Shown here: piece after piece, positions 1 through 64,000 of the stretch
Position numbering within the stretch: position 1 is the first letter of the stretch
How the letters are laid out: every line of letters begins with the position of its first letter
Origin: Lytechinus pictus
Taxonomy: Eukaryota
Assembly: GCF_037042905.1 (NCBI RefSeq)
Contig: NC_087245.1
Span: 33,110,001-33,174,000, forward strand
Direction: 5' to 3'
DNA length: 64,000 nucleotides
Position numbers and translations under genes: made by a program
Notes under the pieces: model-generated
The model's database searches: none
Told to the model about the DNA's origin: nothing
Seen by the model: only the letters and a program-made list of their open reading frames with translations

Positions 1-3000
1 GAAAAAAACAAGACATTGGGGACAACTTAACAGTGAAGTTTATGAACTTTGCTGATTCAAACGACATGGCTCATAAAATTTGTGAGAGCATTAAATGATA
101 TAAGGGGGGAAAAAATGGATGTTTGCCAAAAAAGAAACCGAAGCCCTATGTAAGGTAGGCACCGATGATGCAACATATATATATATTTGAATAATATTGA
201 TAGCCTTGAGATGAAGATGTAATATAATTATGAAAATTATGGTTCAATATTTAAGAATTTGACATGATGATGATTTGAAGCAATTGAATATTCCCATGTG
301 TCCCTGAAATTTGTGATGCAATGCATGATAATGCCAAAAAAAAAATCATAACTTGCATATAAAATTTATCACCTTATGATGAACATAGATTTGAATAGAG
401 CCAATGAATGGAGAGATGTTACAAACTATTCTGGATAAACCATTTAAAAAAATCTATTCACAGATACTCTAGCACTTGTTCCTGTTAATGCGGTAGATTG
501 ATTGATACATCACATGCTGTAACTTGTGGCTTTTACTCAGCCGAGCAGGTTGGTGCCAAATTTTAGCCACAAAATTTACGCAAGTCATGTAAGTATGTGC
601 ATCAAATTACATGTAATTTGAAACTGTAACAATAACAATGTATTTCAAGCAAAATATAAAATGAATAGAAAATTTGATAGAAAAGTCATTTGATTGCATG
701 ATCATGTGCTTCTATTGTTCAGCAGCATTTAATTAGACCAACCTTGTTTTCAGTAATATATGTCAGTGTAAACAATATTCAATATTAAAGTTTATATGAC
801 ACATTTACTAGTTAGACTGCAATAAGTAATAACACATCACAAAGAAATTAATACACCTCATGTCATACAGACAGTCCTTAAAAAAATAGAAAAGTACAAT
901 TTTGTTTAGAATGTCTTTGTAAGGATGTTTGTAAATTAATCATATTTGAATATCAAATATTGGGTCACAATGGTACAAGCTTTCCCACGGTTGACTTAAA
1001 AAGAAATTGCAAATAGTTTAATATCATTTTGTCAGAATAACAGGACTTGTGTAGATGGTCATAGATGATTTCCTCCTGTCAATAAAGGTCCAAATATTAG
1101 TGCATTAAATCAGGCAAACGTCACTGAATGCTACATGAAACAGAAGGATGATCTGACCGCACAGATAGATGGTAGCGATTGGCAACATTTACGGAACAAT
1201 CATCATTTCCTTGAGCTATCGATGGCAGGTTGATTCCCTTTGACATATTGTTTACCACATGTCTGATATGTTTGCGTGAGTGATAATTTACAAATATCAC
1301 GTTTTTGGAGAGAATTAATCAAATGAGATCTGCATGATTGCTCGCCTATTCTGCACGATATTGAAGAGATTCGTTGAAGCAAAACCCCCAAAACACCAAA
1401 TCTATATTTAACATGTTGTTTCTCAGCAGCAAAGTTCCTACTCTGGTAGGGAAGTCAATGCCACAATACTAAAACTCAAGGCATGTATTAGAATCTACTG
1501 TTAATGTCATTAATGAACATATATCAGAATAAACAGAATCCTACTATGCAATAATCAGCTACAAGAGCTTGACAAGGACAGAAATTAGCTCTGATCAGTT
1601 CACGATTTCTCAATAGCGATTAGAAATAAGATCTTGAAAGATGTTTCCCTATTTTTTAAAACTTTTTTCTAATGACAATACAATGAACGCTATTAATTCA
1701 AACTTGATGTGAATGGATTGGCAATACATGTACATTCCCAAACCTGTTCCAAATATTGCCTCTGGAAATCTGAATTTCACTTTATGGATGAATTTTCCTC
1801 TGCTCTTGTAATGTGTACAATATTTTCTCCACTTTATATGGGCACCCCCACCCCCCCCCCCAAAAAAAAAATAAAACCCCACCAAAAATAATCAATTACA
1901 AAATATCTTTACTACAAGAGCTACATTCCACACAGACAAAACCAATTAAATATGTAGCTTTACTTTTATAAACCAGAAATGACCTGATAATTTTTTTTCT
2001 TCTGTAAGTTGACCACCAAACGTTTCCCCCAAGAATATTGCTTTTAGACCCTGGAAAGGGTTCAAACTGGACATCGATATTCTAAGCCAGGTTAAAGCCA
2101 ATACCCTTAATTTTTAAAGAAAAACTTCACGTCAGCAATACAATATGAAGTTATCCTCTCAGTAAACCAGGATGAAATATGGCAAATTCACCATTTAAAA
2201 AGCCAATAATCTCTGGCGCCTCCCATGCACGATTAACAACTTCATCGCTCACTCTACAAAAATCCTGGGGATTATTGCAAAAAATGTTGATTTATTTTGC
2301 TTTCTGACAGCCAAGTTGTAGGATATTGAAAGATTGAGAGGATTATAGGCACAATGACAATTGAAATATGGAACAATAGAAACAACTTTGTACACATTTG
2401 GGACAGTTCAACTGGAACTTGGCAAATAGATGTTGAATATGGCTGATTTTGACTATCATGTTCAGGTTTTTAAAGTTCCAACTCAAGGATTTTCATCATG
2501 GTGTCCATTATATTCATCAAATATTCTTTAAAATGAAATGATTCATACTGAATTCTTCTTAAGCAATATTTGTTTTATAACTGCACATATAAACAAGCAA
2601 TAATTATGGATATGTAATCAATGCTTATGGATTTTCCTATATGAATGCTAGGCAGCCATAAATCAGTTTTGTTATTCTATTCGGCTGCTACCCTCTTGTT
2701 CTTAGAACTATGTTCTTAGACACTGAAACCTATTTTATGGAAGGACTATCTTTGAATTATATTTAAACCATGACCAAATAAATATCCTGGTTCAATTCTA
2801 GTGATCCCCCATGTAAATCCATGCTATCCTTGGTTCGATGCTAAATCAAATACAAGTTGACAGAGCGATTGCTTTTACTTCATTTGTGGTGAATTTCACA
2901 ATATTTGTTTCATAAAGCTCACAGCTTATGGGCAAATAGTATGGGATCCGCTTTCAATAATTATGGTTTTTCATACAAACCAAACCCTAAAAATATCCTG

Positions 3001-4745
3001 CAAGCAAACATGTGCTTGATGACATAAATATCTTTCTCATATTATTTCAATAATATGATGTTGACATGGTTTTCAAGCATTTTATACATTGTTCCCTTTA
3101 CCATTAACATCATGGTTTTGACTATGTATTCATGGATGTTACATATCATGAATAGAACAAGTCATGTGATAAATGTTTCAGAACATATTCTTATTCCTCA
3201 AAGCACTGTCCAAGCTACTTAGAAATAGTAATAACAATCGATTTGACAGCAGGTACTGTTTGACACACACCCACATTAAGGTTTATGTCATACAAAGGCT
3301 TCCAAACAATACCAAACTCATATAATACAATTAAGAGTTGTGGAAAACGGAACCTCTTCCAAAAGTTTATTTCAAATCATAATTATGCTTGCCCTTCGTG
3401 GCTAAAAGTGAATCTTTAATTAATGTAGATAGATACTGATTTACATGATTATATTATACCACTGCATGTGTTAATAACCTCACCCACCATGAATTTATAA
3501 TGATTAAAATACAGAAGATGGATAGAGAATTTCTTGTTATGTAAGTTAGAAATACCAACTGGGGCCTTGTTTCATAAAGTTATGCATGAGTTTACAGATG
3601 AATATAGAACATGACATGATTTAATGTGAGCTGAAACCCCTCCACCCCCCTCAGATTTTTTTGAAAACCATTTTTTTTTGGGCTTGTCAAATTGTCATTG
3701 GATGAAAACCCTTTTTTCCTTGCTTGCTTGTCAAATTTTCATTCAACTTGAAACCCCTATACGCTACTGATTCAATCTTTGCCAAGAACCTTTGCAAATA
3801 CCTCAATACCATTCAAATCATTTCCCCAAATATGCTTTGCTCAACAGATGTGTGTCATCAGAAAGATTGTTAATAAATTTTCTTGCCAATTTTACAGTTT
3901 TCTGTTAAATCATGCATAGCCTTAAGAACATCATGATGAAACACAACATTGTGACCTTTTATAGCCTATAGCTACGACAGAAATAGGAGAAAATTAAAAA
4001 TCAGTTAAAATACACTCCACTTGTTAGTTAAACATCACCCAATATTCACTACATGTAGTTTTGTTAAATCAAATTAAATGAAGCCCAGCCTGATATGATC
4101 TGCATCATCCTTTATATTTGGGTAAATATTGATAAACGACCAATTACTTACAATCATTAGATGCTGAAGAGTATTTACCACCTAAAATAATGGGTAAATG
4201 ATGGATAAAATAGGTTATGATATACCTGACACCTTGTGGTTTAATTCAATTGACAAAATATTGTAGGTATTTTACAAGAGATACAAATCAATGTTAAAGT
4301 ACTCAATAAAGTTATAAGCAGAAATAGGATACAGTGACTACTTTCCAAAAGAATAATTCTCAAAATAGTCAATTTTAACTTGGCATTTGGTTGGGACATG
4401 GGGTAATCAGAGGGGGGGGGGTGGGGTTGGAAGGTAGATAGAAAATCTGGATGGGGGAAGCCAAGTGGAGTTAGGGTGTGCTGGTAGATGATCTGGTCAC
4501 AGTACTGCATGGGCGAGGTGGGGTTGGGGGGGGGGTGGTTGGGGGTAAACTTACCCATATACCCAGAAAGACGAGCAATATGGGTAAGGCCAACTCATGT
4601 TACAAGGGATTGGTCAGGGTGGGGTTAGGGGGGGTAGGAGGAGACAACATAAAACTGGTAAGAAATGGCTAGGGCTAACTCAGTTATAAGGGTGTGGTCT
4701 AGGTGGGGTGGGGTGGGGGGGGGGAGAAGAAGAGGTAAACCTTAC

Positions 4746-4919
4746 CCATATCCGGTAAGACAAGCTTGATCGGCAAGGCGAGCTGTGTCAGTGTGTGCTG
4801 GTAGATCAGCGCTGATAAGCTACTGAAGATGGGCTCATTGACGCATCCTTTGAGCCTCACCCCTCTGGCGTTGGGCTCGATCAAGAAATGCCTCACCAAT
4901 TCGCTCTGTGGATCACCGC
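4746..4919 (-). CDS. TNS: Tensin exon, C-terminal part of SH2 domain
   Basis: Minus strand: ccctttccacag|GC... translates (phase 1) [58 protein letters not shown], then g|gtaagg donor. ELVRHFLIE...KGC.NEP.F.SLSAL.YQH...LALP.KL is the tensin SH2 signature. 174 nt, phase 1 to 1. Confidence 0.95.
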
Positions 4920-6463
4920 CTGTGGAAAGGGGACGAAAAAAGACAGAAAGAAAATTATATTAATGATCTCTTTTCTCTTTAAATAGTGAGGAATTGATAG
5001 GTAAAATACCACTCATATTCATATGAAGCATGTGGCAAATATTGTGAGAACTTCAGGTACTCCTGAATTTAAGTAAAGAAGGGAGCAGGTGGCAAAATCT
5101 TTCGGTAAGAATAAGAAACACAAAAATTTTCAATGTGTTCAGTAAGATTAACATTGAAAAAAAAAAAACCTTTCAATGAAAAGTTCATTGAGATTATAAA
5201 TAAATGTTTTCTATTTTCATGACAGTCCTTTTGGCTCATGTAATGCTGTTCAATCTGAAAAAAAAAGGCAAATGAGAGGAACAATAAGGGGACAGAATGA
5301 GAACAAAAGAAAGAGAACAAAATAGAGAAAGATGCATAGAGATATAGAAAGGTAACAAAAGTGAGAGGTAGAGAGAAAGAGGGAGAGAGAGGGGGGTGGA
5401 AGTGCTAAATCGTCTATCACAATACATTTTCCACCAAGTATAAGATCATCCTCAAGTCGAGGATTTACCAGTAATAGCATCTACAGGCAGACATGATCAA
5501 TTTCCTGTTCCAGGGGAGGAATATGCACAAAAAAGAGAGCTAGTCTATGGCTTACTTTAACAGACACACACAAGAGGGGAGCAGGTGGCTGAGGTCTTAT
5601 TTACAGGGGAGAGGGTAGCTAGATGTGATCCCAAATAATAAACTTCACTATGATGTTATATTGATGGATCAAATGTTGGAGGTAGGGAAGCTATCTACAA
5701 GAGATATGAATGTAGTATCTGTTGATGATTCTGAAACAAGGGCTGCGGAAGGGGGGGGGGGGGCTGAGTTGAAAGTGGGGAGCTAACCATGTTAAACATA
5801 ACAATCAGATAGTCATTTTTACTTTTTTATACAGTGGGGGTGGGGGCTGAATCCTCACTAGCTCCCCAGGTTCCAGGGCCCCTTTGAAAATATAGATATA
5901 TACTGCATAGGAGAAACATGGGTGGGTGGGTGGATGGATGGATGCATTGATAGACAGATTAACTGAGAGAGAAAGCTTGCAAAGAAGGGTAGAGAAAAGA
6001 GAGGAAAAGAGTGAGGCTAGGTAAAAAGAGGGAGGGAGTGATAGAGAAAGAAAAAAGTGGGTGTATATGTTCCATTTCTTTTCATCAAAACTCAATAAAC
6101 AAAAACAACTCCAACTGACCTAATAATGTGTAATTTAAGTCAAAGAATCAAACGGTCAAACATGATTGTATCAGGTCTTTCAAGAAAATATATACGGTTT
6201 CTGGAACTCAGCCTATATACCACATAGCCAAATGACCATGAAAATGTTAAAACGGTTTCTGGAATAAAGTCCCAAAATATTTGCTTTATAAAATCAAGGG
6301 ATGGAGGAGAGTAGTGCAATCACCTCCAAACTTCGTGATAAAACTGATTTCAAAAGGATTAATGAAAGCTAATCTAAAATCTCCCCATTTATGATCCAAT
6401 CTATAGAGGATCTGAAGTGAATAAGAACATGCACAAATATTTGATGAATTGCTATTATCATAT

Positions 6464-6949
6464 TGTAACATCCCAGAATTAAATAGTGTAATACTGCCAA
6501 TGTATTGTAATTTTGGTTATAACTTGTAATATGTATTGCATGTAGTTTGGTATAATCTACACTGGGCAGTTCTTTAATATAGTTTTCTTAGAATAATCCA
6601 TGACTAATTCCCTCTGTCCAGTGCAGAGATTGTTCTGTACACTTCGCTATTGGAAAGAGAAAGTAGAAAGTCTTAAAGTCATCTCATAGGAATGTTGTGG
6701 TCACCTGTGGAAGGGTGGAGGCAGAGAGAATCTGAATGAAGAAGATTATATCCTATTCATTCCATCTCACACCACCTTTGAGACAACATCTAGAGAGAAG
6801 ACATCTTAATATATTTTCAACACTTGATTTTTCCATGTCGAATCCAATCCATTAGGGGGTTTTTGTTATTCTTCTAAATAAAGTATGGCATCAAAAGAAC
6901 CTAGACCGCAATTCTGAGTCGTATATTCATCTCAATTTTGTGTGTCACA
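6464..6949 (+). repeat. 5' LTR (486 bp, intron-less form)
   Basis: 6464-6857 is identical by eye to 12668-13061; 6858-6949 matches 14464-14555 with 5 differences; AATAAA at 6877-6882; PBS follows. Confidence 0.96.
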
Positions 6950-6953
6950 TAAA

Positions 6954-6971
6954 TGGCGTAGTCGGCAGGAT
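6954..6971 (+). promoter_or_regulatory. Primer-binding site for tRNA-Ser
   Basis: TGGCGTAGTCGGCAGGAT is the reverse complement of ...ATCCTGCCGACTACGCCA, the 3' 18 nt of metazoan tRNA-Ser(AGA/TGA type) as I recall it; 4-nt spacer TAAA after the LTR. Confidence 0.9.
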
Positions 6972-7412
6972 GTCTACGTAACCCCCTAAGGAGTAAGACG
7001 AAGAGATTGCTGATCATCATTTGAGAGACCGTATCCGATCTTGGAGAGGCTGGACTCTTGGGAACTCTGAAGAACAGAACAGGATGTATGCTAGCTGCGA
7101 CCCCCAGGATCAGAACTGATGGACCAAGCGGATTAATGTTAGAGCAAGTGACTGATCAGAAGCAAGTTCAGCGGAACGTGTGAAATGCCAAGAGTGGACA
7201 TTGGAAAAACTATGAACGGACAATGAACATTGATGAAGAAGACTATTATATGGGACTACGAATAGAGACATGTGTGATGTAACATTGTTTTAAATTATTT
7301 CATACGTGTCTAAACTCTCAGCTTACCTTAAGAGATCTATGAATGTGATATATAGATATATATAGCTGTATTTTTCGATAGATCTCCCTTCTGTGCATCA
7401 CAGGGTTTAGGT

Positions 7413-8306
7413 ATGGACGTGCAGGAGCTCAAAGAGGAAATCGAGGCGCTGAAGGCGGCACTGAAGGCCAGAGAGGTGAAGGCGGAGGAGACTGGGAAGG
7501 TGCAAGCTGCCAGGCCGGTCTACGTAGCTCCAGGAAGGCGCCTGGAAGTCTTCGCGGGTAGGCCTACTCGCCAATCGGACCAGGGAGTCCATGATTGGGT
7601 AGCCGGTGTCAGGGCCCAGCTAGAGCTCAGAGGCATCAAGGGAAAGGAAGCAGCGGCTTTCATCCGAGAATACCTCGAAGGTGATGCCAGGAGGGAGGTA
7701 AGCGGGAGGGGAGAAGATATAAAAGATGACCCTGAATCGATCTTTTCCGTATTAACCAAAGTATTTGGTGACGGAAATTCACTACCAAGGCTCCAACAGA
7801 GCTTTTACTCATTCGAACAGGGACCTTCTTTTGACCTTCTGAGCTGCTCTCTACAGTTGGTAGACCTGTTCGACAGAATGGTTCAGCTGGATCCTACCCT
7901 CAAGGTCCAGCGCGAGCCATCTCTGAAGAGCAGGTTTGCCGAGGCAGTGAGGGATGAGGCTCTAAGGAGGGAGCTGAGGAGGCTTAATATAGAGTCTCCG
8001 CAGCTTTCTTTCTTTGAGCTTCGAGATAGGGCTCTGGAGTGGCTAGGACCAGTCCAGACAAAACGGAAGGACGCTTCGGTGAGGACCATGGTTGCGGACC
8101 CGGAAGTGATGGAGCTGCTGAAGAAACAGGCCGAGCAGATGGAGCGGCAGCAGAAACAACTAGACAAGATTAATGCGATCTTGTCCAGGCGTCAACCCCG
8201 GAAGACTCCACCTGGTGATGGGAAATGTTTCAACTGCGGCGAAAAGGGGCATTTCCAGAAGGACTGTAGAAAGCCAAAGAAGGAGAACCCAGATTTAAAC
8301 GGGTAA
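7413..8306 (+). CDS. gag: Gag (297 aa): N-terminal coiled coil, capsid, CCHC zinc knuckle
   Basis: ATG-started ORF downstream of the PBS with C-terminal CFNCGEKGHFQKDC (CX2CX4HX4C). Confidence 0.95.
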   Translation: MDVQELKEEIEALKAALKAREVKAEETGKVQAARPVYVAPGRRLEVFAGRPTRQSDQGVHDWVAGVRAQLELRGIKGKEAAAFIREYLEGDARREVSGRGEDIKDDPESIFSVLTKVFGDGNSLPRLQQSFYSFEQGPSFDLLSCSLQLVDLFDRMVQLDPTLKVQREPSLKSRFAEAVRDEALRRELRRLNIESPQLSFFELRDRALEWLGPVQTKRKDASVRTMVADPEVMELLKKQAEQMERQQKQLDKINAILSRRQPRKTPPGDGKCFNCGEKGHFQKDCRKPKKENPDLNG

Positions 8307-8352
8307 CTCCCACCGTCAAGAGCCTGACGGTGGGTGGGTCAGTTGACGGCTC
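8294..8352 (+). promoter_or_regulatory. -1 ribosomal frameshift signal: slippery heptamer plus stem-loop/pseudoknot
   Basis: T TTA AAC (8294-8300) is correctly phased in gag; 10-bp perfect stem CCCACCGTCA (8309-8318)/TGACGGTGGG (8325-8334); loop GAGCC is complementary to GGCTC (8348-8352); pol is in the -1 frame and open from the slip site. Confidence 0.9.
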
Positions 8353-11300
8353 AATTCTCTTACAGAGAGCAGTAGGAGATTGTCCAGAGGTCATCCTCGA
8401 CCTTGGATCCGCAAGATGTGTCAGGTGCTTGATAGACACAGGAGCACAGGTATCGACTGTGACTGAGGCATTTTTCAGGAAATACCTCAGCCACGAGTCG
8501 ATGGTAGATGTGTCTAGCATCCTCAGCATCAGCGGAGCCCAAGGACTTACAATCCCCTACTGTGGATACGTCGAACTGACAGTTCGGGTGCTTGGAAGGA
8601 GCTTTCACAACATGGGCTTCCTTGTTGTGAGGGACCCTCCCAAAGCATTGAGTGATAGAAAGAAGCGAGTCCCTGGAGTAATCGGTTCGAATGTCTTGAG
8701 AGACATGCGGCATGAACTGCGCAACGAGCTTGGGGAGGATTTCCTAGATAAGTTCAAGGGTGAGAGAGACGCTACTTGGGCTAGTGTCTTGGCCTTGTAT
8801 GAGGAAATCTCCTGCGTGAATCTCACGACCAAGCTTGGTGGGCTGGGTAGAGTTGCCGGGACGGGACCAGTATTGCTCCAGGGAAGGTCTCTGCAGACAT
8901 TGCAGGTTTCGGTAAGGCCTGCAAGGAGGGGGGAGATTCGTACTGTGATTGTCGAGGAAATCCAAGGAGAACATCTCCAGCCTGGCATCAAGGTAATATC
9001 TTCCTTCCTCCAGGTGTCCGAGAATGGCCTAGTGAATGTCCCTGTGTTGAATCTCTCAAACAGAGACATTTACATCCATCCAAGGACACCAATAGGGATC
9101 GTCAGCGATGCTTCTGAAGTCAACCGACAGGCAAGGCAACCAGCAGTCTGGGTTGAAGAGCATCGACAATCCTCATCTCCTGCGGTCGAACAAATACTTC
9201 AGAGGATGCAGCTAGGAGACATCTCCAAGGAGCAGCATAGAGCTCTTGAGGAGCTCATAGGGAAGTATCTGGACGTCTTCAGTCAAGATGAGGATGACAT
9301 CGGCCTATGTAAAGATGTGGAACATAGAATCTATACAATGGATGATGTTCCCGTCAAGGTCCCACATAGGCGGATCCCACCGCATCATTGGCAAGAGGTA
9401 AGGGACTACCTGAAACAATATCTTGACAAGGGTGTCATAAGGGAATCGTCAAGCCCTTATGCAGCCCCGGTGGTTCTGGTGAGGAAAAAGGATGGCAAGC
9501 TGAGGTTATGCGTTGACTATCGTGCTCTTAACACTAAGACGCATAAAGACGCATATCCTCTGCCAAGGATCGAAGAGGCATTAGAAGCATTGAGAGGAGC
9601 TCGCTTCTTCTGCAGCTTGGATCTTGCCCATGGATTCCATCAGATCCCGGTAGCTGAAAGGGATATCCAGAAGACGGCTTTCCGTGTTGGTACTGGTGGG
9701 TTGTATGAATTCGTAAGGATGCCTTTCGGTTTATGCAATGCACCAGCTACTTTCATGAGGCTAATGGATAAGGGGTTCGGCGATCAGAACTTCCAGACGA
9801 TTCTGACTTACCTGGATGACATTCTTGTGTTCGGACGAGACTTCGATGAAACCCTTCAAAGGCTCGAGATGGTCCTTGGGCGTCTTCGAAAGATGAACCT
9901 GAAAGTCAAGGTCGAGAAATGTCACCTCTTCAAAAGGAAACTCAAATATTTGGGTCATATGGTTGAAGAGGGGGGCATCTCTCCTGATCCAGACAAGGTA
10001 AGGTCCATCCAAGAGTGGAAGACTCCCGAGAACGAGACTGAACTTCGGTCATTCCTTGGACTGGCCGGGTATTATCGGAGGTTCGTTCCCCGATTTGCGA
10101 CCATTGCGGCACCCCTTCATAATCTGGTAGGAGGAGTGCAACAGAAGAAGAATAGTCGCAATGGCAAAAAAGGGAAGGAATCCAACACTAGGAAAGTGGT
10201 CAACAAGAAGTCAGTTGCAGAGGCTTGGGATGACAGCTGTACCAATGCGTTCCAGGAACTCAAGGACCAGCTGACATCCGCGCCCTTGCTAGGTCATCCT
10301 GACTTCAAGAAGCCGCTTATCCTAGAGACTGACGCTAGCTTCAATGGACTCGGAGCTGTACTATCGCAGAAGCAAGATGGTCGGCTTGTTGTTCTTGGGT
10401 ATGCCAGCAGAGGACTACGGCCCCATGAAAAGAACATGAACAACTACAGTAGTATGAAATTGGAACTTCTTGCTCTTTATTGGGCAATAACAGAGAAATT
10501 TCGTGATGTACTACTGGGGGCAGAGTTTGTTGTTTTCACAGACAACAATCCTCTAAGCTACCTGCAGACAACAGCCAAACTTGGCGCGACAGAGATGAGA
10601 TGGCAAGCAGATCTTGCTCAGTTTAATTTCAAGATCGAGTTCAGATCTGGCAGGCAGAATGCTAATGCAGATGCCTTGAGCAGAAAGACTGAGCATGGGA
10701 TCGAGCAAGGGAGACTTGAAGAAGTTGAAGTGAGTCTCCAAAGCCACCCTGCATCAATGTCAACGCCAATACCATCAATGCTTGCTGCGAGAGTAGAGGA
10801 GGTCCTTGAGGTTAGAGACACAACCCAACCTGAGGAAGGAGCAGCTTTATCTACCCTTCCTACCCTGCCAAGGGAAGAATTGGCAGCTCTGCAAAGGAAT
10901 GACTTAGTCATTAAGAGGGTGCTAGCCTACATGCAGAAAGGAGATAGCCCGACCCCGAAACAGATGGCTAGAGAGGGTAAGCCAGTTCGGAAACTGTTGA
11001 GGCAGTGGGAGCGTCTCTTACTTGTAGATGGCATTCTGCACCGCAGAGTTACGCTGATGGGGCATCCAATCAAGCAACTTCTGGTTCCAGAAGCCTTGAA
11101 GGAAAGGATCTTAAGTGCCCTCCATGACGAAGTTGGCCACCAAGCTTCTGAGAAAACAACGAAGTTAGCAGTTCAACGCTGCTATTGGCCAGGAATGGAA
11201 GCCGAGATCCGTGCCTACTGTGACAAGTGCCAGCGTTGCCTACTTTCCAAAGCAGGTAAGAAACTTCACCCTAAGATGGGATCACTGATTGCGAGAGAAC

Positions 11301-12574
11301 CTCTGGAAGTACTCGCGATGGACTTTACAGTGCTAGAGCCCAGCTCTAGTAGAGTGGAGAATGTCCTTGTACTAACCGATGTCTTTACGAAATACACACA
11401 AGCATTTCCTACTAGAGACCAGAAAGCTAGTACAGTTGCAAAGGTGCTCGTCAATAATTGGTTTGTAAGGTTTGGCGTACCTAAGCGACTGCACAGCGAC
11501 CAAGGTCGTAATTTTGAGAGCAGTCTGGTAAAGGAACTTTGCCGAGTGTATGGAGTACATAAGACGAGGACCACCCCTTATCACCCAGAGGGCAATGCGC
11601 AGTGTGAACGGTTCAATCGAACTATGCACGACAGACTGCGTGCTCTTCCGCCAGAGAAGAAGAAAAGATGGCCAGAATATCTCCCGGAGCTGGTGTATGC
11701 TTACAACTGTACACCACATTCTTCCACAGGATATTCCCCATATTATCTCTTCTTTGGTAGAGAGCCGGTGTTGCCCATCGATCACCAGCTAGGATTTCAA
11801 GACTCAGACTCGGACTCAGACTGGTTAGAAGGTCATCATGGACGCCTGCGAATTGCATTTGATATGGCAAGGCAGATGACCGAGAAGGAAGCGTTGAGAA
11901 GAAGGGAGAGGGTAAACCGTACCGCCGAAGACACAAGCCTTACTATTGGGGCTAGAGTGTTCACCAAGAATCGCATCCTCGGGCGAAATAAAATTCAGGA
12001 TGCCTGGAGTGACACTCCGTATAAGGTGGTAGCGAGACCCAATCCCGAGGGGAATGTGTATGTCATCGAACCGCTTAGAGGTGATGGTTCACAAAAGACA
12101 GTCCATCGTCGAGACCTATTAGATGGACGTGGACTGGTAAAAGACATCAATCCTGATCGTTTCAATGATGTTACACATGAACCTCAAGAAACTACCCTTC
12201 CTTCCGACAACCGATCTGACGAAGAAGATGAGCTGAGGGAGGTACTCTTTCGAAGTAAGACTCCGCCACCTGTAGGTAATACTGACCCTACAGATTGCAT
12301 TCCAGTGGGTACTTCCGAAAGAGTAGGGGAGCACCAAGCTCCTCCGGTTGTACCAGATACTAGGCAGCAGGTAGCAGAAGGGAATGGTTCCTCGGCTACA
12401 GAACCTGATACAGCTGAAGTTACCGGTTCAGACCACGAGGTCGAGCCTGTAGTTCCAGTCAGGAGGTCTGCAAGGTTGCAAGGTAAACCGCCTACCCTTT
12501 CATCGGAAATTGTGGCGGATATAACTAGATCTCATTTGTTGTTTATGCAAATGATGTCTAATCCGAATCCATGA
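8300..12574 (+). CDS. pol: Pol polyprotein (protease, RT, RNase H, integrase), expressed as Gag-Pol by -1 frameshift
   Basis: LIDTGAQVS protease (DTG at 8435); RLCVDYRALN, MPFGL and YLDD (9809-9820) RT; ETDAS...ELLAL...TDNNPL RNase H; HDEVGH...CDKC zinc finger and MDF/HSDQG/QCERFN DDE integrase. No stops. The ORF-track start at 8330 is a GTG, not the real start. Confidence 0.96.
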   Translation, partial: RVTPTVKSLTVGGSVDGSILLQRAVGDCPEVILDLGSARCVRCLIDTGAQVSTVTEAFFRKYLSHESMVDVSSILSISGAQGLTIPYCGYVELTVRVLGRSFHNMGFLVVRDPPKALSDRKKRVPGVIGSNVLRDMRHELRNELGEDFLDKFKGERDATWASVLALYEEISCVNLTTKLGGLGRVAGTGPVLLQGRSLQTLQVSVRPARRGEIRTVIVEEIQGEHLQPGIKVISSFLQVSENGLVNVPVLNLSNRDIYIHPRTPIGIVSDASEVNRQARQPAVWVEEHRQSSSPAVEQILQRMQLGDISKEQHRALEELIGKYLDVFSQDEDDIGLCKDVEHRIYTMDDVPVKVPHRRIPPHHWQEVRDYLKQYLDKGVIRESSSPYAAPVVLVRKKDGKLRLCVDYRALNTKTHKDAYPLPRIEEALEALRGARFFCSLDLAHGFHQIPVAERDIQKTAFRVGTGGLYEFVRMPFGLCNAPATFMRLMDKGFGDQNFQTILTYLDDILVFGRDFDETLQRLEMVLGRLRKMNLKVKVEKCHLFKRKLKYLGHMVEEGGISPDPDKVRSIQEWKTPENETELRSFLGLAGYYRRFVPRFATIAAPLHNLVGGVQQKKNSRNGKKGKESNTRKVVNKKSVAEAWDDSCTNAFQELKDQLTSAPLLGHPDFKKPLILETDASFNGLGAVLSQKQDGRLVVLGYASRGLRPHEKNMNNYSSMKLELLALYWAITEKFRDVLLGAEFVVFTDNNPLSYLQTTAKLGATEMRWQADLAQFNFKIEFRSGRQNANADALSRKTEHGIEQGRLEEVEVSLQSHPASMSTPIPSMLAARVEEVLEVRDTTQPEEGAALSTLPTLPREELAALQRNDLVIKRVLAYMQKGDSPTPKQMAREGKPVRKLLRQWERLLLVDGILHRRVTLMGHPIKQLLVPEALKERILSALHDEVGHQASEKTTKLAVQRCYWPGMEAEIRAYCDKCQRCLLSKAGKKLHPKMGSLIAREPLEVLAMDFTVLEPSSSRVENVLVLTDVFTKYTQAFPTRDQKASTVAKVLVNNWFVRFGVPKRLHSDQGRNFESSLVKELCRVYGVHKTRTTPYHPEGNAQCERFNRTMHDRLRALPPEKKKRWPEYLPELVYAYNCTPHSSTGYSPYYLFFGREPVLPIDHQLGFQDSDSDSDWLEGHHGRLRIAFDMARQMTEKEALRRRERVNRTAEDTSLTIGARVFTKNRILGRNKIQDAWSDTPYKVVARPNPEGNVYVIEPLRGDGSQKTVHRRDLLDGRGLVKDINPDRFNDVTHEPQETTLPSDNRSDEEDELREVLFRSKTPPPVGNTDPTDCIPVGTSERVGEHQAPPVVPDTRQQVAEGNGSSATEPDTAEVTGSDHEVEPVVPVRRSARLQGKPPTLSSEIVADITRSHLLFMQMMSNPNP

Positions 12575-12654
12575 CTTTTTATTGATCACTGTGTTGTAGT
12601 TGTTTAAGTATTATATTTTTTTATTGTGTAAAAGTTGTCAGAGACGACAACATC

Positions 12655-12667
12655 GAGTAGGGGAGAA
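12655..12667 (+). promoter_or_regulatory. Polypurine tract
   Basis: GAGTAGGGGAGAA directly abuts the TG start of the 3' LTR. Confidence 0.88.
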
Positions 12668-14555
12668 TGTAACATCCCAGAATTAAATAGTGTAATACTG
12701 CCAATGTATTGTAATTTTGGTTATAACTTGTAATATGTATTGCATGTAGTTTGGTATAATCTACACTGGGCAGTTCTTTAATATAGTTTTCTTAGAATAA
12801 TCCATGACTAATTCCCTCTGTCCAGTGCAGAGATTGTTCTGTACACTTCGCTATTGGAAAGAGAAAGTAGAAAGTCTTAAAGTCATCTCATAGGAATGTT
12901 GTGGTCACCTGTGGAAGGGTGGAGGCAGAGAGAATCTGAATGAAGAAGATTATATCCTATTCATTCCATCTCACACCACCTTTGAGACAACATCTAGAGA
13001 GAAGACATCTTAATATATTTTCAACACTTGATTTTTCCATGTCGAATCCAATCCATTAGGGGTAAGTCGAATCACAATTCACATTTTAAATAATGATATT
13101 TATAAATGTTTTGCTTTAACCATTGTTGTTTAAAATGGATTAAGAATATCATCTATCATCTATTTTTGTTCTCTAAATATTTAGGATAAGTTAGTACTTT
13201 TTCTGTGAGATATATCTATGTTCAATTTCGTTTTGATCCTTTAAATGTGTTTTCTATTTCTTTTGTTATGAATGTTCCTTAATGTATTATTTGATATACA
13301 TGTGCTACATTTGATTTGATTTCATATGTTGTGTTAAGACAAAGGTCTAGAAGTATTTTATCGAACATGATTCGCGTGGATATTTTGCATCAATTACTCA
13401 AATTGAGGTTTACATAATTCCGTTGATTTAAATAATCCAATCATGCTTCATAAACTTCTTTGTTCGTATTTCTTGGAGGAGAAGTGATATTATTGTTGTG
13501 TTTTACTAAAAGTAACATTTGTTATTTTATCGGTATTATTGTGCTAAATAATATTAGTTTCATCTAATTATTTCTGTATGGTCAGAAATTGACTTTATTT
13601 GCTTAGCATTATATTTATGATTTATATCCAAAATGATTACGTTAGATTCATATGTAGATATTCATACTTTGCATTGATGTTTGCGTAGTTTAAGTTTATA
13701 AGAAACTTAGTACCTTTAAGGCTGTTGCTAGGCGACAGACAGCATTCTGATACATATTGGGGCTGTTGGCCAGTTGCATCATTCATAGTAGTTGGCAGTG
13801 TGACGTCATGAATCACGGCACATGCTGCAGAAGTTCTGTGGAGCTTCATGGTCATTGTTTAGGTTAGGGGTGATAGGTCACTCAGGAATGTAGTATTATT
13901 GTCTAGGGACTAGCCCTGTCCACACTGAAACAACTTGTTATCTAGTTGCACTGTGCTTTGAGGAGTACTAGGGTCTGTTCATACTTGAGATCTAATCTGA
14001 TTTAATTATTAATCCGATTTAACTTTAGTCTGGTTTAACTTTAATCTTTTACTTGTATTTCAAGTTAGGGTTTTGTTTTTCATAATTCATTATTATTCAA
14101 TGATATTATTGACAATCAGCTTGAACTATTTATTATTATTTTAATGAAATTCTTTTTGACAATCATGTTTATTTATCATTACATATATTCATTTAATCAT
14201 TCATGTTATCTTATAACTTGATATATAATTTCTTTGATGTTTATTCTTTGTATCTCTTTCCTTCTTCTCATTTTCTCTCTATTCTATTATACGTTTATAT
14301 AACGCCTTATTTTGTCGTGTTATTGCATATTGGTTGAGTGAAACATGTAATGTGATGATAGTAGAGTCGAGCTACCAGCTTACTACTTTTATTACTGATT
14401 GTTGTATTGAAACTCTTGATGTATATGACAATTTATGATTCTTTATTTTCTATTGTTTTCCAGGGTTTTTGTTATTCTTCTAAATAAAGTATGACATCAA
14501 AAGAACCTGGACCGCAAATTCTGAGTCGTTATTAATCTCAATTTTGTGTGTCACA
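12668..14555 (+). repeat. 3' LTR (1888 bp, intron-containing form)
   Basis: Two blocks homologous to the 5' LTR (12668-13061 and 14464-14555) separated by 1402 bp; AATAAA at 14483-14488; ends TGTCACA followed by the TSD. Confidence 0.94.
13062..14463 (+). other. Spliceosomal-type intron inside the 3' LTR
   Basis: Begins GGG|GTAAGT, ends TTCTTTATTTTCTATTGTTTTCCAG|GG; T-rich; its removal reproduces the 5' LTR junction ATTAGGGGGTTTTTG exactly. Confidence 0.88.
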
Positions 14556-17500
14556 ATATTTTGGACGTCAGAATATGGAAGGGCAAATTGTGATTTTGAG
14601 TTTGTATTCCTACTACTATATAAACAACCTTAATGTTCATCAATCACTTATCAGAAAGGATGATGAATAATGTACCCTTCTAATACATATCTGACATTGT
14701 TTAGCTCGCTATAATAAAAGGTAAATCTCTTATTGTCAAGCTCGTTATACCTGAACAAAACATCGGAAAATTAATTTATCAAAACTGATCAATTTGTTTT
14801 GTTTATGTAATAGTAGACACAATAAAGTATGTACGGATTATCCTTTTAATTTAATTTCATGATTACGATGACCTTTAACGGTATCCCAGCATGCCTTGCA
14901 GGGACAACATCACAATCTAATTTTGCTTGTAATGAAAAGCTCGATCAATTAAGGTCTATATCCGATACGGTAATGAATGAGGAATGCTCATTAATGTAGC
15001 AAGGATGAGAGCGATGAATCTACCGTTCAACTTGGCAGGGAATTTCATTGTTGCTATGCATTTCAACCTTGCACGAGGACATGAATGTTTCAACAATGTC
15101 TTGAGTAGCTTATTACAATTTCTTGTAGAGAAAATCAACATCAAGGACTTGTTGCATGAAAGTTACTATTATTGTAACTTCCATGGAATTCATGATTTTG
15201 AGTGGCTTAGAGCAATGTTACCATGGTATTCACTACTTAGTAGTTATTGGATAGCAAATTTACCAGAATGGTAATATGCAACAGGCCCCAGAAATTACTT
15301 CAGGTTGCATATGCTGATACCCCCTCCCGCTGTGTTTTTGTGTGGTCCCATCAATGTGTTTTTGTGTTGTCTGTTGTGAAGTTCAGGTGTTACCGTATAT
15401 GTCATGTGCCAAGGGCATGATATTAATGAGATAATCACCCTAAAGTGCATCAAACTATGACTATCTGTACTACCTTCGTTAGGATGGTGGAGTGTTATCT
15501 ATTAACCCTTTTCAGACTGGTGTCAAGCAAATCTATATTTATGTGGATTATGCCTATAGGAATGAGGGAGTCCTGTAGGCTACTCATTGGGTAAACTGCA
15601 TGTTACAAATTACTTACATGCATGCAATAAACATGTAGTTTATAAATCAGAAGTGACCCCTTTCCCTTATAAATTTTCTGCACCCCAGTCTTATTACCTC
15701 TTACTTCAAATGAAAGTGAAAACCGAAATACTACTTTTTCATCAGATTTACTCCTCAACAAATGACTATAAAAGATGCTTAAAGATTATATTCATACTTT
15801 GATAAATTTTCAAAAAAATGACTTTTAAATAAATTGCATTTACTGTTCCTTATTCTTTATGTATAGAATTATATAGCAGAAAAGGTCCCAATTTTTAACT
15901 TTAAGAAAATCTCTATCCTATTTGATGTTCACAGCTAATTTGGACAAGTCATGTGCGGAACAGAAGACTCTCTTGATCAAGGATCAGATTCTGATTCCTA
16001 ATGACAGTGTGACACATCTCCATTCTGGGGACTTTCACACCTACCTCATCGGTAAAAAAAAAACCCTAACATTTGCCAATCTGAAAGTAAATATTTGTAA
16101 CACCAATGAAGGAAAGTACTTGAAAATCAGTAGGTTTACTTGTCAAAATGATGAAAATCTTAAAAAAGAATTCATGCAAGGTCAAGGAGACGTTTGCGAT
16201 TGTAACCACATTATATATATATATAAAAACTTTTGTACTTTGACACGAAGAACCTGCATCATTTGCTATAGGAGTGTGGGATGGGAACCAATGTAAGAGT
16301 TCAAGAACTTGTGAATGCATGAAATGAATTATCAGATATTTTTCTGATTGGGTGGGTGTGAGTGTATCTTCCTGATCCCCATGACAGGATATCACCATAT
16401 CATCTCTGATGTTCCAAAAATCTGCTCCAGATTCTTTTAAGCAACAACGGTTTGAGCAGGTGTTCTTTGACTTGTACTTTCATGGATTAAAAAGTATACT
16501 AAAGCTACAAGAGGTAAGATGATCTTTATTGTCCTTTTCTTCATGTCATATTTACTTTTTTTTTTACTGTGATAATTAACATAAATGATACAAATCTCCA
16601 TTGTTTTTCTTCATGCCTCTCTCTTGCATTTCAAGTGTTTTATAATGAGAACTTCAAGAGATAAAGACAAGTCCCTATCATCTCATTGTCTCATTCATTT
16701 AGCATGTTTTAAGAAATATGACACGCTCCTCATCGTCTTTTCTTCTCTCATGAGTTTATAATGTTTTCTTAAGTGAGATCACTTCTTTGCATCAATTTCA
16801 CTTTTAAATTAAAAAAAATCCCTGATGATATAGGTCTGAATAAAACATACAAAGGGAATACTTTTTGTGCATTCTTTTAATAAATTTTCTATTATATCAG
16901 ACATGCCAGTCACCACATTCTACTACTGTTTTAAAGAAAAAATATGACCAAAGCCCCAGGTTATCCTGTAATAGTCCTAATGTTAACTTAACATTGAGAA
17001 GAATTCCATTAACTAACAAAAAACAATAAGAGAATTTTGAAATCTACAGTAACAGTGGAAACTTCTACACCTTTCTAATGACTATCATAACATTTGTTTT
17101 TAAAAACACGTTTTGAAACATTTGCATCAAAAGCTTTTGAACTGAAAGCCAGCGTTCCATAGCTTGACAATGTTATAATATGGAATGAAATAAAAATAAC
17201 AATCAAGCTACACTTACTAATCAGAAAAATGGCAATGAATTCATTACATTCTCCCTTTAAAGAAATAATGTATTCTCTCTAGCATTTCCTATTGTCAGGC
17301 ACCTGCTCATAATCCTAATCCACAAAAACCCTTGTCAGGTCCAGACCCCTGAATTCATGTTATCCAGATATTAATCAACTTGCGCATCTCATTTGTCATA
17401 CCAAATTAAAGTAAATCCACTGAAATTTCATATATGTAAAACAAAACATCCGCAAATGCTTAGTTTCAATTATGGTAAATTCAAAACATATTGCATAAGC

Positions 17501-20337
17501 ATATACAGAACACGGACCAATTACCTGTCTCATATTACAAAATTTTGCATCATTTTGTAACCAATTTGGCAATTTAGTTGCCATTAATCCTCAACCATCT
17601 CGCGAATTAGCATGGCTTTTGATCCCCCGGTCTGTTGACATTTTAAATATGTTTGCTCCAATTATGTCTCGGCCTGAAACATGTTACCAAAAACCAAAAC
17701 ACGATTCATGTTGCATATCATTAATTTGCTTGAATGACTCAATATCCATTCATTTTTCAAAAACATTTTTATCTGTGACAAATAACCGATTCACATTTTG
17801 TTTAAATGTTATGTATGCAAGCCACATGGCTTCACGCTCATGGAGTTTCATAACGTCATTCATGAATTCTAAATGTTTGTTCCAACCTTTGGATGTGTTT
17901 ATGTAGTAGTCGACTTAAGACCCTGACCTAGTTTCATGCATAGCAATAGACATATTAATTAGATTACTTGGGTATGATGACATACCTTTCGGCATTGATA
18001 AATAATTAGTTTGGTAAACAGAGCATGCAATTAAGGATGCAGCTATGTGAGCTGCTTGCTTAACAGATAATTATATAACATAAGTATGGTTTTTGCTCTC
18101 ATTTGAATATTAAGACTTATTCAAGAAATATGTGCCCCCAAACAAATAATTGTTTCTCTCTCCCTCATGTATTTAAATCTAAATGAAATTTTGAAATCTG
18201 ATAGCTATATGCTTGTTTAATTTTTTCTCAGATGAAAATTGTTGGGCAAATCCAAAAAGAAATGGAGAAATAGAATCCTAATTCTGATCTTGGCTAGAAT
18301 ACTTATTACCTGACATTTAAAGAGCAGAGATAGAAATATGAATACGGACAGATGAAATTGCCTGTCATATCGACACTAGAATGAAATGATGCTTTACAAA
18401 CCGACATGTCGGCATATCTCTCGGTTAAACTAAGGATTAGATCCATAAATGCATGACTAAACCTTGCATAACTGAAACATTACAAGGGATAAATGCCTGT
18501 TTCCTTTAGTTACAAACTTAAAAATAAATATAATCGTTATTTTCTCACACAGGATAAGGGAGGGTAAGAAGACAGATAAGATAAAAGTCAACAGCTGGGG
18601 GCCATAATACATGGGGGCTTAGCAAAGGGAAGCATTTGATATTCTTTCATGAATGTTCATTTCTATACACAGAGAGGATAAAGTATGTCAGATTGATTTT
18701 GGTGAAGCTTTGTAAATGTAATTTAATTTCTTTTAGATGTAACGGGATGTGATTATGTATGTTTGGGAGGGGAGGAAAGGGGGCATAAAAGAAGCCCCTC
18801 TATAAGTCACAGGATGCATCTCATCACGCAGCAATAATTTAAATTTGAGATTTTTTTTTTGTCTTTCGCGGAGGAGTCATTAAAATAAAGTTCTTTCAGT
18901 CTGGGGATATGTCTTGAGGAAAGGGATGGATAATGAGGACAACGTGAGTACTCTATTCTAGACAGACAAGTTTAATATAAAAACAAGCTAAAGTTAAGGA
19001 TTGAGAAAAAGGCCTAATAAAGGAGAATATCAGAGACAAGTGATTAAAGATTTATTAACTTAGATGCAGGCTAGAGAAAGACACTTGGGAAATCAGTTAG
19101 GTACTGGAACATAAAGCTGACAAAAACATGAAGAACAGTAACAGTGAAAGATTGAGAAACAGTAACAAATAAGGAGAGAAAAGAAAAGAAAAAAAATAGA
19201 AAAGGGGAAATAGGAAGGTACCATATCCTAAAACCACAGGTGGAATAAGCTGCAAGCAAAATATCACCAAGAAGGATGAGGAAATATTTTTAAAAAATTA
19301 TATCTTTTAATTCTAGAATTTCTTTTTTAAAGAGCAGCGTAGGTGATGGTGTAATGCCATCAGTAGTGTATCAATTTCAGATATATTCCATATGTTAAAG
19401 AGGAATATCTTAGATGATTTTTAATTACAAGCTTTGAGGAAGGATTGAATGATGCTATCATGGAGGCCCACTAACCGATGTGATAATGGATAACATATTG
19501 TTTTACCAGATCAATTTAAAGGGTAATCAAAAAGATATCCATGGCAGAAATATCTACAAGAGACTTACATTAATCTTAAAAACTTTCTAGGAAATAGGGG
19601 GTATTTGCAAAAGCAGAGTATTTTCGTATAATCATCAAATTTCATTCAATCATCTCCAGATTGGAATAGGTAAATATTAATCTTATGATTGTTAACACTG
19701 CTATATCTAAAGCTCATCCAGTGACTATGCAAAATGTTGAGCTGAATTGTAAAAAGGCTTGAAAATAGCAGATAGGCTTTCAAGCTGTGTGCTTGCTTTC
19801 AATTTCCAGAATAAAAAACTACCGCTTACCCTCCAGCTAATATCATTTGATTCCCGTACATTACCAGACTAATGAAGCAATTGAGTCATTAACCAATTTC
19901 AGGTCAAGAAATTTAATATCTGGCCTAGATGTCTCAATCAGTAATGAAGACAAATATTCAGAACAATATTGGCCTCTCCAGGGACTGGATACTTACTATG
20001 TGCACTGCATAAAACACATTAGATTTTTTATAATTCAATAATAAAGAGTTCATTTTAAAGTTTATTGCCAAAGAACAAAGACATCCCATAGAAAGACAAT
20101 GATGATGTATTTCTATGGCCTCTGACACCACGCCGAGATTTGAACCCCCAACCTTCCTCTTTGTGAACCAAGGGAACTAACCACTCCTCAACTATAACCC
20201 TCACATCCTTTACTCACTTATTAACCCACTTGGTACTGAATTATGTTTGTTCTATTGGTAATGTACATGGAACCATACTGTTCTAGTATGCAGTTATGAG
20301 TTGCTCCCAGGCCCAGATCCTGAACTGAAAGGATTAA

Positions 20338-20917
20338 AGGACAAGTCCACCCCAACAAAAAGTTGATTTGAATAAAATGAGAAAAATCCAACAAGCATAA
20401 CACTGAAAATTTCATCAAAATTGGATGTAAAATAAGAAAGTTATGACATTATAAAGTTTTGCTTAATATCACAAAACAGTTATATACACATCCTGGTGAG
20501 TATGCAAATGAGGAGACTGATGACATCATCCACTCACTATTTATTTTGTATTTTATTATATAAAATAGGGAATATCCTATTTTCTCCTCATTGTCAAGTG
20601 AAACAACAATTAATTCCTCCCTGAACATGTGGAATTAGCATTGTTTAATACTATATGGTTTAGTCAAGGTGGTCCTTACTGTCAAATCTGTATAAAATGA
20701 AATATTGTGTAATTCAAACAATAAAACACAAAAGAAATAGTGAGTGATGGACCTGTCACTGAGTTGCGCATATCACTGTTCTGTGAAAAATAAGCGAAAC
20801 TTTAAAATGCCATAACTTTCTTATTTTACATCCGAGTTTGATGAAATTTTCAGTGTTATGCTAGTTTTATTTTCTCTATTTATTCAAATCAACATTTTTC
20901 TGGGGTGGACTTGTCCT
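20338..20917. mobile_element. Non-autonomous DNA transposon with TTAA TSD (Kolobok-type termini)
   Basis: TTAA|AGGACAAGTCCACCCCA ... TGGGGTGGACTTGTCCT|TTAA, with long imperfect subterminal inverted repeats and no ORF. Confidence 0.88.
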
Positions 20918-21841
20918 TTAAACAATTTTTAATCTAATGTTAGGAACAGAGCATATACTATATTCCCTGGTTAGATACACTATGGTTATAAAAACCTTAA
21001 AAGTACAGCAAACTAAAAAAACTAAAAACTAAAAAAAGGTACCAACTTGGCCCAGATCCAAGTATTTAAGAAGAATTGAGCCATGGGATCATCTCCCTTA
21101 AGTTATGTAACTTTTCCTTTCTTCCTCTTACTTAAAGTAAGTACTTAAGCTGAGGATAAGGATTACTGGGCAAACATTTGTCTGTAATGAAGGCAGGTGA
21201 AAGCTTTCAAAACTGAGAATAAGCTCACACTCTGACGTTCATTTCAGAGTTTCATCGAGTTCAATAGAAAATGGGTCATGTAGGATGTATGATCATGTTT
21301 GAAGCACATTTGAAAGAGACAAAGAATGAAAACAGAGAGGGAGAGAGAAGAACGCTTGATTGCAATCTCATGACAGGTGCCTCGGCTTAATTTGGTTAAA
21401 GATTTAAGATTAGATTATATGCACTATTAAAAGAATGGTTCATTAGTATAGATTTTAAAAAATTGGTTTAATATGAAGTTTAAGATTTACATTTTGGTAA
21501 AGGATTAAAATTATAGAGACTGAGAAATTGTCTTGTGGCTATATGTAATTTCCTATTAAAAGAGACACCATTGCCAGCGAATGGGCCAAATAAACCAAGT
21601 GGCAGAAACAATGATTCTTGAGATGATTGACTATTATCATGATTATAACTTCCTTCTAGTTTAAACATATAGCACCCTTTTTTAAATGGGATAAAAAGCA
21701 TATTTTAAAATATTTTAAAGTACTTTTCCAGAATACGGTCAATGACCTTCATCTGCTCTTGTGAAATTGTAATCCTAGAAATTATTTAGTGTAGATCTTA
21801 AGTATATTTGAAAGGGACAGAATTCACGAGATATTTCTTAC

Positions 21842-21967
21842 CTTTTCTTGGTGTTGTGTTAGCTGGTACCTGGGCTACTTTCAGTGCTAAACCAAATGCC
21901 CCTGGGAAGGAATTGCTGTCTCTCACGACGAACGTCCCAGGAGGTCTGTCCTTCAAAATGTTGATTG
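21842..21967 (-). CDS. TNS: Tensin exon, SH2 domain core
   Basis: ttttattttttag|CA... translates AINILKDRPPGTFVVRDSNSFPGAFGLALKVAQVPANTTPRK, then g|gtaaga. FVVRDS is the SH2 FLVRES motif, and SF.GA.GLALKV is tensin-typical. 126 nt, phase 1 to 1. Confidence 0.95.
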
Positions 21968-23236
21968 CTAAAAAATAAAATCACGGAAGAAAGCACATAT
22001 GGGTAATTCCATAAAATAATCATCATTTTGGTATATCAAACCCCATTTATTTCCATTCTTATTTCAGTTCGTGAATTGACTCATTCAATATCACTTGAGA
22101 GCATGAATTGAAAAGTTTTCACAAGAACTCATAAACAGAGACAAAATAAGATTTTATGAAGATCCCAAATATATACGGGTTGGACCAGCCACGGATCTCG
22201 CCAGATTACAAATAGTTTTGAGAGGCTGACTATTACGCAAAAACAATATGGCCCCTGAAATGTTTGTGTTTAACCTGGCTAAATGCGACAATCGGACAGA
22301 CACACAAATTTTATCTCTGATCATTTCTATTGATTAAATATGTATTTGAGAAAGAAATTTCTTGATTGACTTCCATTTTGATTACTTTACTTAGCATTTG
22401 AATCCTAAAAAAATGTAGTACAAAATATGCATTGATGTACAGAAGGCACATTTATTTTCAGATAGTTAGTCTTTAGAGTACACTTCCATTCAGTTTCCTC
22501 TAGCTTTAGAACTAACCTCATCTGAACCTGTCATACCCCTGAGTTACCCTCCATCATTTCCTTCCTTTATTCCTTTATCAATTTCCATCTTCTCTCCATC
22601 ATCTAACCATGCCTCACTATCATCTCTCAAGGGAATGCGGTATGTCATCTGTTTTATACCCTTTCCTTTCTTGTTTTAAAAAATCTATTCTGCTCTAAAA
22701 TCTTCCTGTTTTCTTCAGCTTATATTTTCTGTCACGCCACAATGTACCCCTTCTGTGATCCATCTTTTTCTATCTAAAAACCGATCTCGCTCTACAGATC
22801 ACATCAGTTCACTATGAAAGAAGCTATCACTACTCTCACTCCCTCCATCTCTCTTTTAATGTGTGTGTTTGTGCTTTCTTCCTACTTCTCTTTCAATTTT
22901 GTATCCCTTTTATTTTACTTGTCTGGCTTCAGGTAGTCTCTCTTGTATCCTGTCTTTCTTTAGACCCCCCCCCCCATCCACCCCCATCTCTCTTTCCACC
23001 TCTCTCCCAATCCATTCTTTATCATGCTTTCTCTTCATCCATCCTATGCCTTATTTCCCACAAGCCCGCCCGCCATTTTTCATTCTCCCCTCATCTTCCT
23101 CATATTCTAGCTCCTTCATTTTTCACTGTCTCTTCAACTTTCTTTCATTCTCTTTCCCCCACCTCCACTTAATTGCACCACACCCCTCTTTATCTTCCCT
23201 TGATGGGTATCCTATGGATGTGAGAGTGTGTCTTAC

Positions 23237-23314
23237 CATCGTCCCTTGATATGTTGGGTTTGTACCACCACGCCGAGAGGTCCTTGACGAAACGAACATG
23301 TTCTACGCTCGGAT
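23237..23314 (-). CDS. TNS: Tensin exon, start of SH2 domain
   Basis: tttcttttccag|AT... translates DPSVEHVRFVKDLSAWWYKPNISRDD, then g|gtaaga; matches the tensin V.FV.D.S..WYKP.ISR motif. 78 nt, phase 1 to 1. Confidence 0.94.
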
Positions 23315-23428
23315 CTGGAAAAGAAATGAGGGAAGATTTTTAAAAAAAATGAGAATTAATCATCATATTCAACACTGTTTTCTTTCGTCAACATTATAAA
23401 TTCAAGACTTTACACTATTACTGCAATT

Positions 23429-23556
23429 GTCATCATCATCACCATCATTATCAGCACCATCTTCATCATCATCATAATCATTACCATTATCATTACCACC
23501 ATCATCATCATCACTATATATTATTATGATTACCACCACCATCATCATTAAACATC
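23429..23556. repeat. Imperfect (CAT/CAC)n microsatellite
   Basis: Runs of catcatcatc/accatcatta are visible directly. Confidence 0.85.
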
Positions 23557-23719
23557 ATTTTTATCATAAGTAAACATTACCCCAAACAATAACTTGCACA
23601 ACTACACAAAGAATCAAACTTTATTTTTTGAAGGTTCATATTTGAAAAAAATCTGTCTTTTTAAGAATTTTATATTGGCAGATAGGTTTTCAGATGAGAT
23701 CATCCAAGCAAGCGTAATT

Positions 23720-24063
23720 ATCATCCATACTCAGACAGCCTATCACCAAAAATAATTCCATTACTCCGATTACTTCCACCTTCACAACTCTGGAATTGAT
23801 GAGGGTTCACGGAGCGCTTCGCTCTTTTACAAGAAAGCACCCCGGAAACGAAGAGCGGAGATAGTCTATGAATGTCTTCGCGTGTAATATTGGAGTCAAT
23901 AAATCTAGGGGTGCTGCGATCGTAAACCCAAAAGGAGGACCAATAAATAGATCGGCCGAGCATAGGTCACCGTTATTACTTATCAATCAAAGTGTTTATT
24001 CGAAGCCGAGAAGGGCAAGAATGCTCTAAACTTTAGAGGTTTGTTTTGAAAAGAAGGTTGATA
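23720..24063. mobile_element. Possible degenerate DNA-transposon remnant
   Basis: CpG-richer block with weakly inverted ends (TATCATCCATACTCAGACAGCCT versus the reverse complement of AGGTTTGTTTTGAAAAGAAGGTTGATA). Confidence 0.35.
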
Positions 24064-26803
24064 GCTGTTCTATATATGTTAATCGTGAGATATGGTTTGT
24101 TAAGAAAGGCATATCGTCACGTCACGGGTGTAAACATTTTAAATGATTTGGAAAAAGATGTTATCTTTGCCAAGTGTTATTCCCCATATATATTTCGGAA
24201 GCCTATAATAGATTTAATGTGGCATTAAATCTGTTAAAAGGAGGAAAATCAATGTCATGGATTCTGACAAACATCATGTCAAACAAGTTCCAATGAATAT
24301 ATTTTTTTCTTATAAATCAATCCTACTCCATATAGGCCTATAAATTGCCATCTGTCAAAACACAAACAACTAAAGGTAAAATGGTTTTAATCAAGTGAAA
24401 GTATTACACACACTTTTTTTGTAATTGTGAATAAAAAAACACCATATTTATGCTAACCATGTTCAATGTTTTGTTTGTTGTGACAAGAATTATCGCAAAG
24501 TTCATCACCTGCCAACGTTTTGTGTCTTTTAACCCATATAAAACTGGCTGAAATATAGATGTTCTAACAGTCTGTTTGACTATCTAGAAATAAAATTGTG
24601 TAATTACAGCACACGAAAATAATTTGTGTTGATTAAAATTCACACCTGCTAAACAAAGCAGTTGAGTCCTTGGAGGACATGATTACACAACTCTTCTTCT
24701 AGGACTTAGCAAAATTCTAATGTACTCATTTCAACTAATCAACAATCTTTTCTTCTTCCACGGTCAAAGTCTCAACTGCTCAATTAGTGACTGTTGCATA
24801 TTAGCAATTTAGCAAGGCTGTAGTACAGGGAGAGTTGGCAATTTGTAGTGACTTCTGGGTCAAATTTCTTTTTCTGGTGTTTAGGGGATCTCTTTGTATT
24901 TACATTTTTTTATTTTTTTTTTATATTTGCATGTTTTACACTTTCTATGAATTGTAACCATTATCAAGGGCAATACAATACTTGCTTATTGTCATTTTTG
25001 CTAATGTGCATATACATACATGCATATACAGTGAAATTTTAATTAATCTCACATACTGGCGTTCGATGAATGGGAAGGTGACATTTACTTGAAATGGTGC
25101 AGTGATTTTTGTAGGTATTTAGTGAGGAAGTCTGTGGGTCATTGTGTCAATACAATGAATAGCTGATCTATCCTTAACAAACTTAAAGGGATAAGTCAAT
25201 ATTGACCAAAGCCAGAGAACTGTTTACTCACTTCTTGAAAGCTAATTATCATTCATATCTTATAGTCTCAGGCCAAGGCTTTGCCAGATTGACCATTATA
25301 ATCTGGGGAAAGGGGGGGGGGGCACCCATTACTGTAAACACGTATGACTCCCCCCCCCCCAAAAAAAAAAAAAAAAAAAAAAAAATGAAGAGAAAAAAAT
25401 CTGATAGCCTATTTCCATTGCATTCACCTTTTGGACCAGTGGTAAAATACAAAATCTATCATATATTGTTTGAAAATAAGGGGAACAATCCCAGCTGTAA
25501 AAAAAAAATAGGGAGGACATCTCCCCTGGATTTGCTCTTCATTAAAAGTTAATAGATTTGGTAGTTGTGTACTGATATAGTCACTGCATTCATATTCCAC
25601 TTGAGAAGAGAACATATCAATAAGGTCTAAAGATAAAGAATGCAACTATATGACAGAATAAACTGAACAATAGATTCAGGTCAACCAATATACTGTTTGC
25701 ATAAATATTGCATGTTCCCATGGAGATGGATTGGCCATAATTGTGTTTGGAATATATATGGTACTATAATATCAAATCTAAGAGATAAGACATGTTTTCA
25801 AACAGTATATTATTTGACGACAAGTTAAACATTTGAATATTTTCTTTTCCTGGATTTCTCTGAACAAAAACCCCAAACTTGAAACAGGGGATGATGACCT
25901 GATACAATCTCGTCTGGAGATGAGAAATCAAAGACATTTTTTTAATCCATCCCTTTTCAATAAAAAGAATGCAAGAAAATGTAGACGGTTGAAATACAGT
26001 AGAGTAATTCAATACAGAGTATAATGCAAAGAATTATGATGCCCTTTCGATAGTACTCCCACTTGCAATGTACTTCAAGGAAAGAGCAATTTTTATGGAG
26101 TATCAAACCATTCTTTTATCTTCTGTTTGACAATGATTTTGCTCTCTCAAAGCTCATCTTACATGGATAGAATTGTACATGCATTGCATTCCATTACTAT
26201 GCTTTTTACAAAATTGTTTAAATTAAAAAAAAAAAGTCTGAAAAATTAAAGCCCCATATTATTATAAACTTTGATTGGTTTTTATCCAGAAATTATAGAA
26301 AAAATAAAGATTTCTGTAATATTATGTCCATGTATGGAAGTTTGGTATGACTTAACGTTCCAAATAGAAAAAATTATTGGACAGGTTCATCAACCAGTTA
26401 CATATTTGCAAAACTGGACACTCGAAGAAAGAAAAAAGATATAATATGCTAACAGAAAGTATTAAGACATATTAAAATATGAAAACTCATGATTCAATTC
26501 AGTAATACTTCTGTATTTTCCTATTAAAAAGCGAGTTTGTGTTTACAACCCAAATTTGTTTCTTTCAATCACAAAAAAAGTGTGATACAGACGTTCTTAT
26601 ACAGATGATGCCTTGCACTGCATAATATTCAATCCAAAATCTTATAATATACTTAGTAGGCTTCATGGGTGCTAGGGTTGGATTAGATGGGATTAAAAAG
26701 GGCAAAAGTTTTCAATGAAGAAGACCACCTGAATATCTTTTCTAAGCGAAGGAAGAAAAGGTTAAATCCTACACCGCAGTGATGAGTCATACCATTTCAA
26801 AGA

Positions 26804-26943
26804 TTTTTTTTCTTCAAAAAAGTACTCCATAACAGGAAAAAAGAGAGAGAGAGAGAGAGAGAGGGGGGATATTTTTTTTTCCAAAAAGGTATTCCATAAC
26901 AGGAAAAAAGAAAGAGAGAGAGAGAGAGAGAGGTGGGGGGGGG
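26804..26943. repeat. Two-copy tandem duplication (~68 bp unit) containing (GA)n
   Basis: TCCATAACAGGAAAAAAG...(GA)n GGGG occurs twice in tandem. Confidence 0.8.
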
Positions 26944-29900
26944 TGAATAAGAGAGAACAAAAAAAAAACTGAGAACAGTGAGGTAATCTATGATTTTTTT
27001 TAAATTTTTTTGTTGTTGTTGTGTTTGCTCCCTTTCTGAGTTAAAATTAGATAAAGGAAAGCAATTCAAGATCGGACAGAGGAGTAAGAAAGAAAGGCCA
27101 GGGTAGTATGGAAAATTTGGATTGAAATCGATTCATTTCATGTTTATATTCAATCTGCCCTCTTACAAAACCCCTTAAACTATCTTTCATTTGCAAGAGT
27201 TGCAAGAGAATCACCCCTATTTTAATATTCTACACTCCTATGTTTTCTGAAGACATTCAAATGCTATTTAGGATAAGACTATTCATGAGTGCTCCATAAG
27301 AGACAATGGTAAGGTGCTATTAAATGTCTTTATTATTCAAACCATGTAACTTCTTGTTACAAGGGGCTCCTTAAATGAAGAATAATGATTTTTTTAAGGA
27401 ATGAATATGGCACATTCACAAGAATGTTGGATGTTTTCCAAGGTAAAAGACCAATGACTCATGCTGAAATCTGTGAAAGGGCAGGTCACTGAACTGAAAT
27501 ATATCCAGGGCACATATTATATGCAAAATTTGAGACCGCTCTTCATGGTATAAATAATAAGACGCTGCTTACATGTATTACAACATCCACTCTGAGAATG
27601 AGTAGCATGCAAGAATATGAATGCCAAGTAATTTGTAGTCTCAATGGCTTTGAGAGAATAGAAGTAAATCATAAATCCACAGCCTGTTTGTTTTCTCTGC
27701 ATTTTGTTTCTGTTTTCTATTTCCCCAGTACATATAGATAAACAGGTTTCCCTCAATTCCCTGTATGTTATACATGTTTTTGTGCCATAAATGTTAGTAT
27801 TATCATTATCATTCTATCTTTTCTTTAACTGAAAATCAGTGTAATGAAAACCATTAAGTTTTCAAAATCTAAGAGAACTAAGCCTTGATTTGCAATATGA
27901 GACAAATGACCATTACCATTGCCAACAGCAGATTGAAATGATTAAGCTGGAAAAACCCCACTAAAAGCCTATCTCATGTCAGACAGCTATTGTATATGGA
28001 CATGCTCTTTTCTTGGTACATGTAGCTCTATTATCATTCAAAGAATTCTTGGTCATCACCACTGAGCATGAAATCTTCTTATGACAGAGTGCATCGTCCT
28101 TTGCATTTCACAGAAATCTAAAAGCTTATCAAGTGCAAGTTGTGAAAATGCAACCGTGATTGTCTCCAAACTCTGTGGGATGAAGGGAGCAAATAATTCA
28201 TTGTATTTTGATTTTACCAGATACCAGACACTTTCACAAAATGAACACATGCTACAGTAGTTCATGTTTTACCTGGACTGGAACCAGGTTGTTCTTGTAC
28301 AGTTCCTATTATTTTGCAGGGCCAGAGAGTCCCATCCCTATTGGTGGGTGTATCCTACTTTGTAAAAACGTTGAGAGGTTGGTTGAAACCATGCTCAGGG
28401 GACGAGCAGTACTGAGTATTAATCAATCAAACTAAATTTATATGTTACATGTCTTGTGTGTGTCAGCACTTTAATATTACTTTGGGTCACTCTTGGTAAA
28501 CAGTCTCCTTGTTTTAACCATAATGATGCCTTACTGTTGTGTTAAGTTATGATATCACTTAACATCTTAATACTGTAGCCTGTAGGATATTAAAACATTC
28601 GTACCCCATCGATTCCTGAACTCTGTTATTCTCATAGTCTTTCATACAATGATCACCCAGTAAGAGTAGGCAATGGGTCAAACAGTATGCTTAAATCGTG
28701 CCAAGACTTTGACAGAAGAAGACTATAGAAATAAAGTTTGTCACGACTCAATGAAACATAACTTAATGAAAAGACAGACAGGCAGACAGCCAACCCCTAA
28801 TCCTTAAACTTGTCAAAGATATTGCTTTTAATCCCCCACTAATCCGATTTAATGACTAAACAAGATGAATTCATGAAGATATTCCAAGACCCTGTGTAAT
28901 TGGATAGGCCTAACAAATAATGCAGATGCAGCAACATGGCTTAGCCTACTGCCTGAAAGCATTTCAGAGTAAAAGCAACTGATGTGATTGAATGCCCAAA
29001 TGCTAAATTTGTAAGTGCCAACGAATTCCAAACACTTTATGAAAAATGAATGAAATCCAACTGCACATTAAAGTAATAATAAAACTTGATTACCTATGCT
29101 TGTTTAACTTGATAAGAGATATTTCATTTGTAAAGTAAAATACAAAGACCATTTTCAAAGAAAGAAAAATAAATCCTCAGTACAGTAGACAAGCAACACT
29201 GCTGGCATGTTCTGCTATCAGCTACAGCAAAATTTTGGTATCTAATAAGTTTTGATACATTTCACAGAAAATATTACCAGCATCTATTATGAAGTATAAA
29301 ATATGAGCTCTGGTTTGATGATAAGCCCTTTCAAATTTGATATCTTACTGTTTACATACTTCACACAGGAGTAACCTCATCTGATGATGCAAATTATGAA
29401 GTCACGCAAGTCTTTTAGGGTGTGTTTAATCAAATTTGTAGGGCTAAAATCATAAATATAAACATAGAAAAACATGGTTGATTCAGGAAAGCATTCAATG
29501 CATTGCTTTTTCCGATTTCTAAGCCCACCCACCACTGTATGGCAGAGCTGTGAGTTTGACCCAGGAAGTGAAGGTCAACATTGGAGTGTAGATGCAGGGA
29601 AGTGGGAGTTCCCTGATAGATGTATGCAATGTATGTCCAGATCGGACGAAGGCCCATAGGTGTAGAATCATGATTGAGTACGTTGGTACGTTCTTTTAAT
29701 CTCCATAAGTACGTTGAAACATCTCTTACTTCAGCATTTCATATTTGCATATTGAAAGACATTTATTTTTACAACTAATTAAAAATTGCTCAAATGCAAC
29801 TTTGGTTTGACCTGAACATCTTTGAAAACCATGATTCGAGGGTTAAAACGTGTTGATAAAATGCAGCCTAGATTTCAACAATCTTATCTTTTGACTACCA

Positions 29901-32900
29901 GTATGTCTACCATTTGCAGTGATTAAAAAATGATATGCCATATTCACTTTACAGCCTACTCAAAATACTTATATTTTAGAACATATTGTGATATTGGATA
30001 CGGAGCGTGCCAATTAAAATGGTCATGTGAAATTGTCTTTTTGATTTTTGTTACCAATAGTACACTTTAGAATATTTATCTGTCAACTCAACAGAACTTT
30101 TAAATGGATTAATGAAAAAAGAGAGGTAAAAGTGTTGATTCAGCTGAACTAAGCAAATGGTGAAATAGGACAATAAATTTGGAAGATTATATTTTGCATT
30201 CAATTAAAGAGGCAGCAACAATTTAGGTTTCAATTTTCAATTTCAAGCTTGATTATGGAAGGCCCTCGAAATTCTGGCAAACTTATTTGAGTTATAATCG
30301 CCTTTATCTCCGTCCTCTTTAAGAATAAAGCAAATTAAAGAAACAAGGATTATAGCATGATTCATGCCAGTATCAATTATCATTGTGGTCAAATTAAAGT
30401 ACCTAAAAAAGTTCTGATCCTCATGACCTCTGAAACTGATCTCATAAAACTTCTCTGTCTTTCTTTTTATTCCGTTTTAAACCTGTGGATGGCCTGATGG
30501 TGATTATTCAACCAATCTTATAAGATATTAAAAGGAAGATATTACTTCTGGCGTTGTGGCTTTTTAGGATTGAATGAGTGCATGAACTAGGAGGGATCTT
30601 TAGGCCATTAGGCTTCAATTTGAACTAGTTGCTTACAAGGATAACAAGTGATATACAGTCAAAATATTAAAAAAGAATGTTCAGTTCTTGCATAGCACAT
30701 ATCAAATTATAATTTCTTAAAGTTTCTAGGCCTATGATTGCAAAGGGACTTGGGACATTATTACCCTGGCTTTAGCCATGGCTAAGTGCAGCACAATGAG
30801 AATCAATGTGGATCAAATAATCTTAAATGTATATATGTATCATGACACTGGTGTATCGATTGGGGGACAAAAAGAAAGAAAAGGAAAAAGGCTAAGATAT
30901 GATATTTCTGAATATCATGTACAGATCAATCAAAAATTTTGTTTTTCATTTCAAACAGGTCAAAACTTTTGCTCGCTTGCTTCACTCGCTCTCAACTTTT
31001 TAAATAAATTTTGCCACATGTGCTGTGTTGTGTGCAATCCTCATTTTTGGGGATCATTACACCACTGTATCATGTGGCTCTGCTATCACAGGGACCAAGG
31101 TACTCTCACATTCCTTGAAATTTTATCTACCAAAATTGCCCAATGTATGGAAATATAGGCCATAAAAATAAGAAAATAAGCAAAAGATAAACCCTAACCT
31201 AGAACCTACATGTAACATCAACACTATATCAACCTTTACCCCATATCTTCAAATATATCATGGCAGCCCTTCGCTCAAGCAGCACTACAAAAATATGAGA
31301 AAAACATTTAGTTCACCAAGATTATAATTCTCAATTTCATTTTAATTGAATTTTTGAAATCGATATCCATGGTGTAATTGGTTTTATTACATATAGTCTG
31401 TTTTGTTATATTTCAGGTACATGGTATATTTATTTTTGACAAGTTACAGTGAAAAAAAAATCACTCCATCATTTTTTTTCTTCAAATCTCAGCTTTCTTT
31501 CATCATTCTGCTATACAATTTGAACTGGTTGAGTGCAATACCTGAAATATGCCATCAGTCAGAGTCTGAGAATGTCCGCGGGTATGTGTCTTGATCATGG
31601 AATATCATGTGGTTTGTCAAGAACAAACCTACTAGAGGTGTCAGAGTGAATAATGAAAATATTTCACAATTTATCAGCTGTGACACGATGATGGATGGGA
31701 TAATACTCCAAAATATACTTGAACAAGTATAGAACCACTCTAAAAGCAGGTTACGTGTTTATTACAACCATCAATGGCAATGGCAAAGAATGTTTGTGGA
31801 ATTCCAGTTGCCATATAGTTACAAAATAATATGTTCTGAGAGCAATACAAATTCTCTGACTACTTATATCGAACATTTTAAAGTAAATCATTACAATTAG
31901 CATAAGTATATTGCCACAATATATCAGAAATGCTCTATTCAAATACTCTTGTAAAGAGATTTATATACATTTTATGATTTTCTTCATAAATATTTATAGT
32001 GAGTGGAAATGTATGTAACTCTTTAAACAACCGAACTTTCATGTGAAATCGGATGAAGTACCAATCAGGGGATACATAGGCCTACACATAAAGTTTACAT
32101 TATAATGCATAACACAGAGCTTGTCTTGGTTATAAACAACATGTACAAGTTTATAACAAACATTGTTTAGAATTACTCGTCAATTTGGCCAAGCAATACC
32201 AATTTATATTATTTTGGACAATTTGGAACAAGACAATATAAATAAATGAAATCTCTGCTCTCCTTTAACTATTGATTGAATTGCCCTATTGGGACAAAAA
32301 TTGAACCCTGATAAAAGTAAAAAGAACCCTTTGAGATTCCCTCATTTGGTTGCTGGTCATACACTTTCCATTACTATAAAAGCAAAGGGCATATTCACTA
32401 AATCACCGGATATGAAAAGGAATTGAAAAATGGGACCCTAAAGTAGCCCAAAGAACCATTCGATTTGTGTCAAATAGATATAACAAACAGCAACATGAAT
32501 TCCAATCTCCTTTTGTGCACTGTCCCATTGCAAATAAATAACTCAATCACACCCAAATACTTAAAAACATTTCAAAGTGCAAAAAGAACAAAATGTCAAA
32601 GATAAAGTCAATCAATATTCTCTATAATGTAACCCTATAAGAGCAAAGTGAAAGTTTACCGAAACTCATCAGAGTACCTGCTTTAATTGTAAAGTTATTA
32701 ACCAATTCAAAGATACATGGAACAATATGAAGTAACTGTTTTCAATATTGTATGTATATTGTGCATTTTATTTCATTTGAATGTTTTCTATTCAGCTAAG
32801 TAGTATATGTCCATGCAATCATGATGAACAGCTGAACAGACTTAAAGTTGAATCCACAGCGTTCTATTCAATACATCTATGCAATCATCATAATCCATTA

Positions 32901-33953
32901 TTTTATCCGATGCTATAGAATTTGACCTAATTTAACCTATATCTGGGAGTGTTCTTTTATTTTCAAAATAAATCATATTTGTAATATTCTCCTTTGACTT
33001 CGATTTCATCAGCTCCTCTTGGTAAATAATAACCCCTACACACTACTAATCCATATTTGGATATATTCTAAATCATAACAAATCCACCATATGTTATTGG
33101 ATACATCTGCGGAATCAATTTTGGTATATCCATCCTATTGTGTTGCGCGGGTGTTGCGCTATGGAAACGGCTAATTACAAAGAAAGGATCACTGTAGCAA
33201 TGGCATTGTAATGTGTTGAAAAATACTCATGACATTTGTAGGAGCAGCTCTTGACCTAGAAAATCTCTCTCTCTAAAAAACAAATACATGTATGCTCATT
33301 TTTCAACAATCAAAGCTATTACATCCCAATTGTTCACAAATGCTATATACTTTGGTCAAAATCAAATTTAATTTAAAAAAATCAAGTAGGTACATTTACC
33401 ATCAAGGGAGGATAAAGGCTGTTAATTTTCATCAGAATCAGAATTGCAATTCAAAATGCCAATGACCCCATCTAATACCTATTATGATAATATTGAGAGA
33501 GTATAAATAATGCAAATTTCTTCACAAGATTACTGGTATAATCATTTCAATAGGCAGTAACTTACATATATGATTTTCTTTCTTGCCCCCCTTTCAATAA
33601 TCTACCTGACACACCATATATATCTGTTGTCCAGTATAACCCTGGATGGGTTAATGCATTTACCCCCTAAAATGGAGCTATTGTGTACTTGACATTGTTG
33701 GGGGTATGTTAATCCTATTACGGGGATCAATAGGGGTGTCAATTGTTCCCCATGGTATAAATGTCAACACAGGTGTAACTAATCCCGTTTGTTACCTTTG
33801 GAGGTACATGTACATAGGTAACAAGATATGGGCATGTTCACATGTGGAAAATGTATAAGGTGAAAGATTAAGTTCCTTTAATTAGCTTGGTTGATGTGCG
33901 ATATGAAAATTTGATATGAACAACTGATGTTACCACATGCAAATTGTTCTTAA

Positions 33954-34547
33954 AGGGGAATCCAACCCAAATAAAAACTTGTTTTATAAGGAAAAGTAAA
34001 ATCAGACAAGTTGATAGGTGAAAGTTTGAACAATATTGGACAAACAACAAGAAAGTTATGAATTTTTAAAGTTGTAAATATTGGTAATCACTACACCCAT
34101 GGAGACTTCAAATTGGCCGCATATGGGATGTCATAGTGATGTAAGGCAAGGACTACTCTTCCATGTACTCCAATACATATTATTGCCAAAATGTCATTTT
34201 TCCCAAAAGTTTTATTTCAAATTATATTTTTCTTTCATGAAGACATAAAACAATATACTACCTGGGTTATATGTTAGATTACTGCCCCAGGGGATTGGGT
34301 ACTTAGGAGAAAACCACAAATCCCTGATAATAAAGTACATGGCCTATGGGAAAGTTGTCCTTGCCCCTTGTCATAATTTTCTTACTCAGTTGCCAATTTG
34401 AAATCTACATAATATTAGTGATCTCAATTTTAAAACAGCTATAATTTTCTTATTGCTTGTCCGATTACTTTCAAACTTTCACCATTCTGTTTAATTGATT
34501 TTTCTCCTTCCCAACACAACATTTTATGGCCAAGGCTGGATTCCCCT
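33954..34547. mobile_element. Non-autonomous DNA transposon with TTAA TSD (Kolobok-type termini)
   Basis: TTAA|AGGGGAATCCA ... TGGATTCCCCT|TTAA, with imperfect subterminal inverted repeats. Confidence 0.85.
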
Positions 34548-37500
34548 TTAAATTACATTTAAATGTGATCAGAGATAATAATTTCACATATAAATCTCAT
34601 AAAGGCATCTACTAGAATTTTTTAAGAAGAGTTTTTGATTCAACTGAATTCAGTTTGAATAAAAAGATATCAAAAGAAACATGTTTCTCGGCCATGAGCT
34701 GTACAAAAAAAAACTGTACATTCAAATATTTTGGGCATATATATGCAGTACATATTTTAATGAAAAGGAAAAAAAAAAAAAAAGTACATAATCATGCAAA
34801 CACAAAAGGAAAAAAAAAATTTCAGTTGGAAGATAGTTGAAGGAAGGAATGGAAATAGCTTAACTAGATATGCGATGGCATAGGAAATATGATTAGGTTG
34901 TGGTATAAACCTCAGAATGCTAAGCACTTTCCACCAATTATAAGAGGAATTTTTCATCCATTTATAATGCCACTGCCAGTCTGTCATAATCAAAATATGT
35001 AGATTCTCACTTACAATGGCAAACTGCTAAAATGTACAAAAATAGGGAATACGAATTGCTACATATTGACTGCAAAGTAATAATCTCGATTCTAATGTAT
35101 GTATCCATCTGTGCGCAGAATGTATGACTGCGCATATCACGTTTGATGTACGCAAGCTAGACTTATGTCTGGTAGGCGGCTGATTTAGATTGAAGAAATA
35201 TACTTAGCCAAAAATTGCAATAGAATATCAAACATGATTAAGTATTTTAATAAAGCAAATTACTGAGTAAAATACTTGAAATTCTGGCCTAAGTATCGAA
35301 GTGAATACCGGCCCAGTTCTTGCATGAACACACAAACCCATGTCCTAATATAGACTTAGTGTGGGGTGAAACAGTACTATTGAATAGGTGGTGAAAACCA
35401 ATCGGTACATTGTATTCAAGAAAGTGTCAAGGATCTATTCTCTTCCACTTTGTCGGGGGAAGATTGATCGAAAATGGTGATGAGGGGGAGACCGAGCCTG
35501 TGTTTCTAAACAATTTCATCTATTGGTCGACTGCCACTGCCAGCCTCCCAGGATCAATTTGAAAGTCATTTTCTTTGTTTAAAGCTAAATTGAGGGGAAA
35601 GCTTCGAAGATAGTTTGCGTGCAAGATATTCGACAGAATTTGATGAAGTAATGAACAAAATACTGAATAGATCTCCACCTTGAACTTTGCAGCGCATCAG
35701 AGGTTGCATTTATTCTGTCCACTCATGGACTTGGTCCATACCAACACTAATTGGAAGGTGGAAGTTGGAATCATTCTATTTGTCCCATGTTTGCTCGGGG
35801 GGGGGGGGGGGGCATGCCCTTATATAAGCCCACACGCAAATGTATATCATGATCTAGACAATATTTATAATATTAAAAAAATATATACATTTCTGACTCT
35901 TAATGTCTGTGGTCCTTATCTTTGCTGCTTAAAACTTTTAAACGTTTTTAAACATAAGTCTGCATCCATATTTATCATATTTTTAACATTTTGGTGCCAT
36001 TGAATGCAAGACATTCTTTCCTTGTAATATCAGATCGATTCCAAAAGCAGAAAAACAAAAATCACTCCCACACTATTCTGTTCATTAAATATGAAAATGT
36101 TTTCTTCATCAGCTTTTATCACTTCTTGATCATTTAAATATCATCTGCCATCTCATCACAATATGGTAAAAAAAGACTAAAACACACGTGATAGAATTTG
36201 AACAGATGATTGTAAAACAGCAGCAATACGGCAGAATGCAGCTATGACGCAAGTGTTTTTTTTTTTTTTAATGCAAGACAGCTGACGGGTTGGTATAGGC
36301 AATAACCAGAGCATGGGGATAGTTCTTACGCTTAATTTCACATCGGAAAATAAAAATCCTCATCATGCTTTGTAAATAACAACAAAGGGAGTATCACTAG
36401 AAATGTGCCATCTTTTCAAGCTCATGGACACCTTCTAATGCCTGAGTTTGACACCTTCATCGATACTTTGTAGCATACTAGGGGAATAGTTAGGGCTACA
36501 TGGGGCTCAGGGTGAAATTCACCACTGAAATTCCCCATGAGCCCTGGAAACTAAAAAAAAAAAATTTGAAAGGTCCAATGTAAACGGAAATACAAGTAAA
36601 TTTTGGCTTCTACCTCAAATAATAGCCTTAGATTTTTTCCAACCACTAGTTGGTATAATTTTAGCTACATGTATGTTCTTTTTTTATACAAAGTTTTATT
36701 TCACATGCTCAAACTAAAGAAGGCAAAAACATAAGAGATTGAACACAAACTTTTTTTTGGGGGGAGGGGGGGGGGGGCTAATGATGGTAATTACAAATTT
36801 GAATTACATGTTGATACTTCTAGAGTCTGAACTAAAGATAACATAATTGGCATCGGTTTGATATCCTATCATCACTAATCACAGTAAGTAATTATGAACA
36901 TTCCTTTAAAACAGTGAAACCTAATTAATTATTATTCAATTTCTCTCTCCGTCTCCAACATCAACCCACGTTTCCTTCCAGGAGACGCACATTCGACCAC
37001 CTACAGTACATGCAATCCCATGACGCAAATGGGTTATACATGTACAGATTATCAACATCTTCTTGGCTAGACAGATATATCGTGTGTTATGATTTTTCAT
37101 GACGAGCATTATGATCACGAGTTCACGACTCCCTACCCCACCAAGACTTTCCATACGAGTGCAAATTTCACAATGATTACATATCTTTAAAAAAAGTGCA
37201 TACTATTTAAACAAAGGTTGTTGACATCATGGAAGCCTTCCTCAAGCTTGCCAAATGTAGCAACAAGGAATGCATATATACATTTGTATTCCAAAATTTG
37301 TGATTCATTAGGTACCAATAATGTTAAAAGTACTTTAATTAGCTTTGAACCACAATTTTCATTGATCATGCCAAAGGAGAAAAAAAATGGCCCATGAATT
37401 CCATTATGCCTAAATTATGATTATAGTAATTCATAATTATATTATTTATAATTATAATTTTACCATTCTATTGCATGGGCGTGATGATTCAAGCAATGTG

Positions 37501-39505
37501 AGAACGACTCCTCGCTGCAAATAATGCATTTGCTCTCGTGTGAAAACATTCCTGATGGCTTGGCAGATGGTTTCATGCGTATGTGATTTAATGAAGTGGA
37601 ATCAGAATTCAGGTTCAAAAATATCATTCAATGTAATATATATTTTCAGATTGATTATGTGATTGCTTTTTTCTTTCTTCTAAATTTTCCCTCTGCATGG
37701 TGCATAACTGCAAGAAGTACAGCATATACAGCAAGGATAAGATGCAAATAATTCTTGCTTACAAACATTCATCTGAATGAACTCACACATTCAAATTGAT
37801 AACATTTTAACATGATTTAAGGAGAATTGTTTTGTCATAAATCTAACTCTAATTTGATATAGATCTCTATTGTTTAAAAACCTTACACTAAAACTAAATT
37901 CATAAATATCTTTCTTCATCTTCTGATTTATCTCTTGTATAATTTCATATAATAAAAAAATCCATAGTGATCAATGATGAAATTGAGGATTATGAAAAAG
38001 TCAGCAATGCTACCATTATCTTGCTAACAAACTTGTCAGTATGGTACTTTTTTGTGGTTGATGTCTCAAGGAGAAGAAGGAAGAAATCAATTTCAAATAT
38101 AGATCTGTTATTTCTCACTTGGCTCCTGACAATTAATCTGTACAAGCAGGGTAATATAAGTTCAGAAATAACCCCTAGTCTTCTGCATGCTGTAATGGCA
38201 AGTCATTACAGGATATCTTTAAAGCAAGTCTGTTGGAAAAAAGTTAATGAAGTAACTCGACTCCTGATTATCGTCCTAAAATCATCAGATGCAGGATGCT
38301 TCTATCCAACTCCCTGGAATAATATTTTGCATCTTCTTTTTCTCCGAACAAAACACCACTTGATTCTAGTATCACTTTCATGATATATGATGCAAATAAT
38401 TTGGTGGAGAACAATATGTGTGTGTGAAGAAGGCCGCCATGCTTATTCCTGAAATATTGGTCAATTTTATTTAATGTTATAAAAAATACTGAAATAAAAA
38501 TGGTGATTTGAAAGAATTATAAACCGGATTTCTTTGTATTCTTGGTCACAGATAGTTAAACTTTATAAATGAAATATAACCTAAAATAGCAAGTAACTGT
38601 TAAACCAGGGTATTCGATAGTTAAACTGTGCCAGTTCAAAGCTTGCTAAGAGTTGATCCCAACTTATATTGGTCAGACCCTTAATATACCAAGGGATTTA
38701 ACACTATAGCCATGTTTGTCAACAACCCAGCCTTGTAACTGTGGTAAAGAACTTGGACAAATTTGCAGAAGGGGATTTGAACAGGAACTTGCTACAATTT
38801 GTAAGATCACAACTAGCCAATTTAACAGGAGCATGGCTTTGAAAGGCAGAATTATGTCAAACAGTTGTGTGAAGTACAGAAGACCGAAACTTGAACAGAT
38901 TGTCACCCAATATTCCTTTTGTGTCAAGGAGATTTGCTTCCTTGGAGCGCTGGATGACCTCTTGGTTGTGTTAGTAAGAAATCAAATACAAAGAACTTCT
39001 CAGAACTATTAGAGGATGCAGTAATGGGCAATTTGAGTTCAACCATCTCTGTTGACATGTTAATGTTTTTCCTGCTAAAAGCCTTTTTTTTTTTTTGGGG
39101 GGGGGGCATTGATAGTGTTGCTCATTCATACACAAAAGATACTAAAGTAGTCTTTTAACTTTAATTCTGTTGACATACATGTAAGTTTGTTAAAAAACCT
39201 GAATGTAGCATCCAGCATCCCAATTCCCCTAAAACTGATTTAACTCTGATCTCTAGGACTATCAATTACCATTTTCACTTCTAAGTTCAAAGTATCATTT
39301 TCCCCCTAAGGAACAATTCTTGAAATATGGGAGACATCTGGGTGAGGAGATATTTCTTACAATTCTAATTGGTTTTTCAGATGTGCCTTTCAAGGAATGG
39401 GTATGGGTATCATTCATCTTCTCATCAAAGTAATGGAGGACATGGTTGAGATGTTTTGTGGAGGAGGAATTCCTCAATGACCGTCGGGTCTGAATCTCTA
39501 CTCAA

Positions 39506-39878
39506 TAGGCGGTGCTCCACCATTCCGAGTTTGCTCAATCTCGAGATTTTAGCCTGATCGGCCCTCTTCGCGATTAATCTCGAGATTCAAGAAACCCCGT
39601 CTCCACCATCGCAAGAAGAGCGATTCCTGCTCGAGCGAGGCATCGATGCATTTTGGTCTGATGCCGTGAATAAATAATCCCGAGTGCGTCTGCACCTACG
39701 AAGTAGCGCGATAATTCGTAAAATAGCGCGCTATTTTGCAAATAATCCCAAGTTGACTTGGGATTGCAATCTCGAGATTAATCCTACGAATAATCTCGAG
39801 ATTGTTCAGATCGGGATAATTTGTCGGATCAGAAATAGCGCGCTAATTTGAAAACTTGGGATGGTGCAGACGGCCCTT
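39506..39878. mobile_element. GC-rich MITE-like element with internal palindromes
   Basis: Imperfect inverted ends (CCACCATTCCGAGTTT / AAACTTGGGATGGTGC); palindrome AATCTCGAGATT four times and TAGCGCG three times. Confidence 0.65.
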
Positions 39879-40934
39879 TACTGTACAACTACAAGTAACT
39901 TTCATTATAAATTCTTAAGATATAACCATAAAGCTGTTTAGTGTAGCCATATACATGTAGTGTATTAAAGCCAACAATAGTACAATACATGGGTGTTCAC
40001 TATGAATAATATCAACAAACCTTTAGTCTGGTGACCACGGAAATATTATAAAACCATTCATTTTGATTCATCCACTTATTCCATAAAATTCAATTAAAGC
40101 ATTTTATTTCTATGTAGCATGTGGCTGGGGAATTACAATAAAAGCCTATGCCTTGCAAACGATATCATCCTTTCTAATCCTTCCATTTAGATCCATATGA
40201 ATGTAAACCTAGGACTCGTGTATGTGGGCCAAATACTTCATATAACATCCAATCAACACGACTTGGTTCATCTGTACTGTAGGGATTAAAGTCAGCCCTT
40301 TCATCAAATGACATGAATGAATTTAAATCAAAAAGTTTGAAAAACTACGTGAATTGCATAAAACCCTAAAATATCTAACAATTACAGCATCGACCAAAAC
40401 TCAACCAATCTACACCTCATGAATGAAGAAGTCACAGCCCATCAACTGGGCACAGAAGGGAAAATCCGAGCGAATAAACGGATGATCCCAAAAATGCAAC
40501 TCAATCACAAAATCATCAATATCACAATACCATCTTCTTCAGAATGTTATTATATGGGATCAAGATAATATTGAATCATCTCCTCTTTCTAATTATCAAC
40601 CATTCAACAAGTCAATGACCTCGTACACCCTCACTCTAAACCCTTGTAAAGCATTGATTCTTTCTTTTCTATCATTTTCCACTACACCACACCTGAGAAG
40701 TGTTACAACGCTCCAAGAAAAGACAGAATAACTACATGTAGTGGGGGCTTTAGTTTGGTAAAAAAAATCAATAGTCACCTTGCAATCATGCAACAAATAC
40801 GGTGGAAGCTAGGCAGTTTTTTCATGATATGATGTTAGTTGTTACAGTCTCTATTATTCCAAATGTGTATGGCCACATTATCAACCTTTGTCTTTTTACC
40901 TGGAATTATCCTCACATTTTACTTTTTAGACCTG

Positions 40935-41089
40935 GGGCCCGTTGCATAAAACTTTTTACCTGAGAAAACTCAGGTTGTTTTTACCGGAGTTTTTGCCCTG
41001 TGTTAAAGTCAATGGCAGAAATCAGACTAACCTTAGTTTTCAGTTTTTACCAGAGTTTTCTCGGGTAAAAAGTGTTATGCAACAGGCCC
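40935..41089. mobile_element. MITE with CTG TSD (PIF/Harbinger-like)
   Basis: CTG|GGGCCCGTTGCATAAAACTTTTTACC ... GGTAAAAAGTGTTATGCAACAGGCCC|CTG. Confidence 0.85.
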
Positions 41090-42447
41090 CTGGTCCATTA
41101 TCACAATCCTAACCTTACTAAAACTCCTTTTACAGTGAACTCTTCCCCCCAACTATAGCATGGAAACGCAATGATGGTTGTAGAGAGCCAGCGTGAAAGG
41201 AACACATGAACACTTTTTGACAGATGTACATGTATTCACTGCCCTCAGAAATCTTGGAAGAAGAAATATTTGAAGATATGATTATCCCTTTCCTGAAACA
41301 TCAAACCTGAAATCTGACTTTAAAAAATATTGAATAAAGGTTTCCATCTGAAAAGTATGGATGATTCTTGTTCGAGTAAATTCTTTAGAGTTTTGTCCTT
41401 CTGTTTAACGACTCTCATCCAATGAAAGGATGTTCATGGTCATACAGGTACACCGATATCATGCTCAGCGATGATCAGGGTCCATCAAAGTCAGAATCCT
41501 ATCTGGATGACCTTGATGTTATAGCCATGTTAAATCCTGCTACCCTAGAAACACATCACTTTCATTAAAACGAGGCAAGAGCGGAAAAACTTCGAGCCAT
41601 CAAATGTGGCATGATCCAAGAATGGATTTACAAATTAACTTGACAAAATTGATTATCACTAATACATGTAGGAGATGTGCCGGAGCAATGTTAACCCCTC
41701 TGGTTGCTCATCATAAAGAAACATGTGGATGCTGGACACTGCCAATGGGGGAAGGATTGGTTGGTAAATAATATAGACATTGCCTTCAGATTTTTGTTCT
41801 ACTATTTTTGGGAGCATTTATAGTGCTTGTGGAAATTGAATTTCACGGCTAATGGATCTGATCGATGTGGCCAAACTGATTTCATACACGATGCCAGTCA
41901 CGTTTCAACAATGAACTTCACATTGAGAAAATTGTAACCATCTATGGAGGAGTCGATCAACGATCAAAATTTAAAAGGGTAGTGCCTATTCTATTGACTA
42001 CCAGATATCAACACTATTCATTGTTTTGAAAGAACGGTGACATCGTTTGTCAGACTGCCACTTAATCAAATCTTTTAGGTACATTGTCCTCATCTTTGCC
42101 AGGGCAGAATGCCACAGCAACTTTCCTGATCCCATCTATATTTTAAAGGGAAAAGATTGAGCAGATTCCCTACTTTAAGTTAAAAATGACCCAGAGTTTT
42201 GTCAGGGTGATCAAGTTCTTTAAATTCTCTTCATGTCAAAGTTCTTTCATTTACTATCACATCATAAGCATACAAATTTTGCAAACAAAATTATAGGCCC
42301 TAATGATATCCTACTTTTATTTATCAGTCAAAACACTCACCACTTACATCACAGTATCATACAACTCATAATTTGCAAAGAAACAAAACAACTGAAAATT
42401 GAATATAAAATCTATGATTTAAAAAAATGAATAAAAAGGTGATTTAC

Positions 42448-42599
42448 CTGCTAATGAACTTGAACTGCCATAGGGTGACAACTTCTGTGTGTAGTAGAAA
42501 TTTGAGGGCGTGCTTCTTCCACTAAGCGTTGGCGGTGTTGTGCTTCCGTTCAGAACCCCTTTTCCCGATAATCCGCCCGGACTCGGTAACTGCCCCTCA
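42448..42599 (-). CDS. TNS: Tensin internal exon (Ser/Pro-rich linker before SH2)
   Basis: Acceptor ttattcttctatttacag|T, donor CAG|gtaaat. 152 nt, phase 2 to 1, which bridges the 62542 exon (ends phase 2) and the 23314 exon (starts phase 1). Encodes EGQLPSPGG...SGRSTPSNFYYTQKLSPYGSSSSLA. Confidence 0.8.
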
Positions 42600-42892
42600 C
42601 TGTAAATAGAAGAATAACCACTGTCTTTATCATGTTCATCATCCACAACTAAAGGTGAAAGTTCAAAGGTCAGGTCGGCCAGTCGGCTCTCGACCTCTTC
42701 AAACTCGTCCATGAATTCATAGTCCTGGTCGGTCTCGTCAATCTGCGGCGACTTCTTCTCTGGGATAATGTCCAGGGAAGGATTAAAAGGGGAAGTGATG
42801 TCATAGTTCGTTAACCTCTTGACCCACATTTCAAGTTCCGCAAATGGATCGGACGCGTCCCCCGTACATGCATTTGAATTGTTGTTCTCCAT
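42448..42892 (-). CDS. TNS: Probable alternative first coding exon of a short tensin isoform (5' extension of the internal exon)
   Basis: ATG at 42892 is preceded by an in-frame TGA; the acidic, coding-like ORF MENNNSNACTGDASDPFAELEMWVK... reads in frame through the internal acceptor to the same donor (148 codons + 1 nt). Confidence 0.65.
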
Positions 42893-45800
42893 ATTGATAT
42901 TGATTCTCAGTTTTCACTTCTCCCAAAATTAATATGGAAACTGTTTTCCTCCAAAATAAACTGTGAAATTTGGGTATCAAGTGAACTTCACATGCTCCTC
43001 CTCCACAATTTGATCTACTTGAATGTTATTCCCTGACGTCACATTCAGATAACCTCCAAGAAACAAGTGCAATGTCCTCCAATAACTTTCTGATATCAAT
43101 ACAAATACAGTATCACCACCTTGAGATAAAACAATAATTTTTCACAACAAAAATAATCAAAGCGTTACAAGCCTTGCAATCAAAATCTTGACAATTTTCC
43201 AATATAATATATCATTCAGAGGAAATCGACAGGCGTTGTTTCAAGTTTTAATCACAAATGAGAAATGACAGATGTGTATCCTTGACTGTTCCTGCAGATA
43301 TTACATACATAAAAAATATCACCATGGATACAAGGGATGTTAGATACCCAATCAAATCTGATGACGATTATAACAGAATTATATATTTCTAGATAAAAGT
43401 AAGCAGAATTCAATCTTAAAATGGTATATTTCTGTCAGGATAAAACAAGCATGCCCAGTGGATCAAACAGTATGAAATTCCAGGAAAATGATGATCTAAT
43501 ACTTCCAAAGCTTAAAAATTCCTACTAGGCTGATGACAATGCACTGCTGGCTTGGTCCAATATTCTTGAGAATAGCACCTAATTAGCTTCTCTAGAGGCA
43601 ATATATTTTATGGCTATGTATGAAGTAAATTGGCAGGTACTTGTAGCAACACGAAGATGTCCCCAGGGGTGATGTCTCGCTGATTTTAATGAGGTTCCTA
43701 AGTAAGCATCGACTAAAAGTTCATCGACAGCCGAATTTCAGCAGTGTCAAAATTTCTATTGAACAAAGCACATTTCTTTTCAGCAAAAAATGTGACAGAG
43801 TGTATACAAATGGAAAGACTTCAAAAATTAGAATGTGCTGTTAAATCAATGACTAAAGAATAAATTTAGCTGCTTCCTTCATGAAATTTGAAGACGATAT
43901 AGTGCCTCTGAAGATTTTAATGTGAAGTAGATGAAAAGTGAAGTTTTCAGTGACTGATGCTTCCTAGCGTAAGATAAGAAAACCTGTCAACGCAGATTTT
44001 TACTTGATTTCCTGAAGCTAAGACTGTGATATCATAGAAGTCGCTGTAAATACCATATCCTCCAATAAATGATAGGAAATGAAGAGAGATTCTAATCTCT
44101 TTTTCTGTCGGCTTCTGTGCGAGATGGTGACACGGGTCTTGAGATCGCTATGGCGATACGCTGCCTGCTGCTAAACGGAGTCTTGTTGGTGTTTGGGAAG
44201 CAATGAAAAATACTGGAAATATAGAGTATTGTGCACTTTAGAGGGAAGCCAGGCGAAAATCATCAGGCTCGTCCGATATGAAAGCACAGATATGAGACAT
44301 AGGATAGATCTCTCTTGGGGTAAGGCATTTTATGGGCTTGTGTGTCGTGAAGCACATAATATAGCTCCACGCCAAATCCATAGAAAAACCACAGTGATTT
44401 AGGCGTCACGACACAAGCCGTCAAGCATAAAGATTTGACCAGGGCATGAACAAACCCCCACAAGACTTAAATGCCACTTAGTTCAGTTCCAGTGAATCTG
44501 TGGAAGTCTTGCAGCTTTCCAATCCTCTGAGGGTAGTAGTAGTTCCGCCAGCTGCAAACTCGGAACTGTTCTCCAAATGTAGAAAAATCTATGATCTTTT
44601 TCCACAAAGTCTCATATCATAGAATTTGTATTTGCGTACAAAGACAAAGTCCAATGCAAAGGGTTTCCGGTCAAGGCATGTCAAACACAAATCTCAACAC
44701 GATACTGCTATTGACATATCTAGAGAATCAACATGCCTATAAAGGGCAGTAATCTTGAGATATAAAGCAACTATTTGATGCCTGGTTCAAGTTGAAAATC
44801 CCAGATATACACTAGCCTCTGGCAGCATCGTAAAAAAAAATCCAGTAAATTCCAAGGATGAACAGTAGGTCTTTCCCCAAAAACTCTTTTCTAGCTGCTC
44901 CACAACCCCCTCGCATGTTCCACGCAGTAACACCAGCACCAGACTGGTTTACAATAGCTGGGTGACAGTTTTGATAAAGAGCCAGAAAAACATAAAAGAG
45001 GAGAAGAATTATCTACCAAAGGTAAACGAGAAGCAAAAACCACACACCCCTATTCACCATGTGGAAGCAGAGGGGAACCCCAATCAATTCAATTCTAAAC
45101 TGGAGTGTGTGTGTGTGTATACGGCAAGGATCAGTGTGTGAGTGCGACACACACTGCAGTGGGCGGGTACTAAACCCCCGGCGCCTCATTGGTGGAAACT
45201 TTCCAAGCGTTACAACCAACCACATCAGGCCTTGCTTCTGTCATGATGCTTGCAAATATGATAGGCTGATGGATCTATGTTTATGATACCACATGTTTTT
45301 AAAATGTAAAAAATAATGTTTTATTAATATAGAACTCAAAATTGAGGAACATTATGTTGGTTGCTGATGTGGAGAAAATTAGTCGGATTGAAGAGGAACA
45401 CAATATCAGCATGCATTATGTCACAATCAAGCTGCAGATTGGAAAGAAAGAAAGACAGAATGAAGAATATTTACAGACTCGAAAAAGTGTACACAGAAAC
45501 AAATATTTTTCCCTTCAGGAGTTGGCAAAATAGTTGATACATTCAACCTTTTCAGCAGATTGAATAATCTCCATGCCTCCTATGCAAATGTACATACAAA
45601 CAATTAGGGCTTTTAACAAGAATCAATCACCTTGCAAAGACAAGAAATATTAAGATATGAAGCAAGTTGTGCAAAGATTAAGGGGAAATTGTAGATATAC
45701 GAGGTCTTTGAATAGGGGAGGAGTACCTATAATATAGGCTTATATGATACCCAAAGTAATCTTTCTCAAGAACAAGTTGTAAATTCTCTATACCCCTTAA

Positions 45801-48800
45801 ATTCCCCCAATATCCCCTAAGAGTGACGAGTATGGAGGAAACTGACTCACCGTTCAAGTTCACTTCTTCTTTTTTTCTAATGAAACATGGTTTTCCCCCG
45901 TCCTTTTCTGGTAAAACTGTTATCCCTCTCATGTTTTAAAGGTATAAAGGAGAACAGCCTAACTGATTAAAATAAGACCTATGTTTTCAATGTGTTCACA
46001 TCGTAGTCACTGTGTATGGAAGTTTGACCAGCTGACCTGCATGTATTTAGAGCGGAATTAACATAAAATAAACTTAAGAACAGTGAATTTATTATTTTTA
46101 AAATATTTACCGATAGCTGTAATACATATTTTACAATAATTCCTCTACTTCCTAGACTTTGGCTGCTTAGAAAAAATCTGAAACAATTATTTTTATTGAA
46201 TGGAAATCTACTTATCCACCCTTCTTTTTTCAAACTCCATATTTTCTGTAAACTAAGGCATTGGCATGTTCAATGTACATTCCTAATGTGTAAAAGCAAA
46301 AAAAAAAACATTTTCCTTTGTTCCATTTACAAATTACAAGATGAAAAGGTAAGGGAATGTTGTTCTCATTATCAAACACAATGATATACCACAGCTATTG
46401 TTTTAAGACCACAATAGACAATGAAAATGTTCTCATAGAGAACGTCACAAAGCGATGTTGACAATGGCCCAGTTATTGAAGGTCATAGAAAAAAAATCAA
46501 ACAAAAACTTCTCATAACAAACAGAATCATATAAAAACTCTGGAATTAGACCAAATACTTATGGAAATAGAGTAAAAAGGATGGACAAATCATCAAAACT
46601 AACAATAATAATGAAGTGCAATTCTGAAACAATACTTCAGTGGAAAACATTCCTTAAAACCTCAGGATACATTTATCCCTTCAAAATTCATTCAAATCAT
46701 CCCACTTCCTCCATGCCAAGCCTGTATAAAATACCAATGAAGGTTTGCACAGGTAAGCAGGCTTATACTTCCTTCAGCCAACGACAAAAAATTGAAGAAA
46801 AAAAAAATCAATGGCCAACATTTCTATGTGACCACGAAACCGCATACGATAAAAGCAAGATCGTACAAGGTTGAGTGTAACCAATGAAGCACAGTTCCAC
46901 TAGGCATAATTGACATTGTTGGAGTTGGACCTTTAGGAATTGGATATGCATCTCTTGCTTGTGGTCTGCAGCTCCGCATATAAATTATCAGTTATTGGTT
47001 AAAAAATATCATCTCAGGATGCTAGTACATGAATGAATTTTTCATTTAATTAATTTAGAATAAATTGTATTACATTTCTGAATTTCTGTTGTGAATTATT
47101 CATTGCATTCTCATATAACTGCAACGTTTTAAAATGCATTATATGTGATTTAATTTTTTTTTAAACATCGCTAAGTTTTATTCTGCCAGCAGAAAATTTA
47201 TTACTTTTTAAATCAGATTTTGATTCTTTGCTTTTCTTCCCAGAGAAATAAAAAAAGAATTTCAATAATTTTTCAAAAATTGCTGAACGTTCATCACAAA
47301 CAAATTTTATTTAAAAATTAGTATAATTTTACCATGATCAATTCAGCAACATTTGAAATTTCATCACTCTTTTCACAACTGTAACAAAGAATACACATGT
47401 ATTCAATGTAAACACAGTTTTGCTAAAAGTAACAAATCTATCTTTAACAAACAACATCTGCTGTTATGTCTAAAATTAGTGTCATAAACACAGTGGCTGT
47501 TAAAGGGCAGACAAAGTCTGTTTGTAGAAAAAAAGTCAAAATCACATTTTGGTTAAAATGCAATTTGCTATGAATAGAACACACCCTTGACAACTAAAAA
47601 CACTGGAATGTAGTTACCTACAAATTATCAAGGTCTCTTTTCACTAAAAAAAATGCTTCAGAAAAACTTTCAAATTGTTTGAAATTCATATCTTTCTCAC
47701 ACCAACACATTTTGTTACCTTCCATTCGATTTCATTCATGTTTGCATCTGTCCACGCCGGGCAGTTCCATATTTCTAACCTTTCGACAAAACATTTACGC
47801 GTTGATTATGCCCACTAGTATCAATTTCATGCCTTTCTGAATACTTCTATTTCTTATGCAAACAGAAGTCATATATTCTCGTCGATCTGCATTGTTGTTC
47901 ATTGTCCCACAATAAAACCGCAATTTGTAAGACTAATGTCAACCCCACAAAAATGGAACATAAACTTGAACAATTCCTTGCTCAGGTTGTTGCTTCACAT
48001 GGCCTTGACTGGCAATTGGTCCACCTATCAATCATATAACTGTCGCTTTGATAGTGTTGTTTTCTGAAGGAGAATATTGATACTTTTGAATACAGTTTCA
48101 CATAATCACTCTTGTATTATTAAACAAACTGCCAAAGGAAATGTGTTTCTCTAATTGAAGAAAGTTAGTTTGAAAATAGCCAATCTAAAATCAATTCTTT
48201 ATGAGAATGCACATTAAATTTTATTGATGATGTTGTTCTGAGCTATGAATTTACTTATCACTTTTTCATTTCACAGAGTTGGGCAAATGTAATCCAAAAA
48301 ATTAAGGTACAAATATACACGAGTCTGTTCTCTTGTGAATTGCAATACTTTGAAAAGGAATCACTTCTCAAAGTGGCCCATATTCAATGTTTTTCAATTC
48401 AATCCAATCTTGGAGGCTATATGATCATGATAAAGAGAGAAATTGTTCTTTTGCTTTCAAAGTAAAGACTGGGGTGGCGATGGAGAGACAAATCGTCACA
48501 CACTATTGCAAATGAGCAAATACAATACAGTAGTAGATCTATACTGATGCTTATAATACAGGATTAATGGAAGGTTTTCAGAATGGGGAACTGAATGGGC
48601 TTCCAACAGGGCCAATATTGAGGACTGGGTCATTGTTCTTTGGGTTTGTCAGACTCCGTTTACAGAATCAGAAGATGCACCACATCAAGAGCTTCTAGAC
48701 GGAATCCAATGGAGCAGAAAGATGACATCATAAGGAATATAGGGGGTATTGTAACGATAGGAGGGGTATAAATGTACAAGAGAGGGTGACACTGTTATGT

Positions 48801-51240
48801 AATGGTTGACAAAATATGAAAGGGGTGATCAACCTTTTGTATAATATCCAACTGAGAAAAGGGTTTCATGAATGGTGATTATTTATTAAAGCCATTTGTA
48901 TATAAGCCATTCTTCATTATTTTTTTTTTATTATGAATCTTGATAATTGCTCTAAATTTACTAAAACGTTTTTCTTTAATTTCTAATGGCAAAGTATAAA
49001 CTTTTCACTTTTTCGCACCCAAATTGCATGCAAATCCATTAATTTGATTTGATTTCCAATAAATCACAATTCTCTGGGTTTTCAGAAACAATGAGAATTC
49101 TAAATGCAGTGCTCGATAAAAAAAATCTATACAAATTAGGGTTAAGTTCCATGTTCTAAAGATAAGAAATTGAAATATTAAATTTCAGAAACTTTCAAAG
49201 ACTCTGATTTCACCGATGTTATCTATAAAATAATTTTCCTAAACTCCTAAAATAGGCAGTTAGAATGACAGGTACAAGACATACTCTGATCACACCTAAA
49301 CTGGCCCCCTAACTAAGCTTTACTCCTTCAGCATGTCCCCTCTTCCATACTCCTCGCATTGTGGCTTCAAGATGGGTCTAAGAAGAAACTTCCGGCACTG
49401 ATCAATATATTTACCACCCCGCCATTTTTCGATGAATGCCCTACAAAATGGAAAGTGGGTTCTCAAGGGATTTTGAGGTGTAGTAGAAGGAAATAGAGGG
49501 GATTCTTCAAGAATATGTGGTAAATGAGAGGGACAATGTTTTACCTATAATCCGCCCACAAGCACCAGTGGGATGAGTATTCTATTGATTTTCTAAGGTT
49601 ACATTCTTAATTAAAGGTGCACTATACCTCCCCATGAATGTATGAATTCCTGAGGTTTTTTTTTCACTTCAACTTCTCTTTCTCCTGTTTTACAAAGGGG
49701 GGGGGGAGTATTGGGTCTTTCCTTCAAGTTTACTAGATATCAGATTCACAGACTGGAATGATTTGTATCTTAAAAAAAAAACTTTATGACTTTAACCATT
49801 TAACCTTAATTTGAAAAGCGATGACTGATTACCACTAACTGCCTGACTTAGGTCAAATCATGTCAAAGAAATCCTATAGGAGATGGATTTTTCACTTAAC
49901 AACTAAACTACTCCCAAATGTCATTGCTCTCAAATAAACAAATATCAGTAATCTAAATAACCATATCCCGACCTCAAAAGATTGTTCGACTTTCGGATTC
50001 TCACAAATTCTTCTCCCAAACTGATTGAAATTAGAGTCAGCAGTCATAAATGGCATTATCAAATTACCTCTAAATACGATTTTACTTGCTTCTTTGTTAA
50101 GCCCTAAAATATAAATGTGAGCAGGTTGTTAAATCTTTTAGTCCTACATATAGGCCTGTGTGTTATGAGTAATTTGACATAGATTTGATATTATAATAAT
50201 TTAATCTTTTGTACATGACAGAAAATGTCATGAATTCAAATTGAAGTAAACAGATTAGGTTCAACCTACCATTGATATCATATTTATTCATTTACAGGTT
50301 TATAGGCCTATTTTGTTCCTTATGAATCAGGTATCATAGGAACCAGTCCATAATCACTACCTGCTCATAAAGACAACTTTATTGAGTTTTATGTTTCACT
50401 GTATTATTTGTTGATTTTCACATTATTCTAGGCATATTGTGTCACTACATACCATAACAATATGTAATCACTATATCCAGTCATGCAGTCGGCTTATGAC
50501 TACTGTGCAATTGATTCTTATCATAGATATCAAAATTTCCTTTTTTGTAGGAGAAGGGGCATTTCCTTTAGTAAAAGGGGGTAATGTGTCGTTTCAAATA
50601 CATATGTGGGTTTTTCCCCTGAATGTAATATCACAAATTTGCAGAGGTCTTTTATCTTGGCAGAAAGTCAATTTACCTGCCAAAATGTTGGTCTTTAACA
50701 TTTAATGTTGAATAATCTGTTCATATCAATTGTGCCTTACATTTTTTCTTTGCTTTCTCCATCAATTTGCCATGAGTATACAAGATAATTATGAAAAATG
50801 TATACACAAAATAAAGTATTAAGATTTCCTGGTACTTATAGGGTGTCACAAGAAACTTGCCATCACTTGAAAACGTATTTAGGGTGCCAAAGTAAAAGCG
50901 AGTGAAAATCCATGCATTATTAAGAGAGTATCCATTCTATTAATTTGATTTCATTTTATTCAATAAAGCATTCTTTTCATAGATTCGTTTCTATGTATCA
51001 ACCTGCATATTTCCTAATTATTTCAATTATCCACTGTTAATTCATATGCGTAAGTTCCAAATAATGTCCAAATTCAATGAAATTGTCTAAGCAGTGTCTT
51101 CCTATATAATAATTCACTTATTTTTTTAGGGTTGTTTTAAATAGACCCTGGTATAATTTTTGAAAGGCACTCCCAGCAGTAGTAGTAGTAACAGTGCTCT
51201 AACAGGCTGTGACCTGTGAACAACAACTCTCCAGGACCTG

Positions 51241-51369
51241 GGTCCCGTAACACAAAGGTTAGCAATTTATCGTACGCCCAATTTTTACGATTGATTGTAC
51301 ATTGTAGTCAATGGAATCAATCATAGAAAAATGTTCTACGATCATTGCTAAGTTTTGTGTTACAGGGCC
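51241..51369. mobile_element. MITE inserted at a CWG site
   Basis: GACCTG|GGTCCCGTAACACAAAGGTTAGCAAT ... ATTGCTAAGTTTTGTGTTACAGGGCC|CAGGTC inverted ends; a decayed relative seems present near 57630-57760. Confidence 0.8.
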
Positions 51370-51728
51370 CAGGTCTTTAATCTTGTAACAAGCCAGGTAA
51401 TGACATCATGTAGGTCTCCAACAAAACAAGCTTAAAACAGAATGGTTCACAGGACCTGTTTCATCTAAAGAGCCCACATAAAATAAAACCACAATAAAAG
51501 GAATGACTTGGACTTGACAATAAGAGGTACTCCCCATGGAGTTTAGACTAAAACTTTAAAAGAGCCAGAGGATACGCTAATTAGGCCACTCTGAAGCACT
51601 ATTCAAGGTTAATTTCTGGAAAAAGATGTAAAGATATAAGAGGATTGTGGATATGAAGGTAAGTTGGAATCAGAACGGCATTATTGGTTTACTGGTGCCA
51701 GATGGAATATTTTGGAGCAGAATCATAT

Positions 51729-51865
51729 GGGCATTTTACGGTAACTGACGTTTCACGGCACAATTTTACACACCTTTCATTGTGTGTATGATTATCTCTA
51801 AAACAACAAATGAAAAGTGTGTAAAATTGTGCCGTGTATAAACGTCAGTTAACGTGAAAATGCCC
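51729..51865. mobile_element. Palindromic MITE, AT TSD with GGG/CCC termini (ISL2EU-like)
   Basis: CATAT|GGGCATTTT...AACTGACGTTT.ACGGCACAATTTTACACAC is mirrored by GTGTGTAAAATTGTGCCGTG...AAACGTCAGTT...AAAATGCCC|ATATG. Confidence 0.85.
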
Positions 51866-51976
51866 ATATGTGCTTAAATACAAAGCAATAATGGATGATC
51901 CTAAAATAATGTTCATTCATTAACCACAAGGGTCTGTTTAATAACAAGTACAGTATTTTTGCTTTATAAAGATTAA

Positions 51977-52377
51977 TACCCCTTTCATAAACCCAATAAA
52001 ACCCAATTATGCGGCTAATAGCAGCATAATTTGGTCGTAAAATCAGAAAAGGACAAGAGTTATCCGCATTATTCTGATGCTGCTATTATCCGCATAATAG
52101 CTGCATCGGGACAAGATTTTGAGTTTATGAACATATTTCCAAAATAATGCGGCTAATTGCCATGGTGCGGTCACAAGGTCACCCTTTTCCAACACAACCG
52201 CATCGGAGGGGGCGTGTCCAGTTGTCATGACGATTATCCGCCTTTTTCAGGACGGGCGCTCGTAAAAATAATGCGGATAATTTTCGGAATTTGTAAACGC
52301 TATTTTTATTGAATTATCCGCATTACTCTTAGGCGGCTAATTGGAGGATAGGTTTTATTGGGTTTATGAAAGGGGTA
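51977..52377. mobile_element. MITE with 27-bp TIRs (Harbinger-like TNA flanks)
   Basis: TAA|TACCCCTTTCATAAACCCAATAAAACC ... GGTTTTATTGGGTTTATGAAAGGGGTA|TGA; internal repeats GCGGCTAAT and TTATCCGCAT. Confidence 0.87.
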
Positions 52378-53253
52378 TGAGTCATTCAATATCAAGTGCT
52401 ATTGGGCGCACCAACATGAATCTATATATAATTATGTCTTGCCGATTCCTAGACTGTATGTTGAGTTGACACAAAGAGTAATAACACCCAACCCCTTCCT
52501 AAAAACTGTTTAATACTCTTGATGTAAAGTCTGTTATGACCAAAACCAAGGTATTGAACCCTCGACTCTCCATGGGGGGGGGGGTGGCTAACCATCTAAC
52601 CACACACTGTTACAAAATACATGCTTTTTTCCTTTTAAATATATGATATGTCAATTAAGTCTCGTTTACGTAAAGGGCCGACCACGGGGTGATAATATCG
52701 AATTAAATTATATTAAAAAGGGTTACTGGGTAATAAGTACATTAGTCACAACAAAAATTGTAGGTCAATATACTTCAATAAACCTCTGAGGGTGGGGGGC
52801 ACTCAAATTATATTTTGATGGGGATGTGCCTCACGAAGCCCTGAAATGGGGGTCTAAGGAACTGACCACAGGGGTAGAATACAGGGTCTTGTTCCAAAGG
52901 GTGCCAGATATATCCATTTGAGTTGGAATAAATGTCAATATAACAACAGCTTCTATTCTCTCCCTACTTCAAATTCCTTCCAAATACACAGCAGTACCTG
53001 CTCCCAGGTAATTAAAATGCTTCAAAAGAACTTCCCAAACCCCAAGAACCAAGGATAATACAGGATCAAGGTGGATAGAGTACTCACAATGGAAAAATAG
53101 ATTGATGACTCTTACAATATTACAGGCATTGATCTAATCCAGGACTGGAATAATGGTGTAATAAGGGATTAGTTAAGTGTCCAGAGATGACATGTAAATA
53201 GGTGTATTATAAGACAGGTGGACTATGGATCTATGCAGCATATGTTGGTCATA

Positions 53254-53716
53254 GAGGCTGTTCTCACTACGTTCCTAAAACTAGTTTACTGGGAACCGGT
53301 TCAGAAAGCCAGTTTGGAAGATCGCTTTGCTAGCGTTCTCACTTGATCACACGAAAGTGGTTTTCAAAATCACTTCACGTATAGCGCTCTTGTTGCTATG
53401 GAAACGCTCTCAGTGGGGAGACACGTTTCGCGCGAAATTCGAAACCGCAGCATAGGCATTCTACACCTGTCGTGTGGAGTAGCGCGCTCAAAATGTGCGA
53501 AGATCGCTTCCCGAAGAACGGTTGTGTCCTCACTTACGCTAAAACCACTTTTCCGATGCGAAGCGATCTTGAAAACTACATCGCGAGGTGGTCTTCCAAA
53601 CTGGTTTGGAAGAGCGCTTCCAAGAGCGCTTCGACCGTTCTCACTTAGCGTTAAACTAGTTTCCACTAAACTAGTTTCCACTAAACTAGTTTAAGGAACT
53701 GAGTGAGAACAGCCTC
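53254..53716. mobile_element. MITE with TIRs and internal palindromic motifs
   Basis: TA|GAGGCTGTTCTCACT...TTCCT.AAACTAGTTTA ... TAAACTAGTTTAAGGAA...AGTGAGAACAGCCTC|TA; 15-bp tandem ACTAGTTTCCACTAA near the right end. Confidence 0.87.
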
Positions 53717-53814
53717 TAAGGTAAAACTTAATCAATATCCTGATAGAAATACTAATCAAACGTATTCAACAACTGTTGTAGACAATATTGTGTCACAGCA
53801 AGGGTAATAATATT

Positions 53815-53967
53815 GGTTTCATGACATTTGCTCCGTCGACAATTGCTCTGCTCTAAATTATACACACTTATCGAATGATCAACTTCAACCCTGGGTTCAA
53901 CCCTAACCCTACATCATACACAAAATTAAGCCAGTAGAAATTGTCGCAGGAGCAAATGTTGTGTCAC
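53815..53967. mobile_element. Short element with inverted repeats and a central AACCCT repeat
   Basis: ACATTTGCTCC..CGACAATT versus AATTGTCG..GGAGCAAATGT, flanking AACCCTAACCCT. Confidence 0.6.
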
Positions 53968-56900
53968 AAATAATATCATACATTGTAAAGTAAAGTAGAG
54001 CCTTATAAGCATTCATAGTTGCCCTGCTTTAAAAAGAAATACATTACAATTTGATATGTAATGTCTAAGATAGGACATCACATACCTATATAAAGCTGCA
54101 ATATCATATTCCGTTAAAAAATTGCATGATTTGAGTAGTTGCCAGATTGTAAAATCATGGCGATTGTAAAGACAAGAACAAAAGGAGATGCCTCGTGAAT
54201 ATTTGTAAGAATTTAATGTATTTTTGGGCAGTACTTCTTATCATCTTACATAATAATTGTTGAATATTACTTGACATGAAATAATGACATATTAATATAT
54301 GTGGGTAATTCCATAAAATGCGTACATATCCAACCCCCTATGTAGTATGTAATCACATGGGACCTTCCTGAGAGAAAAACTGGGGTCAGACAAACAAAAC
54401 AGGTTGATTATTTTATGGATATATATGCCTACGAACCTTCCCCTCTCTAAGCTAAATTAATAAAGAATTTAAAAGGCTACACAATAGCACAGCAATATAT
54501 GATTAGATTTTGCATTGCTTGATGCTATTACAACGAATCAACATGATATCTTATTTCACCCCCTAACTGGTATAAACAGTCTAAAATTGTCATATTGGCA
54601 AAGGAAAGCAAAAAAAGGGTGATTTAATAGGCCTTTTGTTTACTGGGCAATGAAAAATAAGTGCATTGCCATTAACAGTCAATGTTACCCACCCAGCTAG
54701 AACAGTGTGGTTTACTGACGAGTATTTGTTACAAAATTGGTTTTTGATTTGGGGGTGTTTTCTCATATAAACAGTTGCAGAGGATTTTGACTATTGTTCC
54801 CCACAATGCTAAATAGTACGTGCGGACTTAGTGATATATCCGGCCAAGCCTGTGCTTCTTTTTTTTTCTAGTTCAAAATGAGGTTAAATGTGGGAGGAAA
54901 ACAATTTCACGAATAAATGTGAAGCACCAACTATTCTAAACAAATTATTCTTCTTTTGTTACTTTTACTCCATTTAGTAACACATCCAGGGTTATATCTG
55001 ATAGGTCAGACGTTGTGTGATGAATAAGAAAAGAATGCTAATTATAAAATCTTTACTGCCATTCCCATCTGAATGTTAAAACCCCCAAATATTAGAACAA
55101 CATTTGATATTAGAAACTATCATTATACTGTGACAAATATCTTCAATTCAGTGTAAGAAGTAAAAAAGGGTGAAGCTGAAATATAATTTTTTTTCAGATT
55201 TGGTGTGCTATATTACTTCTTTTTAAAAATTCATTGTTTGCACTGTATTCAAACGAAAAACAAATTTGCTACATTTCTTACAATGAACGTCCCTCTTATA
55301 TTTGAATTTCTTATGATGTTACGATTCACATAGTATACAAACTGCATACACACTTCATGAATTTCTTGTCTTCAACCACAATGTTAAAGATAAAAAACTA
55401 ACTCTGTACTCTCTCCTTTGTTTGACAGTCTTTTCTATTTGAAGGATTAAAATGAGATAGATTCTGAACATTTGACAGATAGCTCTGAATATGCACAAGT
55501 TCTGTGACCATTTAATTCATTCAGGGCATCGAACCACTTGTTCTTGGACCAGAACTGAATTATGGATTCAATTCTTATAAAAGGTCAACAATTTAATTCA
55601 ATACCACAATGTATGGCTGTGGTCCATTTGAAATGGAATACAAACAGGAAACAGCAAATTTAGCCAAATATGTCACAAAAATGAGATTTCTACAATTAAT
55701 CAGTTTTAACTCTATCAGGGGGATTAATTAAAGCAGTATCGTGATATGTAATACTATGCATCTCAAAAAGTCTGAGGGACTACTGCAGCTGCTCGGTAGT
55801 CTTTAAGGTCTAGACCCTTATGTGGTTAATAAAATTGCAATTCAATGAAGCTGAAAAATTCTAACAGAAATTTCTTGATACAGACTTACATTCTATAATT
55901 CTTTTGAAGGCATTTATTCTAAAACCTGACATTAATGGGGGAATTGAATTGCATTTCACAACATTAAAATATTAATTATTAAAATAAAATCCTTGATTGA
56001 ATTATGACAGAATTATGACTGTAAAGTTCCTATCAAATTTGAATATATTTTAGGATATCTCAAAATTAGACTAAACTCAAAGCTATTTTTCATTTATCAT
56101 TTGGTAATTTCTCTTTTTTGATAGAAAAAACTTAAGTCCTTAATATATCACAGGAAAATAGTAGGGCCTGCTGGGAGAACAGTTTTCGGAACCGAAGTGG
56201 CTACCCTGGGTAAATATACATTATTATTAATATAAAAATAATTATTTTGTTTATAACAACAACATATTAACTATATAACTGGAAATGAATATTATTACCT
56301 TTTGTACTCTCCTCAATTTTTATTTTTATCTTGTATTCTTTCTTGGGAGTGTCGCGGCCTAGAGGTTTTGACTCGAAATATTAATATTATTATTCTGCTT
56401 CAAAAAGAATGAAAATGAAACTTGAAAATTAAAAAAAATCTTCAAAGATGAGCAAAGGCCCTCAAATAATACATCACCATCAAGAATCACTTAGTACAGA
56501 TCCCTACACACTCTTTTACAGAAATTAAACTGTGGTTTGTGACTTAATCACTCAGATCTTGACTAATCCTACTAATTGCCATGGCGATAGACTGACAAAT
56601 CTTAGACTCTGAAACACTTGACTGCAATATGAAATTCTATCAACAACTTCCTCAGAAAATTCATAACTACAGAAAGGAAAATCTCTCCTCGAAATTTCAT
56701 GTCAGAAATCTTTATCTATTGCACAACTATTTCCTTCGCAGGAATCGCTAATGGAAGAGTAATAACTTCGCCAGATCAAGAAAGAAAATGCTTTTTTGAC
56801 AGATGCCATCTTGCATTCTGCGATGTGTTCAGACTGGCAGATCGCAAAACAAATTATTCACACAGCTGTGTGTTCAATTTTACATGTATATATCTATTTT

Positions 56901-59900
56901 TTCAGTCTGAACTTTATTATTGAAAAATTGCATTAACATTAATGAATCGCATGCATATGATAATAAAAAATAATATTCGCTTTTATTTTGCACTTAACAA
57001 AGACATTTCTAAGTGATTAACATGATATACATGTATACCATAACCTAATTTATCAGATCTTGGCTTGTTCGCACACAATGTACAAGTATGCACTTTCTTC
57101 ACTCCGTGGGGAGTATTTCAAACTAAATTTTTGCATAAAAGTGTATATATCATTCGTATTCAAAGTAAAATCTCAATATCTACTCCAGGGTTCCGCTTTA
57201 GTCCAAAATTAATTTCATCGAAATTGTAGACCTCACATCTGGGTGGGACATATCATATGTATCAACTGATGATTGGCTGGCTGACATATTGATTAGCCCC
57301 GTATAATTCAAATAAACTTTTTAATATATCCAATAATATATAATTGAGTTTTTGTTACTTTTTCCATTCCTTTTTCAATGATTTTTTAAACGTTGCTTGG
57401 TATGATTATTGCATCCAGTTTGTGTTGTGTGAACAGTCTCTCGTTGCTTGGTTGATTTCATTGAATGCCCAGGAAACGTTGATCATGTGATGCAATTTTC
57501 TGCAAGGTCATGTTCTGACTTATCGTGATTACAAATCCATCATAAGTCAAGAGATGAACATGAAATGACTCAAAGATTTCTTGCATAAGATTTGAAAATT
57601 CCCTAAATTTAAATTGGTTTTCCATATCTGTGGTCTGTAACATAAAGCTTAGTGTTCAATTGGAAAGGGGAGGGGCACTGTATTTATGATTGATCATACA
57701 CGGTAACCCATGCAATCAATCACAGAAATCATCTAAATAATCAATTACTAAGCTTTGTAAATAATAGATCCAGATCTGTGGAACAAAATCAAGTTATGTT
57801 CATTGAAAATAAGAGATACACAGAAAATTTGCAACTGAATGTAATTTTATTATTATATATTACATGGAACTTGAATGATTTTCAAATAAAAACACTGAAG
57901 AACAAAAGTGTTCACATAATTTGCACAATCAATGTTCACATAATTAGCACAATCAATGTCAGTTTTTATGTTATGAACTTGCACACATGCATGCTCTCAC
58001 AACTAATAGGCCTACAGTTCTTTAATAGCTTATACATATAGGATAAAGAATTTTCAAAGGTTTGTACTTCAAACAAATAAGCTAATGAACTATCATCAAT
58101 GAAGTTTAAATTGGCATGGCATATAACAAAGATGAATTGGTGATTGTACAGGTAATATAATGTAAATGCTTTTTCTGACATAATTGATAAAAAGTTGGCA
58201 ATCATCATAACAAATGCTTTGGTTAAGAATCTATGGGCAATACAGAAGGGTTTTTATGTATTTACTTCTTCAATTTTCTATGTTTTGTCTTGTCATGATG
58301 AAACAAACTCTGTGTAGGAAACATTTCAGAACACATGATGCAGTGGCAACTGCACAGTTCAATCAATACCTTACACAAGTCAATCAAGTTAACCCTACGT
58401 TAGTTAGACCTCACTCACTATGAAATGCCAGTTGTGAAAGTGAAAAGTCTCCAAAAATAAATGAGGAGAAAATTAGTATGACATGAATGTTTATGAAGTA
58501 TACCTTACAAATGAATAAAAAAAATATTTAAAAAATATGTGGGACATTGTATCAATATTGCTTCGAATAATACCGGACATTTGATGGAATTCCATGCTTA
58601 TTTTGCTCATTTCTCAGCAATTACGCATTTTCTTCCAAAGCTATTTGGCACATATTTTTTTATTCATAGGCCTACTTACAAATACTTTGGTGGTATATTG
58701 GATTCTGTTTGAACTCATTTTGAGATTGTTACCACAACTGGTATTTATCTTTAATCTTAAAATTTGTATCCAAAGAGATAGCATTTCAATGTCTGAAGAT
58801 GCATCCTTGCCTTATGAATCAATGAATAAAATAAAGAAATAATCTTTTAATTATCAAGAACTAAATCCCAGATCAACTGTAACCCGAGTAATTTGTCGAA
58901 CATGACGCAGGCATCAAGATGAGAGCATATTGATTGATTAACGATTGCCCAATTCAGGTTTTACATCCCACAAATTGGGAAGCAATATGAGCAAATTAAA
59001 GACAATGGAGGACCTGACATTCAGGATCGACGATGACCTTTCAGGCAAAGTATGCCCGAACACGAAGCAAAACGACTATTTTCATGTATCTGCACACAAG
59101 TTGATTTATCGGGTAAGACTCCTGGCCAAATCAGGGCTTTCACCAATTCAATTAAAAGCCTCTCTTCGTGGGTAGTGATATATACGCACTTGACAAGGAT
59201 ATGGGGGCTGGGCCTGTATTCATACTCCACATTGAATTTCAGGGGAAACTACAAGCCCGGAAGGGTTTGTTCATATATTTTGTTTGGGCCTTGCAAAGCT
59301 GAAAGGACCCCAAAGAATAATACTACATGTAGTACATGTAAGTCTCTTTAAAAAGAAAACTTATCTATTTGAAGAAGTCTTTGAAATGTTTTTACTCGTA
59401 TGTTTACTTATTTATGAAATACCACTGCATTGAAAAGACAGATTATTTTCTATAAAGTTGTCAGGGAACTTTGTTGTTTTCAAACTATAATTTTATGAAA
59501 TATACTGTATGGTTTTCAATATCACCAATGCAACTGACCACCTTCTGTAGGCTACCTCTTAATAATATTTCATGAATAATATTCCTCTGACAAAATACAA
59601 TATAAGTGAAGCAGATAATGATCACTCACTTCTGATAAACTTTGCTATTAATTTACCCATGTGAATACTATCATCGCTTACATTCTAAGAATAGCATCCA
59701 TATTTAGGTTACCCCTATTTCATTACCACCAGCATCCACAGAACTTAAGTACAATTTAATTTGGCAACTAGTCTGCTAAATCTATAATTGTTGGACTTTG
59801 ACCAACCAAACATAACCACATTTATGTCCATGATATAAAGTGACCTCAATATATCTGACCCAATAGCCTACTTTACAAAGTCTACAACTACTCAAAATGT

Positions 59901-59989
59901 ATTACAGGAAAAGTGAGAACTAATCAGAAATTAAATTCCATATGAAAATAATGCAAATGATGATAATACTAGGCAGGTATAAGGAATAT

Positions 59990-60749
59990 GGGCAGTTCCA
60001 CAGTTACGGAGTGACATTCAGAAACAACTTTTTTGCATTCAAACAAAGATATCACCCATATTTGAATAGTTATTTGCCAAGAAATGGTACCTGACAGTAG
60101 TTGCTGAAACCCACTTTTCAAAGTGATAACATTTGTTATTTTAATCCACTGAATTAATGAGATAATAGTCATAAACATGGTTACGGTGTGACGCAAAATG
60201 GACATGCATATTTGAAGAGAAAACATATTGCTTAAACTCTGTGAATTTTGAATTGCTATCATAATTTTGATTTATTGATTGGATTCTATGTTGTTCTAGC
60301 TGTAATATGCTGCATTACATTAAAAAATTGGTGTATTATTTCATTAATTACGACTTAAAACGTAAACCCATACCCGGTTACGGAGTGACATCAGAAATAT
60401 CCACTCACGGGCAGCGTAAAATGAACTTATATTTTAAAAATTTTGTTTGATATGATGTAAAATGATGACCTTCAGATTATCCAAAAGAAAATTTTACAAA
60501 ACAAGCAATAGTTTTCTGTTAAATTGAAATGAAGTAAAAAACAATATATGTTGTCCCATGTATAGAATTTCTTGTATGGTTTCGATTCTCCTATAAGGAG
60601 ATGCGTAAGAAAAAAAAATTGTGGCTAATTATTTTCCCCTTTTGTATTTATGAAATTCCATATGAGTTTTGATAGAAAACTTTGATCCAGATTTAAAATA
60701 GAGCCAATATAAATTTTTGGCAAATGTCCACTTTTGCTTGGAATTGCCC
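59990..60749. mobile_element. Non-autonomous DNA transposon with GGG termini and subterminal direct repeats
   Basis: GGGCAGTTCCA ... TGGAATTGCCC ends; GTTACGGWGTGAC three times (~60003, 60180, 60377); related GGGTAATTCCATAAAAT ends at ~22001 and ~54303. Confidence 0.65.
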
Positions 60750-61113
60750 ACATCTAGGATTTTTCTACTAGCTGAGGTGTACATCATTTCCCAACTGAAA
60801 CAACACTTTCCCTGGATAAAACAATCTCGCAAAGAAAAATTCACATCATTATTTTATACTATTAACATAGATTAAAACAATTGAATTAAAAAACTTTTTT
60901 TTTAAACATGGGACCCGGAAGTGAACATAGAACATTGTGAGAGAGCGTGAAATTAAGAAGCATAAAATGAAGAAATTTCACGTATTACAACCGTTATCCA
61001 TCAAAACATGAAATGATACTCGAGTACCAAGAGTGCTGAGCAAGAAGTACTCACCATTCTGTCGCTGAATGGAAAACATACAAAAGGATACACTAGACAG
61101 AGGCATGGATAGA

Positions 61114-61250
61114 GGAGGTGTGGTAGCTCCGTCAAGAGCAGGGGTTTAGATTTTAAGTGACCCTGGTTCAATTCCCACTTCAATTCCCGCTTTGTTAAGG
61201 CATTTACCCTTATTACCAAGTCCCTCAGAGAGGACCTTAATCTGTCAGTA
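61114..61250 (+). mobile_element. Degenerate tRNA-derived SINE
   Basis: A-box-like TGTGGTAGCTC and B-box-like GGTTCAATTCC followed by a non-tRNA body; does not fold into a full cloverleaf. Confidence 0.5.
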
Positions 61251-62541
61251 AGTTGGTTGCTTACTTACAAGCAATCATGCTTTCTTAGCAATTAGATAAA
61301 AAATCAGCACCACAGAGGACAATTGAGCAGATTCATTAAGTTGGACACAATTAAGGGGGAAAGAATTGAGCATATTAAATTCATAGGAAGGAAGAAACAA
61401 AACGTCAGATGCCGTCTCTATGCAAATTGAGGTATTAAAAGATGCGAGTGAGAGTATTACATAATTCAAACAAATCCCCCTTTCAAAGACACCATAAATA
61501 ACTCTAACTCTAGCTACAATTATTGGGTTAATCATTGAAAACACACTCCTCATTAAAAAAAAAGAGGACCAATTCTCAAATATTGACACAGAGCTGGTGA
61601 CAGAGCGCTGGGAAACGAAATCTGAAATTTGACCAGCAAAATGTCAAGTGTTGGTCTCATAGGTGGGCAGGGTTTTGTGGACAAGGAGAAGAGACGATTA
61701 ATTGAAGGGTTAATATTTGAATTAGCCTGTGTGTTGGTGTGGCTTGTAATGATATCTTAAGGCTGTATCTAGGGTAGGAAGAAGATAATCTAACTTTTTA
61801 AATGTTTTCTTTTCAGGTAGATTTGTTTATTACTTGGTGGATAAATAATACAGAAGATGCATTCATCTCTTTCCCTTTTTTCTCTCTCTTCAGTTGATAA
61901 GTTTAAATTGACTAAATTAAATAATACACTTTTAAGCACTGATAAAGTGATGAAATAATAAGGAGAGAGAGTTAGACAGAGAGAAGGAGAGGGAGAGATT
62001 AGACAGAGAGACAGAGACAGGTGGATAATGGTCAGAGAGGGAAATAAAGCGACTAGGTGAGAGATAATAAATTAATCACACAAAATATGTTCTACTGATT
62101 TTGATGAAAGACTGCCCTCTGTAGTATCCAGCAAGAAAGTTTTTTAAACATAAGAAGAGATTACTTTGTGGATATGGGTGCAAAACAGTCTCATCATTTG
62201 GTTCTGTCATGTATGATGTCACATGGTCTTAATCAAACAGTCAATAATCGAAATAAAGAAATATAGAAAGATATTTAAAAAATCATTACAGAAATGAACA
62301 AAAGAAAAATGAACTACCAAGCGATAAAGTTGAAAAATTAAAACTGTATTTTACAATGCAATTTGAGAAGAAATTTGAAACAATTCTTTGTACAGGATAA
62401 TGTCATAAGTTGATATAATTCACTTTGAAAATAATAAAAGAAATCATATATCAAAAGCAACATGTTAATGTAATCCTTGATAAAAAAATTAGACGAGGCT
62501 GAGTAAATTATGGAACGTTAGGAAATGAAACAATTACTTAC

Positions 62542-63247
62542 TTGCCAAGTGAAGACCTCTGTCTCCTGTTATCATAGATGGTCCTGTATCCTGCACCACC
62601 ATTAGGAAGAGAGTCATCAACAGGCTCCTTAGCAGCCTTACGATGTCTATCGCTGAATGTCGGGTACTGCACCGGTGGTTTAGGCTGGTTGAGCAGGCGC
62701 TCGTTTAGGGTTGCCGATGGCTGCTCTGGTGACACCGGTGCTTGCTCTGATGGTACGTCTTGTTGAACCTGCTGTTGGGTCTGCTGCAGGATTGGTGGTT
62801 CTTGGTGCTGCTGAAATGGCTGCTGCTGCGGTTGCTGCTGCTGAAGGGTCTGTGATACAGGCACACTCTCTGTCTGGGTGATCTCCCGCACCTCCACCCT
62901 CTGGTGCATAATGGAAGGTTCCTGACCGGGGCCAGTCATCACCCCCCTCTGTGGAGTGCTCTGGACCGTTCCATACGACATCGGGGGTGAGATCTGCTGA
63001 ACAGTGGAGTAAGAAGATGGTGCTGAGGCGGGCGGGGCGGTGACATAAGACACAGGTGATGATGGTGAGTTTTGGACAACACCGTGAGAGGCTTGAGGGG
63101 CAGAGGTTTTCACAATACCAAAGGTAGGTGATGGAGATCTGGCCTTGACTGAACCATATGTTGGAGGGGGTGCCACGGTCCCTTGGTGAGGCTGTGATGC
63201 TGGAGCCTGGTACTGTTGACTGGGAACCGGAGAATGAACAGGTGCAG
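62542..63247 (-). CDS. TNS: Tensin large Pro/Ser/Gln-rich exon (disordered central region)
   Basis: Acceptor ttttttcatctctaccag|CT, donor AA|gtaagt. 706 nt open frame AAPVHSPVPSQQYQ...YRTIYDNRRQRSSLG, phase 1 to 2. Assigned to tensin by strand, order and phase continuity, not by a domain match. Confidence 0.8.
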
Positions 63248-63888
63248 CTGGTAGAGATGAAAAAATAAATCTCTATATTTATTCATATTCAAAATCATTG
63301 CTTCCCTAGCTGTAATGCTGCCCAAGGTGTGGCTAATGAACCTATATTGTATGTGCGCAGGACTGAATCTGATGACCGTGGTAAAGTCCATCTGTAATTA
63401 CTTTATGTAAATTCACAAAAATTAACATCTCTATTACTGATGGCACCTGACAAATCATTGATAAAAACATTTTCACAAAATCTTTCTAAGAATCTATTTG
63501 TTACATGAACTAAATTTAATGAAGCCAAGAAGAAGTACGGTAAGAGAAATAAATGGTTACTCATCTTACAGCAATATTTCCATATTCCCAATGCTATGTT
63601 ACCTTATTTAGTATATGTGACACACCAGTGTTTAAATCCCTGTACACTAAATACTTGAATCTTGTATTTGAAAGAGAACATCTTGATAGGACGCTGAGTT
63701 TCAACCAAATGTAATGAAAACTTCCTTAACAATTGCTATAAAGTCAGTGTCACACGATGATCCCAATATCAAAGTTAAGATTGAAATAAAAATAAACCTT
63801 AACTAAACCCTAAGCCAAGCTGAATTTCCATTGTAACCTGAAACAGACCCAACCAGTATAATGAGTAAGATTCACATCTTTTACATAC

Positions 63889-64000
63889 CTTGCTGCCATG
63901 CATCTTGACCCGGGTATTGCTCCTTCCTATCTATGATGACCTGAGCCTCAACAGGAACCACCTGGATAGGTCCAAGCTCCACCGGATGGAGCCGCACCTC
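63889..64000 (-). CDS. TNS: Tensin exon (partial, continues beyond the window)
   Basis: EVRLHPVELGPIQVVPVEAQVIIDRKEQYPGQDAWQQ, then AAG|gtatgt donor; phase 1 matches the next exon. Confidence 0.75.

Follow-up and report, generated by a model that had tools for sequence, protein, structure and literature searches.

In textbooks, the proof of retrotransposition is that introns are lost when RNA is reverse transcribed. Such loss also underlies the idea that hosts spot retroelements as intronless DNA, and the available text of a study of HUSH states that retroelements need long non-coding introns to avoid recognition and yet are constrained from keeping them (PMC8770142). The locus studied here raises the question of how a retroelement could keep such an intron in its long terminal repeats (LTRs), and how a single copy could come to have one LTR with the intron and one without it. 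It lies in a 64-kb stretch of sea urchin DNA, called the window below, and its features (window positions, strand) are as follows.

6460..6463, no strand: target-site duplication, left, ATAT
6464..6949, + strand: 5' LTR in the short (spliced) form, 486 bp, TG..CA, junction 6857^6858
6464..6857, + strand: LTR upstream of the junction (U3 plus, under our best model, the start of R), no difference from 12668-13061
6757..6762, + strand: TCATTC, which we take to be initiator-like, a candidate start site; CATTCCATCTC in the copies 84% and 77% alike
6858..6949, + strand: last LTR exon and U5 of the 5' LTR, identical to the haplotype of the C2 copy; AATAAA at 6877
6954..6971, + strand: primer-binding site, complement of the tRNA-Ser(AGA) 3' end
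6993..7403, + strand: putative second (leader) intron, GTAAGA...CATCACAG, proposed from the consensus only
7413..8306, + strand: gag with CCHC knuckle; TTTAAAC at 8294 within the gag/pol overlap
8270..12574, + strand: pol frame, 1434 aa, with reverse transcriptase, RNase H and integrase in Gypsy order
12655..12667, + strand: polypurine tract
12668..14555, + strand: 3' LTR in the long (unspliced) form, 1888 bp, TG..CA
13062..14463, + strand: GT-AG intron in the 3' LTR, 1402 bp, absent from the 5' LTR
13724..13808, + strand: motifs in the intron that we take to be X-box-like (13724) and CRE-like (13801), of putative function, in all 8 long young LTRs
14464..14555, + strand: last LTR exon and U5 of the 3' LTR, C18-like haplotype; AATAAA at 14483
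14556..14559, no strand: target-site duplication, right, ATAT

The element spans 6464-14555 and has gag, a pol frame, a tRNA-Ser primer-binding site (PBS), a polypurine tract (PPT) and flanking ATAT. Pfam matches in the pol frame lie at 404-564, 653-785 and 939-1157 (reverse transcriptase, RNase H and integrase), the protease is visible only as a DTG motif, and a -1 frameshift at the gag/pol overlap probably starts from TTTAAAC. The pol order, TG..CA LTRs, tRNA PBS, PPT, short target-site duplication and gag are those of a Ty3/Gypsy element. The LTR identity expected of young Ty3/Gypsy insertions was not found in this copy; it was found in the C18 copy, nearly in the C2 copy, and in copies of sister families. 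Relatives were 60-70% alike in annelid, cnidarian and mollusc records and 50-56% alike in fish and amphibians, with no named references among the matches; a Mag-like clade is a lead. The primer tRNA-Leu was set aside; the PBS complements tRNA-Ser, and neither the literature search nor the viral contigs searched gave a match to this PBS. The putative leader intron, found in four of four young copies, ends 9 nt upstream of the gag ATG; it contains 13 ATGs, and a packaging signal may lie inside it.

The 1402-bp segment is almost certainly a true intron that was lost via an RNA step. It begins with a GTAAGT donor, ends with the acceptor TTTTCCAG and is 44% T, and its excision recreates the junction of the 5' LTR exactly (three placements are possible, GT-AG among them). 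Only 4 of the 1.67 million possible deletions of at least 60 bp within the 3' LTR run from a consensus donor to a pyrimidine-rich acceptor. All 8 long young LTRs carry the U2 signals GTAAGT and TTTTCCAG, with a pyrimidine tract and YAG; within 70 nt, a branch-point scan gave loose YTRAY words only. AATAAA begins 19 nt past the acceptor. No inverted repeats of at least 30 bp were reported in the segment, and the hallmarks of MITEs, SINEs and LINEs (terminal inverted repeats, a target-site duplication of its own, poly(A), free copies) were not found for it. These results bear out the earlier note, which had described an intron precisely missing from the 5' LTR, with a consensus donor, a pyrimidine tract, T-rich composition and no terminal inverted repeats, about 20 nt from AATAAA. 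In the genome search, the ends of the intron were found inside family LTRs only. Its middle (LTR 690-1153) is about 70% like another, large repeat family that the ends do not match, so the segment is not a free mobile element; no exon-1 or acceptor remnants were found next to these 70% matches. That repeat family is more than 3 kb long and about 95% alike in at least 28 copies, and the 460-bp piece that resembles the intron middle carries the X-box-like motif (L013-L030, about 1500-1950).

Other copies of the element's own family (family 1) were collected in genome searches, with 40 of 49 candidates scored in one and 20 of 20 in another. Among the candidates scored, three elements are long/long (C1:40.99M, C18:4.82M and C2:69.38M), one solo LTR is long (C12:25.63M), and the long form was seen in 8 of 9 young LTRs, with intact splice sites in all 8. 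The older relics include a 5' LTR (C5:24.8M, 84% alike) with a spliced-length junction with one change, a short solo LTR (C10:26.3M, 77% alike) whose junction is too diverged for calling, and one broken long relic. In DNA of a second species (run X9) the intron was covered throughout, and there were also short joints, one of which skips 1396 bases, as many as the intron has in the reference copy. A contig of organism B carries a short LTR, which is also a 5' LTR.

One long/long copy, C1:40.99M, has 100 nt of a site on C20 at the end of both LTRs, after which the last 42 LTR bases come a second time (L031:3844-3984), and the source site is empty in the assembly (C20:9660127-9660226, L045). We infer a 3' transduction into the LTR, in which strong-stop DNA jumped very early onto a read-through RNA and the whole 3' LTR was copied with its intron. 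This supports the proposal that strong-stop DNA can jump onto an unspliced 3' end, as the earlier note had it. The LTRs of this copy (L031 and L032) differ at 210 and 285, and both alleles occur in other copies, as conversion or recurrent change might produce.

Two sister families in the same genome have the same arrangement. Family 2, with pol about 73% alike, has a 2086-bp LTR (222, 1767 and 97 bp) with donor, acceptor and AATAAA in the same order as in family 1. All five of its LTRs are long, so its intron is put forward from the consensus only. It has an acceptor upstream of gag and no GTRAG donor downstream of the PBS, so the LTR donor is the likely partner of that acceptor. The start of its LTR (L046:460-680) contains two words that we take to be kappaB-like. 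Family 3 (L065, L067, L069) is non-coding and consists of about 25 insertions with 1.4-kb LTRs and an AT-rich inner part of 1.65 kb; no autonomous partner was found. Its 1423-bp LTR has three exons and two introns (389, 473, 76, 360 and 125 bp in order). Of 32 LTRs compared at the first donor, 25 show no splicing, whereas exon 1 is joined to exon 2 in 5 and directly to exon 3 in 2, after 11 of 43 matches were dropped as chance (control 16). Eight LTRs in seven insertions have lost an intron or both. In C12:4.33M, which has CTAA on both sides, the 5' LTR is spliced at both introns and the 3' LTR is complete, with only 2 exonic differences between them; C4:7.32M is short/short with mismatched flanks; and among the solo LTRs, three have neither intron (in one of these the second junction is decayed), one is without the first only and one without the second only. 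Exact loss takes three junction types, exon skipping included, in seven LTRs at donor 1 and more at acceptor 2. The spliced LTRs are scattered across a tree of 19 LTRs, so the losses were independent and no lineage of short LTRs has spread. The copy C2:52.88M, in which the inner part is joined to the acceptor region with the pyrimidine tract kept, was rejected as a deletion, not a splice. At C1:17835232-17835261 the exact end of family 3 exon 1 is followed by unrelated sequence, either by chance or as a chimeric retrocopy.

The LTRs of the three families are unalignable beyond short words, and splice sites are kept in all of them. One such word, AGAAAGTAGAAA, is common to the first LTR parts of families 1 (6658-6669) and 3 (LTR 110-121). 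The earlier note had suggested that copies be sorted by LTR form; the 13 pairs classified, which exclude C2:52.88M, comprised 10 long/long, 2 short-5'/long-3', 1 short/short and no long-5'/short-3'. Intron loss is seen in about a quarter of insertions: 1 of 5 in young family 1, 7 of about 25 in family 3 and 0 of 3 in family 2. Either the short forms must therefore be at some handicap or the intron must be regained. The enhancer-like motifs within the intron offer a lead on a disadvantage of the short form. Taken together, these data show a Ty3/Gypsy clade with long spliceosomal LTR introns that end just upstream of the poly(A) signal, in which long LTRs propagate and exact intron loss repeats. 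The view that the family keeps a spliceosomal intron is upheld by the predominance of long young LTRs and by exact loss in independent copies and in another family. The LTR intron is a feature common to the clade, and its loss is strong genomic proof of splicing.

RNA reads added little. The raw reads, 56 in X21 and 52 in X22, and 26 contigs contained no spliced joint from the young family; raw cover was thin and came mostly from an old short C5-type copy. First mates of X21 and X22 lay on the + strand, which is antisense in most stranded libraries. Because of the thin cover, the old copy and this orientation, these runs are uninformative on start site and splicing. Run X2 spanned donor and acceptor unspliced at a depth of 70-77, dropped to 2.6 just after AATAAA and left gag uncovered; it held no young-family spliced joint. 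X2 is probably RNA, judging from its size and the unevenness of its cover, with the library unrecorded and a contig break as another possible cause of the drop at AATAAA. Together with copy C1:40.99M, this run speaks for the copying of 3' ends that were left unspliced. No place where many molecules begin was found in these thin RNA data.

The two LTRs of the window copy give more detail. Their first 394 bp are the same, and all 5 differences, 3 substitutions and 2 indels, fall in the last 92 bp (Fisher p = 2e-4); these differences fit two haplotypes present in other copies. The 5' last exon has the C2 haplotype, which runs on through the leader/5' UTR (11 sites between 6950 and 7249 are common only with the C2 copy), so that the C2-like block starts at the junction and reaches 7213 or beyond. 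At the 3' end, the last exon is C18-like. Four changes clustered at LTR 109-117 occur in both LTRs of this copy and nowhere else, and its 5' LTR nests among long haplotypes.

Our best model, to which we give a probability of about 0.5, places the intron in R, spliced at the 5' end of the RNA and kept at the 3' end, with a minus strand that ran on to the spliced 5' end of a second RNA. Transcription would start upstream of the donor, and the intron would then lie in R and occur twice in each genomic RNA. The 5' copy would be an ordinary leader intron, often spliced, and the 3' copy, about 20 nt from AATAAA, would mostly be retained. The landing site of strong-stop DNA would set the daughter: on the last exon, the 3' intron would be copied back to give long/long; in the middle exon, the first intron alone would be kept; upstream of the donor, the daughter would be short/short. 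For the window copy, strong-stop DNA of RNA 1 would have landed on the last exon of the unspliced 3' end of RNA 2, and the minus strand would presumably have run on along RNA 2 until it reached the 5' end, intact and already spliced. The plus strong-stop would have paired with this minus strand over a 1.4-kb loop, and the 5' LTR heteroduplex may have resolved to the spliced strand. Two such RNAs would give the same first 394 bp, a C2-like 5' last exon running into the 5' UTR and a foreign C18-like 3' last exon, and an unequal pair made in this way would in every case have its short LTR at the 5' end. The intron would persist if short copies are dead ends or disadvantaged. The earlier note suggested that this copy captured one spliced and one unspliced end. 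An early jump alone would give two long LTRs; a short/long copy takes one step more, and the haplotypes point to it.

Several lines of evidence argue for an intron in R. The unequal pairs are 2 short-5'/long-3' against 0 reverse in 13 pairs, numbers that by themselves are not significant; the short LTRs of C5:24.8M and of the organism-B contig are also 5', and an element of another host (L108, below) points in the same direction. All five forms of family 3 follow one rule, and its spliced LTRs are scattered over the tree. Splice sites are kept in unalignable families, one of them non-coding, which is hard to explain if splicing merely destroyed a promoter. The early jump of C1:40.99M agrees with the model, as do the unspliced cover of X2 and its drop past AATAAA. 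In family 3, a word that we take to be TATA-like lies about 30 nt upstream of words that we take to be initiator-like, which are 70 nt upstream of the donor, and the model also agrees with maize transcripts that start before their introns. Against it, the haplotype switch is absent in the other 5 family-3 pairs and C12:4.33M has only 2 exonic differences, so the haplotype argument rests on one copy. A comparison of 5' with 3' LTRs in 5 pairs from family 3 and 1 from family 2 gave no position for the start site: the differences were scattered and nearly all private. The model does not explain the differences of the C1 LTRs at 210 and 285, packaging of unspliced RNA would retain the intron just as well, and neither X2 nor the thin runs X21 and X22 gave a young-family spliced joint.

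An unlikely alternative is that the intron belongs to U3 and holds the promoter, with a start inside the intron or past the acceptor. Only the 3' end of the RNA could then be spliced, spliced daughters would be promoterless and die out, and a short/long copy would arise by plus-strand transfer between two minus strands. The dominance of long LTRs would fit, the X-box-like and CRE-like motifs occur in the old related sequence as well as in the long young LTRs, the repeated 42 bases of C1 could mark a start past AATAAA, and short R regions are known, down to 16 nt in MMTV according to the available text of PMC6088434. But the window copy would need three RNAs, or two parents with one U3 haplotype; no direction is predicted, and long-5'/short-3' pairs are 0 of 13; splicing would be purely harmful, yet its sites are kept between families; and the likely pairing of the family 2 LTR donor with the acceptor before gag speaks against it.

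We regard as comparably improbable that the element inserted with two long LTRs and that recombination with a C2-like spliced cDNA or short genomic copy later overwrote the 5' LTR together with some of the leader. One donor would account for the C2-like block over its full length, and the discordant shared alleles of the C1 LTRs hint at conversion; however, no short C2-like donor was found in the assembly, where all 20 candidates were scored, the tract would need a left edge no more than about 110 bp from the junction, and nothing in this explanation makes the 5' LTR the short one in both asymmetric elements. A fusion of halves of two copies by the assembly is very improbable. It would explain last exons of two haplotypes, but ATAT stands on both sides, the 4 private changes occur in both LTRs, a second short/long element has matching CTAA, the short junction is present in organism B DNA, and an exact splice junction cannot come from mis-joining. 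We give still less credit to the notion that the segment is a mobile insert, or was deleted at the DNA level and is an intron in looks only, or that the short LTR is ancestral. The likeness of LTR 690-1153 to the large repeat family and the two old short copies, which may predate the intron, could be read that way. This reading is largely excluded for the window copy by segment ends that occur in LTRs only and by a 5' LTR nested among long haplotypes; the old long relic and the three junction types of family 3 also oppose it.

The nearest precedent is in maize. The available text of a 2026 bioRxiv preprint describes LTR retrotransposons with spliced LTR-contained transcripts that start in the LTR upstream of the introns, with canonical introns of 1303 bp on average, and its authors call this the first evidence of LTR introns (PMC13192763). 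The maize transcripts often have three exons with a short middle one, as in family 3, whereas family 1 has one LTR intron. Theirs is a plant case seen in RNA only and interpreted as lncRNA; the sea urchin case consists of genomic copies. The parts of the preprint that were available contain no genomic spliced-LTR copies, unequal pairs or account of how an intron survives reverse transcription (PMC13192763). The earlier note knew of no described precedent; at the RNA level the maize case is one (PMC13192763). Genomic spliced LTRs and short/long pairs were not reported in the literature searched, a search thin on subscription journals and made without Repbase. The accessible text of PMC9341512 and PMC5668417 has nothing on LTR introns.

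Among other elements, Penelope-like elements are described as keeping spliceosomal introns through retrotransposition, with a GIY-YIG endonuclease, pseudo-LTRs and a proposed antisense or unspliced template (PMC3846280, in the text available). Both they and the window element keep introns, but the latter differs in its DDE integrase, tRNA PBS, PPT and true LTRs; a GIY-YIG endonuclease and the lack of a tRNA PBS, which mark Penelope-like elements, were not seen in it. Ogre, EVADE and Cer1 have introns in the body, where splicing makes mRNA and unspliced RNA is copied (PMC12786077, in the sections at hand). Those introns lie between the LTRs as a single copy, whereas that of the window element is duplicated along with its LTR, which allows a copy to be regained after loss. 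Standard reverse transcription, as outlined in the available portions of PMC6894440 and PMC6088434, has two jumps, an intermolecular first jump, mosaic U3/R-U5 from co-packaged RNAs and acceptor invasion, and ends with identical LTRs. The R lengths cited there are 16-247 nt, against the roughly 1.5 kb with the intron that we propose here.

According to the available text on HUSH, retroelements are constrained from keeping long introns (PMC8770142), whereas this clade, with non-coding LTR introns of 0.4-1.8 kb, does so and is a natural exception to the intronless rule. Its genomic copies record packaged RNA isoforms and the positions of strand jumps, and the maize RNA observation, unexplained so far, becomes a testable replication problem. 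The two LTRs of a copy can be unequal from birth. Age estimates based on LTR identity, and finders that require LTRs of similar length, will therefore misjudge such copies or miss them.

The arrangement may extend to other hosts. Relatives there (L096, L097 and L108) showed similar features, as judged by eye. In L108, an 80-nt GT-AG segment in the downstream LTR is exactly absent upstream, with LTRs that are 89% alike and may be collapsed copies. A scan for an acceptor and poly(A) signal at LTR ends was positive in 8 of 22 sense and 1 of 22 antisense cases; T-rich ends bias it, and it missed family 2. Tentatively, and with more doubt than belief, we propose a widespread animal Gypsy clade with long host-like introns in a kilobase-scale R. 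Splicing at the 5' end would make the RNA resemble a host mRNA, with benefits for export and translation and for evading the silencing of intronless DNA; in every cycle an early jump would rebuild the intron from the 3' copy, which stays unspliced; and unequal pairs would be frozen run-on/heteroduplex intermediates. A PBS scan of the sea urchin's own genome gave 22 places, and in families L050-L054, L056, L058 and L062 the PBS is shared and the layout absent over the 350 bp seen. L108, L110 and L056 have a partly duplicated PBS or LTR-end sequence just upstream of the PBS. The window also contains four MITE-like inverted-repeat elements, at 20334-20921, 33934-34567, 51959-52395 and 53252-53718.

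Follow-up and report, generated by a model that had tools for sequence, protein, structure and literature searches.

The window analysed here, i.e. the whole 64-kb stretch of DNA to which all positions refer (every feature being given on the + strand), contains a complete Ty3/gypsy element at 6464-14555, and the present analysis concerns this single copy. It is flanked on both sides by the TSD ATAT (6460-6463 and 14556-14559) and delimited by two LTRs of the TG...CA type, of 486 bp on the 5' side (6464-6949) and 1888 bp on the 3' side (12668-14555). The PBS lies four bases past the 5' LTR (6954-6971), starts with TGG, recurs with at most three mismatches in 12 of 62 related loci and is presumably a match to tRNA-Ser; for PBS comparison, tRNA genes were sought in 60 loci (out of 80 listed among 88 matches) and none was found. 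The gag frame is open from stop to stop (7356-8306, 316 aa) and encodes a CCHC knuckle; its match to PNMA is weak and below threshold (E=0.012, 15.5 bits for a cut-off of 25), and we take a Gmr1-like / PNMA-related clade as the candidate affiliation of the element. A heptanucleotide TTTAAAC (8294-8300), candidate site for a -1 frameshift, is located in the overlap between gag and the pol frame, the latter being also open (8270-12574, 1434 aa) and displaying Pfam matches to RVT_1 (residues 404-564), RT_RNaseH (653-785) and integrase (939-1157), together with a protease-like motif picked out by eye in the translation and no env. A PPT (12655-12667) abuts the 3' LTR. The protease-RT-RNase H-integrase order, the TG...CA LTRs, the PBS, the PPT and the short TSD identify the element as Ty3/gypsy. 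No other copy of the LTR or of the internal region is present within the 64-kb window, which also harbours four MITE-like inverted-repeat elements of 440-590 bp (20334-20921, 33995-34505, 51959-52395 and 53252-53718).

The 3' LTR corresponds to the 5' LTR plus a segment of 1402 bp (13062-14463) displaying the characters of a GT-AG intron, with a GTAAGT donor, a pyrimidine tract and a CAG acceptor whose score exceeds that of shuffled sequences (p=0.008); it is T-rich on the strand of the element (44% T, 27% A). Deleting this segment reproduces the junction of the 5' LTR exactly, confirming the short LTR as a precise spliced version of the long, intron-bearing one. Exon 1 (394 bp) is identical in the two LTRs (6464-6857 and 12668-13061), and exon 2, which presumably comprises the end of R together with U5, extends over 6858-6949 with AATAAA at 6877 in the 5' LTR and over 14464-14555 with AATAAA at 14483-14488 in the 3' LTR. 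This exact intron loss implies that an RNA step is needed somewhere. Insertion of an introner or a transposon into the 3' LTR was considered and rejected, as the 5' LTR is the exact join of the exons with no leftover duplicated bases, and no inverted repeat of at least 40 bp occurs at the 1402-bp segment. Self-priming, either at the splice junction or of the Tf1 type, was likewise rejected, the longest complement of the PBS region to the element's own LTR or junction being of 7 nt and not located at the junction.

Re-alignment of the two LTRs returned the counts given in the preliminary description: no difference in the first 394 bp and three substitutions plus two one-base indels in the last 92 bp, all of them downstream of AATAAA, with an intact ATAT TSD. 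The substitutions are G6888/A14494, A6903/G14509 and C6928/A14534, and the indels correspond to an extra A at 14516 in the 3' LTR and to A6923, absent from the 3' LTR around 14529. The five differences span only 41 bp (14494-14534), the 30 bp following the acceptor and the final 21 bp being identical; because of the identical stretch after the junction, the switch from one template to the other may be placed at any point between late exon 1 and 14493. Their clustering is significant (Fisher p=2.3e-4, or 5.5e-3 when any 92-bp span is allowed), and a TSD match over four bases has a chance probability of 0.005-0.011.

Four public sequencing runs were compared with positions 6858-14800 of the window, and the figures that follow derive from the contigs or rows listed. 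In run X1 (organism A, of unrecorded library type and possibly from the same individual as the assembly), a contig of depth 2 matches 14501-14800 without any difference. It covers four of the five variant letters of the 3' LTR together with the right flank and thus bridges the right TSD independently of the assembly: the right junction of the element is real, and consensus errors, named in the preliminary description as a reason to abandon its reading, are excluded for these four sites. Another X1 contig, placed on the 3'-type end, continues with TTAATGGCG, which corresponds to the nine letters starting the PBS. This placement suggests that the 3'-type end serves in the 5' LTR of another copy of the family, and this end would therefore be a family haplotype and not the result of decay or error. 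Random mutation, which according to the preliminary description would not cluster in this manner, is thereby ruled out together with consensus error for four of the five sites.

Over the long X1 contigs listed, 76 of 6053 positions (1.3%) differ from the element. At this level of family divergence, the absence of any difference over 394 bp has a probability of 0.007, as does the occurrence of at least five in 92 bp, which indicates that exon 1 came from one source and that the ends represent two haplotypes of more than average depth. The single template postulated earlier for the shared upstream segment is in this respect supported, unrelated copies being unlikely to agree so closely. It is very improbable that the insertion is an old one with LTRs that mutated apart, exon 1 being later homogenised between them and the intron separately lost. 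In plants, conversion within elements occurs often and over long tracts, as far as the accessible part of the source goes (PMC7251063), but the 3'-type end found before the PBS of another copy, the two open reading frames and the divergence of only ~1.3% from the family over the rest of the element argue that the 5% divergence of the ends did not form in place.

None of the X1 pieces listed carries the spliced joint. The depth of X1 climbs toward the 3' end, with values of 114-187 in the intron and averages of at most 69 after 14493; this profile would agree with poly(A) RNA in which the intron is kept, but is given no weight here, contigs being uninformative on RNA ends and RNA level. As a separate observation, the 273 bp that precede the first variant (14221-14493) are exactly those of the deepest X1 contig, the remainder of the intron being ~2% different; conservation or a second crossover within the intron are possible causes.

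The same data bear on an exchange between elements. A crossover between two sibling copies sharing exon 1, one intron-less and the other intron-bearing, or a mis-join in the assembly, would also leave two unlike ends. Siblings may share exon 1 and yet differ in U5, since U5 is reshuffled against U3 at the first transfer, and independent confirmation is confined to the right junction. ATAT is the kind of site that some gypsy integrases prefer, and such a preference would weaken the argument drawn from the TSD. Against these points stand the reality of the right junction, the 0.5-1% chance of an ATAT match absent site preference and the low probability (p=0.007) of 0/394 between copies diverging by 1.3%. 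Searches with the flanks within the window retrieved no repeat spanning the insertion site. On balance, crossover or mis-join appears improbable.

Run X12, from the related organism B and probably a DNA library (an automated guess), includes a contig of depth 59 in which the two exons are joined precisely at the splice sites. The intron reaches depths of 262-404 and the internal region a median of 128, so that by depth the spliced form represents ~13-18% and the intron ~2.3-2.8x the internal region, keeping in mind that summed contig depth does not equal copy number. These values indicate that organism B would usually carry the long LTR and, in a minority of cases, the spliced LTR in DNA form. 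The spliced LTR of organism B also lacks one TAAA unit (joint from 13062 to 14485), which removes AATAAA, possibly as a response to the lost upstream donor or through decay. The raw RNA runs X21 and X22 provided 28 reads each, most of them less than 99% alike, with no joint, start or end among the rows listed, and too thin to bear on splicing; a few intron reads (13218-14277) have a mate orientation opposite to that of the genes and exon 1, in numbers too small for interpretation. An asymmetry inherited by the whole family, with a short spliced 5' LTR and a long 3' LTR maintained by non-standard copying, would explain in one step both the identical exon 1 and the separately evolving ends. This is argued against by the 3'-type end preceding the PBS in the X1 contig, by the excess of the intron over the internal region in X12 with the spliced joint as a minority, and by the order PPT, long LTR, PBS in two circularly assembled relatives (L001 and L010, both collapsed assemblies); we hold such an asymmetry to be highly unlikely.

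Relatives of the element were searched by an alignment-based scan, giving 62 loci that are mostly collapsed short-read contigs; single-protein scans of metagenome and viral contigs returned no loci. Relatives are 60-70% identical to the element in marine invertebrates and ~55% identical in fish. Two gypsy pol relatives (60-63%; L058 and L059) lie inside a Sedimenticola MAG and are probably contamination by host DNA. A distant relative, L022, shows another precise loss of an LTR intron: two of its LTR copies are 89% alike over their first 262 bp and differ by a precise 80-nt GT-AG segment (7286-7365 in one copy, a joint at 269/270 in the other), each copy probably belonging to a separate genomic element. 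Inspection by eye of close relatives revealed a layout like that of the studied element: in L001 (68% RT identity) a donor-like site 134 bp into the LTR followed by ~1.3 kb of T-rich sequence, then an acceptor-like CAG followed by GGTTTT, 32 nt before AATAAA; in L002, a GGG-GTAAGT motif 237 bp into the LTR, i.e. the same donor as in the studied element; and in L005, an acceptor 25 nt before AATAAA. In the short LTR of L018, again by eye, the intron-like part has been lost between 5-bp direct repeats and not at splice sites. At L002 (4802-7394), the pol C-terminus closely resembles that of the studied element, the LTR exceeds 2.5 kb and the contig stops before its end. With a strict rule that was not matched for composition, the layout of an acceptor before the poly(A) signal was found in 5 of 15 families, grouped by the author after three rows without enough sequence or signal were dropped, versus 18 of 273 host sites. 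When a looser score, chosen afterwards, was compared with shuffles matched for composition, 2 of 17 reached p<=0.05 and the combined p was 0.10. The sequences thus suggest that LTR introns occur in several relatives, short of a rule for the clade. Two further observations concern the PBS of these relatives: a second same-strand copy of its first 11-13 bases is found in U5, at most ~70 bp upstream of the PBS, in several related families (L020 at ~3670-3682, L022/L025, L023 and L027), and at least five PBS types occur among relatives at 53-68% RT identity (e.g. L001 at 6112, L029 at 1059, L008 at 6183 and L016 at 1599), which suggests that the choice of primer switched often in this group.

Structure prediction places a hairpin around the poly(A) signal of the 3' LTR (14459-14511). 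In exon 2, most of AATAAA would be exposed in the loop (z of -2.5 and -2.9), and both predicted exon-2 hairpins are preserved in the 5'-type and 3'-type versions despite the five differences, as expected of variants derived from working copies. In the unspliced 3' LTR, the base of the predicted hairpin extends over the acceptor through a C14461-G14509 pair, G14509 being one of the variant sites, and the acceptor has a predicted pairing probability of 0.91-1.0. The predicted duplex has an energy of -12.8 kcal/mol, versus -8.3 with the 5'-type arm (A6903), which is 4.5 kcal/mol weaker. Masking of this degree is also attained in 29 of 400 shuffles and at 5 of the 46 YAG sites elsewhere, and hand-picked acceptors were masked in 1 of 8 plus 0 of 2 cases among the relatives. 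As an after-the-fact idea, masking of the acceptor could explain the retention of the intron as well as the association of the spliced junction with the 5'-type end. A wider proposal, which we find rather doubtful, is that a lineage of marine-invertebrate gypsy elements keeps a terminal intron in R through reverse transcription, that in the studied family the hairpin holds back its splicing with the G/A state at 14509/6903 tuning the masking, that splicing would then frequently be unequal between the ends of one genomic RNA or between two co-packaged RNAs, and that copies with discordant LTRs are a regular product. If true, the intron would naturally label, from within the element, the RNA that served each strand transfer.

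Natural introns of LTR retrotransposons such as Ogre and EVADE lie in the internal region, unlike the LTR intron of the studied element. Regarding HTLV-1, we know of no precise intron loss from one LTR. The HTLV-1 'LTR intron' (bioRxiv 10.1101/2023.01.28.526022) resembles the present case by its splice signals within the LTR and, in the portion of the report available, differs in concerning a retrovirus LTR in a vector context. Precise intron loss as a sign that a spliced RNA has been copied into DNA is established by the TyH3 and mini-Tnt1 reporters (PMC12786077, PMC2923131, both seen in part), where it marks passage through RNA just as it would here; the introns of these reporters are artificial, whereas that of the studied element is natural, within the LTR and mostly retained. 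In the openly accessible literature searched, we found no published description of a gypsy LTR with a natural intron, nor of an element in which a single LTR of the pair is spliced. The natural intron in a gypsy LTR is therefore the newer point, two-template products and uneven LTR divergence being of kinds already known.

Among these known kinds, an intermolecular first transfer that brings together R/U5 and U3 from separate RNAs is established (PMC6894440, PMC2923131), and when two RNAs are copied, U3 and R-U5 become mixed yet the LTRs end up identical, as described in the available text of the same papers. First-transfer recombinants of Ty1, Tnt1, Onsen and HIV-1 (PMC6894440, PMC2923131, PMC5668417, in the parts available) are similar to the studied element in drawing R-U5 and U3 from different co-packaged RNAs of one family; they carry two identical mosaic LTRs, whereas the LTRs studied here disagree and differ in splicing state. 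The fact that two RNAs, too, yield identical LTRs under standard reverse transcription speaks against two-template copying as such, and discordant LTRs need one extra step: minus-strand read-through, intermolecular plus-strand transfer or conversion after insertion. For HIV-1, an intermolecular second transfer has been proposed, from which a provirus would result that produces a U3/R breakpoint in the following generation (Cappy et al. 2017, PMC5651808). If this alternative pathway of LTR generation is read as producing LTRs that differ in R-U5, it is alike; from what the accessible text presents, it was inferred from patient recombinants of a retrovirus with no intron marker, whereas in the present case the discordant copy itself lies in a host genome. 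Culture studies of HIV-1, judging from the excerpts available, found the second transfer to be generally intramolecular.

An ordinary insertion bearing two identical LTRs may instead have been followed by gene conversion, which could have acted in either direction: the 5' LTR received its junction and U5 from the spliced cDNA or the strong-stop DNA of a sibling, or two spliced LTRs were inserted and the LTR of an intron-bearing sibling, the majority form, overwrote the 3' LTR. Donors of both intron states exist in the related organism (X12), the TSD stays intact in such an event, and exon 1 remains identical if the tract stops near the junction. In plants, conversion has been predicted in 25% of LTR pairs, with tracts mostly of 100-1000 bp and cDNA templates cited (PMC7251063); this precedent shares with the studied element a patchy LTR divergence with an intact TSD, and in the part of the paper available no precise intron loss is described, whereas one tract boundary is here the splice junction. 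The tract would moreover have to start near the junction and take all five sites with only 21 identical bp as a distal anchor, and the copy looks too young (0/394) for a long wait before a second event. We regard conversion as possible, albeit not as the probable course.

Most likely, the copy was built from two different members of the family, either during copying or after insertion, and the use of two templates is well supported: the LTRs share their upstream segment and differ only within the presumed R-U5, as would be expected of a two-template provirus. The part of the preliminary description attributing the R-U5 ends to different RNAs is strengthened insofar as these ends come from different family members, the 3'-type end standing before a PBS elsewhere. 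We consider it an evenly balanced matter that the discordant LTRs arose during reverse transcription, taking together the two routes outlined hereafter, since one event would explain the shared exon 1, a boundary at the junction/poly(A) region, which is the place of the first transfer, and the intact TSD. In this scenario, a young gypsy family would have a normal LTR of ~1.9 kb in which a spliceosomal intron shortly precedes the poly(A) signal, usually retained and occasionally spliced out and then copied back into DNA. Two RNAs of sibling elements with different R-U5 haplotypes would have been presumably co-packaged; one template would have supplied exon 1 of both LTRs, one RNA the spliced junction and the 5'-type end in cis, and the other RNA the 3'-type end. 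Along a first route (a), the minus strong-stop DNA of RNA 1 would jump to the unspliced 3' end of RNA 2, the minus strand would then pass the PBS into the spliced leader of RNA 2, and the heteroduplex 5' LTR would finally resolve to the spliced strand; this would require a transcription start upstream of the donor, which is presumed, and the survival of a 1.4-kb heteroduplex loop. Along a second route (b), plus strong-stop DNA would transfer between two minus strands. The intermolecular first transfer with read-through given as an example in the preliminary description is possible, depending as it does on a start upstream of the donor, with intermolecular plus-strand transfer and post-insertion conversion as possible alternatives.

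The studied copy is real and unusual, and the weight to be given to it is modest, as it is a single copy with more than one candidate route of formation. The divergence of LTR pairs is the standard clock for insertion age, and this clock would date the copy at ~1% divergence, in spite of 394 identical bp and of differences that seem to have been imported; the copy is thereby a clean example of the clock failing through the mixing of templates. An intron in an LTR is expected to be purged after one round of copying, and this family mostly keeps it and sometimes loses it exactly. The use of a second RNA in strand transfer has so far been measured mainly in retroviruses, yeast and plants, and the intron state lets a genome census count it for each strand transfer in an animal retrotransposon.
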